Assembly: GCA_963702095.1 (NCBI GenBank)
Contig: OY969706.1
Span: 672,001-736,000, forward strand
Reading direction: 5' to 3'
Source of the DNA: Candidatus Bathyarchaeota archaeon
GTDB lineage: Archaea > Thermoproteota > Bathyarchaeia > Bathyarchaeales > Bathycorpusculaceae
DNA: 64,000 nt
In this document: positions 1 to 64,000 of the stretch, in pieces
Position numbering within the stretch: the first letter of the stretch is position 1
How the letters are laid out: each line of letters starts with the position of its first letter
The notes under the pieces: model-generated
Databases searched by the model: none
The model's input: the letters and a program-made list of their open reading frames with translations, nothing else
Told to the model about the DNA's origin: nothing
Program-made: the position numbers and the translations under genes

Positions 1-2544
1 CGCATGTCCATCATGGCACACTACGTCCGCGTATTGCCCTACAAGACTTTCCGTATGCACCTCTGTGTCTGTCCACCCTACAACGCAGACTTTGACGGCG
101 ACGAAATGAACCTCCACGTTCCACAGAGCGAGGAAGCCCGAACCGAATCGCTGCTGCTCATGCAGGTGCAAGACCAAATCCTCTCACCTAGATTCGGCGG
201 ACCCATCATCGGTGCCATCAGAGACTTCATCACAAGCGCCTACTATTTTACCAAGAGAGGCAGTTACCTTACCCGCGGCGAAGTCGACCGACTTTTAACA
301 AGCACCACCTACCAAGGTGACTTGCCCGAACCTGAAATCAAGGAACCCGAACCTAAATGGTCAGGCAAACAAATCTTCAGTTTATTCCTACCCAAAACAC
401 TCAACTACATCCTAAAAGCCAACATCTGCCAAGGCTGCAACAAATGTGAAGAAGAAGAATGCAAACACGACGCCTACGTAGTCGTCCGCAACGGACAATT
501 AGTTTCAGGCATCATTGACCGCCGCAGCATCGGCTCTGAACAATCCGAAAGCTTACTTCACAGAATCATCAAAGACTACGGCACACAAGCCGGACGTGAG
601 TTCCTCAACAACGTCACTCACCTGCTTAAACTCTACATCTCCCTGCGTGGCTTCAGCTACACCTATGACCAATTGGTCTTGTCGCCGAGAGCACGCAATC
701 GCATGGCAAAAACCATGGATCGCACACAGAAGAAAATCGAAGAACACATCGTCAATTTCAACAACGGCACACTCCCGCGACTCCCAGGTCAAACACTCGA
801 GGAATCATTCGAAATCTATGTTATGCATGAACTTTCAATAGCCAGAGACGAATCAGGCAAGATAGCAGACGACGACTTCACTCTCGAAAACGCGGGCATC
901 GTTATGACCCGTACAGGCGCAAGGGGCTCAAGCCTCAACATCGGCCAAATGGCAGCTTGCGTTGGTCAACAGTCAGTTCGAGGCAAACGTATCCTTAGAG
1001 GCTATGCAGGGCGTGCATTACCCCATTTCAAACCCAATGATCCACTGCCAAAGGCAAGAGGCTTCGTTTACAACAGCTACCAAACAGGCTTAGACGCAAT
1101 TGAGTTCTTCTTCCACGCTATGGGTGGCAGAGAAGGATTAGTCGACACAGCCGTCCGCACCCAGCAAAGCGGTTACATGCAGCGCAGACTCATCAACGCA
1201 TTAGAACACATTCGCCTAGAATACGACAGCACAGTCCGCGACAGCGCAGGCGACATCATCCAGTTCCGCTATGGCGAAGACGGCGTGGACCCAGCAAAAA
1301 GCGACCACGGCAAAGCCGTAAACGTCAGCCGACTCATCGACCAAGTTAGACTTGGCGAAGAAAAAGGCGAAACCGCCTCAACCGAATACATAAAGAAGCA
1401 ACTTAAAAAAGTCGAAGACCAAATTACCCCAATACTGCTAAATCAGCTTAAACAGAACTTCACCAAACACAAGCTTACAGAAAAAGGCGTTGAAAAAGCC
1501 GTATCCGTCACAGCCCAGCAGTACAAACGTGCTTTAATGGAGCCAGGCGAAGCAGTCGGCATCGTCGCAGCTCAATCAATCGGTGAACCCGGCACACAGA
1601 TGACTCTTAGAACCTTCCACTATGCAGGTGTCAAAGAGCAAAACGTCACCTTAGGGTTGCCTCGACTCATCGAAATTGTGGATGCACGCAGAATCCCCTC
1701 GACCCCAATCATGACAATCTTCTTAATGGGCGACCATGCAAAAAGCAGAGAAGGCGCCGTAGAAGTCGCACGTAATATCATCTACACCTCAGTCTTGGAC
1801 TTAGCATCATCAATCTATGAGGATCCAGTGCGCGAAGAAATAATCATCGAACTCAACAAGCAGATGATGGACGACCGCAACATCACCATGGACGAGATTA
1901 AAGCGAAAATGGAACTCCAAAACGCCACTGTAACAGTCACCGACACAACAGTCGAAATCAAACCCAAGAAAGCTGAACAAATAAAACGCATGCTCACCAA
2001 AGTGCCTGGATACCAAGTTAAAGGTGTCCCAGACATCAAACGTGTACTGGTTACAGAGGAAAGCGGCGAATGGGTTATCCGCACCGACGGCTCAAACCTC
2101 AGTAAAGTCCTCGAAGTTGAAGGCGTAGACACTTCACGCACAACCACCAACAACATCCACGAAATCGCCAAAACCCTCGGTGTCGAAGCAAGTCGCAACG
2201 CACTCGTCCACGAAGCAAAGGGCGTCCTCGAAGACCAAGGACTCGACGTTGATGTCCGCCACGTTATGCTCGTAGCAGACATGATGACCACCACAGGCGA
2301 TGTCCAACAGATCGGTCGGCACGGTATCAGTGGCAAGAAAGCCAGTGTGCTGGCGCGCGCCGCATTCGAAATCACCGTTCCCAACATTGTTGAAGCAGCC
2401 GTGAAAGGTGAAAGTGATCCTCTGGCTGGAGTGACAGAAAACGTTATAGTTGGGCAATCTATACCAATCGGCACAGGCTTAGTTGAATTGTACATGTCAA
2501 CTTTCGAACGTCAAAGTAAAGATGGAGGTAAAACCGAAGCATGA
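1..2544 (+). CDS. rpoA1: DNA-directed RNA polymerase largest subunit, A' and A'' fused in one ORF (5'-truncated by the window)
   Basis: Catalytic YNADFDGDEMN motif and bridge helix GREGLVDTAVRT (A' part) continue in frame into AQSIGEPGTQMTLRTFHYAG and ENVIVGQ..PIGTG (A'' part). Confidence 0.97.
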   Translation, partial: RMSIMAHYVRVLPYKTFRMHLCVCPPYNADFDGDEMNLHVPQSEEARTESLLLMQVQDQILSPRFGGPIIGAIRDFITSAYYFTKRGSYLTRGEVDRLLTSTTYQGDLPEPEIKEPEPKWSGKQIFSLFLPKTLNYILKANICQGCNKCEEEECKHDAYVVVRNGQLVSGIIDRRSIGSEQSESLLHRIIKDYGTQAGREFLNNVTHLLKLYISLRGFSYTYDQLVLSPRARNRMAKTMDRTQKKIEEHIVNFNNGTLPRLPGQTLEESFEIYVMHELSIARDESGKIADDDFTLENAGIVMTRTGARGSSLNIGQMAACVGQQSVRGKRILRGYAGRALPHFKPNDPLPKARGFVYNSYQTGLDAIEFFFHAMGGREGLVDTAVRTQQSGYMQRRLINALEHIRLEYDSTVRDSAGDIIQFRYGEDGVDPAKSDHGKAVNVSRLIDQVRLGEEKGETASTEYIKKQLKKVEDQITPILLNQLKQNFTKHKLTEKGVEKAVSVTAQQYKRALMEPGEAVGIVAAQSIGEPGTQMTLRTFHYAGVKEQNVTLGLPRLIEIVDARRIPSTPIMTIFLMGDHAKSREGAVEVARNIIYTSVLDLASSIYEDPVREEIIIELNKQMMDDRNITMDEIKAKMELQNATVTVTDTTVEIKPKKAEQIKRMLTKVPGYQVKGVPDIKRVLVTEESGEWVIRTDGSNLSKVLEVEGVDTSRTTTNNIHEIAKTLGVEASRNALVHEAKGVLEDQGLDVDVRHVMLVADMMTTTGDVQQIGRHGISGKKASVLARAAFEITVPNIVEAAVKGESDPLAGVTENVIVGQSIPIGTGLVELYMSTFERQSKDGGKTEA

Positions 2545-2843
2545 TAGACATAGATAAAGCGTTAGCGTCAGTAGTGAAAACCGGTAAGGTATCCTTTGGA
2601 TCCAATACTGCATTGCAGAACGCCAAAACAGGGAAGGCTAAAATGATTGTTTTAGCCGCAAACTGTCCACAAGACATAAAAGAACAAATTGAATACTATG
2701 GAGAACTCTCTAAAGTTCCCGTTATAACCTACAAAGGTGGCTCGATGGATCTCGCCGAAGTCTGCAGCAAACTCTTCATTATCTCTGCAATGAGCATCCG
2801 CGAAACTGGGGACTCCGATATTCTCAAATTAGTTGAATCATAA
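2541..2843 (+). CDS. rpl30e: 50S ribosomal protein L30e
   Basis: KTGKVSFGS...KAKMIVLAANCP...GDSDIL; canonical position after rpoA; ATGA-type overlap. Confidence 0.95.
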   Translation: MIDIDKALASVVKTGKVSFGSNTALQNAKTGKAKMIVLAANCPQDIKEQIEYYGELSKVPVITYKGGSMDLAEVCSKLFIISAMSIRETGDSDILKLVES

Positions 2844-2852
2844 AAAAAATAA

Positions 2853-3308
2853 ATGGAGGAAAAAAAGAAACTGACCACTGGCATAAAAATTACCTGCGAC
2901 GAAATGCGATACATAGCTCTATTTGAAAGCATCAGCGGCGCCAGCGTAAAAGACTGCATCGTAGACGAGGTTGAGCAACGAGCAATATTCATCGTCAACC
3001 AAGGCCAAGTCGGCGTAGCAATCGGCAAAGGCGGACGCAACATCCACACCCTTGAACGCATGACCGGCAAGAAACACGAAATCATCGAGTACAGCGAAGA
3101 CCCAGTCACTTTCATGAAAAACGCCTTGAAACCCGCAGCAGTTAGAGAAATCCGTGTCACCGAACGCACCGACGGCAAAAAGATGGCAGTCATCACAATT
3201 AACCCTAAAGATAAGGGCGTCGCAATAGGTAAGAACGGCAAGAACGCCGAACGTTTGCGCTTTTTGGCAAAACGGTACTTTGACATTCAGAACGTAAGCA
3301 TCACCTAA
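2853..3308 (+). CDS. nusA: Archaeal NusA-like transcription factor (two KH domains)
   Basis: Two GxxG KH loops (AIGKGGRNI, AIGKNGKNA); canonical position after rpl30e. Confidence 0.95.
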   Translation: MEEKKKLTTGIKITCDEMRYIALFESISGASVKDCIVDEVEQRAIFIVNQGQVGVAIGKGGRNIHTLERMTGKKHEIIEYSEDPVTFMKNALKPAAVREIRVTERTDGKKMAVITINPKDKGVAIGKNGKNAERLRFLAKRYFDIQNVSIT

Positions 3309-3500
3309 GCTCAGTTCGCAGCGTCGGCTGGCTAGGTGACGAATCGTTGCTGATTCATGTTATTGTTAAATAAGCAGATTCCCACCCTAGAGTTCTTCCT
3401 AAACAGTTTAGTCCAGAAACCTTGACTAAGCTTTGTCAAGGAATCTGAACAAATAATCTTTTATTGCAAATTAAAAAGGAAGTGCTAGTGGTGAAAGCAC

Positions 3501-5036
3501 ATGAAAAAAATTGGTGTCTTTACAGTTCTAGCGTTGCTGACTTTGCTCTTGTTGTGTTTTTTTACTTCCTCGGTTAGTTCAGGTTCAAACGAAAACTCTG
3601 CCGCATCCAGAGATAATTGGTCAACCTACCGCCATGACCCTTCAGGCTCCGGATTCTCCACCTCACCTGCCGCCAACTGCAGCCTACTTTGGCGATTCTT
3701 CACCGGCGCATCCCTCACAGTGCCTTCCCTGACTGACCGTTTACGTGCAACCCCCACCGTCGCCGACGGCGTCCTCTACATGGGCACCAACAACAGCTGC
3801 TTCTATGCTCTCAACGCATCCACTGGACTCCCTCTCTGGCAAGTCAACACGGATAGCGTTATCATATCTTCAGCTGCAGTTTCAAAAGGAGTGGTGTATA
3901 TTGGATTTTTATGGGATGGGCATAAGGGCTACATTGATGCCTATAACACTACTGATGGCTTCTTAGTTTGGCGGTTCGCTGTTAGTGGTGGCGTCGAATC
4001 TTCGCCTACTGTAGTTGACGGCGTTGTTTACGTTGGGTCAGAATGCGGCGTCTACGCGTTAAACGCCACTAACGGCGCTTTACTGTGGACTTGTCCTACG
4101 GCTCAATCGGCACTTTCTTCTCCAGCCGTTGCCAACGGCACCGTTTACATCGGTTCAATGACAGGTAACGTCTACGCCTTAAACGCAGCCAACGGCAAAA
4201 TTATTTGGGTGTTTCAAGCCCCAACTTCTGTCTACGCTTCCCCCGCAGTCGTCAATGGCACAGTCTACATTAACTCCGATGACGGCATACTCTATGCTCT
4301 GCGGGCAAGTGATGGCTCAAAAATTTGGCAAGCCCCCTTCGGCTCAGGCACAGACCACGCTGACGATTCCCCCGCAGTCGCATACGGCATCGTCTATGTG
4401 GGTACACGCAACGGCTACTACGCTTTCAACGCCACCGACGGCCGCCAAATCTGGTTCTTCACTTCACCCTACTCCAATCGGTACCTCACTGGCTTCATGT
4501 ATTCTTCACCGGCAGTCGCAGGCAACCTCGTATACTTTGGGTTCATCGACAGCTATGTGTTCGCTTTAGACGCGTTTAACGGCTCTGTAGTGTGGGCTTA
4601 CCGCACAGGCGGATTTCTGTTTTCTTCACCCACAATAGTTGACGGCACCCTCTACATTGGATCCTACGACGGCTACATCTACGCTTTAGGCGGTTCCACC
4701 GCTTCTTACCCGCCAATGCCATCGCCTACGCCTCAACCCACAGCAACTCCAACACCTACACCAACTCCTATACCCGAGCCTACCTCGGCGTCTTCCACGG
4801 CGGTCGCAGCCACGCCCACATCAACACCCCAACCCTCGGCGACGCCTTACCCCAACCCTGACCCCACAGTGGACCAAGTCGCATCTGATAACTCGATAGT
4901 TTACCCCCCAATAAACCCACAAACCACTAAGCCAACTGAAGATGAATCCATAAACTGGGTAATATTAGCAGCCATAGCTATCGTGGCAGCCATAACGATT
5001 GTGACAATGTTTCGTGTTTTTAAGATTCAGCCTTAA
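3501..5036 (+). CDS. Secreted, C-terminally anchored PQQ-like (BamB-type) beta-propeller repeat protein with Pro/Thr linker
   Basis: Signal peptide; about 8 repeats of SSPAVxxGxVYxGxxxGxxYALxAxxGxxxW; PT-rich linker; C-terminal TM helix. Confidence 0.9.
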   Translation: MKKIGVFTVLALLTLLLLCFFTSSVSSGSNENSAASRDNWSTYRHDPSGSGFSTSPAANCSLLWRFFTGASLTVPSLTDRLRATPTVADGVLYMGTNNSCFYALNASTGLPLWQVNTDSVIISSAAVSKGVVYIGFLWDGHKGYIDAYNTTDGFLVWRFAVSGGVESSPTVVDGVVYVGSECGVYALNATNGALLWTCPTAQSALSSPAVANGTVYIGSMTGNVYALNAANGKIIWVFQAPTSVYASPAVVNGTVYINSDDGILYALRASDGSKIWQAPFGSGTDHADDSPAVAYGIVYVGTRNGYYAFNATDGRQIWFFTSPYSNRYLTGFMYSSPAVAGNLVYFGFIDSYVFALDAFNGSVVWAYRTGGFLFSSPTIVDGTLYIGSYDGYIYALGGSTASYPPMPSPTPQPTATPTPTPTPIPEPTSASSTAVAATPTSTPQPSATPYPNPDPTVDQVASDNSIVYPPINPQTTKPTEDESINWVILAAIAIVAAITIVTMFRVFKIQP

Positions 5037-5044
5037 GGCTTCCA

Positions 5045-5057
5045 TTTTCCTTTTTTT
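5045..5057 (+). terminator. Oligo-T tract, probable archaeal terminator
   Basis: TTTTCCTTTTTTT directly after the stop of 3501..5036, in the gap between convergent genes. Confidence 0.4.
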
Positions 5058-5082
5058 AAGGTATTCAATTCAGTAAAGGCAA

Positions 5083-5313
5083 CTAGACTTTCTTTTTTGG
5101 GCTCTCATGCACCGTCTCGATGTGTAGGGTTAATTCTTCTTTGGAGTTGAAGACTTTGCCGCAGACTTGGCAGGTAAACTTAGTCGGGATTGGGTTGCTA
5201 ATGGGCGGCGGAGAGGGAGGCGTTGGGGGTTCAGGAGGCGGCATAGGAGGAGGAGCAACCGGGGCTTCTGCGGGGTTAGGCTGTTTAGGGTAGGGGTAAT
5301 CTGGTTCAGTCAA
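5083..5313 (-). CDS. Small proline-rich protein with one C2H2 zinc finger
   Basis: FTCQVCGKVFNSKEELTLHIETVH matches F-x-CxxC-x3-F-x5-L-x2-H-x4-H; poly-Pro N-terminus. Confidence 0.8.
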   Translation of the reverse strand: MTEPDYPYPKQPNPAEAPVAPPPMPPPEPPTPPSPPPISNPIPTKFTCQVCGKVFNSKEELTLHIETVHESPKKKV

Positions 5314-5637
5314 TTAGTTTCACTATTGAAATGGGTGGTTTTCTGGTTTTGATAAGCATTTGTGGGTGCACCATGGCTGTAACAGATGCCTTTTCGGTAC
5401 TCCTGCGCTTTACAGAAGGGAGAGCGTACTGCTTGTAGAAAAAGCCTCAACCAGCCTGCAATCCATAGCTGATGCAGATGCCAAAAAGAGCAATTCTGCC
5501 AGGCCCGCAAGAAGATGATGAGTATGGGCAACTCTCTCTTCTTCTTAAACTAGAAAAAATTTGACTTGCCTTGATTCTACATTAATGGTGTTTAAAAGGT
5601 GCGCCTCTGCATCGGCAACAAAACGACCCCTTGTAAA

Positions 5638-5886
5638 TCAGGTTTGTCTGGATTCATAAACTATAATCGAGTCAACTTTAATCTGCATCATCAAGTCGTG
5701 GCCTTCAACGATTTTCCGTATTCCACCGATGTCTTCTTTGGAAAAGTTTGCTTTTATGTTTATATGGTATCCTTCGTAGTGGGGGAAGATTGCTTTTTTG
5801 GGGTTCAAAGTTATTGTAGTGCCTTCTAAACCGGGGCATTTATCTGCGATTTCACGGATTAGGATGGCTGCTTCAGCGAATTTCAT
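5638..5886 (-). CDS. Hypothetical protein (about 82 aa)
   Basis: ATG at 5886 (MKFAEAAILIREIADKCP...); protein-like composition; no recognised family. Confidence 0.55.
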   Translation of the reverse strand: MKFAEAAILIREIADKCPGLEGTTITLNPKKAIFPHYEGYHINIKANFSKEDIGGIRKIVEGHDLMMQIKVDSIIVYESRQT

Positions 5887-6095
5887 AGCGTAAACACATA
5901 GCTTTGCCAATAAAAAACGTTTTAGTGAAAAAACCTATTTCGCTCCAAGAAGAAGCCTGTTTATTTGCTGCTTCTGCCCCTGTTTAAAATGATTCAATCC
6001 TCACTTGGCGCTGGTAAAAAAGACACAAAACTGTCAAATCCTTTTAATAAGACTCTTTCCCCATAGTTTGACTCTCCAAAAAGAGAAGAAACCCA

Positions 6096-8012
6096 ATGCT
6101 GATTCAGGAACTTATCGTTGAAAACTTTATGAGTTACGAGTACGCCCGCATACCCTTCAAAGGCGGCGTTAACGTAATCGGGGGTCCAAACGGTGCCGGC
6201 AAATCCTCGTTGCTGCTGGCCATCAGCGTGGGGCTGGGGCAAACCAGCACAGAACGCAGTCGAAAACTCAGCGATTTGATCCGCTGGGGACAAAACCAAG
6301 CCCGCGTCACACTTATCCTCGACAACAGCCGACAAGGCAACAGGCGCCCCGAACCAAAATACCAAAAAGACCAGCTTTTCCTAACCCGCGTCTTGCGCCG
6401 AGACGGCAAATACTTTTTTGAACTTGAAAACCGAGTCGCCAGCAAACAGGATGTGGAGCGACTGCTGGGCAAATTCGGCGTTGACCCCGACAACATGCTC
6501 ATCATTATGCACCAGAACATGGTGGAGCAATTCAGCGTCTTAAGCAACCTCGATAAGCTCCGTATGGTAGAGGAAGCCGTGGGGCTCGAACCGTTCCGCA
6601 ACAATGTTGTGCAAGCCAAAACCAAACTCACCCGCATCCTTACCCAAGAAGAATCCGTGGGCAAACTCCTCGAACAAGCCCAGCAGACCCTTAACTATTG
6701 GCGGGAACAATACGAAAAGTTCCAAGAGAAAAAGCAGCTGCAGCTCAAACGTCAATTCTTAAACCGTGAGTTGGCTTGGGCGGAAGTTGAACGTCGAGAA
6801 GGCATCGTCAAAGCGTTGCAAGGCAACTTTAACCGCAACCAGCAGGCAATCGGCAAAATTGAAGACGAACGCCAAGCCATACTGGGCGAGTTGGATGGGC
6901 AACAAACCAAGCAGCAGACGCTTAAGCGCGAAGTTAAAGCCGTCTACGACGAACGCATCGAACTGGAGCGGAAAATCGCCCAAAACCAAGCCACCCTCAC
7001 ACTTATAGAGCAACTGCTGGCTGAAGCAGAAATCCTCGAATCCCTCCCAACCAAAAAACAGTTCCGGCTACTACGTGCCGAGAGCCTCAAAGAAATGCTC
7101 GATGTTTCGCAGCAGCAATTAAAGAAAGCGACCGGGCAAATCGGCGCCACCCAAAACAAACTGGGCAAGCTAGAAGAATCAACCGACAAAATCTCCACGC
7201 AGGCACTGGATAGGCGGGTTGCGCTTGCGCTGTTGGATTTTAAACGTGACCGCGCCGCTAAAGAGCAGGAATCCATCGAGAAACAGCTCAAAGAAGCCCA
7301 AGCGAGCCTAAACGCAGCCGCCGCCAAAGCAGCGGAGTCAGGTGAACGCATTGCGGTCCTTAAATCAGCAGGCGAAATCCAAGAAGAGATGGGTTTAACT
7401 GATGGTCACTTAGCCGCGTTGGCAAGCGTTTCTGAGGAGATTGAGCGGCAATACGAATCCTACTCAAAACTCTACCTTGAACTCAAAGAAAAAGCCCAGT
7501 TGGTCGCTGAGAACCGCGAGAAAACTCTCGAGGAAGTCAAAACTCGCCTGCAGGCTTGGCGCACTGTCATGGAGCAACTGCTGGGCCGCGTTAACACCGA
7601 GTACCAGCGCATTATGGGGCAGACCTTGGCGACTGGCGAGGTGTTGCTTTCTAACCCGCAGGACATTGAGACGGCGGGGCTGGAAATCTATGTGGGTTTC
7701 AAAGGCAGTAAACCAGTCGCGTTGGATGCTTACACGCAGAGCGGGGGCGAAAGAACCACCGCAACCATGGGCTTCCTGTTGGCACTGCAGCAGCATGTGC
7801 GTTCACCGTTCCGTGCAGTCGACGAATACGACATTCACATGGACCCCAAAAACCGTGAAATGATCGCCAAAGTCCTCTTATCCCTGATTAAAGACGCCAC
7901 CGCCCAATACGTCGTCATCACGCCTAGCCAAATTACTTTTGCACAAAAAGACGCCAACGTTATAACCGTCCAGAACCTTGAAGGCAAATCAGTGGCACGT
8001 GAGGTAGCCTAA
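6096..8012 (+). CDS. Short SMC-family ATPase (Smc5/6-like, ClsN/Arcadin-4 type)
   Basis: LIVENFMSY; Walker A GPNGAGKSS; Q-loop IMHQN; long coiled coil; signature QSGGERT; Walker B/D-loop PFRAVDEYDIHMD; only 638 aa. Confidence 0.9.
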   Translation: MLIQELIVENFMSYEYARIPFKGGVNVIGGPNGAGKSSLLLAISVGLGQTSTERSRKLSDLIRWGQNQARVTLILDNSRQGNRRPEPKYQKDQLFLTRVLRRDGKYFFELENRVASKQDVERLLGKFGVDPDNMLIIMHQNMVEQFSVLSNLDKLRMVEEAVGLEPFRNNVVQAKTKLTRILTQEESVGKLLEQAQQTLNYWREQYEKFQEKKQLQLKRQFLNRELAWAEVERREGIVKALQGNFNRNQQAIGKIEDERQAILGELDGQQTKQQTLKREVKAVYDERIELERKIAQNQATLTLIEQLLAEAEILESLPTKKQFRLLRAESLKEMLDVSQQQLKKATGQIGATQNKLGKLEESTDKISTQALDRRVALALLDFKRDRAAKEQESIEKQLKEAQASLNAAAAKAAESGERIAVLKSAGEIQEEMGLTDGHLAALASVSEEIERQYESYSKLYLELKEKAQLVAENREKTLEEVKTRLQAWRTVMEQLLGRVNTEYQRIMGQTLATGEVLLSNPQDIETAGLEIYVGFKGSKPVALDAYTQSGGERTTATMGFLLALQQHVRSPFRAVDEYDIHMDPKNREMIAKVLLSLIKDATAQYVVITPSQITFAQKDANVITVQNLEGKSVAREVA

Positions 8013-8839
8013 TGCCAACAGAACAGCATGAGAAGAAACTGGGCAAAGAACGCCTCGAACGCATCATCGAAATGTGCGTCGCCATCGAAAACCACAGAGT
8101 GGACCCCTTCACCTTCAATGTGGACGAAATCATCGCTGTGGTGAAAGAGTATTTTCCCCATTGGGAACACCCTGACGAACTTAAACTCGACGCTGAAACC
8201 CTTCATCATCTCGCCACAGTCATTAAAATTCAGAGTGAATGGGTAAAACACCGCTCAACCAGCCTCTACACTGACCCGTTTCTGCTGGAGGAGAAGATTC
8301 GGCAAACAGGCAAACAGGGCATGGTTGAAGTGTTCGCCTCAGCGTGGACGCCTCTTGTGGAGTTTGAGCAGTTGAGCCTGCAGAGTTTGGCGCAGGGGAT
8401 GCTGTATTGGGAAGCACTGGCTCCATTGGGGGAGCGTTGGAAAGACATCGATGTATCTGCTGTTGAGATGGGGCAGGTGAGCCGCGACGAACTCGTTAAG
8501 CAGCGAGTGCTAGGCGACAAAGAATTCAGCGAAGAACTCGAAGCTTACTGGCAGGAACTCAAAGCCAGAGTCGCCGAAAAAAGCACCGAATGTAAAATAG
8601 CCTACTGGGACTTCATCGGCGCAGGCACCTACGAAGAAACCGTGCAACGCGCATACTTAACCAGTTTCTTGGTCACCTATGGCTACGCCACCCTTGAAAT
8701 CGACCGTTTAGAAGAAACCATCGTCATTATTCCCTACGACAAACCGCGGGAGCAACCATTGTCGGTGCAATCCACTTCGGTGCCTATCGCGGTTTCGGCG
8801 GAGGATTGGCAGAAATGGAAGGAAGGCAAACAACCATGA
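8012..8839 (+). CDS. Putative kleisin (ScpA/Nse4-like)
   Basis: TAATG overlap with the SMC stop; N-terminal VDPFTFNVDEII resembles ScpA; C-terminal YWDFI...ETVQRAYLTSFLVTYG resembles the kleisin winged helix. Confidence 0.7.
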   Translation: MPTEQHEKKLGKERLERIIEMCVAIENHRVDPFTFNVDEIIAVVKEYFPHWEHPDELKLDAETLHHLATVIKIQSEWVKHRSTSLYTDPFLLEEKIRQTGKQGMVEVFASAWTPLVEFEQLSLQSLAQGMLYWEALAPLGERWKDIDVSAVEMGQVSRDELVKQRVLGDKEFSEELEAYWQELKARVAEKSTECKIAYWDFIGAGTYEETVQRAYLTSFLVTYGYATLEIDRLEETIVIIPYDKPREQPLSVQSTSVPIAVSAEDWQKWKEGKQP

Positions 8840-9468
8840 GCACAAGAAAGAAAGGCGTCTACGCAGGCAAAGTCAAGAAAGCCACCCAGATGCTCTTCTA
8901 CAAACGCCATGCTAAACCGGGTGTGAAAGGCTGGGAACTCCACAAAGCCTTGGGCGCGGATTACCCCAAAGTGCTCGGTGTCTTGGACGATTACCTCAAA
9001 CCCATGGATCTGCAAGTCAAGACGGTTTTTGAGGAAGAAAAAACCCCCGAGAAACCAACCGTTGAAGAACTCGACAAAGCACGCTTCTTCATAGCCCTCC
9101 AAGACGTTGACACCAAAGACAAGTTGATGGGTTGGCGCATAGACGACTTAGCCGGCTTAGCCATAACTATCAGCTACATCATAAGTAAAAGAGGTCAAGC
9201 TGCAAGAAAAGACGTCGAGAAACTGCTCGGCGAAAAAATGCCCAACTGGAAAGTCGGTTTAAACCTCGACCGCTACATCCGCCACGGCTACCTCACACAA
9301 GACGAAGCGGGGCAACTGTTTCTGGACTGGCGCACACGCGCAGAAGTAGACCAGAAAAAACTCATCGACATGCTACTGAGCGCGGAAAAGCAGAAAGCAG
9401 AATCAGAGGAGCCAGTGGAGGAAGCGGTGGCTAAAGACGAGTCTTGGACAGAAGATGACCAAGAATAA
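8836..9468 (+). CDS. Putative kite subunit (tandem winged helix, Nse3/MAGE- or ScpB-like)
   Basis: ATGA overlap at 8836; GLAITISYIISKRGQAARKDVEKLL and YIRHGYL...LFLDWRTRAE resemble the second WH of MAGE/Nse3; acidic tail. Confidence 0.65.
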   Translation: MSTRKKGVYAGKVKKATQMLFYKRHAKPGVKGWELHKALGADYPKVLGVLDDYLKPMDLQVKTVFEEEKTPEKPTVEELDKARFFIALQDVDTKDKLMGWRIDDLAGLAITISYIISKRGQAARKDVEKLLGEKMPNWKVGLNLDRYIRHGYLTQDEAGQLFLDWRTRAEVDQKKLIDMLLSAEKQKAESEEPVEEAVAKDESWTEDDQE

Positions 9469-9603
9469 TCCCGTATTCTCATGTCACTACATAAAGAGAA
9501 AAAACCGAGATTGCATTTGTCAGGAGAAGGACGGCAAAGCAACAGAATTCGGCAAATTCTTATACCATAAAACCGCCATATCATCTTGCGGTCGGGTTAG
9601 GGT

Positions 9604-10902
9604 TTGGGTGGCAACGAAGAAGAAATTTACTCAATCATGTTTACGTCGCTTAAGCATCCAGTACGCCGCAGAATCCTGCGTATGCTAAACGATAAGCCTA
9701 TGGCTTTTATGGAGATGGTAGAGTTGATCGGCGTCTCCAGTTCACATTTAACTTACCATCTGGAAAGCCTCGGCGAACTGGTCTACAAGATGGATGACGG
9801 CAGGTACAGGCTGTCAAGTTTCGGCAAAGCAACGGTGAGCGCCATGAAGGGCGTGGAAGAAGCGCCTGAACTTGAAACTCGACGCCCCAAAAAGATGGCG
9901 TTCAAATGGAAAGCCACCATCGCCGCGTTGTTGGTGGCGGTTCTGGTTCTCTCCGTTTTTGCAGGCCTCCAATACGGCAACCTTACCCAGCTTGCAGCCA
10001 GCCACGACAGCCTCTCCGCAGAAAACCAGCAGTTGCTCTCCTGGGGGTTTGGCACAAACAAAGTCGCCGATATCCTTCGAGACATAGTCCAACTTGACAC
10101 TAACTATTACAAGATAACTTTGTTGAGCAACACGTTGGAGTACCGCACCGACATCGGCGTCACTGAAGAAGTCATCAAATACACTTTAACCGACCCAGAC
10201 GGCAGCGATGTACAAGTTTTGGCGCCGCTAGACGTTAACTTCCGCTTCAGAGAAAACCACCTCTCCCGCTACCAACTCATCATGGACGAAAACACCATCC
10301 CCCTACTCAAACAGTACCCCTCCAGCAGTGTACTTGAAGCTGCAAAAGACACCTTAAACCGCTACAAAACCTACAGTGGCGATTACTACCTCGACGACAT
10401 GGCAACTATGTTGGAGTCAGTGAACCAAACCGAAGACACCACAGTTGTGGCGGATAACATGAAACTCCAAATCACGCTGACAGGGAACAACGCGGAGTTC
10501 CTCTGGATGTACACTGAGAGGGGCATAGATTTCTCGGCGAAAAGCCTTCGCTTGGATTTCCAAAACCGCGTCTTAACAGACTTAATCGACGGTTACTTCC
10601 TCTTCACAGTGGGCAACGCAGACCTCAACCTAAACCAAGACCAAGCCATAACAGCCGCCAAAAACTACGTCAAAACACTGGTCTGGACCATCGACGGCAA
10701 ACAAACCAGCGGCTTCAACCCCCAAGACGTCATATCAGTCCAACTGATGCCTCATCCACACCCCAAATCCGCGGCGCTGGTGCCATACTGGTACATTGTG
10801 CTGCAACTAGACAAAACCTACGCTGGTGGCATAAACGAGGCAACCGTAGGCATTTACGGTGACACAGGCGAAATTGCTGACATCCAGATGTTAAGCGGTT
10901 AG
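9604..10902 (+). CDS. ArsR-like wHTH regulator fused to a TM helix and a large extracellular domain
   Basis: SLKHPVRRRILRML...SSSHLTYHLESL wHTH; TM segment ATIAALLVAVLVLSVFAGL; soluble C-terminal region. Confidence 0.8.
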   Translation: MGGNEEEIYSIMFTSLKHPVRRRILRMLNDKPMAFMEMVELIGVSSSHLTYHLESLGELVYKMDDGRYRLSSFGKATVSAMKGVEEAPELETRRPKKMAFKWKATIAALLVAVLVLSVFAGLQYGNLTQLAASHDSLSAENQQLLSWGFGTNKVADILRDIVQLDTNYYKITLLSNTLEYRTDIGVTEEVIKYTLTDPDGSDVQVLAPLDVNFRFRENHLSRYQLIMDENTIPLLKQYPSSSVLEAAKDTLNRYKTYSGDYYLDDMATMLESVNQTEDTTVVADNMKLQITLTGNNAEFLWMYTERGIDFSAKSLRLDFQNRVLTDLIDGYFLFTVGNADLNLNQDQAITAAKNYVKTLVWTIDGKQTSGFNPQDVISVQLMPHPHPKSAALVPYWYIVLQLDKTYAGGINEATVGIYGDTGEIADIQMLSG

Positions 10903-11457
10903 TACTGCAATGTAACAGTTTACGGCCTCGTCGTCCACGAACGCTTCAACTTGTAAGTCGCTGTTTTCCAGCAAATCCATGAACTCTTCAAGCTTAAACG
11001 CTTTTTTTAGCCCCGTCACCACAACTTTTCCTCCTGCCCCAACCGCCCTTGATAGTTCAGCTAAAGTCAAAACTGGGTTAGGCATGTTCTGCAGCATCGT
11101 CAACGCAAACACCGCATCAAACAAGCCGTCCACAAAAGGCAAATGGTCAGCGTCCGCCTGCACCACAAAAACCCCGCCTCCTCCCCTCACACGCGCATTA
11201 GCTATAAGCAGCAATCCATGAGACAAGTCGACGCCCACAACCATCTTAGCTTCACTGGCTAAGTGGCTAAACAGCAAGCCCGAACCGCACCCCACATCCA
11301 AAACCACCCTGCCAGAAACCCCCACTTTATCAAGTGCTACTTGGTACTTGCGGTTCTGCTCTTCCCCATAGCGCTCATCGTAAATGTCTGCAGTGGCATC
11401 GTAGGCATGCTTTACTCTGCGTTTCTCACTCCAAGCCATTGCGTGTCTGTCCTTCAA
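10891..11457 (-). CDS. Class I SAM-dependent methyltransferase
   Basis: VLDVGCGSG motif I, VGVDLS, ADADHLPF...FDAVF; true start may be the second Met. Confidence 0.9.
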   Translation of the reverse strand: MKDRHAMAWSEKRRVKHAYDATADIYDERYGEEQNRKYQVALDKVGVSGRVVLDVGCGSGLLFSHLASEAKMVVGVDLSHGLLLIANARVRGGGGVFVVQADADHLPFVDGLFDAVFALTMLQNMPNPVLTLAELSRAVGAGGKVVVTGLKKAFKLEEFMDLLENSDLQVEAFVDDEAVNCYIAVLTA

Positions 11458-11504
11458 GAAATCTTATGTACCCAAGCAGCTCCCTAAATACATGGCGCAT
11501 AAAA

Positions 11505-12290
11505 ATGGCGGCGGCAACCAACAAACTCAGCGTACTCAAAGAACCCACATTAGCGGAAGCTGCCATAGTCATCGAAAAAGCCTTCTCCGCTCGGCGAACA
11601 CTCGTAGTCGCAGGCAAATGCCATGTACACTACGTGGGCAGGGCAAATTCGACGCTGGAAAACGGCGAACGCCTACTCATCATCAAATCCGACGGCAGCC
11701 TCCTTGTGCATCGCCCAACAGGCTACGAACCCGTCAACTGGCAACCCTCAGGAGCAGTATTCCATGTGGAGGTCAAAGATAACAAGTTAGAAGTGCATGG
11801 CATCCGGCAGAAGCCGCATGAAACCGTCAGGGTGACTTTTGTGGATGTACTGATGGTTTCAGCATTGAACCTCTCTGATGCGGGTGAGTTTATTCTGCAT
11901 GCCAGCGAAGATGACATGCACCGCGCAATACTGCTTAAACCTGAACTGTTTGAAACGGGGTTTAAACCGATAAGTTGGGAGAAGCATGTGGAACCCGGAT
12001 TTGTCGACATCTACGGAGAAGACCGCGACGGCAAACTCGTCATCATCGAAGTTAAACGCAAAACCGCCACCAAAGACAACGCACTGCAACTATCTAAATA
12101 CATTGAACCCATCAAAGCCAAAGTAAACCGTCCCATACGCGCTGTCTTGGTTGCGCCGAGCCTTGCCAAAGATGTGCAGCGGCTGCTGGTATCTATGGGG
12201 CTGGAGTTTAAAGCGTTAGACCCCAAAGATTGCGCAGTTGTCCTCAAAAAAGCCAGCGCATCCAAGTTGGAATCGTTCTTTGAGAATTAA
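11505..12290 (+). CDS. nucS: Endonuclease NucS/EndoMS (mismatch-specific)
   Basis: CxVxYxGRAxSxL, RLLIIKxDGSLLVH, PVNWQP, GFVDI...IIEVKR...QLSKY; C-terminal PIP-box-like KLESFF; start taken at ATG 11505. Confidence 0.95.
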   Translation: MAAATNKLSVLKEPTLAEAAIVIEKAFSARRTLVVAGKCHVHYVGRANSTLENGERLLIIKSDGSLLVHRPTGYEPVNWQPSGAVFHVEVKDNKLEVHGIRQKPHETVRVTFVDVLMVSALNLSDAGEFILHASEDDMHRAILLKPELFETGFKPISWEKHVEPGFVDIYGEDRDGKLVIIEVKRKTATKDNALQLSKYIEPIKAKVNRPIRAVLVAPSLAKDVQRLLVSMGLEFKALDPKDCAVVLKKASASKLESFFEN

Positions 12291-12344
12291 TGCCTCCATA
12301 TACGCTTAAATCACCGCATAGCTTCTGCTTTTTTGGTGGTAGCA

Positions 12345-12890
12345 ATGAATTTTTGGAGGCAAATCCCCGCAGGCGCTAATCCGCCGCTGGAACTCAATAT
12401 GGTTATAGAAGTTAATAGTGGTTCCCGGAGCAAGTTTGAGTACAAGTCTGAGTGGGAAGCCTTTGTACTAAATCGCATCGTGCCCTCGTCGGTGGTGTTT
12501 CCAGTCGAATATGGGTTTGTCCCCCAGTCCCTCTGCGTAGACGGTGATCCACTTGACATTATGGCGCTCTCTTTTGCGCCTCTGGTGGTGGGAACGGTTG
12601 CGCCGGTCCGCGTGATGGGGGTGTTGGTTATGGAGGATGAGGCGGGCTTGGATTCAAAAATTCTCTCTGTACTCGCCAACGATAGGCGTTTTGAAGGTTA
12701 TAACGACTTAGCTGACGTGCAGGAGCATCAGTTGACTGAGATATTAGAGTTCTTTGAGACGTACAAGCGCCTGCAACCATGTAGTTGGGTTAAAGTTAGA
12801 GGCTGGCAGAACAAGGCAGCAGCGATAGAAGTAGTTTTAGAAGCTATAAAAAGCTACCAAACGAACTTAGCTACTAATGAACTCAATTAA
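12345..12890 (+). CDS. ppa: Family I inorganic pyrophosphatase
   Basis: YGFVPQSL, DGDPLD, MEDEAGLDSKI, FFETYKRL motifs. Confidence 0.92.
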   Translation: MNFWRQIPAGANPPLELNMVIEVNSGSRSKFEYKSEWEAFVLNRIVPSSVVFPVEYGFVPQSLCVDGDPLDIMALSFAPLVVGTVAPVRVMGVLVMEDEAGLDSKILSVLANDRRFEGYNDLADVQEHQLTEILEFFETYKRLQPCSWVKVRGWQNKAAAIEVVLEAIKSYQTNLATNELN

Positions 12891-13135
12891 CCGGCAAGTT
12901 GCTGCTCTTAGGGGTTTCTTAATCGCTTAAAAGGTCTCAGGTACTTTTTGCTTGGGTAATCATTTAATGAGCTTGTATTCTTCAAGCAACCAAGGTTAAT
13001 TTGGGTGTGGTTTTTAGTGATGACTTCATTTTCCGAGGAGTTAGTGTATTTCTGGTGTACATGTTTGCACTAAACATATCTCACCAATAATGTTTATTAA
13101 GTCTCACTATAAACTATGCAGAGGAAGGGCAAAAT

Positions 13136-13590
13136 ATGGTAAACCCGATCAAGACCTCAAAATTCGTAGTAATAGCACTAACTATAACGGCAATTGTCCT
13201 AACTTCAACAACGGTCGCAGTTCTTACAGTCAACCAAAACGTGTCCTCATCAGGAACCGTTAGTACCTCCCCAAACATAGGCGTCTACTCAGACAGCGGC
13301 TGCACCCAAAATAAGACAGCAATAAACTGGGGTACGATAGCACTGGAGCTAGTACAACACAAACAATATATGTTAAAAATACTGGGACTGCAACAATGAC
13401 GTTAGGACTGTCCGTGACTAACTGGTCACCAGCCTCAGCAAGCACACACATAAGTGTTGCGTGGAACAAACAAAATACACCGCTCTCACCCGGGCAATCG
13501 ACCGCTGCAATACTCACATTAACGATAGATTCCGGCATTACAGACGTAACAGATTTCAGTAACAGTATAACAATTTCAGGAACCGGTTAA
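13136..13590 (+). pseudogene. Small secreted beta-rich (Ig-like) protein split by a 1-nt frameshift near 13343
   Basis: ORFs 13136..13399 and 13396..13590 join as ...INWGTIA[P]GASTTQTIYVKNTGTATMTL... if one base is restored; N-terminal hydrophobic helix. Confidence 0.75.
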
Positions 13591-13958
13591 ATACAATTGA
13601 CCTGTTTTGCTGACAAGAATTAGACTTGGTCAAGATGTAGGTAGACAAGTTCACCTTTTGCTTGTGCTGGGTTTTTTCTTTTATTTTTTTAGACTTAAGT
13701 ATCATATATATCAATTCAGAGGAAAAATGTTTTTTTTAGATAGTTTAAGGGCGCAGACAAAATAAGTACTAATTTCCTTGTAGAATCAGGTTCAAAAATT
13801 ATGGAGTTAGTCAAATATAGCAATGTAGGGCTTCTTGTTTTACTAGCAAGTTTGTTGTTATTGGTGGTAATTTACGCTATTTTCCGTTTGAAACTTATAA
13901 AAATTTTTTACTTTACTCCGAGCTTTTTAATTCAACGCTAGCCAATGACTTCCTTTTT

Positions 13959-14420
13959 TTAATTCGTTTTAAACCGCCTTTTTGTAACGGTCAATTGCTT
14001 TTTTACCTCATAATTAGCAAGTCCATTGTATTTGAGTATCTGACTGCTTTGATTTAGTATATGTATTGCGAAATTATCGATAAATCTTTGGTTCAACTGT
14101 TCATGTACAGTTAACTTCTCTTGACAAGATTTATGCTGTTGCTCTGCCCATAGGCCGGTATTCAGAAAAGTATGACTTGTACCGTCAATAGTTATATCTA
14201 TCAGACAGTTTCGATTTGTTTCTAACTCAACTGTTTTAACGATGCCTGGACCTTTGATTTCAAGAACTATTTTCCCCTTGTCAGGATTTATTTCCTGCTC
14301 AAATTTTGATATTTCCGGAATCAGCTTAATGGTGACTTTGCGGAAAAGCAGATAAGTAATAATTATAATTAATACAAAAAGAAGCGCTGTAATAATCGTC
14401 CAATCTTCGATTTGAATCAT
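13959..14420 (-). CDS. Hypothetical N-terminally membrane-anchored protein
   Basis: Hydrophobic helix WTIITALLFVLIIIITYLLF followed by a soluble beta-rich region. Confidence 0.6.
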   Translation of the reverse strand: MIQIEDWTIITALLFVLIIIITYLLFRKVTIKLIPEISKFEQEINPDKGKIVLEIKGPGIVKTVELETNRNCLIDITIDGTSHTFLNTGLWAEQQHKSCQEKLTVHEQLNQRFIDNFAIHILNQSSQILKYNGLANYEVKKQLTVTKRRFKTN

Positions 14421-14684
14421 GCTAACATTGTTGTATGGGCTTAGGAGATAAATATTTTCTTAACCGCTTTAGTCTACTTATCACGTCTAGCGTGGTTCTA
14501 CTCAGGTGAAGAATTTAGAGTGGATGTATTATTCAAGCCAAACAACAATTGCGGTTTAACTTTCGTTCGCTAAGTGCTTTAGATACATGGCAACTTTGCA
14601 ATAAATAGGTTAGACTCCTGATTTGCGTTACAAAAATTTTTATTAGGCTATCGAGTTAGCTATAATACGAGTGGGGAGCAAAAA

Positions 14685-15017
14685 ATGGTGAGACGGTCTG
14701 TACTTGAAAGTATATTAAAAGAAATGATTACTATTCGTCAACGGCTTGACGAAATCGAGAGAAATTACTCAAAATTGCAGTCCAAGCCTATTGACCTTCA
14801 GGAACCGGAACTTATTGCTCTACCTGATCATCTTAGAAAAAGCTTCATTATAGTTGCCTCTAAGGGGGAGTGCGATGCCTCTATAGTTTCTAATCTATCA
14901 GGTCGTTGCCGTGCTATTGAGAGCAATTATCTCAATCAGTTGGAACGAATGGGTTGGGTTAGTAAGCGCCGAGTATCAAAAGTGGTTTATTTTAGACCTT
15001 GCGTAGAGAATTTTTGA
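14685..15017 (+). CDS. Small coiled-coil plus wHTH transcription regulator (copy 1)
   Basis: LPDHLRKS...GECDA...SGRCRAIESNYLNQLERMG; close paralog of 42573..42938. Confidence 0.8.
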   Translation: MVRRSVLESILKEMITIRQRLDEIERNYSKLQSKPIDLQEPELIALPDHLRKSFIIVASKGECDASIVSNLSGRCRAIESNYLNQLERMGWVSKRRVSKVVYFRPCVENF

Positions 15018-15305
15018 TTCATTTTCAGCCCTTTTAGGCTGTGAGAGAGATCTCAACTTGTGGGTCTGCTTCTCAATTTTACATATTTTAAGACTAACAA
15101 TCTTGATGATATTAATCTGAATCATATATTGCGAATTATACAACAATCAATTGCCCCTTTCTTAACAATGTGCTCTTCCAGCGAAATGCTTATCTTAACT
15201 GCGTTTACTTATTATATGACCTTTTTCAATGCAATATATCGATGAATGTCGAATTGATAAGTTACCTCAAACAGACATTAAAGCCCCCTCAGCATAAAGA
15301 GGCAT

Positions 15306-15875
15306 GTGATAATGGCAAATCTTAGCATGAAACTCTCCACTCTTTTGCTTATAATAGTGGGTCTTCTGACGATTCTGCTATCTTTGCCGTTTAATGCGAT
15401 TTACGTGACATATACTGGGTTAGGCATTCTGTTTTGGGGAATAATTCTCGTTTCCATAATGAAGACTAATCCTTCGACAATGCAAAATGAAATAGAAAGA
15501 GAAATCGAGAATATGCCGAAAAGATATAACTCGGCTGATACTAATAAAAACGGTCGGAAAATCGAGTATGAGAATCTGATCTGTGAGAACGGAAGAACTC
15601 CCAATTCAACGAAAATAAGATTAAACGACTTCCGACTTAATGAAAATTTAAGCTTTACTGAAGAAATGCTAAACAATAACGAATATCAATCAGTTGATAA
15701 ACCTTTCAACATAATTGATAACGGATTTAGAAAAAGAGATGCTCTAACGCAGGAAGAACGAAAAAATTCCGTTTATCAAGCAGTAAATCATTTTCCTGAA
15801 AAAAATGTTATACACGCTTCGCTTCAGACTCCAATTCCGCCAACAAGACTTCTGACTATGATGAAAGAAAGATGA
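15306..15875 (+). CDS. Hypothetical protein with two N-terminal TM helices
   Basis: Two hydrophobic helices then a polar tail; ATGA overlap with the next ORF. Confidence 0.55.
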   Translation: MIMANLSMKLSTLLLIIVGLLTILLSLPFNAIYVTYTGLGILFWGIILVSIMKTNPSTMQNEIEREIENMPKRYNSADTNKNGRKIEYENLICENGRTPNSTKIRLNDFRLNENLSFTEEMLNNNEYQSVDKPFNIIDNGFRKRDALTQEERKNSVYQAVNHFPEKNVIHASLQTPIPPTRLLTMMKER

Positions 15876-16138
15876 TAGAGAGGCAGGACCGTGACCGACG
15901 AATTCAAGATAAAAACAAGCGAATTGAAGAACTCTTTGAAGAGCTTGAACATTCTAAAGAGGATACAAAGAAGCTCTTTGAAAAATACAAAAACAATCCC
16001 GTTGAACTGATCGACCCAAAATTAGGAAAGTATGCCTTAGAGATTACCGAGTGCCCTCTCCGTATACGTGATTTACAAGATTGTACCTTTTGTGAAGCAA
16101 AAAATTGTAAAGATAGAATATCGTTAGGGTCCAATTAG
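15872..16138 (+). CDS. Hypothetical coiled-coil protein with a C-terminal Cys cluster
   Basis: Charged heptads followed by CPLRIRDLQDCTFCEAKNC; coupled to the upstream ORF. Confidence 0.55.
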   Translation: MIERQDRDRRIQDKNKRIEELFEELEHSKEDTKKLFEKYKNNPVELIDPKLGKYALEITECPLRIRDLQDCTFCEAKNCKDRISLGSN

Positions 16139-16244
16139 CGACTGAAGAAGGCAGAATCAAAGCCAAGAAGAATATTAGTAATAGTGCTTTTCGGGCCTTT
16201 TCGGATATTTTTATCGGTGAAATGAAAAAAAGGGTGGAAGCTTT

Positions 16245-17267
16245 TTAGGAGTATAGGGCGGAGTAGGCTGTGGCGTATGTGGAGGCTAAAACCATGTTAT
16301 CGACGTATACTGTCATCGGTAGAGTGTTGGGAGTGCCTGAACCGACATATGTGCCTGCGTCGACAAATCCGTTTGCATATTGATCAGAGGGGGCGTAGTT
16401 AGAGTAGTTAGTCACCTTCAAGTTGCCATTTATCCAAAGTTCCAATACACCATTTGAAACTGAATGTATGTGCATTATTGCGGTGAACCATTTGCCTAGG
16501 TAGTTGGTGACGTCTATTGTGTCTCGCCATATCATTCTCCATGAGCCGCCGTTTATCATGCTCCATAGGGTGAATTTGACTGTTCCGTCTGAGAGTTTGT
16601 TGGCCATTAATGCTGCGGGTACGTCGTTTCCGGTCATGCCGTGAATCTGCATTACGTTAACCCAGCCTGAGTTGCCTATTTTTGACACAAAATCAGAAGG
16701 CAAATATATTGCAGCACCGAAGTAGAAGTCCGCTATGTTTCTTGCTGGTGTCCAGCTTATTGCTTTGGCGTGGTTTATTCCTGAGGAGTATGTTACTGTG
16801 GCTTGGGCTGCGTAGTGTCCGGCGAAGACGTTGCTTGTTTCTACGTTTAGGGTGGCGCCGGGGGTTACTTGTGCTTCGCCGTTGGATGTTTTTGCTGTGC
16901 CTGTTAGGTCTTGGAAGTTGCCTTCTTCGAAGTCGGCTTTCCAGTATAGTGTTCCGCTGTCTGGTTTAGTGGTGGGTGAGGGAGTAGGTGATGGTGTTGG
17001 AGTAGGTCGTGTTGTTGGGGTGGGTGTTGAAGTTGGAGAAGGAGTAGCCCTTGGCGAAGAAGTAGGCGTCGGTAACGAAGTTGGTGTTATACTACGCCAT
17101 GCCGAATATCCGTACCAAAATTCACTTTGGTGTGCGTATTGCCCATATCTGAAAGACGGCGTCGCAGCATTGACTGTGTAGTTTGCAGCAGTACTCACCA
17201 AAGAAATGACACTGATAGCCAATAGTACTCCGACAATTGTTTTTACTACTATTCCTTTTTTGTTCAT
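16245..17267 (-). CDS. Secreted protein: PT linker plus polysaccharide-lyase-like/ConA jelly-roll domain (paralog A)
   Basis: Signal peptide; PT linker; ADFEEG, FYFGAAIYLPSDF, NVMQIH, GKWF, ELWING, VYVDNMVLA pattern. Confidence 0.75.
   Translation of the reverse strand: MNKKGIVVKTIVGVLLAISVISLVSTAANYTVNAATPSFRYGQYAHQSEFWYGYSAWRSITPTSLPTPTSSPRATPSPTSTPTPTTRPTPTPSPTPSPTTKPDSGTLYWKADFEEGNFQDLTGTAKTSNGEAQVTPGATLNVETSNVFAGHYAAQATVTYSSGINHAKAISWTPARNIADFYFGAAIYLPSDFVSKIGNSGWVNVMQIHGMTGNDVPAALMANKLSDGTVKFTLWSMINGGSWRMIWRDTIDVTNYLGKWFTAIMHIHSVSNGVLELWINGNLKVTNYSNYAPSDQYANGFVDAGTYVGSGTPNTLPMTVYVDNMVLASTYATAYSALYS
16675..17047. repeat. 373-bp inverted repeat, left copy (partner 35785..36157)
   Basis: Reverse complement matches 35785..36157; the shadow ORFs 16682..16969 and 35863..36150 translate identically. 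Confidence 0.92.
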
Positions 17268-18814
17268 TTTTTGCTCTCTTCCTTAGTTAGGGAGCCCTTG
17301 GCTAGATCTTTTATAGCCTTTTTTGAAAATTTTTCTTTGCTATGCTTGCGAATAGCTGTGCATTTTTGAAAATTTTTTTTCGCATTTTTGCCAATTCTAT
17401 TTGACAAGTTCTTTCAGGGGAGGTATTGGCTAAATTGGTTGTTCATCGCATGCTGAGAGACAGCAAAATGTTGTTATTACTCATAAAACATAAAATCTGT
17501 CCATCGGATTGCTTGTTTGGCTACCTAGGTTATTGAAAGAAAAAACATGCTGTGAGTCAACTAATTATTTGAAAAAAATTACGTAACTTCCTTTATGTGC
17601 CTTTAAATTCGGTCGCCCTTCTCCTTGTAAGGGAAAATACTCTGCCCGAATACAGGCCTAGACGTAGTATGCTTCCAAGGAATAGACCTAAAGGATGGTT
17701 TATGAATTTAAGTATCGAATGCGGAACACATCACTAAAAGTAAGTTCTGTACATTCATGTACAATCGATTATGTTAAAACATATTCTACTTTTTCTCCAT
17801 TCTGGCGTTGTACGCGTACAACCTTTGCCAAAACAGGTAGATAAAGTGAATAGACTTTAATAATATAAAGAAATGTTTGTAACAACAAGAGAACACAGTC
17901 TCATAGTAGAAATTGTTGCCGTCAGGCCCTATCGGCAGGGCGAAGAGGTCGCCTGTAAGTTCCTGCTTTAAGATTGTGTAATTTTTAGGTATATCATAAG
18001 ACAAAAAATGATCCAAATTAATATATTGACTATCTTCAGTCTTTTCTTGCTTACACACCTAGATAATTCTGGAAAATCGTCAATTATAATTGTTATAATT
18101 GTCAAGAAAACTGATGATATTCCAAATAACATAATTATTTCTAAAGGTAAATCGTACAGCTATTGGGTCCCTTCTTATTCCGTCATGCCAAATATTCTGT
18201 TATCTAATATCTCGCTTGCTTTTTTCTTTATAAAATTTTTTATCAAGCAAGCATTATTTTGATTCAAGGTTAGAAAATTATTCCCATATTTGACAGATAG
18301 TACAATTCTGCAAGGGAAGCACCAATCCGACTCTTATGTAATTGGTTAATCACAGCATAGTATGACAAAAAGGTAACATATACCACGTTAAATCTAAGAA
18401 GGCAAGTACTGATTGTCAGTGACTCTATGAAGAGAACACCTGAGCGTTCCCCCGAACTGAACTTATAGTTGTCTGTTCGATGATTGCATAAAGACTTAAG
18501 AGCTATCACCGTAATGAGAATAGCAAGTTTGGTGAAAAGATATAGCCGACCATTCTTATCTGCTTCCATCAGGAAGGGATTTTATCACGGTGGAGTTTCA
18601 AGATAGTATCTTTTTTGAAGTAAAATAATAACTAAGTATACTCTTCTTGGCGGCGAAATATTCAAAGAAGAGTATTTGGAGTTAGCATTCAAAATTGATT
18701 ATTCGTGCCTGAAGAGTAAAATATTTGATACATTCCTTTTATGACGCATATTAAGAAGGGAATAGTTTGAATAGCTGGTTTTGAGGGTTCAAAGCTTTTT
18801 CGGGAGGATGGAGT

Positions 18815-19873
18815 GTGCAAGGAAAAGTCTTAATTGTTTGTATTCTTTTTATACCCTTGTTTGTAAGTCTTTATCTTTATCCTACTGCTGTTGCTCAAGA
18901 AGAGAATACTTCAGCGATTTCAGTCGTTCACATGAGACTTTTAACTTGTTTTGAGTTGGCAAGTCAAGCAGAATCTGAAGGGGCTAACATTACAAGTTTG
19001 AGCTCAAGGCTTAATGCAGCAAGTGATCTTCTGTCTAGAGCTGAAGAGGCGTATGCATCTGGAGATTTTTCTAGTTCGGCAGACTTGGCCGATCAAAGTC
19101 AGGTGGTGCTTGCAAATTTCGAGAGTTCAGCTATTTCTCTCAAAAATTCAGCTATGGAGAGAAATAATAATAGTTTTTGGCTAAATACGGTAGTCCCCAT
19201 TGTTGGATCTATGACAGTTGCAATAATAAGTTTCTTGGTATGGCGGCTGGTAAAAAAACAATATGCTGTTAATACAGCTAAACGATCGAATTTTCATAAG
19301 CTTAAGCTTTCATTTGTTATAATTTCTGCCATAATTGTTCTTTTTATTGCTTCACCCCTATTGCAGCGTGCTTTTACATACCCGCAGACAGAATTTACTG
19401 AGCTGTCCCTTCTAGGTCCTCAGCATTTAATTCAGGATTATCCATATAATATAATTCGAGCAAATGATTATCAAGTATATTTGAATATTACCAATCATTT
19501 GGGGGCATGTGCTTTTTATCAAATACAGGTAAAATTCATAAATGAATCCCAGTCTTCACCAAATATCCTTTCAGGAACCCCTAGCTCTTTAACCTCTCTA
19601 TATAGCGTTGAAGCATTTGTTCCAGATAAAACAAGTTGGGAATTACCGGTAAAATTAAGTCTAAACTACTCGATTGTAGATAATAAGGTCCTCTTCAATG
19701 AACTAAGCCTGAATAGTAAATCTATAACTTTGGGAGGTCTCTCTTCAGAGCGAAATTCAATAGATAATTCTCTTTATGGAAATTTAATTTTTGAACTTTG
19801 GATTTACAACGCAACTATTGGCAATTTTCAGTATAATCAACGATTTGTTGATTTGAAACTTAACATGACTTAG
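18815..19873 (+). CDS. Membrane protein with a DUF1616-like C-terminal domain
   Basis: Signal peptide, helical domain, two TM helices, then EFTELSLLGP...DYPYNI...YLNITNHLG...LIFELWIY. Confidence 0.7.
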   Translation: MQGKVLIVCILFIPLFVSLYLYPTAVAQEENTSAISVVHMRLLTCFELASQAESEGANITSLSSRLNAASDLLSRAEEAYASGDFSSSADLADQSQVVLANFESSAISLKNSAMERNNNSFWLNTVVPIVGSMTVAIISFLVWRLVKKQYAVNTAKRSNFHKLKLSFVIISAIIVLFIASPLLQRAFTYPQTEFTELSLLGPQHLIQDYPYNIIRANDYQVYLNITNHLGACAFYQIQVKFINESQSSPNILSGTPSSLTSLYSVEAFVPDKTSWELPVKLSLNYSIVDNKVLFNELSLNSKSITLGGLSSERNSIDNSLYGNLIFELWIYNATIGNFQYNQRFVDLKLNMT

Positions 19874-20365
19874 CGGGAAGAACAAATGGCGTTAGATTTT
19901 ATATGAATCCGTACACTCGCATTCATACGCGCGGGTATGCCACAGGCATGAGTATTGACAGTAACGGATAATATAGTACACTAATGATAGTGCTGAGGTA
20001 AACGACAATCGATGATATCTTTATGTGGAAAATTTGAGGATTTCTTTTGTTTATTTTGAGGTTATGTTATACGATAATCTGACGGTAAATTCTCGTAAAA
20101 AAGCGCTACAAAGCATTGACTTTGTTCCTGATGAGCAAGCTCTGCATGAAGATACTGGCCAGATAGAAAATTAATATCGCTAACTTAATAGGTGACTAAT
20201 ATCCTAGCTATCCACCAATCGCCAAAGTTCATGTAAATTGGAAAAATCTTGAGATTTGTGTATGGCATCACTTTCAACTAATAAATAATGAGGAAACAAT
20301 ATCCGACTAAAAGTAACGATGAAAAAACAGTATGGAATATCGACTCTATTAGATGAGGGTTTCCT

Positions 20366-21421
20366 ATGACTTCTACCTATAACGTGAACTTGATAACTTT
20401 GAGATTCCCAGTTCCGGCAAGATACGGAAAAATGTACAAAAGCATTAGTAAGATTTTCCGCACAAACCTAATCACTGGAACGGCAGTTGACACAATACAT
20501 CTGAGGATGAATCTGGGAACAATCTATTCCTATGTAAATCTTACTGCAAAATGCACCCTAAATAACAAGCCTTCAGTCCTTGATGTCAATGCCTTATCAA
20601 CATCAATGCTGCATTTGAGAAAAGACTTAGTTGTAGATTTCAGAACCCCTTTTTCATATGAACTGATGTGGCTTGGCCATAGTTATCTATCTCATATTGC
20701 TTCAAATATCGAAAAGCGTCTAAGTAAAATCGGTCTGATTACAGCAGCTAACGAACATATGGCCAAATATTGTAAGGATATTGGTGCTGAAACCGTTCAA
20801 GTTATCCCTAATTATCCCTCTAAAGATTTTATCGCAACGGTGGATCCAATAAACTGGAAAAAGAGGCATCACTTAAAAATAGATGACGATATAGTACTGT
20901 TTACGGGGGGTGTCCGTTTGCGTGAAATTTATGGACTTGATATGCTTCTGAAAAGTTGGAAAATTGTTGAGAATTCTACTGAATCGGGGAAACTTGTAAT
21001 TATAGGCGACGATTCGATTGAAATTATCAAGCAAATTTCCCATAAATTAGGAATAAGAAGGTTAATATTAACTGGCAGAAGAGGACCTAAGGATGTTGCA
21101 AATTGGATAAATTCTGCTAAGTTATGTCTAGCACCTAAAACGCCTGGTTTTTCAAATGCTTTCTATAATGACAAAGACTCAACAAAAATATCGGAATATG
21201 CGGCATTAGAGAAACCTATATTGGCTACAGAGTATGCGCCATCCAGTCAATACCTTCAAGTCTATCCTGACCCTGAGAACTTTGCTGAAGGAGTACTAAA
21301 GGGACTTGATGGCAAGATACAAAACTCAAAAGCCCATTTTTGGGAAGAAAATGAATCTTTATTATTGCGTTCTCTCTCAGAATTCTGGCCTCAAAAGAGT
21401 GCTGATCTGACGGGTATGTAA
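20366..21421 (+). CDS. Glycosyltransferase, GT-B fold (GT4-like)
   Basis: VIPNYP, VLFTGG, LVIIGD, STKISEYAALEKPILAT. Confidence 0.8.
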   Translation: MTSTYNVNLITLRFPVPARYGKMYKSISKIFRTNLITGTAVDTIHLRMNLGTIYSYVNLTAKCTLNNKPSVLDVNALSTSMLHLRKDLVVDFRTPFSYELMWLGHSYLSHIASNIEKRLSKIGLITAANEHMAKYCKDIGAETVQVIPNYPSKDFIATVDPINWKKRHHLKIDDDIVLFTGGVRLREIYGLDMLLKSWKIVENSTESGKLVIIGDDSIEIIKQISHKLGIRRLILTGRRGPKDVANWINSAKLCLAPKTPGFSNAFYNDKDSTKISEYAALEKPILATEYAPSSQYLQVYPDPENFAEGVLKGLDGKIQNSKAHFWEENESLLLRSLSEFWPQKSADLTGM

Positions 21422-21446
21422 ACTTTAATATGGAGGAAAGAGCCAA

Positions 21447-22808
21447 ATGTCAAGCTATAAAGAACTACTTAATAGAATACAAACCAAGAAAGCTAAAATT
21501 GCTGTGATCGGTCTTGGGTACATAGGACTTCCAACGGCTGCTATTTTCGCTAATCTCGGCTTTAATGTAAAAGGTATCGATAAAAACCGTAACATCATAA
21601 ATAGTATTAATCATTCTATATTGCACGTTGAAGAACCAGGCTTGAAAGATATTATTGCGAATGCCGTTCAGAACCATCTTTTCTCTGCAACTGATGACGC
21701 TTCAGATGCCTTGTTTGATGCTGAAGTAATAATAATCTGCGTTCAAACCCCATTAAACCGTGCAGGAACCGCTGATACTTCTTTCCTTGAGAATGCTTGT
21801 CGAGAGATTGCTAGCATTCCAAAAAAAGGTCGACTTCTTATTATACAGAGTACTGTTCCCCCAAACACTATCTCTAACATTGTGATTCCAACTTTGGAAA
21901 AACCAAACATGAGATGTGGTCGAGACTTTTTTGTAGCATATTGTCCTGAACGAATGGCGCCTGGAACAGGGTTACATGATTTATCAGAAAATATGCGCTT
22001 GATCGGTGGATATGACCAAGAGAGTACGACTCTTGCAAGTAGCTTATTCAAATTTGCGACTAAGGGGCCACTTCAATTAACTAGTGTTCCTGCAGCGGAA
22101 CTTTCAAAGCTAGCGGAAAACGCATACAGATATGTTAACATAGCATTTGCCAATGAATTAGCTCTAATATGCAAACAACTAAATGTTGACGTTAAGGAAG
22201 TCATTCAGCTTGCCAACACTCATCCGCGAGTAAATATACATAGTCCTGGATGCGGCGCTGGAGGACCTTGTTTGTCCAAGGATACCAATTTACTTATTAA
22301 TTCAGCAAAATCAGCAGTCTTTAAACCAAAAGTGCTCAAAGCTGCAAAGGAAGTAAACACTAATATGCCCATTTATGTTGCTCAACTAGCTCTGAACGCT
22401 CTAAAAAGTCAAGGGAAGAGCTTCAATACATCGAGAATTGCGATTTTAGGAACGGCGTATAAAGGATGTGTTAATGATTCTCGTGATAGCCCATCCGAAG
22501 GGATAATCAAAGAACTTGAGCGAAATAACGTAATGCAGGTAGTTTTCGATCCATATTGTAATGAATCTTTTGGTCAAAAAAAGGTTTCAGATTTAAAAGA
22601 AGCCGTAACAGGTGCTGACTGTATAATCATTGCAACTGACCATAAAGAATTTTTTCACTTAAATTTAGGTGAAATAAGACAGTTAATGAAATCAGACCCG
22701 ATAATATTGGACGGAAGAAGAACAATAAAAGCCGACGAAGCGGTAAGTTTAGGGTTCGATTATATAACTATATCTCAAAACTGCCGGCTAGAAAACAATA
22801 TTAAATAA
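21447..22808 (+). CDS. Nucleotide-sugar 6-dehydrogenase (WecC/WbpA/WbpO family)
   Basis: IAVIGLGYIGLPTA, ICVQTP, YCPERMAPG, KLAENAYRYVNIAFANE, catalytic GGPCLSKD, AYKG..DSRDSPS. Confidence 0.93.
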   Translation: MSSYKELLNRIQTKKAKIAVIGLGYIGLPTAAIFANLGFNVKGIDKNRNIINSINHSILHVEEPGLKDIIANAVQNHLFSATDDASDALFDAEVIIICVQTPLNRAGTADTSFLENACREIASIPKKGRLLIIQSTVPPNTISNIVIPTLEKPNMRCGRDFFVAYCPERMAPGTGLHDLSENMRLIGGYDQESTTLASSLFKFATKGPLQLTSVPAAELSKLAENAYRYVNIAFANELALICKQLNVDVKEVIQLANTHPRVNIHSPGCGAGGPCLSKDTNLLINSAKSAVFKPKVLKAAKEVNTNMPIYVAQLALNALKSQGKSFNTSRIAILGTAYKGCVNDSRDSPSEGIIKELERNNVMQVVFDPYCNESFGQKKVSDLKEAVTGADCIIIATDHKEFFHLNLGEIRQLMKSDPIILDGRRTIKADEAVSLGFDYITISQNCRLENNIK

Positions 22809-22820
22809 TACTACAAACGC

Positions 22821-24041
22821 ATGCCATCTGGTAAACGAAACGGCGATTTGAAATTGGTAAAGAAAAATACAGTAGATCAGGTAGCGCTTCTTACCCTAGA
22901 AGGCGGCGGTATATCAACTGTATGTTACGGATTAGCTAAAAGACTGGAACAACAAAGAGTGCATGCGACTGTATTCACGGAAACCAAAAGAAAGCAAGAA
23001 ATCAACGTGTTATCTGACCACTTGGAGATTGATAGACTTCATAGAGTAGAATTGCCCCCACGTTTTTTTTGGTTCCAAATGCAGAATTACCGTTTCCTTC
23101 TCAACAAACTCGTGGGTTTTGATATTATTCATGGTGTATATTCAGACGCCTCAACGATGGTTACTCGATATAAGGAAACAATCAAAAAGCCGTTAGTCGT
23201 ATCTTTCCACGCAGAACCCTTTTCTAATCTCCTCGATTTTATCAAAATGCCTGTTACTTCTTGGACACCTCAAGAAATTTTTTTCCACATCTTAGAATAT
23301 CCTTTATTTAAGCATAATTATAGAACTTTCTTGCAAAAATCCGATCATATAATTATCTGTAGCAAATCAACGTTAGAAGAATTTGAAGCAGTTTACAATA
23401 GAGAGATTGATTTGTCTAAGATGACTATAATATATAATGCTATTGACTTAGATGAGCTAAATTCTATTTTTGCCAGCAACGCGCGATCCCTTGAAAAAAG
23501 AGTTTCGATAATTTATGCTGGTCGTTTATTTTGGTTAAAAGGTCTTCAGTACTTACTACGGGCTTTTAAAATAGTTGTTAGAGACTTTCCGTTCGTATTT
23601 TTGGATATCTATGGAGAAGGCCCGGAAGAAATGAAATTTAAGAAACTTGTAAGAACGTTAAAGTTAGAACATAGAGTTTTTTTTCATGGCCGCTTACAAA
23701 AGAATGAATTGTTGCAAAAAATGAAAAATTCTGACATTCTTGTAGCGCCTAGTATGCATGAAGCGCAATCTATGGTTGTGCTCGAAGGAATGGCTTGCCA
23801 AAAACCAGTTATCGCGTTCGATATTCCCTCTATGAAAGAAATAATCTCAGACGGGTATAATGGTCTTCTTGCTCGGTCATTTGATATTGAAGATTTGGCT
23901 GAGAAGATTGAATCTCTTCTCTCTAACGAAAAACTGAGGTTGGAAATAGGAGAAAAGGCCTATATCTATATAAAGAAAAAACATAATTGGCAAAATCAAG
24001 TTCAAGAATACTTGCATATATATAAATCTCTAACAAATTAA
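22821..24041 (+). CDS. Glycosyltransferase family 4
   Basis: IYAGRLFWLKG, IYGEGPE, EAQSMVVLEGMACQKPVI (EX7E). Confidence 0.92.
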   Translation: MPSGKRNGDLKLVKKNTVDQVALLTLEGGGISTVCYGLAKRLEQQRVHATVFTETKRKQEINVLSDHLEIDRLHRVELPPRFFWFQMQNYRFLLNKLVGFDIIHGVYSDASTMVTRYKETIKKPLVVSFHAEPFSNLLDFIKMPVTSWTPQEIFFHILEYPLFKHNYRTFLQKSDHIIICSKSTLEEFEAVYNREIDLSKMTIIYNAIDLDELNSIFASNARSLEKRVSIIYAGRLFWLKGLQYLLRAFKIVVRDFPFVFLDIYGEGPEEMKFKKLVRTLKLEHRVFFHGRLQKNELLQKMKNSDILVAPSMHEAQSMVVLEGMACQKPVIAFDIPSMKEIISDGYNGLLARSFDIEDLAEKIESLLSNEKLRLEIGEKAYIYIKKKHNWQNQVQEYLHIYKSLTN

Positions 24042-24069
24042 GTCCCCAAGTTACCGGTGCAATCTTGCC

Positions 24070-25227
24070 ATGAATTTCGAACTCTTGGATTCCGCAAAAA
24101 AGCTTCACAACTTTATCTATCTCAACTTTTGGGATGGTTTAAAGATTATTGGTCCTGACCCTGGCCTAAAGTTCGACTTACGCTTGTTCCGATTTGTTAA
24201 GAGTTATTTTCCTTTCTTGAGTCAGAATAGTAGATATTTTTTTCTACAAGCCCAAGGTTACTGGATAAGGGCGAACTGGGACTTATTCAAATTAACTTCC
24301 GAGTCCTTATATAAGGACATAGCAATCGCTTGCTCAAACACCGTAATAGAATACCAAAGACCTGATGGTTCCTGGGAATATCCACTTAAGGAGTGGAAGG
24401 ACTATGTTTCGACCGTGGAAGGATGTTGGGCAGCACTAGGACTGTTGAGAAGTTATAGAGAAAGTGGTGATAAAAAATATCTTGACGCAGCAATCCACTG
24501 GTATTCCTTTGTATTTGAGCAAATTGGTTTTGAACCCTATCTTGATTCGTTGGCTGTTAATTATTTTGCGTTCTCTCCAGAAAAGCGGAAAGTGCCGAAC
24601 AACGCTACACTGGCCTTGTGGCTTTTCTCAGAATTGTATGATATTACTGGGGATAAAAAGTTTAACACTTATATCGATAAGTTGGTTAGGTTCCTTGAAA
24701 TTACTCAAAAAACAGACGGTGAGTTAGTTTATGAGGTTGGGAAAGAGCATTATCTTTGTTATCAATATAATTCTTTTGAATTTGTTGACCTATTAAATGC
24801 TTATAATCTTAACAAAAATGTTACACTTAGGCAGATATTAGTGCGTTTAGCAGAGTTTATCAGTTCAGGCGTAACTAAAAAAGGATCGGTAAAGTACTCG
24901 TGCAATCAAGAGTTGCCTGAATTTATTTTGTTTTCCAGTGCCGCTGGATCTGCTTTGTTCAGTGCTTCAAAACAAGGTTTGGGAGACTACTGCAAGGAAA
25001 GTTGCTTAGTATACGGTTACATACTTAAGAATCAGAGAACTGATGGGTCCTTCTATTTTAGTCGACGAGATATGATGTACTACAAGACGCCAGTAAGTTG
25101 GGGTTTTTTAACGGATAAAACTAGATACCCTCGTCAGTTATGTTATTTATTGCAACATATTCTAACCCCGCTGGGTTACAATAGTTCTACTGTTTCCAAA
25201 GAAATCGGATTTGGTATTCATGAATAA
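24070..25227 (+). CDS. (alpha/alpha)6-barrel protein of polysaccharide loci (epimerase/lyase-like, function unknown)
   Basis: Helical repeats ending QRPDGSWEY, QKTDGELVY, QRTDGSFYF; repeated YxxTGDKKY turns; VPNNATL. Confidence 0.65.
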   Translation: MNFELLDSAKKLHNFIYLNFWDGLKIIGPDPGLKFDLRLFRFVKSYFPFLSQNSRYFFLQAQGYWIRANWDLFKLTSESLYKDIAIACSNTVIEYQRPDGSWEYPLKEWKDYVSTVEGCWAALGLLRSYRESGDKKYLDAAIHWYSFVFEQIGFEPYLDSLAVNYFAFSPEKRKVPNNATLALWLFSELYDITGDKKFNTYIDKLVRFLEITQKTDGELVYEVGKEHYLCYQYNSFEFVDLLNAYNLNKNVTLRQILVRLAEFISSGVTKKGSVKYSCNQELPEFILFSSAAGSALFSASKQGLGDYCKESCLVYGYILKNQRTDGSFYFSRRDMMYYKTPVSWGFLTDKTRYPRQLCYLLQHILTPLGYNSSTVSKEIGFGIHE

Positions 25228-25648
25228 TCCCGTGTACTATCTATTCTTAACTGAACACTCGATGTATAAAAAGAGAATACCTATACTGCCTACGGTGATT
25301 CAGGGAATAATCAGATGTTTTTTTTATGCCGTTATTCCGCCACAGATAGAAATTGGAAAAAATGTGCATTTCGGGTATAATGGTCTAGGTATTATTTTGC
25401 ATCCGCGAAGCAGAATTGGGGAGAATGTTAGCATTGGCCCTCATGTTACCGTAGGCGGTAGGGGGCAATATGGTGTTCCGGTTATAGGAAACAATGTTGA
25501 AATAGGCTCTGGCGCAAGGATACTAGGTCCAATTCGTATTGGAAACAATGTCAAAATTGGTGCAAATGCGGTTGTTCTAGTAGATATCCCCGATAACTCA
25601 ACAGCGGTCGGCATTCCAGCAAGGGTTATTAAAAAAACATGTGGCTAA
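25220..25648 (+). CDS. Hexapeptide-repeat O-acetyltransferase (CysE/WcaB-like)
   Basis: IGKNV, IGENVSIG, PVIGNNVEIGSGARILG, IGANAVV...AVGIPARVIK; ATG at 25220. Confidence 0.88.
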   Translation: MNNPVYYLFLTEHSMYKKRIPILPTVIQGIIRCFFYAVIPPQIEIGKNVHFGYNGLGIILHPRSRIGENVSIGPHVTVGGRGQYGVPVIGNNVEIGSGARILGPIRIGNNVKIGANAVVLVDIPDNSTAVGIPARVIKKTCG

Positions 25649-25654
25649 ACAGGT

Positions 25655-27778
25655 TTGGGTATCTCATTGAAGATTTTTAATTTTAACGTTCATGTACCCT
25701 TGTTCATTATCGCTACGTGGATTATAGTTCTATCAGACATTCCTCTTTTACGACAATTATTTGGTTTTATTTTTCTCTACTACCTTACGGGTATGCTGTC
25801 AATAAAAGCATTAGGCATTAGAAAAAATTTTTTGATTTCAACGATATTGTCAATTGCGATAAGTATTGTAATTTCAATGATAATTGGTTTATTGTTAAAT
25901 TGGTCCCTCCCTCTGATGGGTGATTCGACACCGCTTGAAACATCAAATATAATGGTTGCTTTGACTTTTCTTGATTTAGTATTATATGCAAAAATTTTTC
26001 TTTCGAGGCAAGATTTCTCCTCTTTTGATTTAAAAGAAAATCTTGGCAAATCCTTTGTGCTATTAGCCCTTATACCTATTGTGGGCATTATTGGAGCAAT
26101 ATTGGTTGCTTATGGTAATAATGTATTATCGTTGTTTAATTTTGTCATCATTGCTATTGCTGTAATTTTGGCTTCGGCAAGAAAGATTTCTCTACGAGCT
26201 TTTCCTCTTCTAATTTTCGTAATTTCTTTTTCGTTACTACTTCAAACCACATTAACAAACAACTACCTTAACGGTTGGGATATACAAGTTGAATACTATG
26301 TTGCCCAGATTACACAGAGTAAGCAATTCTGGGATTTTTCTTTAATGTCTTCACTTACCACTAGCGTGAACAATTACAATACAATGCTGAGCATAACTAT
26401 TCTACCTACAATCAGTTCAAATATATTGAATATCGATATTCCGTTAGTTTACAAAATTATCTATCCTTTAGTTTTTTCTTTGGTTCCTGTTACGTTGTAT
26501 CTTTTATTTGAAAAACATGTTGGATCTCGCTTTGCATTTATCTCATCGTTCCTTCTACTCTCAATAACAGCTTTTTATCAAATGGCATTTCTAGCAAGAC
26601 AAATGATTGCTGAATTCTTCTTTGTTTTAATTTTCTATTTGCTGATAGAATATGAGTACAAAAAATTATCAAAACCTTTGGCTGTTCTGTTGATTTTATT
26701 CGCTTTTGGACTAGTGGTATCCCATTATTCAACGGCCTTTATGTGCATTTATTATCTTTTATTTTTAACAATAGCTTTTTACAAAAGAATAAATCGATCT
26801 CTGATGCTGTCTTTTTTCTTTCTTTTTATTGATGTAACTTTAATTTGGTATATGACGGTCTCAAATGCCACTCCGCTAGATTCCTTAGGTATGATTGCGA
26901 ACATGAGCTTTCAGGAGCTGTTTACAGGTGCCTCTGGATCATCTCAACTGCTAGCTATGACTAGTAACGAATATTTGGTTAACATATTCAGTAAAGTAGT
27001 TTTTATTTTAATAAATGCAATTATCGCCTTAGGAATTATTCGATTAATTACAAACAGGAAAAAATTTCCTCCCAGCTACTTTGCTATTTGTTTAGGTGGT
27101 GCCATCTTATTATTGGCAGCAGCCTTAGTCCCCAACTTAATTCTTGGACTTGAATTTGCTAGAACTTATCAGTTCGGTCTTATTTTCTCTGCTACTTTGA
27201 TTGTCTTCGGTTCTGATTTAGTCTTAGTAAGCATAGAAAAAATAAGAAAAGTACATATTTCTACTAAGAAATTGATCAATAGAATTGCGCCACCATTACT
27301 ATCGTTTATGATAGTAATTTTCTTCTTATTTCAATACGGTGTAATCACTAATATAGCTGAGGGCGTTCCATCCAATCTTTCGCTTTCTACTGACAAACAA
27401 CAATTTGTCGATACACTTAACCTCTCGCCTCTTAATGCATATATCTATCCACAGGATGTTTACGGTGCAAGATGGCTATCAAATAATTTGGCGAAGGGTT
27501 CAGATACGCCAGTATATTGCGATTCAACATCTGCTTCTCAAGTTCTGCTAAGTTACGGCCTAATAAACCCCTTGCTCATCGCAGTCCCCTCAAACACAAC
27601 ACTCTTACTAAACCAATCAACAGTCTTTTTACGGCAAGTTAACTTAGAATATCATCTATTCCAAGATTTTAAATTCGTGAATAATGTGACAGAATATGGG
27701 AATTTATTGAAAAATACCGATAACATTTATTCTAATGGTGGCTCTCAAATATTATTTTCACCGACCTACCACAAATAG
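25655..27778 (+). CDS. Polytopic membrane protein, DUF2206-like (possible GT-C or polymerase)
   Basis: More than 15 TM helices; LNGWDIQVEYY, YNTMLSITILPT, RQMIAEFF, VVSHYSTA, C-terminal IYSNGGSQI. Confidence 0.8.
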   Translation: MGISLKIFNFNVHVPLFIIATWIIVLSDIPLLRQLFGFIFLYYLTGMLSIKALGIRKNFLISTILSIAISIVISMIIGLLLNWSLPLMGDSTPLETSNIMVALTFLDLVLYAKIFLSRQDFSSFDLKENLGKSFVLLALIPIVGIIGAILVAYGNNVLSLFNFVIIAIAVILASARKISLRAFPLLIFVISFSLLLQTTLTNNYLNGWDIQVEYYVAQITQSKQFWDFSLMSSLTTSVNNYNTMLSITILPTISSNILNIDIPLVYKIIYPLVFSLVPVTLYLLFEKHVGSRFAFISSFLLLSITAFYQMAFLARQMIAEFFFVLIFYLLIEYEYKKLSKPLAVLLILFAFGLVVSHYSTAFMCIYYLLFLTIAFYKRINRSLMLSFFFLFIDVTLIWYMTVSNATPLDSLGMIANMSFQELFTGASGSSQLLAMTSNEYLVNIFSKVVFILINAIIALGIIRLITNRKKFPPSYFAICLGGAILLLAAALVPNLILGLEFARTYQFGLIFSATLIVFGSDLVLVSIEKIRKVHISTKKLINRIAPPLLSFMIVIFFLFQYGVITNIAEGVPSNLSLSTDKQQFVDTLNLSPLNAYIYPQDVYGARWLSNNLAKGSDTPVYCDSTSASQVLLSYGLINPLLIAVPSNTTLLLNQSTVFLRQVNLEYHLFQDFKFVNNVTEYGNLLKNTDNIYSNGGSQILFSPTYHK

Positions 27779-27847
27779 GGAAAGACAATTCCCTGTCTAA
27801 AGTATTTTAGGCACACCTCTAAATAATATTAAAAAGGAAAAAATAAT

Positions 27848-28876
27848 ATGAATGTACTCTTGGTTGGTCATTCAGGGACTGGTGGCGGAAAGGAGCAAAT
27901 AAAAGCATACAGCGCCTTTCTTCAAGCAAAAGGTTATGACGCTACAGCCTTATTATTTCCCTCAGACAGTTACTCTTCAAAACTGTGGTATTTATTTCAA
28001 AATGCACGGGCTAGAATAAACAAGCGAGAAAAAGATGTTATTGAAAAAATATCGCAGCAAATTAAAAAAGAAATAGACAAGAATCGATTTGATGCAATAA
28101 TCTGCGTGGGAACTCCTTTCGCTCATATTTTGTCGAAAGATTTAGATTGTCTTAAGATATTTAGCCCGCAAACATCCGGAAATGATGAGTTGTATTTTTC
28201 TAAACGGTTGGCTATCGAGAGGATTAAGGAATACAAGGATCTTGAAATAGAAATAATGGAAAAATCAGATTTTGTAATTTTTCCTTGTGAGTCACTCCAA
28301 AATTATGTAAAAAAACATGTTATTGATGGTAAGAATTTTGTAATCGTGAATTATGGGTGTTATCCTCAATCACGTCACGTATCATACTCTTTTCCACCAG
28401 CAATAATTTCCATGGGTAATCTAAGTCACTATTGGTCTAACAAAGAGCTTTTATCCACTCTTACTCAGACAAGTCCGTACATAGTAGATGCATACGGTCA
28501 ATATAGACCGGAAAAAAAATATGCAATACGTTATAAAGGGTATGCTTTATCCCTCGATATTTTATACAATTATCAGTTCGGGCTTAATACGGTCTCTAAA
28601 GATCCTCTCAGGAGAAGCGATCATTCTTCTAGAGTGCTTACTTACCTTGCTTATGGTTTGCCTGTTTTATCTCCCGATTGGATGGAATTCTCTAATAGCT
28701 TAAGGGGTTGCTTACCTTTTAACGAAGATAACTTCACTACTCTTATTGAAAGAAACAGTGAAAGAGAGGACTGGGAAAGATTAAGCCGTGAAGCTTATAA
28801 CCAAGCGTTGGAATTAGACTGGAATAAGACGCTTAAGGATCTAGACAGACTATTGACTAGCAATATCAAGACATAA
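27848..28876 (+). CDS. Divergent GT-B glycosyltransferase
   Basis: MNVLLVG start; SSRVLTYLAYGLPVLS; C-terminal LDWNKTL; lies inside the glycan cluster. Confidence 0.65.
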   Translation: MNVLLVGHSGTGGGKEQIKAYSAFLQAKGYDATALLFPSDSYSSKLWYLFQNARARINKREKDVIEKISQQIKKEIDKNRFDAIICVGTPFAHILSKDLDCLKIFSPQTSGNDELYFSKRLAIERIKEYKDLEIEIMEKSDFVIFPCESLQNYVKKHVIDGKNFVIVNYGCYPQSRHVSYSFPPAIISMGNLSHYWSNKELLSTLTQTSPYIVDAYGQYRPEKKYAIRYKGYALSLDILYNYQFGLNTVSKDPLRRSDHSSRVLTYLAYGLPVLSPDWMEFSNSLRGCLPFNEDNFTTLIERNSEREDWERLSREAYNQALELDWNKTLKDLDRLLTSNIKT

Positions 28877-28904
28877 ATTAAATACTTAAGGGATTGAAGT
28901 TTGG

Positions 28905-29960
28905 ATGTCTAAAAAAACAAAAAAGGCATTAATAACTGGCGTTACAGGCCAGGATGGGTCTTACTTGGCAGAATTTTTGCTTGGTAAGGGTTATGAAGTA
29001 CATGGAATTGTGAGAAGGGCATCGACGTTTAACACAAAGAGAATTGATCACCTGATTTTAGATCACCATGACCCTAAGGCGCGATTTTTCTTCTACTATG
29101 GTGATCTATCCGATTCTGAACAAATGTCAAATATTATTAGTGAAATAGTGCCTGATGAAATTTATCACTTAGGAGCTCAAAGCCAAGTTAGAACAAGCTT
29201 CGATATTCCTGAGTATACCGGAAATGTTACTGCGTTGAGTGCAACGAGATTACTTGAGGCTGTTAGAAGAAGCAAATTACCGATTAAATTGTATCAAGCC
29301 TCAAGCAGTGAAATGTTTGGGAGTTCCCCTCCTCCTCAGAATGAGCAAACACCTCTAAAACCACGTAGTCCATACGCGTGTGCAAAGGTATATGCACATT
29401 TAATGACGAATAATTATAGGGAAGGTTACAACATTTTCGTTTGTAATGGCATATTATTCAATCACGAATCACCGAGGCGGGGCGAGACCTTTGTTACCCG
29501 AAAAATTACAAGGGCTATTGCAAGTATACTGAATAAAAAACAAACTGTATTATACCTAGGAAATCTCGATAATCGACGTGATTGGGGTTTTGCTCCAGAG
29601 TATGTAGAAATGATGTGGAAAATGTTACAGATCAAATGTCCAGAAGACTTTGCAATTGGAACTGGAGAGGCCCATTCAATAAATGAATTTCTAGAAGAAG
29701 CTTTCTCGTATGCAGGTTTGGATTGGCATAAATATGTCAAAATTGACCCGATGTATTTTAGGCCGACTGAACCAGAAACACTAATCGCAGACGCAGCCAA
29801 AGCTAAAGAAAAACTGGACTGGAAACCCAAGGTCAAATTTATTGACTTAGTTAAAATTATGGTTGATTCCGATGTACGTTCTGTAGGACTGAACCCTCCT
29901 GGCGAAGGAGATGAAATACTCAAAAGACTCTTTCCAGATCGCTGGTGGAAAATAGATTAA
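28905..29960 (+). CDS. gmd: GDP-mannose 4,6-dehydratase
   Basis: [56 protein letters not shown]. Confidence 0.97.
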
Positions 29961-29973
29961 GGGGACCAGCAAT

Positions 29974-30903
29974 TTGGATAAGAAAATATTTGTGCCTGGC
30001 GGAAACGGGTTCTTGGGGAGAAGAATTACAAAGAAATTACAAGAAAGGAAAGTTCCTTTTGTTTCTCTTTCTCTTCGTGACGGATATGATTTCCGTAATT
30101 TTGAGCAAACCTTGGGTTTATTTGAGGAGAACAATTTTGATGCAGTAATAAATTGTGCAGCTTTTGTTGGAGGCATACAATTTGGCTATGAGAAACCTGC
30201 TGAATTATATTACAACAATATTGTTATGGCAACTAACCTGATGGAAGCCGCAAGACGAACAGGTGTAAAAAAGTTTGTCAATCCAATTTCTAACTGTTCT
30301 TACCCGGCGAAAGTGACCACCGATTTCAAAGAGGATGAATGGTGGGAAGGTGAGCTTCACGAATCGGTTCTGGTTTACGGCTTTGTACGAAAAGCTAGTT
30401 GGGTGCAGAGCTGGGCGTATGAAAAGCAGTATGGGTTCCAAACAGTAAATCTCATATTGCCCAATATGTATGGCCGTGGGGATCACTTTGAAGAAAAGCG
30501 ATCTCACGCTTTAGGTGCCTTAATTATGAAAATGGTACAGGCAAAAAGGAATGGCGTCTCTCAAGTTACTATTTGGGGAACTGGAGCACCAGTAAGAGAA
30601 TGGCTTTACGTTGATGATGGCGCAGAAGCGTTGATTAGAAGCTTAGACATAGAAAACGTACCTTTTCCAATTAATATTGGTGTGGGGAAAGGTATCTCCA
30701 TTGGAAATCTCGCTAATTTAATTAAAGAAATAGTAGATTTTAGCGGCAATTTGGTTTTTGACCCATCTAAGCCGGATGGGGCAATGCATAAAACCATGAA
30801 TAATGAACGGATGCAACAAATTTTAAAGTGGGCGCCATCAATGAGCCTGAAGGAAGGAATAGCGACTACAGTGGAATGGTATACAGAAAACGTTGTTGAA
30901 TGA
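29974..30903 (+). CDS. fcl: GDP-L-fucose synthase family epimerase/reductase
   Basis: GGNGFLG, AAFVGGI, SNCSYP, YGFVRK, SH, WGTGAPVREWLYVDD, SKPDG; follows gmd. Confidence 0.85.
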   Translation: MDKKIFVPGGNGFLGRRITKKLQERKVPFVSLSLRDGYDFRNFEQTLGLFEENNFDAVINCAAFVGGIQFGYEKPAELYYNNIVMATNLMEAARRTGVKKFVNPISNCSYPAKVTTDFKEDEWWEGELHESVLVYGFVRKASWVQSWAYEKQYGFQTVNLILPNMYGRGDHFEEKRSHALGALIMKMVQAKRNGVSQVTIWGTGAPVREWLYVDDGAEALIRSLDIENVPFPINIGVGKGISIGNLANLIKEIVDFSGNLVFDPSKPDGAMHKTMNNERMQQILKWAPSMSLKEGIATTVEWYTENVVE

Positions 30904-31331
30904 CCATGGCCACAGAGAAAATAATGCACAGTCAAGAAATTTTAGCCTTGATCCTCCGAGATTCAGATTGGCAGGAAGGATTAAACTTCCTATCCCAAAG
31001 CAGCGACTACCAGCAAGTGGGTACTTGGTGGTATAATGCTGGCAAAAAACTCAATGCACACATTCACCTCCCCGAGCAACGTGTCGTATTGTATACCCAG
31101 GAAGTCCTATTTATCAAAAAAGGTGCGGTGCGTGCCTATATCTACTCGCAAGATGAAACTTTAGTTCATACTGCTGATTTGTTTGAAGGTGATGTCATAG
31201 TTCTTTTGAGAGGGGGCCATGGCTATAGAATTTTACAGGACGGGACAAAAGTCTTAGAAGTAAAAAATGGCCCTTACGTTGGCGCCGACAAAGATCGAAG
31301 AGTTATCGAAAAACCAAAAATTGAGGATTGA
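30900..31331 (+). CDS. Cupin-fold protein (WbuC-like) of nucleotide-sugar clusters
   Basis: AHIH...TQEVL...GGHG...EVKNGPY cupin metal motif. Confidence 0.75.
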   Translation: MTMATEKIMHSQEILALILRDSDWQEGLNFLSQSSDYQQVGTWWYNAGKKLNAHIHLPEQRVVLYTQEVLFIKKGAVRAYIYSQDETLVHTADLFEGDVIVLLRGGHGYRILQDGTKVLEVKNGPYVGADKDRRVIEKPKIED

Positions 31332-31334
31332 TGC

Positions 31335-32426
31335 ATGACGTTCATAAATCAAATGGAACCGTGGATAGGTGAAGAGGAAAAGAGAGCAGTCATAGCTTAT
31401 TTAGAAGGTGGTGGTTGGCTTACCGAATTTAAGAAGACCCGCGAGTTTGAACAAATGATTGCTAGTTATGTTAATTCTAAATATGTCTCGGTAGTTAATA
31501 ACGGAACCACTAGTTTAATCGTTGCTTTAATGAGTCTAGGTATAGGTCTCGATGACGAAGTCATTGTTCCAGATTATACGATGATCGCGTCGTCTAATGC
31601 TGTAATCTTCGCAGGAGCTAAGCCAATTTTAGTCGATATTGAGAAGGAAAACCTATGCTTAGATCTTCAAAAGACTGAAGAATCAATAACAGAAAGAACA
31701 AAAGCGATAATGCATGTCAGCATTAACGGCAGAAGCAACAATATGGAAAAAGTTATGTCTCTAGCTAGAAAGCATAACTTGTATGTGGTTGAAGATGCCG
31801 CCCAGTCCCTTGGGTCCAAGTTTAATGGTAAGCATCTAGGTACATTTGGCGATATTGGGAGTATTTCTTTTAGCGCTCCGAAAATTATTACAACAGGTCA
31901 GGGTGGAGCTTTACTGACTGATAATGAAGAAATATTTAAAAGAATTCTGATGGTTCGGGACTTTGGCCGTACAAAAGCGGGGGTAGACTATCACCAAGTA
32001 TTGGGTTTAAACGCCAAATTTACCGATATCCAAGCTGTAATTGGTATAGAGCAAATGAAAAAGCTAGATTGGAGGGTAAAACGAAAGAAAGAAATTTATA
32101 AGCTCTATTGTGAACAATTAGCTAAGCTCGACCAGATTGAATTAATAGAAACGAATCTTGAGGAAACGTCCCCTTGGTTTATGGATATTTTCGTTAGGGC
32201 ACATAGAACACAGCTGATGTCCTTTCTTAAGGAAAAAGGAATAGGCACCCGACTATTCTATCCACCTATTCATACCCAACCCCCTTATCTATGGGTAAAA
32301 GGGCAGTTCGAAAAGTCAACTTTTGTATCTGATCATGGATTGTGGCTTCCATCTTCTTCTTTTCTCACTGACGACCAAATTGAGTTCATCTGTAAAAATA
32401 TTAAGGCATTCTTTGACGGCAATTAG
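31335..32426 (+). CDS. DegT/DnrJ/EryC1/StrS PLP sugar aminotransferase (perosamine-synthase-like)
   Basis: NNGTTSL, EDAAQSLG, SFSAPKIITTGQGG with the Schiff-base Lys present, GLWLPSS. Confidence 0.92.
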   Translation: MTFINQMEPWIGEEEKRAVIAYLEGGGWLTEFKKTREFEQMIASYVNSKYVSVVNNGTTSLIVALMSLGIGLDDEVIVPDYTMIASSNAVIFAGAKPILVDIEKENLCLDLQKTEESITERTKAIMHVSINGRSNNMEKVMSLARKHNLYVVEDAAQSLGSKFNGKHLGTFGDIGSISFSAPKIITTGQGGALLTDNEEIFKRILMVRDFGRTKAGVDYHQVLGLNAKFTDIQAVIGIEQMKKLDWRVKRKKEIYKLYCEQLAKLDQIELIETNLEETSPWFMDIFVRAHRTQLMSFLKEKGIGTRLFYPPIHTQPPYLWVKGQFEKSTFVSDHGLWLPSSSFLTDDQIEFICKNIKAFFDGN

Positions 32427-32447
32427 GTGTTATTTGGAAAGTTGAAG

Positions 32448-33290
32448 TTATCCCTGTGGAGTAGCTAGAGAAAGTGTCGAGGCAACTATCATGCTGTCGC
32501 TTAGAATATAGTTCCGTGGGCTTCGGTAGTCTTGGTAAATGCCCGTATCAATGAACGCGCCATCGCATGTTGGGTCGCCTGTTCTTAGATCGTGGATGCC
32601 GGTGTGAACTTTATTAGCGTCAGTTAATGCGCCAGTTGTTGATGTTGATAACCACATTGTTAGATTGCCATTTTGTTTAAATTCGGCATAAATTACTACT
32701 CGGAACCATTGATTTAGTGGTGCGTTGTCAATCCAATATTGATTTTCACCTCCTGTGGAGTCTTTTTGGTAAAGATACATTTTGAGCATGCCGCTTTGAT
32801 TGCAAAGAATTATGCAGGCCGGCAATCCTGATGCATCGTCGCTCTTGCAGTGCATTTGCATAATATTGCACCAGTTGGCTGAAGGTGATATAGAGAATGT
32901 GCTTGGGATATACAATGCCGCACCAAAATAGAATTGTGGCGTGTCTTGCATCACATTCCAACGAATAAGTTTTGAACGCACAACACCGCTTGCAGGCGGG
33001 TTATTAATGCTCGAATTTGCGCTGTATGCGCCATTAAAAACGTTTGTTGACTCTAAAACCGAGCCTGAATTGCTGCTGCTCGGATAGGTTTGCACTTCAC
33101 CACCGTTTACTATTTCGTTGAAATTGCCGTTATCGAAAAAGGCGCTCCAATAGACTTGTCCACTTGATACCTGTCCTTGGGCGGTGACTGATTTTGAAAC
33201 CGTTGTGCTTGAATTGCCTGTTTGAATACCTATAGATAGGAGTAAACTTAGGGATAAAATTAGGATGATGGCTTTCTTAACTTCTTCCAT
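32448..33290 (-). CDS. Secreted polysaccharide-lyase-like jelly-roll protein (paralog B)
   Basis: Signal peptide; YWSAFFDNGNF, FYFGAALYIPSTF, NIMQMH, LNQWF, FIDTGIY motifs shared with paralogs A and C. Confidence 0.72.
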   Translation of the reverse strand: MEEVKKAIILILSLSLLLSIGIQTGNSSTTVSKSVTAQGQVSSGQVYWSAFFDNGNFNEIVNGGEVQTYPSSSNSGSVLESTNVFNGAYSANSSINNPPASGVVRSKLIRWNVMQDTPQFYFGAALYIPSTFSISPSANWCNIMQMHCKSDDASGLPACIILCNQSGMLKMYLYQKDSTGGENQYWIDNAPLNQWFRVVIYAEFKQNGNLTMWLSTSTTGALTDANKVHTGIHDLRTGDPTCDGAFIDTGIYQDYRSPRNYILSDSMIVASTLSLATPQG

Positions 33291-33574
33291 TTCACACCCA
33301 TCTATTGTGTTAAGACTTAATATAAGTGAGATATTTATGCCTTACTAATTGACAAACATTAGAATCATATTCTTTAATCTTTCACACATTTTACCACTGA
33401 TATGAATTTATTTTACCGTGAACCTTTTTGAGAAAATATGACTGACGTTCTCTTGTCTTCACTCAATCCAAAAGAAAAACAATGTGAATTATTACAACAC
33501 TATCCTTAAATAAAACATAAATATACGGTGAACTAACCCCTGATTTACAACAAACTGGGAAGGGCTATAATATA

Positions 33575-34824
33575 GTGACCGATAACATAGTTGGGCAGAA
33601 AAAAATTTATGTTGTTACCAATGGTTGCCCAGAAAATCGACTAGACGTATCCAGTGAACAAGAGCTTCTTAGGTAAAAAATGGGTTTATAGTCACAAAGA
33701 ACTGGCATGAGGCAGATTTTATCTTTTTTAATGCGTGTGGCCGGTCTGATGAATCAGCTCAATATTCACTGCAAATAATTAATTATATTCAAGAAACAAA
33801 AGGTAAGGATCAGATTCTGATTGTCTGGGGGTGTTTACCCAAGATAGATTTAGATTTATTGAAGCAAAACTTCGATGGAACTATTATCCCCGCCTCAGAT
33901 CTTAAAGAGTTCATAAAATCGCTAGGTGTTGTTGGAGAAATCGAACCGGTTGCAAGCAACAAGCTAGGCGAATCATGGCGATTAAGTAAGGACATAGCCT
34001 CTAACTATAGGCGTTATGAGGGCTCTCTGCTAAGTAGAGCATATAAAAAGGCTGGACTTAAATGGGAATCATATCTTAATTCTAACTTCAATCTTGTGAA
34101 GGATAAAGACCCGTCTATTTTCTACATTAAGGTATCTACCGGTTGTCATAGCAATTGCGCTTACTGCGCTATTAAGAAATCTAGGGGAATGACTAAAAGC
34201 AAACCAATACCCAAAGTCGTAGCAGAGTTTAGAACTGGTTTGCAACAGGGATTTAAAAAATTTAGTCTACTTGGTACTGATCTTAGCTCATATGGCATGG
34301 ATATTGGATGTACTCTCAATGATCTACTTAAGGAGCTTATACGAGAAAAGGGCGATTTCAAAATCAGTTTAAGAAACATAAATCCCGGCAATTTTAAGCG
34401 ACTGATCGATGACTTCCTGCCTTTACTTAGTAGCAATAAAATAGAATATCTTGAAATGGCTGCCGAATCAGGAAGCGATAGAATAATCAAGCTTATGAAT
34501 CGTACCTATACTATAGCTGAATTCAAAGAAATGGTCTCTAAAATCCGTAAAGCTTATCCCCAGTTCATTTTAAGAACTCAATTGATTGCGGGTTTTCCAA
34601 CCGAAACAGAGGAAGAATTCCAAGAGACCATGAATTTAGTAGACGATGTGGTTTTCGATTTTGTGGAAGTATATGAATTCTCAGAACGCAAAGGAACTAT
34701 TGCAGAGAAGTTGGAACCCAAAGTACCTGATAATATAAAAAAAAGACGGTATATGAAGTTATACAGAAAGGCGATTTTAAATAGAACCCCGCGGAAGATT
34801 AAACATATCATTCTGAATAAGTGA
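33575..34824 (+). pseudogene. MiaB/MtaB-like radical SAM methylthiotransferase without TRAM domain; 1-nt frameshift near 33672
   Basis: From GTG 33575: KIYVVTNGCPENRLD; after the shift ADFIFFNACG and LIVWGCLP (three N-terminal Cys); CHSNCAYC; ESGSDRIIKLMNR; IAGFPTETEEEF. Confidence 0.82.
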
Positions 34825-35045
34825 GAGCGGCCAGAAAATACTTTTTAAAGATCCAGTCCTAAAGAGAATATATTTCGTTGCTATCTTAAAAGTATGAAAT
34901 TTGTTCTATGTTTTTACCCCTAACGTACTTTTCTTGGGTGACTACATTATAATTAATCAGTTGCCCATTTCTATTGTATTTCTGATCAACAGAAACACGT
35001 GTAGATTAATACTGTAGTGCTTCGATATTACTTGCCGAGGAATGG

Positions 35046-36587
35046 ATGGCGTCTACTGAAAGTGAAATTTCACTTGAACGATTAATAAACTTATTAAGGC
35101 GAGTGAAGAATGCTGTCTTTAAGTTTGCTTTAGTATTTCTTACTACTTTTCAAGTATTCAATGATAGGGCAATTAAATCCAGTTTATTACTTACTAAGCA
35201 TGTTTTGAGAACATTATCCGTTCAATTGATTACTAAAGGAAAAGGCATATCGAAAGAAAAATTGGCAAGTGCTTTTACTATTACTTTATTGATATTTGCA
35301 TTTGTTGGATTTTTCACTTCGATTGGATTCTTCGGTTCAGCCGCCTCTCCTCCCTCTTTTTCCTCTTATCAACAATATTCACAATGGATGAGAACTTCTC
35401 CCTTTTCTGCTGCTACTTCACTAAATCCGACTGCTAATTTGGATCCTTTTCCGGTTCCTAGGTATGATCATCCGCTTGTTACTCAAACTCCAGCACCAAC
35501 TACCTCAAAAATAACTACTCCCACAGAAACGCCCTCGGTCACTGTTTCTCCTGCTCTCACCAGTAACTCATCCGCTTCCACAGCCCCTGCGCCTACTCTT
35601 TCTCCAACATCCACTCCAACACCTGCTCCCTTACCGACGACTACTCCTTCTCCAACATCCACTCCAACACCTGCTCCCTTACCGACGACTACTCCTTCTC
35701 CAACATCCACTCCAACACCTGCTCCCTTACCGACGACTACTCCTTCTCCAACATCCACTCCAACACCTGCTCCCTTACCGACGACTACTCCTTCTCCAAC
35801 TTCAACACCCACCCCAACAACACGACCTACTCCAACACCATCACCTACTCCCTCACCCACCACTAAACCAGACAGCGGAACACTATACTGGAAAGCCGAC
35901 TTCGAAGAAGGCAACTTCCAAGACCTAACAGGCACAGCAAAAACATCCAACGGCGAAGCACAAGTAACCCCCGGCGCCACCCTAAACGTAGAAACAAGCA
36001 ACGTCTTCGCCGGACACTACGCAGCCCAAGCCACAGTAACATACTCCTCAGGAATAAACCACGCCAAAGCAATAAGCTGGACACCAGCAAGAAACATAGC
36101 GGACTTCTACTTCGGTGCTGCAATATATTTGCCTTCTGATTTTGTGTCAAAAATAGGTAGTTCTGGTTGGGTTAATGTAATGCAGGTTCATGGTATGACT
36201 AGTAATGATGTTCCTGCTGCTTTGATTGCGAATAAGCTGTCTGATGGTTCGGTAAAGTTTACGTTGTGGAGTATGGTGGACGGCGGAGCGTGGAGAACTG
36301 TGTGGCAGGACACAGTGGATGTTTCGAATTATTTGGGTAAGTGGTTTACGGTGGTTATGCATATTCATTCGGTTTCTAATGGTGTGTTGGAGCTTTGGAT
36401 AAATGGTGATTGGAAGGTGACTAGTTATTCAAATTATGCTCCCTCTGATGAATATGCGAACGGTTTTGTTGACGCCGGCATATATCTTGGTTCGGGTACG
36501 CCTAATACTTTGCCTATGACAGTATACATTGACAATATGGTTCTAGCCTCCACATACGCCACAACCTACTCCGCCCTATACTCCTAA
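35046..36587 (+). CDS. Membrane-anchored PT-repeat protein with lyase-like jelly-roll domain (paralog C)
   Basis: TM helix, long PT linker, C-terminal domain nearly identical in protein sequence to 16245..17267. Confidence 0.8.
   Translation: MASTESEISLERLINLLRRVKNAVFKFALVFLTTFQVFNDRAIKSSLLLTKHVLRTLSVQLITKGKGISKEKLASAFTITLLIFAFVGFFTSIGFFGSAASPPSFSSYQQYSQWMRTSPFSAATSLNPTANLDPFPVPRYDHPLVTQTPAPTTSKITTPTETPSVTVSPALTSNSSASTAPAPTLSPTSTPTPAPLPTTTPSPTSTPTPAPLPTTTPSPTSTPTPAPLPTTTPSPTSTPTPAPLPTTTPSPTSTPTPTTRPTPTPSPTPSPTTKPDSGTLYWKADFEEGNFQDLTGTAKTSNGEAQVTPGATLNVETSNVFAGHYAAQATVTYSSGINHAKAISWTPARNIADFYFGAAIYLPSDFVSKIGSSGWVNVMQVHGMTSNDVPAALIANKLSDGSVKFTLWSMVDGGAWRTVWQDTVDVSNYLGKWFTVVMHIHSVSNGVLELWINGDWKVTSYSNYAPSDEYANGFVDAGIYLGSGTPNTLPMTVYIDNMVLASTYATTYSALYS
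35601..35800 (+). repeat. Four tandem 48-bp repeats encoding SPTSTPTPAPLPTTTP
   Basis: TCTCCAACATCCACTCCAACACCTGCTCCCTTACCGACGACTACTCCT repeated 4 times plus a partial copy. Confidence 0.93.
35785..36157. repeat. 373-bp inverted repeat, right copy (partner 16675..17047)
   Basis: Matches the reverse complement of 16675..17047. Confidence 0.92.
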
Positions 36588-36982
36588 AACTCGTTTTGAT
36601 TGATCTCGTCTGCTTCTCCAGCCCTATCAACGCTTAGATTATAGTGAGCAGTTTCTCCCATTTCTGTTTGCACTATCTTCCGTAAAACGGAAGCGTCATT
36701 AAAGGCACCCTACGCTTTCTGTTGATTTCTCCGCTCTTCACTCAAACCCTTTTTTGGCATCTTCTCTCTGATGGTTAGCGGTGACTTTAATTTTTTAGCT
36801 TTTAATTATGCTTAAAAAGCGGTTTGACGCCAAAAAGGATGAAGGTAGTTTTTTTGGCATTGGTATCCTCAAGCAAATAATTGTTTTTTCAATTGCTGCT
36901 TATTAACTATTTGAAATGGCAACGCATTAAGAACAGGTGATATCATTTAACGTTTATACTTCCATTTTCGGCATGCCTAACT

Positions 36983-37702
36983 TCACGTGCAATCTCTGCG
37001 CATATATATGCAATCACAAAACAGTAAATGTCCATTTTTTGGGTTTCTCAAAAATGACTCGCTTCCTTTAAAAACAAAACCTAATGATTTAAGCATTGAG
37101 TGTATGTCGTCAAAGTATAATGCGTGTTGATAACATGGTTCAAGGCTCGTTTCTACGATAAGCCATCTAGATCGTTGTATTGTTTTTTTTCCTCCCTCTA
37201 TTACCTTATCTTCAAAACCTTGAACATCAATTTTGATGAGAATGTTGTCCTCCACTTGGATTGAGTCCGCAATATCATCAAGCTTTCGAACATCTATCTT
37301 CTCTTCTTTAGTCTTTTCTGCAAAAGGGAAGGCTTCTTTATGAATCTGCCCCATCTGAAGCAGAGAAGAGCTGTCAGAAAATTCATTATGATAAATTATA
37401 CCCTTTCCATTATAATTTCCAAGAGCAACATTGAAACAACGAGAGCCAGCCATCTTCCTTATCTTGTCTTGCAGTTTGTCATAGCAATGTGCAAGCGGTT
37501 CGAAGGAATAAATCTTAGCGTCTGGTAAGAGCTGGTGAAAAAAAACTGCGGAGCTACCAATATCTGCGCCTATGTCAAGGATTGTTTTAATCCGCTCGCT
37601 CAATAGCCATCCATACGCTGGCCATTTGTCTTTCTTTGTAATCTCCAATCCGACGGTATTGAAAGTCTTCTTAACCATTCGTTCTAAAGCATTTTCAGGC
37701 AT
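36983..37702 (-). CDS. FkbM-family methyltransferase
   Basis: ILDIGADIG, IYSFEP, VRKLDD, LIKIDVQGFEDKVIEG. Confidence 0.92.
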   Translation of the reverse strand: MPENALERMVKKTFNTVGLEITKKDKWPAYGWLLSERIKTILDIGADIGSSAVFFHQLLPDAKIYSFEPLAHCYDKLQDKIRKMAGSRCFNVALGNYNGKGIIYHNEFSDSSSLLQMGQIHKEAFPFAEKTKEEKIDVRKLDDIADSIQVEDNILIKIDVQGFEDKVIEGGKKTIQRSRWLIVETSLEPCYQHALYFDDIHSMLKSLGFVFKGSESFLRNPKNGHLLFCDCIYMRRDCT

Positions 37703-38046
37703 TATGCATCAACTAACTTTTTTTGCTGTGGGTCTGATCTCAATTGCCTAAACTCTTGATACATAACTACGACAATTAAACACTAAGCAGAGTACTCCTT
37801 TTTTAACAATTCGCTCTCTTGGCGAAATGACTAAATTTGTTAATAATTCTTGCATTTATTATCAAGATAATTGGCGCGCTCCTGTTTCATACACAAGGGG
37901 AGCTCCAAGACGGAATATGTCTAATTGATTTCTTTTGAAATAAAAGAAAAGTGTTAAGCAGTCGAGTAGCTAGAGGAAAGACAGACAGGCAAAATAGGGA
38001 TAATTTTATTTGTACATCTGAGGGATAGTATGTCTGAGGAAGGCAA

Positions 38047-40258
38047 TTGAATCCATTCACTAAGAGAGAAAAAATGTTGATAGCTATATTTACTACTGTT
38101 TTACTTCTATTTTCTTTTGTAATAGCAAGTTACGCTTATGCTGAAAACATGCGTACTGCTGCATCAGATAATGTAGTTTCGCTTGATAGCAATGGCGGCA
38201 TTACTGTAGGTGGTAACATTACTGGTGCTTCTATTATTGGCGGTCATTTCTATTGGAGTAATGGTGTTGAACTGAGCGACGGTGTGGGTGGTGAATCTGT
38301 CTGGTATAACGGGACAGGCGTACCCGCAAATAGCTTGGGTAGCGACGGCGATTACTACCTGAGGCTAGATAATGGCTACGTTTATAACAAGGATTCTGGC
38401 TCTTGGGTGCAAGTTGCCGACTTAACTGGGCCTCAAGGTATTCAAGGTTTGAAGGGCGATAAAGGTGATACTGGTTCTGTTGGTCCTGCTGGGCCTTCAA
38501 GGTATTCAAGGTTTGAAGGGTGATACTGGCGCTTCGGGTGCTGTTGGTCCTGCTGGAGCCGATGGCAAAGATGGTTTGAAGGGCGATAAAGGTGATACTG
38601 GTTCTGTTGGTCCTGCTGGGCATCAAGGTATTCAAGGTTTGAAGGGTGATACTGGCGCTTCGGGTGCTGTTGGTCCTGCTGGAGCCGATGGCAAAGATGC
38701 GACCCAAATCATAGGATCATATAACTTCTTTATTGGCAAGTGGCCTAACGCAACCTACTATGCTCAGAATGGCACAGATGGCTGCATCACTTTTACTTCA
38801 AATGATTGTACGCAAGTTTTGCAACCATTAGTTAATGATATGCATAGCGGTGGGAAATTTCTATTCGGACAAGGTATATTCTATTTCAATTCAACGGTCT
38901 ATTTGCCATACGGCGTTAACTTCGACATTGAAGGAATGGCTACACCAACATGGGTTTATCCGTTAGCCGTAATATCAAACTCTACACCAACAGACGGAAC
39001 ACAACTTAGAATAGGAGCTAATTTCTTGACAAATGGAAGCACAACCTATCTTTTCTACCGCAATACGGGAAGCGCATCTCAAGGAGCATTAACAATCAAA
39101 AATTTAGCAATCATGCCGCCTTGGGGAGAAACCGTTGGCAACACCCTAATATATGGAATATACGATAGAAACGATGGTGTGATCACAGAGGATAACCTGT
39201 TGTTTGTTCCCTATGGCTGGGCAGAAGCTGGACAACTCAAACCAAATTTATCTGTACTCAACAATTTAGCCAGTCAAGTTCTAATAGGTGATGGCGGGGC
39301 AAGCGAACTAAGAATTGGCTATATTAGCGAATTTGGCTTAAACGCTCCTACATCATGTGGTGGCTTTGATAATATATATGTTCAGAGAATCACAACTGAC
39401 AGATGCATTGCGCCTTTACAATTTCAAGCGATTTGGCAAAACAACATAAATGAAATTGATTGCTACAACCCATATAATGAAATCGCTGATATTCATGTAG
39501 CCAATATAGTTGCAAGCACTAGGGGCCTTAATGCAGCAACAAGCGTCATTAATACCTTAAATGTCGAAAGTTTTGATTTTGCCCCAAACAATGGTACTTA
39601 CCTAATAAAATTACTGAACACGACAACGGATTACATAACAATTAACCATGCGATGATTTGGGACGGTCCATGGGGAAGCTCATACAAAAGTCTTACGAAC
39701 AACAATATGCTATTATTAGGCTCGAATAGCGTATTCAACTTAGCCGGCAACCAAAAATGGATAACATATACAAGCGGAGTAGAAACCTTTGTATGGGGTA
39801 ATCATCAAGTCGGGACAAATACTCAAACAGGAGTAATAAACCAAGCATACTGCCAATATTATCAAGTAACAACACCCCAGAGAATCAACCAGATCAACTG
39901 TCCATTGCAGACTGTTAGCGGCACAGGCAATCTTATGCTCTTAATATATGCAGACCATGGAAATACGCCAACAGGTGGCTCTCTACTTTACTCAGCTTCC
40001 GTTTCAACAGCCGCAAGTCCAGTAGTATTCAATAACATCAATCTAATGATAAATGATACAACTTCTATTTGGATATGCTTTATGACTTCTGATACAACAA
40101 TGACCTTATATCGTCAAAGCGCGATGAGTGTTTTTAGCGATATGCGTGATGGTTGCTACTTCACATCTCCAACATTTGCAGCACCAACGACTTGTCCAAT
40201 AACGACTTTAGACGCTAGCAAAGATATTACTTGCTTAATAGGGTACACGCCATTTTAG
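38047..40258 (+). pseudogene. Secreted collagen-like protein with beta-helix-like/tail-fibre-like C-terminus; +1 frameshift near 38496
   Basis: Signal peptide; WYNGTGVP...GDYYL...VYNK..GSW; Gly-X-Y run broken at GGGCCTTCAAGG, whereas sister repeats read GGGCCTCAAGG and GGGCATCAAGG. Confidence 0.82.
38446..38699 (+). repeat. Two tandem copies of about 126 bp within the collagen region
   Basis: GGTTTGAAGGGCGATAAAGGTGATACTGG...GCCGATGGCAAAGATG occurs twice; the first copy carries the extra base. Confidence 0.88.
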
Positions 40259-40820
40259 AATGCCTTTTTTTGGCTTAGAGGTAGGTTTCGGATAGCTTGG
40301 AACCAACCAAGCTCATCTTTTCTTCAATTATCAGAAAATTAACAATTCGTAAATATTAACAGTTTTGCTAGCAATATTTTGGAATTGTTCACAAGCTTGT
40401 TTATATCTGAGAATATGTGACTTTTCTATTATATTCTTGTTTTGGGAATACTTCTTATATGCTTTTTTTGCCTAGCTACCGGTAAGCAAAACATCGAGCA
40501 TATGCGTTCACTGATAAGCAGTTTTCCCCTCGATAGCTGCAAAATACTTAAAAGTCCAAGTGTCGAATGGTAATTGAAATGTCAGCTAGTGAGCACTCCC
40601 TTTAGAGAGGGATTTACCAGATATATCTATGCAGGTAACTAGAAGAGAATGCTAAACCGTAAACTGGAACTGAAAGGTGAAACACGTTTGGAAAAAATTG
40701 TGGCCGAGGGAGCACAATTGCTTGGGATGGTGGAATATGATGGTGTTAAGTACGCAATTCAGCATAGACTATAGAAACCTCAAGGTCACTAGCTCATTTA
40801 GCGAATCAACAGCTAAGGCG

Positions 40821-41504
40821 ATGAATTTGATTAGGTCAACGCAGGTTATTATAGCGGCTCTAAATGAACAAGACGGTTTGTGTTTAACAATCAAAGAGAT
40901 TAAAGCCGCCCTGGGTAACCCTCGTATTTTAGTTATCGATGGAAATAGTACCGATAAAACTGTAGAAGTTGGTAAAAAACTCGGAGCAAGAGTTGTTTAT
41001 CAAGACGGACAAGGAAAGGGGGATGCGTTAGCCAAAGGCATAGAGTGCATGGACCGGGTCAAATATGTGGTCTTCATAGATGCTGACTTTACCTATCCTG
41101 CAGGTCATATCAACGAAATGATTCATATCTTGGAAGAACACCCAGAAGTTGGAATGGTATGTGGTGATAGATTCAAAACCAGAGATGGTCATAAAGCACA
41201 AAATAGGATCTTTTACATTGGCAATCTCCTGATAGCCTTCGCGTACAACGTTTTAAATAGCGTCCAATTAAAGGATCCGCTTACAGGTCTTCGAGTTGTT
41301 CGCGCTGAACTTCTTAAAGGATGGAAAATACAATCTAAAGGTTTCGATATAGAGGTTGAATTAAACCATTACGTTGAGCGCAGGGGATTTGGTATAATCG
41401 AGATCCCAATCGATTATAGACCACGCATAGGAGAAAAAAAATTGAGAGTTAGACACGGCGTAGCGATTCTAAAACGGATAGTTATCGAAACCATTAACCA
41501 ATAA
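40821..41504 (+). CDS. GT2 glycosyltransferase, dolichol-phosphate-sugar synthase (DPM1-like)
   Basis: IIAALNE, VIDGNSTDKT, GKGDAL, FIDADFTY, DPLTGLR, GFDIEVEL; ATG 40821 preferred as start. Confidence 0.9.
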   Translation: MNLIRSTQVIIAALNEQDGLCLTIKEIKAALGNPRILVIDGNSTDKTVEVGKKLGARVVYQDGQGKGDALAKGIECMDRVKYVVFIDADFTYPAGHINEMIHILEEHPEVGMVCGDRFKTRDGHKAQNRIFYIGNLLIAFAYNVLNSVQLKDPLTGLRVVRAELLKGWKIQSKGFDIEVELNHYVERRGFGIIEIPIDYRPRIGEKKLRVRHGVAILKRIVIETINQ

Positions 41505-41558
41505 GAGGAAAATGAGAGATGTTGCAGTGCGATGTTGTAAGCCAGCAACGTCTGCGGA

Positions 41559-42257
41559 TTATCCCTTTAGATATGCCCTAAAAATTGAAAACAATATTTT
41601 GCTGCCATCCACCAAGGGGTCCACGCCTGAACGCCCGTAGGTGCGCTGCTCAAAAGTTATGGGCACCTCAGCCACTCGAAAGCCGGCTTTAGCGGTTTTT
41701 ACCAGCATTTCAGATTCTATTTCATATTCGCTTGACTTTAACGTTTGGTAACTGAGTACTTCCCGTTTCATCACGCGGTAACCTGACTGGCTATCCGTTA
41801 TGGCGATGCCGGTTAAGAGCTTGATAAGGTAGTTGAAGATTTTGACGCCGAACTTGTTGAGTTTGCGTGCCGCGACCCGTTTGTGGTTCATATAACGGCT
41901 GCCAATAACCATATCCGCCTGATCGGTCAGTACTGGCGATAGAACCTCGGGAAGTTCTTCGGGCAAATGTGAACCGTCGGAGTCCATTGTGACGATTAAG
42001 TCACCGTGGGCTTTGGCAAAACCCGCGCGCAACGCATAGCCTTTGCCCAGATGCTCCCTAAGAGAATACACTCTCACCCTTCGATGAAGCGCCACTTCAA
42101 GAGACCGGTCAAAAGAAAGGTCGTTTACAACGATTATCTCGTAGGGGCAACCGATTTGTCCTGCTGCGTCTTTGGCGCGGTCAATGATGTTGCCTACGGT
42201 TAATTCCTCGTTGTAGACGGGAATTATGATGGAAAGCAGCATTTGACGTTTGCCCAT
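41559..42257 (-). CDS. GT2 glycosyltransferase, DPM1-like
   Basis: SIIIPVYNEE, GKGYALRAGF, MDSDGSH, IGSRY, DSQSGYR, YEIESE. Confidence 0.92.
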   Translation of the reverse strand: MGKRQMLLSIIIPVYNEELTVGNIIDRAKDAAGQIGCPYEIIVVNDLSFDRSLEVALHRRVRVYSLREHLGKGYALRAGFAKAHGDLIVTMDSDGSHLPEELPEVLSPVLTDQADMVIGSRYMNHKRVAARKLNKFGVKIFNYLIKLLTGIAITDSQSGYRVMKREVLSYQTLKSSEYEIESEMLVKTAKAGFRVAEVPITFEQRTYGRSGVDPLVDGSKILFSIFRAYLKG

Positions 42258-42572
42258 TTTATCTTAACCTCCAATGGAAGACCTTATAAAGTTTGGCTAC
42301 CCCAACCTTGTAAGCAATCAAATGGGACAACTGGGATAAAATGCAGACCGCAACCGCCGCCAAAGCTTATTCTGACCGAAAAGTATGGTTTTCTATAGGT
42401 TATCTAACAATTTTATGGCAAAATTGTTTGAGTTAGCGATTTTATAGCAAGAACTAGAGAGTATGTTCTTGAGTGTTTTGTTCCTTCAGAACTAAAGCAT
42501 AGTTAATTCTGACGGAGAAGCCATATTTAGTAGTTAGGGTTTGATTTCCAAACTACTTTTCTTTTTGTTTCT

Positions 42573-42938
42573 CTAATTTGTCATGGAGGCAAGGGGGTTT
42601 TTACTTATGCTATTTGCAGCGACAGGACGGAAATGTACGGTTTTTGCGATTCGGCGTTTATTTAGCCAACCCATTCTGGAAAGTTGATTTAGGTAGTTGC
42701 TTTCGATTGATCGGCATCGTCCGGTATAGGTTGACACTGAAACGGCGTCGCATTCACCTTTAGATGCAACCGCCAAGTATGTCTTCCTCAGGTGGTCGGG
42801 TAAGATGATAAGTTCTGACTCTGCCAATTGTAATGGCTGAGGATTTAAGTTGGCGAAGCTAATTTCGATATCATCTAAGCGTTTTCTCATGTTCATGATT
42901 TCTTTGAATATTTGTTCGAGCACAGATCTTCTAACCAT
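42573..42938 (-). CDS. Small coiled-coil plus wHTH transcription regulator (copy 2)
   Basis: MVRRSVLE...LPDHLRKT...SKGECDA...GRCRSIESNYLNQL; paralog of 14685..15017; ATG at 42938. Confidence 0.8.
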   Translation of the reverse strand: MVRRSVLEQIFKEIMNMRKRLDDIEISFANLNPQPLQLAESELIILPDHLRKTYLAVASKGECDAVSVSTYTGRCRSIESNYLNQLSRMGWLNKRRIAKTVHFRPVAANSISKNPLASMTN

Positions 42939-43036
42939 ATGTTTCCCTCTTTTCTTTTTCAATCTGATAATCGCTAACTGCAAGTTGGCAATTTAATTGT
43001 TTTTGAGAAGCGGATTTAGCGTTTACTCCACTGTAT

Positions 43037-43077
43037 TTCGCACTATGCGAAGTGGACTTCGCAAAATTTGTGAAGTC
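43037..43077. promoter_or_regulatory. Two adjacent palindromes upstream of the wHTH gene (candidate operator)
   Basis: TTCGCA-cta-TGCGAA (43037-43051) and GACTTCGCAAA-a-TTTGTGAAGTC (43055-43077). Confidence 0.4.
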
Positions 43078-43377
43078 AAGTATTTACTTGCTTACTGCAA
43101 AATAAGGTTGCATAATCTAAAAAGCGCTTGTTACTTGCAGTGATGCAATTAAACTGTTGCACAAAGAACTATTTGAACTATATGCCATAAAGTGCTAGAT
43201 TGCTGTCATGGCGAGCGCCGTTTCTTCAATAGCCAAATTTTTACGATTTATTTTAAATGAAGAAGCAATGATATGCTCGATATTTTGAGGGTGATTTTAA
43301 GTTATTTCCTATCTGATCAGCCAAATTAGACCAAAGCTGTTAAATGTTAAAACAATTAATTACTAAAACGAGATTAA

Positions 43378-43692
43378 ATGAAAATCAAGAAAAAATATCA
43401 AATGCTGCTGCTTAGCTTTATTATAGCAATAGTGATCTGGGTAACTTCGATTTTATCTATGTTTTCAGTACAAATGTTCCTCATATCTCAAGATGCCACT
43501 CACGTCGTCTGGAGTTTCTTGATAAATGTGATGACTATCTTAGTAATGATGGTCCTCATATGGTTCGGTATAGAGAAAATACCCATTTTTAGGAGGGCTG
43601 TAGCACAAGTATTTAGTTTAGAGGAGGAAAATAAACCTAATAAGAAAACCCCGGCTAAAAAGCCAGCGCAGTACCCTCAGAAATCAGATTAA
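43378..43692 (+). CDS. Small two-TM membrane protein
   Basis: Two hydrophobic helices and a basic tail. Confidence 0.6.
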   Translation: MKIKKKYQMLLLSFIIAIVIWVTSILSMFSVQMFLISQDATHVVWSFLINVMTILVMMVLIWFGIEKIPIFRRAVAQVFSLEEENKPNKKTPAKKPAQYPQKSD

Positions 43693-43754
43693 TAGCCTAT
43701 TAAATTTTTAATGTTCACGTAATTCTAATAATTCTCGTGCATAATAGAAAGATT

Positions 43755-44355
43755 TAGAATGAATAAAACACAAAACAGCGCCCTTTATCAAGCAGGTTTG
43801 TATTTGATTGGTTTACTAAAGAGCGTTGATTTGCTTTTTTAAGGTTCCAACCGCTGAGGTCGACTTCAGAATCTTTCTTCTTTTCTTTTTCTTTACACGG
43901 ACCTTTTTTTCTGAGCACTAATACTGCAACTACTAACCCTATGATTACAGCTATGATGATGCCTCCAATTATGCCAATAGGCAGGTTAGGGTCCGTTTCA
44001 GTTGTATATTGGGGTGGCTCCGTACCGTGTGCACGCCACTCGACATAGGATTCGGTTTTATAGTAGAGCCAGTAGAGGACGACAGCGTTGGAATTGGATT
44101 ATTCGTTTCCGTGGAAGTAGTGCCACTTGTTGGACTAGATGCAGTAGTGGTTGGGGCCGATGACGTCCATGTGTTTACATTGGTGCTTCGTGATTGTTTC
44201 AGTGAAGGTTCGGTTTCTGAACCGATTGTGTCGATGCTTAAGTAATATGATGAGACAGCCATGCCTCTAGCTTTGTCAAAGTAAACGTCTGTTTTATCAT
44301 AATGACCTTCTGGTGGGCTCCTTATAGGAAATTGGAAGCTAGAGTTCCGCACCAT
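43755..44355 (-). pseudogene. C-terminal remnant of a surface protein (S/T linker, then frameshift, then TM anchor)
   Basis: S/T-rich ORF 43969..44355; another frame gives PQYTTETDPNLPIGIIGGIIIAVIIGLVVAVLVLRKK. Confidence 0.5.
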
Positions 44356-44485
44356 AAACGATCGCTTTGGATATCAAACAGCACTGCTAATGCTTTCTAA
44401 TATCGTAATCGCTATGTAGGTTTACATGTTAATATGGCGGAATCGTAATAGTATAATTCGTTTATTAGAAGGAGAGGGCTTGCAA

Positions 44486-46047
44486 ATGGGTAAAGATAGC
44501 TTTACTTTTAAGAAAGGCTTTCGCCAAACAATAGGTCTTATTATAGTACTGTTTATTGCTTCATGTGTCGCCAATGCAGGAGTTGTCTGTGACGACACAA
44601 ATTATAACAGTATAGAACCATTAGCCGAGTCATTGCCTGGCTTTAATATTATTTTAGAGAACGCTACCCAAATTGTTGCTGGTGAGCCTTTTAACATTCA
44701 AGTGGAGGCCCTTGATGAGCTTGGCAGTACTGAAGCAGATTATGTGGGCACAGTGAGTTTTACGTCTTCAGATATTAAAACGGATGGTTTACCTAATGAT
44801 TATACTTTTCAACCAGAAGATTTAGGCTTAAAATCATTTGAGATTCTATTAAAAACAGCTGGTATTCAGACAATTACAGTGACTGACGGTTCTATGGAAG
44901 AGGAAAGCCCCTTCTAACAGTATTTGCTGCACCTTTGGATTATATTACTTGCTCAATCTCCCCCATCACGGTAACCGCTGGGGCGCAAACGACTGCCACC
45001 GCTATAGGATATGATGTCTATGACAATAGTCTCGGCGCAGTAAGCGCCGTTTGGAGTGTTGAAAGTGGTGCGGGTGGAAGTTGGTCAAGCAATGTTTACA
45101 CATGTCAAACATCGGGCATTTGGACTATAACCGCAATATACTCAGAAAAAAGCTCGACATGCCCGCTAACTGTGAATACCGCTCCCTTATCTTCTCTATC
45201 CGTATCTTTATCTTCATCCAACATTGTCGCTGGTGATCCTGTGTCTGGGATTGCAATAGGATATGACAATCAAGGTAATAGTTTAGGTCCTCAAACTTCA
45301 TTTTGGTCTATTCAAAGCGGGGCGGGCGGTTCATGGATTGGAAACGTTTATGCCTCAAAATACTCTGGCGGTTGGACAGTAACAGCCGCATATAACGGTA
45401 AAACCGATACTACAACCTTGACAGTTGACCCCGCGCCAACTCCAACTGCGACTCCAACATCTAATCCGACGACATCTCCAACTCAGACCCCAACATCTAC
45501 ACAAACACCTATCGCAACTGCTACACCCGCACCGACCACTTCCCAGACTCCTGCCCCCACTGTTCCGCCATCAATTAGTCCAACCTCGACAACTGTACAT
45601 GTAACTACAAGCACTGGACAAGGTGTTGATTTAGTAATCAGCGGAAACATCACCGCCACACAAATATCCAGCCTAATCATCAAAAACGAAGTCGACACTA
45701 AAACAACACTCTCATTCATATTAACCGGAGAAAGCGGGACCACTGGCTTTGCAAATTTTGTCATCCCCAAAACCGCAATTCCCTACGGCGTTGAGCCTAC
45801 CGTTCTCGTTAGTGGTGAGCCTGCTCAGAATCAAGGCTACACTCAAGATGGCCAAAACTTCTACGTCTGGTTTACTACCCATTTTAGCACGCATCAAGTT
45901 GAAATATCGTTTACTAGCGAAAAAGCTGGTTTAGAGGTGTATTCTCTTTGGATTGTGCTCGCATTTGTAGCCATTTTAGCTGTTGTTTTACTTAGTTTGT
46001 TCTTTATTAATTCGAAGGGCAAATCCGACCACAAGGTCGATTTTTAG
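44486..46047 (+). pseudogene. Ig-repeat surface protein, short copy (2 repeats), frameshift near 44910
   Basis: MGKDSFTFKKGF start as in 57810..60644; GAAAGCCCCTTCTAACAG is one base short of the paralog (ESSPLTVFAA); PT linker; C-terminal TM helix. Confidence 0.85.
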
Positions 46048-46303
46048 ATAATTTTTAGCGCGCGATAACTTAAGGTCACCTATTGGATGTGAGCGAATAC
46101 TGGAAGCCCAGCAATACGATGAAACAATAATATAAGCGCTAACACCTGTGCCATTATCCTCGTCCACTGTAGCTTTTCGCGTCCCGTTTAACATATTACT
46201 CTCTTATTGATACTCTCCATAGATAAAGAGGCGCTAAAATTCTTAATACTTTAATAGTACAAACGAAAATATATTGAAATTGTATAAGTAAGCGATAAGA
46301 TGG

Positions 46304-47150
46304 TTGATTAACGTGAGAAAGAAAATAGTATCTTTTTTGGCAATACTAGTGTTAATTAGTTTGTGCACTGTATTTTTCTACGAAAGCCACCCTGCTGATG
46401 CCAGAATATATTGGGGAAGATATCCGGTATCTACTCCTCATCCAACAGCTACTCCAACACCTAAGCCCACAGCAATACCGACTCCTACACCAACACCTAG
46501 TCCTACTCCAACCCCTACGGCAAGTCCAAATCCGAATTCAATATTTAGTAATGGATTTGAAACAGACTTTAGCGGGTGGTCGGGATCACATGTTTCTCCA
46601 ACTATAACAACATCGCATGTTTATCAAGGCGCAAAAGCAGCCCAGTTCGACGCTTTCGGTGAATACATATACAAGACAATCTCGGCCTTCAGAAATTTAT
46701 GTTAAGCAGTATGTTCAATGGAATAATCTACCTAATAATGCCTATTTTATATTTACAAAAATAGATAACTTTAAGGATCCGAGAATTATCGCTGGAGCAT
46801 ACATCTATCAACACGACGGAATATTAAGCTGGGGAATGGAACAGAATAACGGTGCCAACTACGTTAACAGTGCCTTGGCAACAGGAGCAAAACCTAACAC
46901 TTGGTACTGTATAGAACTGTACGTCAAATGCAGCACAGGTGCAGGACACTACGATGGAGCCACGAAAATGTGGATTACAGATTTATCCACAGGAGTTACA
47001 ACCGAACTCAAAGACATAGCACAATCTAACCTCAATACTGGTTCTACTACAGTAGTAGACACAATAGTTGAAGGACAGATGGAACCGTCGTATACCGTTA
47101 TAAACTACATCGACAACGTTGTTATCAGTCGCAGCTATATTGGTGCATAA
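46304..47150 (+). pseudogene. Secreted PT-linker plus jelly-roll protein (paralog D), frameshift near 46685
   Basis: Signal peptide, PT linker, IFSNGFE...VYQGAKAA; second frame continues PSEIYVKQYV...NTWYCIELYV...YIDNVVISRSYIG. Confidence 0.75.
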
Positions 47151-47214
47151 GCAAATGTGAATGGTGGGGGATTTAACCTTACCATTAGCACTTGTTATCC
47201 CCCCCCTTTATAAC

Positions 47215-48201
47215 TGGATATTGCTCATTCAAGGCAAGTCTAGATCTTTCTGGGGTACAAAACAGCTTTGCCGCAATATTGGCAGGTTATCTGACCAGAT
47301 TTTTCTTAGCGTTCCACAATATTCTGCTTAGAGTGACGGTTAGGTTGTGTGGAGCCAGCCTCGTCCGCTTTTCTTTGGTTGCTGCTTTTTCCTTTCTAAC
47401 TCCGCCTCTCTTTGAAGCTTAGCTGCAAGATGTTGGCTTCTTGGCGTATATGGGATTATTTCTTTGTTAGCGACCGGGACTGAGAAGCTTTGATTTGCGG
47501 ATGCCTGAGGAACATAATCGCCGTCTAACTGACCATATCTCAAATTACCTTTTCGCACCTACAACACGTTCAATTTCTATTTTACGAAAAGAAAAAGTTT
47601 GGGTAAAAATTTACCTTACAGGTAACACATCTAAGGCGCTGTAAAAGACCATATGCCCATAGCTGAAAAGAAATCAAAATTATGGAACAAATTCCCTCAA
47701 GACCTTTGCGTTGGCACCGCTCATCGTGCAGAGAATGTAATAATTTTATGTCTGAATTCTTTTATGGATGTTTTCTAGAATTCGTCGTTCCCCATCGTTT
47801 ACCCCATGCATCCACGGACAAGGAAGCGACTGCAAGAAAACAGCATGCTGGCCAAAATGGAAGCGCTAAAGAATTTGCTGATCCTGCCACCACTGGGATA
47901 CCTCGACTTTTTGATGCTGGGGCGGAACTGCAAGCTGATACTCACTGATTCAGGTGGCATTCAAGAAGAAGCCACTGCACCGACCATTTGCAAACGTGCA
48001 CTAGTAATTCATCTCTCAACTGAGCGGCAGGAAGCAGTAGAAACTGGTTTCGCTACAGTCGTTGGTACAGACAAAAATCAAATTCTATTTGCATTAAAGG
48101 AAGTTCTCGAGGAAAAAATGTTTTTACCTTCAATTTCACCATTTTGTAATGGCGCGGCAGCCGAAAAAACGGTTTTGATAATAAAGAAAGAGTTAGCTTA
48201 A
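47215..48201 (+). pseudogene. wecB: Degraded UDP-N-acetylglucosamine 2-epimerase
   Basis: Motifs spread over different frames: GLRSFDLRMPEEHNRRLTDHISNYLFAPT, IYLTGNT, TAHRAENV, HPRT, GYLDF, LTDSGGIQEEA; 5' boundary approximate. Confidence 0.85.
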
Positions 48202-48408
48202 GAAATGGTAGTTTTCCCGTCTGATACTGTCTTTATAGCATCCGTCACGACATATCAAATAATGGTACATCGCTAAATGTGGTTCTTGAGTATTCTTTGG
48301 GATCACTTGCGACCTTGGCTGTTTGTTTTGCAAGGTCTGCCATACCAAAAAACCTGGGCTCTCCTCGTGGAGTTTCTTTCATTTTAGCGACGCCTTATGC
48401 TTACTCCT

Positions 48409-49047
48409 TTATTTTTTTATGGGCGGAACATTTTGTTTATCATATGATAAGCGCCATTTTAGCCAGATGATTATTGAGTAAGCAAATATTGCTATGTAAA
48501 ATAGGCTTGGGATTGCGAGGAGTATTGGTAGTGCTGATTCCTGGCCTCGTCCAAGCGATAGTAATGGTACTAGGGTTGCTCCTAGGGGTATTATGAGTGC
48601 CCAGTTTCTGTTGTTGGGTTTTAAAAGAGTTTGTAAGTCGCCTAGCTTGTACATGATTGGTGTTGTTATTAGGAATAGTGTGAGTTCTGTTAGTGCAATG
48701 GGTAGGCTGGTTACTAGAACGTTAATTAATCCATACCAGTTCTGTGTCAGCGGCCAGAAAAGTTCGATTCCGCCAGCGAACAAGTCACCTATGAGTATGT
48801 GGGAGAGGAGGGCAGCATAGTAAGGGAGGGATTGTTTGCGGTAGACGATAAAGAAAGGCGCCATCAACGCTGTTATTACTATCAATGAGTGCGTGGGTCC
48901 CCGATGCATTAAAAAGCGCAGTAGTAAGTCGATATCGGGGAGTACCGAGGCCATAAGCAGTAGGGGCAGATTTATTTTTACGTGGGCAAGCTTTGCTGTG
49001 CTTTTTCCAAATATGTAACCTAGGGCAAAGTCGCCAATCGCAAACGT
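48409..49047 (-). CDS. Membrane-bound metal-dependent hydrolase (YdjM/YbcI-like); start codon apparently ACG or lost
   Basis: SVLPDID, HRGPTHS, SHILIGD motifs; frame extends upstream to ACG-FAIGDFALGY at 49047. Confidence 0.75.
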   Translation of the reverse strand, partial: TFAIGDFALGYIFGKSTAKLAHVKINLPLLLMASVLPDIDLLLRFLMHRGPTHSLIVITALMAPFFIVYRKQSLPYYAALLSHILIGDLFAGGIELFWPLTQNWYGLINVLVTSLPIALTELTLFLITTPIMYKLGDLQTLLKPNNRNWALIIPLGATLVPLLSLGRGQESALPILLAIPSLFYIAIFAYSIIIWLKWRLSYDKQNVPPIKK

Positions 49048-49404
49048 ATAGTAAGCCTCATATTTGCCATAGATAGCGAAGAATGCCTATTAAAACAAAC
49101 CTTTTTGGCTTCTGTTACCTCTTCGTTTGCTCCTATACAGTTCTGTATTTGGAAAAGTAATTATGGAACAGTTATACTTTGATTATAGCGGTTAGGGGCT
49201 ACACCTATTCATCCTCATGTTGGTCACCACTTATCCTTCAAACATAGAGGAAAAGCCCCTAACCCTTAAAGTCGAAAAGCCAGCCCCCCTGCAATCATCG
49301 CGGTTCCATTAACTCTTCGGTAGGTATCACCCGATCTATCGCATGGAGAAAAATTTTCTTCTGAGCCTATAATTTTATATTTTAAAAGTTAGCTTGAAAC
49401 AAAT

Positions 49405-49710
49405 ATGAATAACAAAGCCTTCTTACTCTTTGATAAGTTGCATCTAAGGGAATGGTATAAATTTTTACTTTATGTCGGAGTGATTTTGCTGGTTCTTGGA
49501 ATAGTTTTTGGGACAAGATTAACTGATGCTGATATAATCGGTTTTTCGCTATGGACAATTCCGTTAATGATAGTTTTGTGGATTTATGATGATGTAACGT
49601 ATTCATTTGTAAAGGTTCGCAACCGCCCGATTTTTATTAAATCACGTCGCGTTCTTCACTTGATTTTCTTGTTAATCTGGATCTTTGCAACTCTACTTAC
49701 TCTGTTATAA
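49405..49710 (+). CDS. Small three-TM membrane protein
   Basis: Three hydrophobic helices; ATG start. Confidence 0.6.
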   Translation: MNNKAFLLFDKLHLREWYKFLLYVGVILLVLGIVFGTRLTDADIIGFSLWTIPLMIVLWIYDDVTYSFVKVRNRPIFIKSRRVLHLIFLLIWIFATLLTLL

Positions 49711-50075
49711 GCAGAAAGTAAGTTGCCGCTTAGAAATTAGCATAAACTGCCTAAAAAATCCCGTATCGGCAAAACTGATTAAAAATTCTCCATTAACTCT
49801 CTTACTCAATCTCAAGACTAACCCCTCGGGCATAGAGTCAAAAGCATTCTTAATCAAGTTTGTAAATACTCTCTGCATTCTATTATGATCTAAAAGGGCG
49901 CTATCGGAATTTTTTACTTGCTCCTTTGCCCTTACCTTCTTGGGCATTTTCAGCGTCAACAAGATATAGTCGATGATCGCCTTCGGAGAAACGTATTCCT
50001 TCTGCAAACGTATATTACCACTAAAATCGAGTAAATCAGCAATAATCCTATCAGCATACTGAATGGATTCTATCG
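49705..50075 (-). pseudogene. Remnant of a sensor histidine kinase HATPase domain
   Basis: YADRIIADLLDFS, N-box RMQRVFTNLIKNAFDSMPEG, truncated G1 box ISFADTG; no H-box or G2 in frame. Confidence 0.75.
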
Positions 50076-50557
50076 ATCACACCTAACATGTGTTTAAGCT
50101 ATCATCATGCGGCGGCACACTTAATTTGCATTATCGTCAATAGAAAGGTGAGACGCCTTTAATTATCTAATAATTTGGTATTACTTGATTCCTTCTTCTA
50201 AACAAATCGCAAAAAATGAGAATTTGTACTTGAAAATAAATGATTTTCAAAAGGCTAAAATACTTGAGTTACCCTTCTCAAAGCAGGAGAGCGGGGTTTT
50301 AGATCGTGAAAAAGATATCAAAAAAGTGGCGCTTGCTTATTTTGCCACTTATTGTGGTTATTTGGATTTTGGGAGTGTTCTTCAACTTCGGTCAGTAGCT
50401 TAAATGAAAAGCTACTAATACGAAGCGAAGTAGAATATAGTGGTAATAAGGCAATTCTAAACGCCTACAACAGTTAGCCCAAAAGGATACTATTGCCTGT
50501 TGAGGCTTTCTTGCTCTCTTCTGGTTTTTTTGTTCCTTACTCAAGATTTCTCCTTAT

Positions 50558-50749
50558 CTATGGAGGAAAATCAACCGTGTAACATATTTCACGTAGCTTA
50601 GAAGAAAGGTGTTCTTGACATATACCTTGGATTCTCTTTTTTAAAACCATATCTTCACAATTATCTATCAAGTAAAGATAGCATTCATAAATTTTACACA
50701 TTCTTTCTATTGAATTCTTAATTTCCTTCTCTGTTGGCGACTTCATCAT
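50558..50749 (-). CDS. Small hypothetical protein
   Basis: 63-aa ORF with ATG start and a purine-rich upstream region; no family recognised. Confidence 0.35.
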   Translation of the reverse strand: MMKSPTEKEIKNSIERMCKIYECYLYLIDNCEDMVLKKRIQGICQEHLSSKLREICYTVDFPP

Positions 50750-50872
50750 TTTTCCCTTTATTCAGGAGCGATTTAAATAGCAAGCGCTGTTTTGCGCTAT
50801 ATTCATTTTATGCCTTTCTATAAGGGCCTTGATTTTATTTGGCAACAAGTTCCTTACCGCAGAGCTGGCATT

Positions 50873-51241
50873 CTATTTTGCGGTGATTAGGGGTGGAACT
50901 TGGAATTTCATGGTGATTTCTGGATTTATTCTCTGGCAGATCAATAGTAGCGAGTTTTGGGTTGCATTTAGGAGTTCTTTTCCTTGTTTTGTGAGTTGGT
51001 AGATTTTGCGTGGTCTCTCTGAAGTCATGTTCCAGGCGCTTTGGACTACTCCTTTCTTCTCTAATAGTCCAAGCAGGGGATAGATGGTGCTGGGTCCGAA
51101 GTAGACGCCGAAGTCTTTGCGGATGCTTGTGATTAATTGGTAGCCGTGCATGCCTTGCTTTTCTAGGTGTTGGAGTATTATCATGTCTAGGAGGCCTTTG
51201 GCGAGTTTTGTTTGTGCTTCTTTTTGGTTTTTTGCGTTCAT
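50873..51241 (-). CDS. PadR-family transcription regulator
   Basis: KGLLDMIIL...MHGYQL...GPSTIYPLL..LEKKG...RPRKIYQLTKQG. Confidence 0.92.
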   Translation of the reverse strand: MNAKNQKEAQTKLAKGLLDMIILQHLEKQGMHGYQLITSIRKDFGVYFGPSTIYPLLGLLEKKGVVQSAWNMTSERPRKIYQLTKQGKELLNATQNSLLLICQRINPEITMKFQVPPLITAK

Positions 51242-51630
51242 TTCCCATCACGTCTTATGTCTTATCTATCAATATTAGTGTAGATAAAGGCTTGCACATA
51301 ACCTAAGCATATCGAAACAAGATTTGTCCAACATAAACACACAAAAGACCATGTAAAATTAGGCAAAATCAATATTTTTAATCAAGAAAAATGTAAAAAC
51401 CAAACTGTACAGCACATAGACAACAAAAATGGACCACATTTATTGATAATCAAAGAATCACCTACTGCATCGTTGGCATGGCTTATCATCGAAAACATTC
51501 AAAAGAATATCAGTAAAATGCAAAGTCCTCTGATCAGATTCTATAGAAATATTACCGTTTTAGGAATGTCTCTTAATTAGCTTACAAGATAAGGAATGCT
51601 GCAAAAGGAAGCAATAGTAGAAGGTGCCCA

Positions 51631-51753
51631 TTGGTGATATGTGATTGGTGTGGAAAAAAGATTGTTATAGAGCCAAGACGTAGGACATTTTATCAGTTAC
51701 AGAATTATGTTAATAAACCGATAGTCTGCAAGGATTGTCATAAACAGTTTTAG
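51631..51753 (+). CDS. 40-aa zinc-ribbon microprotein (not in ORF track)
   Basis: From TTG: MVICDWCGKKIVIEPRRRTFYQLQNYVNKPIVCKDCHKQF; two CxxC pairs; AAGGTG just upstream. Confidence 0.6.
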   Translation: MVICDWCGKKIVIEPRRRTFYQLQNYVNKPIVCKDCHKQF

Positions 51754-52567
51754 AGAGAACAAAGTAGTTGTATGTACCTTTAGGCTGTCATAAAAATAGT
51801 TTGGTTATTGGTTAAGTAACCCTTGAAAATGGCAATCATGTAGAAAAAAATACCTTGTCGCCGCCAGTTAATGGATGATTTCTGGTTGTTACCCTCCCAT
51901 GAGGGATGCATGCAATATTTTGGTGTTCGAGATTTTAATAAATCGCTTGATTGGCTCTTAACCAAAAGCAGCCATAATAGCTGCCTTTTTTTACCGTCAA
52001 TCAGTATATTCATATAGAAAGTGTAAACTATTTTTTCAGCATAAAGTTCTTCCAACCAGTGTAGTATCGGTCCATCTCTTCGGTGCTGGGAATATTTCAT
52101 CTTTCGGAATATCCTTCTTAAATAGATAGAACTTTATATTATGTTTGGAGAAAGGAGAACTTCTCACAAGGGGATAATCTTGATTAGTGAACGCATCTTC
52201 AATTTGATTTTAAGAAGTAAAGATGGCGATTATGCTTTTCAGGCTCAAATACTAGCCCTCATGAAACCTAACGGCTGGTAGGCGCACACTCGGTAGCTTA
52301 TATAGAAGATATAAGAACCCTTGAATTTAGTGAACTTTAGCACAGACTCTTGCTTACCCTTAAAGTCTTTTGATGTGGCTTTAATAGCGATAAGTACGGA
52401 ATAGGAGATTTCCTAGGACACAGTTGTTAGGTGGTTTTGCACCTAAAACTGAAACTGCGTTCTTCTTAGGAGTTTACATGGAAAGGTAAGCTGAATATGA
52501 ATTTAGAAGTCGCAAAGGAATTATATACTGGCGTCTAATCAACAGTAATCCCCCCTAAGTGAAAGTT

Positions 52568-52696
52568 ATGAAACAAAACAGAAAGATTGTAAAAGAAAAA
52601 ATGTCTCAAGCTCTCTGCCAAGAAATTAAGGGGCTTCCAAGGTATGTACAGGAAATTTTAATCGATGATCTAGTTACAGCATTTGAAAATAGGTGA
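52568..52696 (+). CDS. 42-aa helical small ORF, possibly truncated
   Basis: MKQNRKIVKEKMSQALCQEIKGLPRYVQEILIDDLVTAFENR; amphipathic and protein-like. Confidence 0.35.
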   Translation: MKQNRKIVKEKMSQALCQEIKGLPRYVQEILIDDLVTAFENR

Positions 52697-53245
52697 GTAT
52701 AAGATTTAGCACGTGCATTTGTGAGTTAGAGAAAGATTCCCTCGTTATAAAAGATGGAAAGCTTAGCATCAAGCAATATAGAGAGGATGGTGTCGAAGCT
52801 AAAAGTAATGAAGTTGTAGCCTGCATTTTAGAAGGGCCAATGTCTGGCGGGCAGATTGATAAACTTGCAGACTACAACTTCTGCCTGCTACTACTCTGTT
52901 TATCCAACCGATAATAAGATACTATGAAGTTATAACATGAGTTATGAAACCAGCGCCCGATAATGGAAAAATGACAGATTGAAGAGCTGCCAAATTGTGA
53001 AGTAAGAGCAGAAATCAGCAACTCCTCACCGATTATAAACTAAACAAGGTAACCTAAAAACTTGCCCCAAATCCTCTTTGAACAGGCTCCCCCAGCTTTA
53101 ACCACCATTGATCCACTTCCATCGGTGATTTATCCCTCGTTCAGATGATGAAAAGTCAAGCCCACAAAAATCAAACGATTTTAGATGGCTGATAAAACAG
53201 GTAAGACTTAGATGGCTGTTGCCTAAACTGGTGATCCTAACACAT

Positions 53246-53758
53246 TCATTGAATCCTTTGAGGCGACAATATTATCTGTTCATTTAATTGGCTTTCTATA
53301 ATATCCGTATCGAACGGGGTAGGGTCTGCTTTCTCACAAATAAATTTTATATCAATGGATAGGCCGGTTACACTGTAACTTTCTAAAATGTTTTTGATGT
53401 CAGATATTGTTTCACCCACTCTATCTGCTTCGCATAAAGCAATTGCAACAACATTATGTTCTCCGAATGACCTAAAAACATACTTTACTCTGCTGTATTC
53501 CTTGAGCTTTTCTACAAGTTCATCTTGGAATTTCTGCCCAACATTTAGGGCAATACCGATGTTTTTTAGATGGAGCTTCTGATAGTTTATCGTTCCACGA
53601 GTTATGCCTATTATTACTCCGCTTTCTTCTAATAACTTGAATCTACGGTATATTGTGTTTCGTGAAGTATTGCATTCTCTGGCGAGTTCTTGATAAGATG
53701 TTATTCCCTGACTAAGCCGATTGAGTATCTGCTTATCGAGTTGGTCCAAATTGACCAT
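53246..53758 (-). CDS. Lrp/AsnC-family transcription regulator
   Basis: LDQLDKQIL...SYQELARE...TIYRRFKLLEESGVI HTH; RAM domain with FGEHNVV; ATG at 53758. Confidence 0.88.
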   Translation of the reverse strand: MVNLDQLDKQILNRLSQGITSYQELARECNTSRNTIYRRFKLLEESGVIIGITRGTINYQKLHLKNIGIALNVGQKFQDELVEKLKEYSRVKYVFRSFGEHNVVAIALCEADRVGETISDIKNILESYSVTGLSIDIKFICEKADPTPFDTDIIESQLNEQIILSPQRIQ

Positions 53759-54378
53759 GGATTTAAATCGTCGATGATTGTATATAAAATCTTCCTGATT
53801 CAGATTTAGCATATTAACAATATTTTATTATCTTACGTTATGTTAAATGTGTGGAAATAAAATATTTAATTCGAATTGTCGTCGTTTTTCAGCGAAGGCG
53901 CGCACATTATTTTTAAAAAAAAGAGTTGACAGTGGGAGAGAACATGTGTATAAAGCTGCGTTCGAGGACAGCGTCTTCAAACTATCAAGCTATACTTGTG
54001 TCAGTTGTGGAGCACATTTCCAAACAACTGCTTAAAGGACAGATTAGGAATCCAGAAATCAGATGCTTGGTTCCGTCATCCCATGGAAGTTAACATTGGA
54101 GAAAACGTATCCCGCTATAGTTAACAGACAAAACCCATCTCACATAAAGTTAACAGACCCCAACCTCAAAGTCGACTTATAGCTTTTTGACGTGTAAACT
54201 GCTACTTGTTTCTGGATAAAGTTATCGTTAGTTAATTCGAGAAAAAAGTGATAATGTAAATTTTTTTAACCTTTAAATTTAATAAACATTTAAAATATTA
54301 TCTAAAATTCATAATATTTATATATTTTTTAAACAGTATCAAGTTAGCGTTGAGTGGAAGAGGTTAAGGGGCGAAAAA

Positions 54379-55434
54379 GTGGTCGGAACCAGTAACGTTA
54401 CACTAATTTTTAAATTAAAGCGCTCAATCAGAGCAATTTCACCAGTAATCGCAACACTACTAATGATAGCCATAGCCGTCGTAGCCTCACTCGTAGTATA
54501 CGCATGGGTAAGCGGCTACATAGGCTTCCAAACCAACAAAGCAGGAGAATCCATATCACTGCCCAGCCTTGCAGGCGTAGTCCACACTGGAACAAACATT
54601 GGCGACTTGGTTGTTTACGTGCAAAACGTAGGACAGGGAACTGTTGAAGTCAGCGCGGTATACGTAGACGACACACTCATAGATGAAACTGATTTATCAT
54701 ACATCCCCGATCCTCCAGGCAACGTGATATCTGAAGGAAGCACCGTCGAAATAACAATAGATGGAAACTTCAACTTAGACGAACGCCACGACATCAAAGT
54801 AACCACCACCAGCGGCACATCCATGACATACACAGGCAAACCAGGCACAGGCGGCTCAGTTACTCCTGACGCATTGACCGCAAGCATCACTCCTGCAGAT
54901 TCATTAACTATGACTGCAGGTGAGACCCAGACTTTTACAGCTTCATCATCAGGTGGGACAGGCTCAAAATCATACCAGTGGTATTTGGACAACTCAGTTG
55001 TTTCCGGAGAAACCTCACTAACCTATACCTACACTGCCGCAACTGGTTCACATGATGTCTACGTGAAAGTAACCGACAGCGCATCTACTCCAGTGCAAAG
55101 GGATTCAAATACGGTTACAATTACTGTAAACTCTGCTTTGGTAGCTCCAACTATAAGTACTGACGATATTTTGCTTACCTCAGGGCAGATAGCGACTCTT
55201 ACATCTACTACTGTCAATACTGGCACATCACCTTATACGTATCAATGGCTGCGGATTGCCCCCGGAGAAACATCATATTCAGAAATCAGCGGTGCAACAT
55301 CAACCAGCTATTCCTTCGAGCACAGAAATAGCGCTCCTTTCACGGCCCACGGCTCATGGTACTTTATGCTTAAAGTAACCGATAGTAAAGGTGCTGTTGT
55401 AACTTCAAACACGGTTGCAATAGGGGTTGGCTAG
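54379..55434 (+). CDS. Type IV pilin (class III signal peptide) with two C-terminal Ig/PKD-like domains
   Basis: KRSIRA/ISPVIATLLMIAIAVVASLVVYAWV; VYVQNVGQG pilin core; two YQW-containing Ig-like repeats. Confidence 0.9.
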   Translation: MVGTSNVTLIFKLKRSIRAISPVIATLLMIAIAVVASLVVYAWVSGYIGFQTNKAGESISLPSLAGVVHTGTNIGDLVVYVQNVGQGTVEVSAVYVDDTLIDETDLSYIPDPPGNVISEGSTVEITIDGNFNLDERHDIKVTTTSGTSMTYTGKPGTGGSVTPDALTASITPADSLTMTAGETQTFTASSSGGTGSKSYQWYLDNSVVSGETSLTYTYTAATGSHDVYVKVTDSASTPVQRDSNTVTITVNSALVAPTISTDDILLTSGQIATLTSTTVNTGTSPYTYQWLRIAPGETSYSEISGATSTSYSFEHRNSAPFTAHGSWYFMLKVTDSKGAVVTSNTVAIGVG

Positions 55435-55652
55435 TAAACTGTGAAACCAGTGTAGGTAAAGATAAGAGTCTTTACTGAGGATGCATCTCCTACTATCCCT
55501 ACTTTTCACTCAAAAATCGAGCTCTTTTTTATTCCAAACTCCTTAACGCAAGAAAATGGAATTTAAAGGATACATGATTCGGCCATTTACTTTTCCCTTT
55601 AAGCGTTCCTTTATCGCTAACTTTTTATCTAAACTTAGGCTATTATAAAAAT

Positions 55653-57698
55653 ATGTCAACCAAACGAAGACAGTTATCAAGCGTATTTTTGGTAATATTA
55701 TTCTTAACTTCCATTTGTCCCGTTCTACTGGTTCAGCCAGCAGATGCCGCCGTCACAGGCACCTTGGCTGATAACCTCAACAATATTATTAGTAACATAA
55801 ATTGGAATGCTGGCAACTCATGGACCACAAATTGGGCTATCATCCTTGCTAATAAAGAAACCACAGCATTTGATAATGCCATGACTCAGGATATTAGTCG
55901 TGGAGATTATATCGATGCTTTATACGTTGCAAGGTTAGCTCAGCTAAGCGGTTATTCATCAGACATAATCACTCAAGGCACTCAAGTAGCCCTACAACAA
56001 ATTAACATGTGTGGAACTCTACCTATAACCGTCAACGCCCACAGTTACGGAGACCCCGATATCCTAAACACCGGATGTTTTCTGGTCTACCACCGGTCTA
56101 TCCTTTGGGGATACGACTACGCCAAGAACTACGGGTTAGACGGTAAATGGAATGCACAACAAGCATTCAATAGTTTTGCAAACGCTTACAGCAAAAAACC
56201 AAGTGGAAGCGTCTCAGGCGAAATGCTCTGGATCGACCCACAAGAAAATTGGGCAAGATCATACAGCAGCCGCTATTACGATGAGCACGCAGAAACCTTG
56301 AGTACTTTTCTGAAGTTTGCAGAACAAGGCGTGCCAAACGCAATGACTTATGCTAGCAGTTCATGGACAGGCGTTCAGGCCCATTGGAACGGACAATACT
56401 ACGGCTACACCGGAACAACTACTGTCGAATGCGAAATGGGAAACTTTGCACAAGTAATTGCAGAATACAAGGACCAAAACGGAGGAACAATACCCTACTG
56501 GGATAGGGTAATTTCAGACTTAAACTACAAGCTGCTTGCAAACAGCTGGAGCTCACCCGGCTGGGCAAGTCCAGGAGTCATTATTCACGCTAAAGGAGTA
56601 AACAATGAACTCAGACTATGGGAAACCATGGGCGCAACCATTGCACTTCAAACACAATACCCCTACTTCACCACAATCATGAAAAGCAACTGGCAAAACA
56701 TGTTAAGCGGGTCTTCTCCTGCTTGGCAAGGATTAATGAATAGCGCCCTATACAGTGGAGGCTACTTTAGAGGAACCAGCTCAATCGCTGTATCAAATGA
56801 AGCCACCGTATGTGGTGCGGCAACATTATTCCTCGATGGCATTGTTCCAGTAACTGGAAACGTTAACATCCCTAACCGAGAAGAATTCTACAACGACCTA
56901 AGAACACCCTTTAGCGCCACCGACTTCAAATTTGACTACGCGAACCGCCAAATAACAATCCCCGTTAACGCAGGACAAATAACCTTCATTTACGGAACAA
57001 CCCCTGTCAGCTACAACTTCCCAACCAACGCAGTCTACAACATCCAATTCTCAAGCGACTGGAATACCATCACAGCAGTAAACGGAGCCGCAGTCACTCC
57101 AAATCCCCCCTCAGCACCACTCAACCTACAAGCAACCGCAGGCAACGCCCAAGTAACCCTCACCTGGTCAGCTCCGGCTTCAAATGGAGGCGCCCCAATA
57201 ACAAGTTACCAACTATACAAGAGCACACAATCAGGACAAGAAATACCCTTCATGACATTAGGAGTCACAACAACCTACACTGACACACAAGTAGCCAACG
57301 GTCAAACATACTACTACTATATCAAAGCAGTCAACTCAGCAGGCGAATCAACACCATCAAATGAAGCAAGTGCAACACCGACCGCTCCAAAAACCATGAC
57401 TGCAACAGTAACAACAGCCAAAACAACCTACGCCAGAGGTTCAACAGTCACAGGCTCAACAACCGTAAAAGACGCCACCCTAGCTATACCAATAGCGGGA
57501 GCCACCTCGACAGTTAGTGTAATCAACCCTAATGGAAAAGTAGCGTGGACAGGCAAAAGCACAACCGGCTTAGACGGAATCGCCGCTTTCTCCTACAAAT
57601 TACCTGCGAATGCACAAAGAGGCGTGTATACGGTAAAAGCAACAGTCTCATATACGGGCTACCCTACCGTCACAGCACAAACAACTTTTAAAGTGTAG
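55653..57698 (+). CDS. Secreted protein: helical glycosidase-like domain, fibronectin type III domain and Ig-like domain
   Basis: Signal peptide; Trp/Tyr-rich helical N-domain (RYYDEHAE, ECEMG); FN3 PSAPLNL...VTLTWSAP...YYYYIKAVNSAGES. Confidence 0.8.
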   Translation: MSTKRRQLSSVFLVILFLTSICPVLLVQPADAAVTGTLADNLNNIISNINWNAGNSWTTNWAIILANKETTAFDNAMTQDISRGDYIDALYVARLAQLSGYSSDIITQGTQVALQQINMCGTLPITVNAHSYGDPDILNTGCFLVYHRSILWGYDYAKNYGLDGKWNAQQAFNSFANAYSKKPSGSVSGEMLWIDPQENWARSYSSRYYDEHAETLSTFLKFAEQGVPNAMTYASSSWTGVQAHWNGQYYGYTGTTTVECEMGNFAQVIAEYKDQNGGTIPYWDRVISDLNYKLLANSWSSPGWASPGVIIHAKGVNNELRLWETMGATIALQTQYPYFTTIMKSNWQNMLSGSSPAWQGLMNSALYSGGYFRGTSSIAVSNEATVCGAATLFLDGIVPVTGNVNIPNREEFYNDLRTPFSATDFKFDYANRQITIPVNAGQITFIYGTTPVSYNFPTNAVYNIQFSSDWNTITAVNGAAVTPNPPSAPLNLQATAGNAQVTLTWSAPASNGGAPITSYQLYKSTQSGQEIPFMTLGVTTTYTDTQVANGQTYYYYIKAVNSAGESTPSNEASATPTAPKTMTATVTTAKTTYARGSTVTGSTTVKDATLAIPIAGATSTVSVINPNGKVAWTGKSTTGLDGIAAFSYKLPANAQRGVYTVKATVSYTGYPTVTAQTTFKV

Positions 57699-57809
57699 CC
57701 CTAATTTCCTAACGTTTTTTCCTTTTTCCTGAATTTTAGGATCCTTTATGCCTAAATCCATGATCTAATTTTGAGCATCAATCAAGAAAACACAACTTAA
57801 CTTCTATCA

Positions 57810-60644
57810 TCATCTATTGGCTTTTTTAAAATTTGTTTGCCCTCTCGATTTAATAATAAATAAACAAATAGAAATGACAATCAAAATTACCACAAGAACC
57901 AGCACAATCCAAAGAGAATACACCTCTAAACCAGCTTTGTCACTAGTAAACGATATTTCAACTTGATGCGTGCTAAAATGGGTAGTAAACCAGACGTAGA
58001 AGTTTTGGCCATCTTGAGTGTAGCCTTGATTCTGAGCAGGCTCACCACTAACGAGAACGGTAGGCTCAACGCCGTAGGGAATTGCGGTTTTGGGGATGAC
58101 AAAATTTGCAAAGCCAGTGGTTCCGCTTTCTCCGGTTAATGTGAATGAGACCGTTGTTTTTGTATCGACGCTATTGATGGTAAGATTGGTGATTTGTGAG
58201 GCGGTGATGTTTCCGCTGATTACTAAATCAACACCTTGTCCAGTGCTTGTAGTTACATGTACTGTTGCAGAGGTTGGACCAATTGATGGTGAAGCAGTCG
58301 GGATAGGAGTCTGTGAAGTGGTCGGTGTAGGTGTATCAGTTGAGCTTGGTGTTTGTGTAGATGTTGGGGGCTGGGTTGGAGACGCTGTGGGAGTAGGTGT
58401 TGGGGTAGCAGTGGGAGTTGGGGTTGGCGCGGGGTTAACTGTCAAGGTTGTAGTATCGGTTTTACCGTTATATGCGGCTGTTACTGTCCACACGCCAGAG
58501 TTTTGGCTTATGTAAATGTTTGAATCCCAAGATCCGCCTGCACCGTTTTGTATTGACCATGTGCCTGTTACTGCACCTATGCTATTGCCTTGACTATCCC
58601 ACGCGGTTGCAGTTCCCGTTACAGCCTCTCCCAGATTTATGGTAGATGGATTTATTGAGCAAGTAATACGATCTAGTGGACCAGTATTTACCGTTAAAGC
58701 TATGGTTCCCTCAATGCCAGAAACGGAGGCTTTTACAGTCCAGGTTCCCGCAAACTTTGAGGTATAGATATTTGTGGACCAACTGCCACTCGCCCCACTT
58801 TGAATTGACCAAGTAACGCTTTGAGGTCCCAAATTGTTACCTTTTGCATCATACCCTATCGCTGTACCCGTTGTGGTTGCTCCAGCAACTATTGTAGACG
58901 AAGAGAGAGACACTGAAAGACGGTACAGATCGGCTGCATTCACAGTTAGGGTTGTCGTGCCTTGGATGTCTGAGTTTTCAGCTTTGGCGAAAACTTGCCA
59001 TGTTCCAGCGTTTTGAGAAGTGTATAAGTTTTGAGCCCAACTGCCCGCCGCTCCGCCCTCAATGGACCAAGTTGAAACTTGAGCGTCTAAGTTGTTTCCT
59101 TGATCATCGTAACCTATTGCGGTACCTGTAGAGGTAGCGCCGGCAACGATTGAGGAAGGAGACATTGAAATGGAAAGTCTGTATAGAGGTCCAGCGGTGA
59201 CTTCTAAAGCGGCTGTGTCTTGAATCCCTGACACTGAAGCTGTTACCGTCCATGAACCTGCATACTTTGAGGTGTACACATTATTTAGCCAGATTCCACT
59301 AGCTTCAGGGTTAATACTCCAAACAGCAGTTTGGCTGCCTAAATTGTTTCCCTGATTATCATAGCCCACCGCAGTACCGGTTATGGTTCCACCTGCGGTA
59401 ATTGTGTTATCCGATAAAGAGACAGAAATTCTGTTTAAGGGTCCCGAGTTTACCTCTAAGAGTTTAGTACTTTTAATAGCTGACACGGTTGCACTAACTT
59501 CCCAGGTGCCAGCGTATTTTGAGGTGTAGATGTTGTTTGACCAACTGCCTCCTGCTGCGCTCTCAATAGACCAAGAAGCCGTTTGTACGCCTAAATTATT
59601 TTCTTGGGAGTCGTATCCTGTTGCAGTACAAGTAACGGTGCTTCCAGCAGTAACTGAATAGGATGACAAAGAAACTAAAATAGAAGCAAGAGGTCCATTA
59701 TTTACAATCAACGGTGCTGTTCCATGAATACTGCCAACAGCAGCTGTTACTGTCCAACCGCCAGAGTATTTTGAGGCATAAACGTTTCCAATCCATGAAC
59801 CGCCCGCCCCGCTTTGAATAGACCAAAATGAAGTTTGAGGACCTAAACTATTACCTTGATTGTCATATCCTATTGCAATCCCAGACACAGGATCACCAGC
59901 GACAATATCGGATGAAGATAAAGATACCGATAAGGAAGCTAAAGAAGCGGTATTCACAGTTAACTGGCAGGTCGAACTCTTTTCTGCGTAAATTGCAGTT
60001 ATAGTCCAAATACCCGAAGTATGACTTGTGTAGACATTGCTTGACCAACTTCCACCCGCACCACTTTCAACACTCCAAACGGCACTTACTACGACAAGAT
60101 TATTGTCATAGACGTCATATCCTATTGCGGTGCCAGTCGTTTGTGCCCCAGCGGTTACTGTAGTAGGGGAGACTGAGCAGGTTATATGGTCCAATTTTGC
60201 AGCAAATACTGTTAGAGGCGAGCTTTCCTTCTCCATAGTACCATCAGTGACGGTGATTGTCTGACTACCAGCCATTTTTAATATAATGTCAAATGATTTT
60301 AGTCCTAAATCTTCTGGTTGAAAGGTGTAGTCATTGGGTAAACCATCTGTTTTGGTATCTGTTGATGAAAAACTCACTGTGCCGGCATAATCTGTATCAG
60401 GACTGCCAAGCTCATCAAGGGCTTCTACTTGGATTTTGAAATGCTCACCAGCAACAATTTGGGTAACGTTATTTACAATAATATTAAAGCCGGGCAGTGT
60501 ATCAGCCAATGGTTCAATACCGCTATAATTTGCAGTGGCAGAGACACTTATTGCATTGGCTACGGATGAAGCAATAAACAATATTATAATAAGACCTATT
60601 GTTTGCTGAAAGCCTTTTTTAAAAGTAAAGCTATCTTTACCCAT
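57810..60644 (-). CDS. Ig-repeat surface protein, long copy (7 repeats of about 84 aa), PT linker, C-terminal TM anchor
   Basis: Seven repeats of L..(I/L)SVS.S...AG...GTAIGYD.QGN.LG....WSI..GAGGSW..N.YTS...G.WTV.A; paralog of 44486..46047. Confidence 0.9.
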   Translation of the reverse strand: MGKDSFTFKKGFQQTIGLIIILFIASSVANAISVSATANYSGIEPLADTLPGFNIIVNNVTQIVAGEHFKIQVEALDELGSPDTDYAGTVSFSSTDTKTDGLPNDYTFQPEDLGLKSFDIILKMAGSQTITVTDGTMEKESSPLTVFAAKLDHITCSVSPTTVTAGAQTTGTAIGYDVYDNNLVVVSAVWSVESGAGGSWSSNVYTSHTSGIWTITAIYAEKSSTCQLTVNTASLASLSVSLSSSDIVAGDPVSGIAIGYDNQGNSLGPQTSFWSIQSGAGGSWIGNVYASKYSGGWTVTAAVGSIHGTAPLIVNNGPLASILVSLSSYSVTAGSTVTCTATGYDSQENNLGVQTASWSIESAAGGSWSNNIYTSKYAGTWEVSATVSAIKSTKLLEVNSGPLNRISVSLSDNTITAGGTITGTAVGYDNQGNNLGSQTAVWSINPEASGIWLNNVYTSKYAGSWTVTASVSGIQDTAALEVTAGPLYRLSISMSPSSIVAGATSTGTAIGYDDQGNNLDAQVSTWSIEGGAAGSWAQNLYTSQNAGTWQVFAKAENSDIQGTTTLTVNAADLYRLSVSLSSSTIVAGATTTGTAIGYDAKGNNLGPQSVTWSIQSGASGSWSTNIYTSKFAGTWTVKASVSGIEGTIALTVNTGPLDRITCSINPSTINLGEAVTGTATAWDSQGNSIGAVTGTWSIQNGAGGSWDSNIYISQNSGVWTVTAAYNGKTDTTTLTVNPAPTPTPTATPTPTPTASPTQPPTSTQTPSSTDTPTPTTSQTPIPTASPSIGPTSATVHVTTSTGQGVDLVISGNITASQITNLTINSVDTKTTVSFTLTGESGTTGFANFVIPKTAIPYGVEPTVLVSGEPAQNQGYTQDGQNFYVWFTTHFSTHQVEISFTSDKAGLEVYSLWIVLVLVVILIVISICLFIIKSRGQTNFKKANR

Positions 60645-61458
60645 CTCTCAAGCCCTATCCTTCTACTGTACCAATTATAATGTTGCGTTTCGCTCATATT
60701 AACATGTAAACCTACTTGGCGATTATATTATTGGAAAGATTTGGTAGTGCTGTTGGTCAGCTGTAACTTCCTAACTAAGGGAGTCTACGACATCCAGCGA
60801 CTCTACCGTGATTACTTAGTAAAGTAACCCATAGAAATGAGCCCCATCAAACGCTAAGATTTTATAAAGTACACAAAAGCGATAGCCCCACCAAGGATTA
60901 GTGGATTAATACATAATTTTGACTTTCACTATATTATAAAATACCTGATGAATTCTAGATAGTTCTGATTTTATGGATGCCAGTGCTAAGAGAACACTAT
61001 GAAGGGGTATAGCTTGTTTGCATTAATCTTTGGCTTTACAGCCTTTGCGCAGGTAGCAGGCGGCGCAGTTTTTTTCTTCGCCTGTATTCCAACAAATCCT
61101 TACAATTTTAGGCGCAGGGGGCTCTGTGTCAAAGTTAGAGTCGATGGTAAAGATTTCATCGTATTGTTGGACTTCTTGTGTTCGTTTTTTTATCTGCGAC
61201 ATATGTTACTATTTCTATGTATTGCGATATAAGTCTTCTGTTTTACGAGATAATATTGTTGAGTTAGAACCTCAACCATAAACACCCGCATCTTTTAAGG
61301 GAACTAACAAACCAACCAAAAAAAAGACGGTTGGCAAGAGAAAGGATAAGCCAAATTCACTTTTGCCCGCCATAACTCTCGTGCACGTAAACTTAACTTT
61401 TGCGAAAATAGTGGCGTTATCCCTACACATAATCGCCAAAATGCTCCGACCTACAAAT

Positions 61459-61824
61459 CTAGCAGCCTACTGATGCAACAATCAGCCTGTTTCTCTTAAC
61501 AATATCTTGGCTAAACAGCGAGACCTTCAAAGGACTTTTGTAGCTTTGCTCACTAAACATACCGATTATTTCCTGCTGCTTCTCTACGAATTCCAACCCT
61601 TTTTCCGTGGCTCTGTATACGGCTTTTTTGCCGACAAAGATTCTTTTTAGTAAGCCATGCTTTTGCAAGAAGTCCATGTATTCATTGAGTTGACTGAAGC
61701 TGAGGTTGGCCCTAAGCATTATATTGGTTTTTGAGGAGTCAGTTTTGGCGATTGAGATAATCTCCATCATAATGATTAGCTTATCGCGCCTTTTTGCTTG
61801 ATACTCAATTATCTCAATCGTCAT
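61459..61824 (-). CDS. Archaeal winged-helix regulator (HTH_45-like)
   Basis: RRDKLIIMMEII...KTNIMLRANLSFSQLNEYM.FL...YRATEKGLEF. Confidence 0.85.
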   Translation of the reverse strand: MTIEIIEYQAKRRDKLIIMMEIISIAKTDSSKTNIMLRANLSFSQLNEYMDFLQKHGLLKRIFVGKKAVYRATEKGLEFVEKQQEIIGMFSEQSYKSPLKVSLFSQDIVKRNRLIVASVGC

Positions 61825-61990
61825 TTCTATTTCCTATATATATTCAAGATTTAAGAATCGCATTATAAGGGAGTTTTCCACAGTCTTATTATATCAGATT
61901 TCGGAATATACACCTTTAAATAACCTTTATCTTAACATACAAACATAGTCTAAACAAAGCGCTAACCAATAAAAATTGGGAGAAGAGAAA

Positions 61991-64000
61991 ATGAGAGAAA
62001 TAACCAAACTAAAACGCTCAGTAAAAGCAGTCTCACCAGTAATTTCAGTACTATTATTGATATCAATAGCTGTCGTAGCATCGCTTATCGCCTACGCCTG
62101 GGTCACAGGCTATATAGGCTTCCAAACAGACAAAGCAGGCAAACAAATACAAATACAAAGTTATGAACTTGGCAGCTCTATTATTTATGTCCAGAATACC
62201 GGCCAAGGCACTGTTCATCTAAAGCAAGATGGAAGCGTATACATTAACGACATACTAAAAACAATAAGTGAAGTGGATGGAGAGCCTCAGAAAAGTGGCA
62301 TAACTATCCCTATTGCTCCAGGGCAAACTGTAAAAGTATTAGTTAACTGTGATCCCTTAAAACCGGGCGACCGAATCAAAGTCGTAACAGTAGAAGGCAC
62401 ATCTATGGAAACCTCAGGCCACAACACTAGCAACGTATCCAATGGAAACGGAAACACCGGCGATTCAACTGCGCCAATAGTAAGCTTCAGTTTTACACCG
62501 ACAACACCTTCAATTGGAGAGACAGTTCAATTCACAGACACATCTACAGCTGGCAGTGGAAGCATCACCCATAGAACATGGAGCTTTGGCGATGGCTCAG
62601 TAACTAACGATAATCCAACCCCAACCCACGCCTATGATACAACTGGCACAAAAACAGTATCTCTAGCAGTCACCAATTCAAACGGCAAAGTAAGCACTAC
62701 TCAACAGACAATCACAATCTACGACTACGAGACGCCATCTGCAAGCTTTACCTTCACAGTAACTGGCACAAACGTTGAATTCCAAGATGCCTCAACGGCC
62801 GGCAGTGGAACCATAACACAATGGTCCTGGAGCTTTGGCACCGGTGCATCACCATCAACTAGCAACATTGCGAACCCAACGGTTTCTTACTCTAGCAATG
62901 GACAAAAAACTGTTACTTTAACAGTGACCAACTCACATGATAAGGCAGCCACAACCTCAAGAACCGTAAACATCGGCACAACAGCCGGAGGCGCTCCAAC
63001 AGCTGAATTTACAATATCAAACACTAACCCCTACCCAGGAGAAACAGTAACCTTCACCGATACATCTACAGCGGGAACCTCAGGCTCGATCAGCAGTCGA
63101 TCATGGAACTTTGGTGATGGCGGAACATCCACTGCACGAAACCCAACCCATGCATACACAACGCCAGGAGCAAAAACCGTAACCCTAACCGTTAGAGATA
63201 CCGATGGCCAAACAAGCACTGCAACACACACATTAACCGTGACTGACTATGTATCACCGATTGCAAACTTCATGTTTGACCCAGCATCCCCGATAATCAA
63301 CCAAGCAATAGCCTTCACAGATACTTCAACCGCTGGTTCGGGAACGATAAACCAGTATGCATGGACATTTGGCTCAGATGCATCACAACCAACAAGTACC
63401 GCTCGAAATCCAAACGGAATATCATACTCAACAAGCGGCGCAAAAACAGTAACATTAACCGTAACTGACTCCAACGGCAAGACAGGCACCATAACCCAAA
63501 CAATTCAAATTGGCACTTCAACAGTGGGACCAGAACCCGAGCTACTTAGCTCAAGCTTTGATGGCACAGACTGGGCAAGCGGATGGAACGATTCGCCAAA
63601 CCCCCCATGGTACCCAACAGCAACTGAAGGAAAAGACGGAACTCCAACTACAGCGGCAAAGTCCGACCCGCTCCAAAACAACGAAGGCGCATTCACCTGT
63701 AACGCCTTAGTCATTCCAGCAGGTACAAACGTCATTCACGTGAGCTTCGACTACAAGGTTCACTTCATAACAAACGGATACCTCAGACTATACTATTCGG
63801 GACTACCTAACGAAGATCAATACGACCCAACATTTACCTACACCGGTCTAAGTCTTACCGCGGCTAACACCGACAACGATGACTGGGGACACTATACCTT
63901 CGATATAACCGACCACAATGCCTTCACCAACACATTCAGATTCCGCTTCACCAGCAGTCTTTCATCAATTGACGGCGAACTTGAAACCGTAATCGTAGAC
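61991..64000 (+). CDS. Large type IV pilin-adhesin: class III signal peptide, pilin domain, four PKD domains, jelly-roll domain (3'-truncated; not in ORF track)
   Basis: Translated by hand from ATG 61991: MREITKLKRSVKA/VSPVISVLLLISIAVVASLIAYAWV; IYVQNTGQG; WSFGDG, WSFGTG, WNFGDG, WTFGSD with FTDTST and KTVTLTV; frame stays open to the window end. Confidence 0.9.
   Translation, partial: MREITKLKRSVKAVSPVISVLLLISIAVVASLIAYAWVTGYIGFQTDKAGKQIQIQSYELGSSIIYVQNTGQGTVHLKQDGSVYINDILKTISEVDGEPQKSGITIPIAPGQTVKVLVNCDPLKPGDRIKVVTVEGTSMETSGHNTSNVSNGNGNTGDSTAPIVSFSFTPTTPSIGETVQFTDTSTAGSGSITHRTWSFGDGSVTNDNPTPTHAYDTTGTKTVSLAVTNSNGKVSTTQQTITIYDYETPSASFTFTVTGTNVEFQDASTAGSGTITQWSWSFGTGASPSTSNIANPTVSYSSNGQKTVTLTVTNSHDKAATTSRTVNIGTTAGGAPTAEFTISNTNPYPGETVTFTDTSTAGTSGSISSRSWNFGDGGTSTARNPTHAYTTPGAKTVTLTVRDTDGQTSTATHTLTVTDYVSPIANFMFDPASPIINQAIAFTDTSTAGSGTINQYAWTFGSDASQPTSTARNPNGISYSTSGAKTVTLTVTDSNGKTGTITQTIQIGTSTVGPEPELLSSSFDGTDWASGWNDSPNPPWYPTATEGKDGTPTTAAKSDPLQNNEGAFTCNALVIPAGTNVIHVSFDYKVHFITNGYLRLYYSGLPNEDQYDPTFTYTGLSLTAANTDNDDWGHYTFDITDHNAFTNTFRFRFTSSLSSIDGELETVIVD

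Follow-up and report, generated by a model that had tools for sequence, protein, structure and literature searches.

Opposite third-position codon states in an inverted pair of coding repeats from a Bathyarchaeota archaeon: a probable archaeal case of GRINS-type skew

Two paralogous genes on opposite strands of an archaeal genome (A and C below) share an 842-bp coding repeat whose centre is written in two opposite codon styles, mostly A- or C-ending in A and G- or T-ending in C, and the differences between the copies run almost entirely in one direction. This repeat is probably a GRINS-type element, that is, an archaeal example of an already known phenomenon. The same skew states are found genome-wide in the genus, where they switch between sequenced species without protein change.

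The locus and the recoded tract

The DNA analysed (the window) is a stretch of 64,000 nucleotides, and codon style is expressed as M3, the A+C share of third codon positions. The features of the window on which the argument depends are the following.

16245..17267, minus strand: paralog A, an ORF of 340 aa (Pfam PF14099, E=7.9e-14)
35046..36587, plus strand: paralog C, an ORF of 513 aa (PF14099, E=2.9e-14)
32448..33290, minus strand: paralog B, 280 aa, of the same fold family (PF14099, E=1.7e-9), outside the repeat
16243..17084, minus strand: left arm of the inverted repeat, 842 nt, inside gene A
35748..36589, plus strand: right arm of the inverted repeat, 842 nt, inside gene C
17268..35045, no strand assigned: glycan-synthesis cluster between A and C, from composition and Pfam (GC 0.34-0.42)
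35593..35800, plus strand: tandem repeat of 4.3 copies of a 48-nt unit (99% matches), which codes for the Pro/Thr linker of C
35785..36157, plus strand: tract of 373 bp in C identical to 17047-16675 (minus strand) in A, from the codon alignment
36158..36518, plus strand: divergent centre of C, a G/T-ending run of 120 codons with M3 0.14
16314..16674, minus strand: counterpart of that centre in A, 120 codons with M3 0.69, for the most part A/C-ending
36519..36587, plus strand: 3' tail including the stop codon, 91% identity, A/C-ending in A and C

The scores of A, B and C against PF14099 (Polysacc_lyase), 52.5, 38.3 and 53.9 bits respectively, all pass the gathering cut-off of 29.9, and the three can be placed by sequence in the polysaccharide-lyase-fold family; no solved structure matched any of them by sequence at E up to 0.1. 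Paralog A has a signal-peptide-like N-terminus, a short Pro/Thr linker and a polysaccharide-lyase-fold domain, and its codons are mainly A/C-ending (whole-gene M3 0.71). Paralog C carries a long N-terminal extension with a hydrophobic segment and a long Pro/Thr linker, followed by a lyase-fold domain as in A. It is a mosaic of one A/C-ending and one G/T-ending tract (M3 per 20 codons ...9998 2021 0429), and its within-gene range of M3 is the widest in the genome's ORF list. Paralog B is about 30% identical to A and C (28-31% by tblastn), with M3 0.61.

The arms of the inverted repeat are 86% complementary (85.7% overall identity) and are spaced by 18,663 nt, and the identical tract begins within the last unit of the 48-nt tandem repeat of C. 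In the intervening cluster Pfam recognises glycosyltransferases, UDP-glucose dehydrogenase, GDP-mannose dehydratase, epimerase and aminotransferase genes, and M3 is 0.40-0.51 in the 10 ORFs of 200 aa or more that lie in this interval, paralog B excepted. Orthologues of A and C were not found among 60 relatives, and a contig search gave only spurious short matches; one JGI protein (P0002), 77% identical, is the sole outgroup, and its DNA was not found in metagenome contigs.

When the reverse complement of 16245-17267 is codon-aligned with 35046-36587, the one-way synonymous recoding that had been noticed in the letters right after an identical tract is reproduced codon by codon, and so is the 373-bp identity itself. 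Across the 120 codons of the centre, third positions are A or C in A and G or T in C at 67 sites, the reverse holds at 1, and 7 differ within a class (binomial p=4.7e-19); purely synonymous codon pairs alone give 50 vs 1 in the same direction. The tract had been placed at 36158 to 36480; its start holds and the skew continues about 40 bp beyond the proposed end, to 36518. The claim that neutral drift is inadequate is thereby borne out, and a directional, strand-asymmetric force is needed. First positions of the centre follow the third (13 vs 2) and second positions do so weakly (4 vs 2). The third-position bases are T 62, G 41, A 9 and C 8 in C, and C 46, A 37, G 19 and T 18 in A. At fourfold sites of the A/C tract, changes in the A/C-to-G/T direction comprise about as many transversions (A>T 8, C>G 4) as transitions (C>T 11, A>G 4).

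Nucleotide identity of the two centres over 36158-36518 is 0.728 and amino-acid identity 0.82. Inside the identical tract 35790-36113 is A/C-ending (M3 0.90) and 36114-36157 is G/T-leaning in both copies. The centre of A also leans to G/T in one island, where its codons correspond to 36366-36425 of C. The 91% identity of the tail refers to its final 22 codons, 36519-36584. Replacements read by eye against P0002 lie on the A/C side in A (V>I, S>T, V>A, I>T) and on the G/T side in C (I>V, N>D, N>S, T>S, Q>E), so that, by this one outgroup protein, both copies have moved, A toward A/C and C toward G/T.

Extension of the comparison to other paralogs, as the sequence-only reading had advised, places the pair first for one-sidedness among 199 paralog alignments of the 2.94-Mb genome (70 vs 2, p=1e-18), which were included at an amino-acid identity of at least 55% over at least 80 residues; other pairs are directional too. 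In a set of 1618 ORFs, each 200 aa or longer, the second-lowest 100-codon M3 window (0.12) lies in C, and the same gene also has a window of 0.92.

It can be proposed that the two genes form an ancient pair of inverted cell-surface paralogs bracketing an 18.7-kb glycan-synthesis cluster, and that their shared 842-bp repeat is coding DNA which would have acquired intense, correlated GC and TA skew mainly via synonymous sites. Gene conversion would keep the 373-bp tract and the 3' tail identical or nearly so, and the 361-bp centre would have escaped conversion and come to rest in opposite skew states, A in the A/C-ending state typical of the genus's highly expressed genes and C in the G/T-ending one.

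Paralogs under gene conversion are known to show divergence islands, and clusters of rare codons are known as a separate concept. The homogenised ends and diverged centre of A and C fit paralogs that are still converting, and the centre of C formally qualifies as a rare-codon cluster, being built from the codon class that is used less; nevertheless neither concept predicts that almost all synonymous differences lie on one nucleotide axis and are opposite in the two copies.

Likeness to GRINS

GRINS have been described as coding repeats with intense GC and TA skews, kept alike by what seems to be gene conversion between the copies, and they are said to recode proteins with biased nucleotides and to accelerate diversification via gene conversion (PMC8256042). 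According to its Methods, a GRINS exceeds 500 bp and 80% DNA identity, with mean |GC skew| and mean |TA skew| both above 0.15, identity being scanned in 150-nt windows at a step of 30 and averaged over five windows (PMC8256042).

The repeat of A and C, 842 bp at 85.7%, keeps a five-window mean of 0.80 or more through 11 steps in a row (about 570 bp) and drops to 0.69-0.77 across the divergent centre. Both arms exceed the skew thresholds. In the C arm mean |GC skew| is 0.359 and mean |TA skew| 0.299 (r=0.87), no other among the genome's 39 duplicated regions of 500 bp or more is as skewed, and both values lie above the 99th percentile (0.258) for genomic regions of about 840 bp; the A arm, at 0.192 and 0.278 (r=0.51), is not extreme. 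The skew is strongest at third positions (67:1, against 13:2 at first and 4:2 at second positions). The GC skew of C changes sign abruptly across about 36110, from -0.72 to +0.56. Homogenisation is suggested by 373 identical bp beside 27% divergence, which fits conversion; the identical 373-bp tract would be a product of recent gene conversion.

The likeness to the description in PMC8256042, which had not been noticed from the letters, covers a duplicated coding region above 500 bp and 80% identity with correlated GC and TA skews above 0.15, an abrupt switch between G+T-rich and C+A-rich DNA within 1 kb, and third positions that are the most skewed while Val and Trp nevertheless rise in G+T-rich and Thr in C+A-rich DNA; homogenisation of the copies by conversion may be shared too. 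Genome-wide, G/T-rich windows here hold more Val (0.110 vs 0.066) and Trp (0.019 vs 0.005), and A/C-rich windows more Thr (0.073 vs 0.044); Gly (0.069 vs 0.075) and Pro (0.049 vs 0.042) in G+T vs A+C windows are slightly opposite to the GRINS expectation.

There are also differences from the system of PMC8256042. The host is an archaeon, whereas the paper analyses bacteria and mentions amoebae and choanoflagellates, and the copies are inverted surface-protein genes around a glycan cluster instead of PKS modules. GC and TA skew correlate at r=0.40 over all windows of this genome, as compared with 0.09 in the paper's non-GRINS regions. The link between repeats and skew, which is defining in the PKS clusters, is absent here because 25.1% of 4079 ordinary regions of about 840 bp exceed the thresholds, against 9 of the 39 duplicated ones. 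Opposite skews in an unconverted centre are not described in the available sections of the paper, whose Discussion leaves the origin of GRINS skew unexplained. The GRINS literature found concerns PKS or NRPS; an archaeon and cell-surface glycan genes constitute an extension of the GRINS-type skew.

Skew states across the genome and the genus

Highly expressed genes of this genome are written in the A/C-ending style. In a run of 15 ribosomal-protein ORFs M3 is 0.59-0.85, with 11 of the 15 at 0.71 or above, and EF-1alpha and EF-2 have M3 of 0.76 and 0.74, the genome median being 0.595. The G/T-ending state of C is far under the neutral level. A 30-codon window with M3 no higher than 0.2 occurs in 277 of the 1618 ORFs, a count that is not firm since the set includes some wrong-strand shadow ORFs. 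The skew is local (about 100-600 bp), flips in sign within a gene, and tracks the coding strand in most genes in either orientation.

In replication-associated strand asymmetry the leading strand is G+T-rich, and the skew of A and C lies on the same axis, with G over C and T over A on one strand. Both segments are indeed G/T-rich on the + strand, as had been stated from the letters (G+T 0.51-0.73 over A and 0.60-0.71 over the tract in C), and the cumulative keto skew has a broad minimum at about 0.75-1.1 Mb, not far from the window. A mutation pressure bound to the chromosome strand, by replication or by locus, and enriching the + strand in G+T at both genes would account for these facts, but it is highly improbable in view of the surroundings. 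Neither the genes between A and C nor those next to them are skewed (M3 0.40-0.61), G+T is about 0.5 in the DNA directly flanking them, and non-coding flanks generally stay near 0.5. The + strand is A+C-rich at 1-12 kb and 56-64 kb of the window and, by hidden Markov segmentation, at 35481-36110 of C itself, next to a G+T-rich patch at 36111-36419. Genome-wide M3 is equal for genes of both orientations (0.610 on the + and 0.607 on the - strand), which does not support a relation to the replication strand, and same-strand paralog pairs are directional as well (59:162 and 31:93). In contrast to replication asymmetry, the A/C skew is local, changes sign within a gene and is missing from neighbour genes and flanks; its sign is not tied to the chromosome strand. 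Thus, of the local strand-specific force originally proposed, the directional and strand-asymmetric part stands and the link to the + strand or to replication finds no support, neighbours and flanks being unskewed.

The single-copy gene ftsZ offers a parallel. Genome G000 is the source of the window, G007 is a relative at about 86-88% DNA identity, and G431 and G377 are assemblies of other species. A patch of ftsZ has M3 0.19 in G000 and 0.57 in G007, with 100% amino-acid identity over 97 codons and a third-position identity of just 54%. In 20 of the 25 genus orthologues compared M3 of the patch is at least 0.67, and G431 has reached a G/T state independently (M3 0.25, amino-acid identity 0.82); flips of ftsZ are independent in at least three lineages of the genus. 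Import of the ftsZ patch from another lineage was considered and rejected by its amino-acid identity to the sister species, and a DNA search of 401 genomes of the class gave 74% at best.

The phenomenon is not confined to ftsZ. Over 246,811 aligned positions G000 and G007 differ by 61 directional patches, where 4.8 would be expected and none of 50 permutations gave more than 10, and the skew statistics of G007 resemble those of G000 (r 0.44 vs 0.40). Comparable patches are present in the independent assemblies G007, G431 and G377. These observations show that the G/T state arose in place and that the same local switching affects single-copy genes across the genus. The patches cover 4.6% of ORF DNA and 2.0% of non-ORF DNA, being 2.3x rarer outside ORFs, a class which includes unannotated small genes; the sign correlation of successive mismatches is 0.10 outside ORFs and 0.147 at third positions. 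Inside patches, first and second positions have diverged no more than elsewhere (0.055 vs 0.059) and the transition:transversion count is unchanged (654:407 vs 10299:6603). The ORF to non-ORF contrast and these last two figures speak against a purely mutational cause, and so do the similar numbers of fourfold transversions and transitions and the non-coding flanks near 0.5.

Such data bear directly on the idea that the G/T tract of C is foreign, either as an assembly chimera or as an import from an organism with G/T codons. It lies in a low-GC accessory island whose A and C genes lack an orthologue in the 60 relatives, and its borders are abrupt in the assembly. However, the reading frame and the Pfam domain run continuously through the junctions, an M3 of 0.14 (A 9, C 8 of 120) is unlike the 0.40-0.51 of the island genes (B excepted) expected of unameliorated transfer, and none of the sampled loci pointed to a genome whose overall usage is G/T-ending. 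With similar patches in three independent assemblies, a recoded ftsZ patch identical in protein to that of the sister species, and unraised first- and second-position divergence in the patches of G000 and G007, a foreign origin is very improbable.

Selection to suppress recombination between the copies had also been put forward. It would be a selection against homology, disjoint codons being favoured because they block gene conversion, inversion and hairpins between the inverted copies. The pair, which probably still exchanges (373 bp identical), does show the most extreme directional difference in the genome, and with both arms G+T-rich on one strand, within-strand complementarity is lost. 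Still, ftsZ and the 61 interspecies patches were recoded without any paralog, so that selection suppressing recombination is not needed, although it may contribute at the A-C pair. The selection per synonymous site would be minute, the centre of A is not extreme (M3 0.69), and the identical end tracts suggest that exchange is not suppressed there; this explanation is accordingly regarded as improbable.

Candidate causes of the skew

The cause of the skew is inferred. The explanation preferred, and held tentatively, is that a local, DNA-level, strand-asymmetric substitution bias along the axis between amino (A, C) and keto (G, T) bases acts together with translational selection for A/C-ending codons and a purifying filter on the protein.

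Its main competitor is codon-choice selection alone, in which A is optimised for high expression, the centre of C is selected for non-preferred G/T codons (slow or low translation, pacing of folding or secretion, dosage partition) and gene conversion makes the mosaic. The A/C-ending style of ribosomal-protein and elongation-factor genes agrees with it, as does a skew found largely in coding DNA, with flanks at about 0.5 and patches rarer outside ORFs; the ftsZ patch without amino-acid change and the unraised first- and second-position divergence and transition:transversion ratio in patches point the same way. The tRNA set, however, includes G34, U34 and C34 anticodons. A single G34 tRNA is expected to decode both the C-ending and the U-ending codon of an amino acid, and this pool therefore does not account for the shift from C to T. 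An all-wobble nature of the G/T state was ruled out by the same set, all three anticodon types being present. In addition, M3 of 0.14-0.19 is far under the 0.40-0.51 of the island genes (B excepted), and relaxed selection is therefore insufficient; replacements share the nucleotide direction (13:2 at first positions, and the changes against the outgroup); a third position is predicted by its neighbouring third positions (standardised coefficient 0.454) much better than by the amino acids of the local context (0.062); and ftsZ, an essential gene, is G/T-ending in one species and A/C-ending in 20 of 25 others. Codon choice as the sole cause is unlikely.

A wider reading, which is speculative and also unlikely to hold, is that coding DNA of the genus exists in two metastable skew phases, with an A+C-rich or a G+T-rich sense strand, flipping locally and in place between species of about 86% identity via a self-reinforcing strand-asymmetric process, e.g. 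exposure of a strand in R-loops or recombination intermediates, gene conversion merely spreading or freezing the phases. If this were true, GRINS would be that part of a general evolutionary mode of sequences which is repeated and visible, and the more than 100 genomes of the genus together with the ftsZ flips would make the origin of GRINS skew directly testable. The switching of skew states between species of the genus constrains the mechanism to be of in-place origin, mostly synonymous, independent of the replication strand, and free of a hypermutation signature and of a genome-wide mRNA-folding benefit. The genus is also a comparative system for separating mutation bias from selection. There are practical consequences for annotation as well: skew tracts can pass for foreign DNA and give rise to long spurious antisense frames, and they distort synonymous-divergence estimates and recombination tests.

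Several further candidates were tried and rejected. Beneath the G/T tract of C the only antisense candidate runs for 93 codons from stop to stop (36147-36428), and its product would be basic and of low complexity; the frame is a by-product, open because A-ending sense codons are scarce there. A G+T-rich intergenic element of 101 copies does not act as a recoding centre: G+T in its flanks is flat (0.47-0.51), sense G/T patches lie no nearer to it (p=0.31), the window holds no copy and there is no Rfam match. Adjacent patches of opposite sign do not behave as origin-like switches, both orders being alike (101 vs 117), as gene arrangement alone predicts.

With regard to mRNA structure, pairing of the A/C tract with the G/T tract in a designed hairpin found no support, the folding energy of C being -193.1 vs -205.7±8.7 kcal/mol in shuffles (z=+1.44), with z=+1.77 for A and z=-0.37 for ftsZ with its A/C-rich upstream tract. 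Anti-structure selection as a general driver was likewise rejected: over 70 random genes the mean MFE of native sequences differs from that of synonymous shuffles by +0.11±0.12 kcal/mol, and the native sequence folds more weakly in 37 of them. Gene C alone is clearly less structured (z about +4.6), and this weak mRNA structure is read as a consequence of the segregation of its codon classes.

Paralogs A and C and the direction of their divergence

The host genome (G000 in coordinates) is a single contig of 2.94 Mb with 46.8% GC; archaeal features are encoded (Rpb1-type RNA polymerase domains, an archaeal type IV pilin N-terminus, DUF1616, DUF2206) and the SSU rRNA gives an archaeal match of 1489 bits. 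Its 16S and 23S rRNA genes, one each (G000:C1:2048161-2049650 and 2263549-2266575, both minus), lie about 214 kb apart and thus do not form one operon. The window from 12 to 56 kb is a low-GC island (0.34-0.42) rich in glycan-synthesis genes and surrounded by core DNA of about 0.50 GC. Three genes of the island carry the Pfam domain Polysacc_lyase (PF14099):

16245-17267, minus strand: paralog A, 340 aa
32448-33290, minus strand: paralog B, 280 aa, identity only about 30%
35046-36587, plus strand: paralog C, 513 aa

Common to A and C is an inverted repeat of 842 nt (arms 16243-17084 and 35748-36589, 86% complementary, 18,663 nt spacing), and a search of the genome for an additional copy of the gene returned none. 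The Pro/Thr linker of C (35593-35800) is a 48-nt tandem repeat with 4.3 copies and 99% matches and that of A is single and short, so the linker lengths differ through repeat expansion. The same surface-glycan island encodes a collagen-like Gly-X-Y repeat protein (38465-40258, Pfam Collagen E=1.2e-9) built of 63-nt and 126-nt tandem repeats (38426-38699). A direct repeat, 78% identical, is formed by 54412-54545 and 62006-62139, the 5' ends of two PKD-domain surface-protein genes with pilin-like N-termini.

It had been claimed in the sequence-only reading that most synonymous differences between A and C run one way, with A/C-ending codons in A and G/T-ending codons in C. The codons quoted there are recovered in the codon alignment, in which an identical tract of 373 bp (35785-36157) is followed by a divergent tract of 120 codons (36158-36518) with nucleotide identity of 0.728 and amino-acid identity of 0.82, and the claim is borne out by the binomial test of direction proposed with it.

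A/C in A with G/T in C against the reverse, divergent tract 36158-36518
Third positions: 67 vs 1 (p=4.7e-19)
Purely synonymous pairs: 50 vs 1
First positions: 13 vs 2
Second positions: 4 vs 2

The share of A+C at third codon positions (M3) is 0.69 in A and 0.14 in C over this tract; in the final 22 codons 91% identity is regained and both copies are A/C-ending. Among 199 paralog alignments from the whole genome the A-C pair ranks as the most one-sided (70 vs 2, p=1e-18). C holds the second-lowest 100-codon M3 window (0.12) of 1618 ORFs of at least 200 aa (genome mean 0.617, SD 0.117) and also contains a window of 0.92. Read by eye against P0002, the sole outgroup protein (metagenomic, 77% identical), replacements are V>I, S>T, V>A and I>T on the A side and I>V, N>D, N>S, T>S and Q>E on the C side; by this comparison both lineages moved, in opposite nucleotide directions.

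Codon skew in the genome, in ftsZ and between species

M3 averages 0.61 in the 1618 ORFs, and since plus-strand (0.610) and minus-strand genes (0.607) are alike, the bias is tied to the coding strand and not to the chromosome strand; a chromosome-strand or replication force, one form of the strand-specific force proposed for A and C in the sequence-only reading, is contradicted. The highest values belong to highly expressed genes: a ribosomal-protein run of 15 ORFs spans 0.59-0.85 (at least 0.71 in 11), EF-1alpha has 0.76, EF-2 0.74 and thermosome subunits 0.65-0.78, the genome median being 0.595. Non-coding flanks stand at about 0.5 and correlate weakly with adjacent codons (r=0.11-0.14). The third-position class varies in patches along genes, with variance among 40-codon blocks of 2.75 times the binomial expectation and an autocorrelation of 0.12 at one codon that has faded by 20-50 codons; it is predicted far better by neighbouring third positions (standardised coefficient 0.454) than by local first and second positions (0.062). 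By three-state segmentation strongly skewed patches make up 8.1% of the genome, 498 sense-A/C and 88 sense-G/T patches lying within ORFs of at least 200 aa. Amino-acid composition shifts accordingly: G/T windows hold more V, L, W, M and F, and A/C windows more I, K, N and T. Three paralogous secreted repeat proteins (G000:C1:270721-272148, 1918689-1920080 and 2225782-2227149) have a G/T-coded C-terminal region in common (100-codon M3 0.15-0.23, same protein segment in each), so the G/T state can be common to paralogs and not just differ between them.

Single-copy genes are recoded as well. In ftsZ (G000:C1:858558-859664) the first ~130 codons are G/T-ending (M3 0.19 over 97 aligned codons) and the remainder has M3 of 0.85. 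Across 25 orthologues of the genus the patch has M3 of at least 0.67 in 20, 0.57-0.61 in four and 0.25 in one species, G431, where the G/T state looks independent because amino-acid identity to the host in the patch is only 0.82; in a further species, G377, a G/T patch lies elsewhere in the gene. Against G007, the nearest relative found, the patch is 100% identical in amino acids and 54% identical at third positions, compared with 80% over the remaining codons, and in our reading of the codon list differences toward the host are mostly A>G and C>T. Just upstream of the promoter-like TATA box of ftsZ lies a non-coding stretch of about 300 nt that is near-pure A+C on the plus strand (G000:C1:858240-858530, G+T 0.15-0.19 in 120-nt windows), and the G/T-coded start of the gene follows it directly.

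The largest syntenic blocks of the two genomes have mostly ~84-90% DNA identity. Over 246,811 aligned positions mismatch rates are 25.9% at third, 7.5% at first and 4.3% at second positions and 13.7% in non-ORF DNA. Neighbouring amino/keto-changing differences agree in direction beyond chance, with correlations of successive differences of 0.147 at third positions, 0.10 in non-ORF DNA and 0.039 at first and second positions. Strongly directional patches number 61 (4.8 expected, at most 10 in 50 permutations); in them third-position divergence rises modestly (0.332 vs 0.256), first- and second-position divergence does not (0.055 vs 0.059) and the transition-to-transversion ratio is the same as outside. 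The recoding is therefore general, in place and mostly synonymous, and its source is neither hypermutation nor import. Foreign origin or an assembly chimera appears unlikely for the G/T tract of C. Selection to suppress recombination between the copies, the other cause offered in the sequence-only reading, is not needed, because ftsZ and the between-species patches show the same recoding.

Relation to GRINS

In PMC8256042, GRINS (repeats with intense nucleotide skews) are duplicated regions of >500 bp and >80% identity with mean absolute GC and TA skews >0.15. The two skews vary together, flip sharply between G+T-rich and C+A-rich DNA, stand out most at third codon positions and alter amino-acid use. 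Gene conversion presumably keeps the copies alike, the cause of the skew is described as still unexplained, and GRINS are published for bacteria, with amoebae and choanoflagellates mentioned (PMC8256042). Within the literature collection searched, papers that combine GRINS with nucleotide skews concern PKS or NRPS, and the single match that combines intense genetic repeats with archaea is an NRPS preprint.

Under the window scheme of PMC8256042, the A/C repeat has 85.7% identity, within the GRINS range, with ~570 bp above the five-window threshold. Both arms exceed the skew thresholds (A: GC 0.19, TA 0.28, r 0.51; C: GC 0.36, TA 0.30, r 0.87), and none of the other duplicated regions in the genome, 39 in all, is as skewed as the C arm. 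Repeat-specific skew, expected of GRINS, nevertheless fails here: 9 of the 39 duplicates exceed the thresholds vs 25% of ordinary ~840-bp regions, and the GC-TA skew correlation is 0.40 across the genome and 0.44 in 400 kb of G007. The repeat is thus classed as a GRINS-type element amid a pervasive skew process. The case adds opposite skews in the two copies of a paralog pair, skew states that occur across the genome and in single-copy genes, and a switch of state from one sequenced species to another with the protein unchanged; these features open the mechanism to study by comparative and population genomics.

A second inverted paralog pair (44377-46047 and 57810-60754; pieces 79-91% identical, 11.8-16.2 kb apart) has a left copy broken into ORFs of 163 and 370 aa and, on the right, a 944-aa gene without Pfam match; with skews of 0.32 and 0.21 (r=0.89), its region 57836-58559 likewise lies above the GRINS thresholds.

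Possible causes of the recoding

Two readings remain, a local strand-asymmetric amino/keto substitution bias or selection at synonymous sites. Enrichment of directional patches in coding DNA (4.6% of ORF DNA, 2.0% of non-ORF DNA) favours the latter, as do patches in which neither divergence at first and second positions nor the transition-to-transversion ratio changes, and fourfold sites of the A/C tract, where transversions nearly equal transitions (12 vs 15). Three points favour the bias: amino-acid replacements run in the same nucleotide direction, a weaker signal occurs outside ORFs, and a joint C>T and A>G shift is not readily accounted for by codon preference. Pure codon selection is rather unlikely. 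A combined account can be put forward tentatively, with somewhat less than even confidence, in which the amino/keto bias would act on DNA locally and strand-asymmetrically, overlying translational selection for A/C-ending codons, and gene conversion would shuffle the skewed tracts.

mRNA structure, an antisense gene, the tRNA set and a 101-copy repeat element were also considered and rejected, as they do not explain the pattern. The element is a G+T-rich family (56 plus, 45 minus, median 146 nt, ~78% identical, mostly intergenic; for example G000:C1:1455935-1456068, 2891204-2891377, 363663-363788 and 780028-780166) with no Rfam match and zero copies inside the window. Its members contain short hairpin-forming segments, and a similar sequence was noticed by eye after the 23S rRNA gene.
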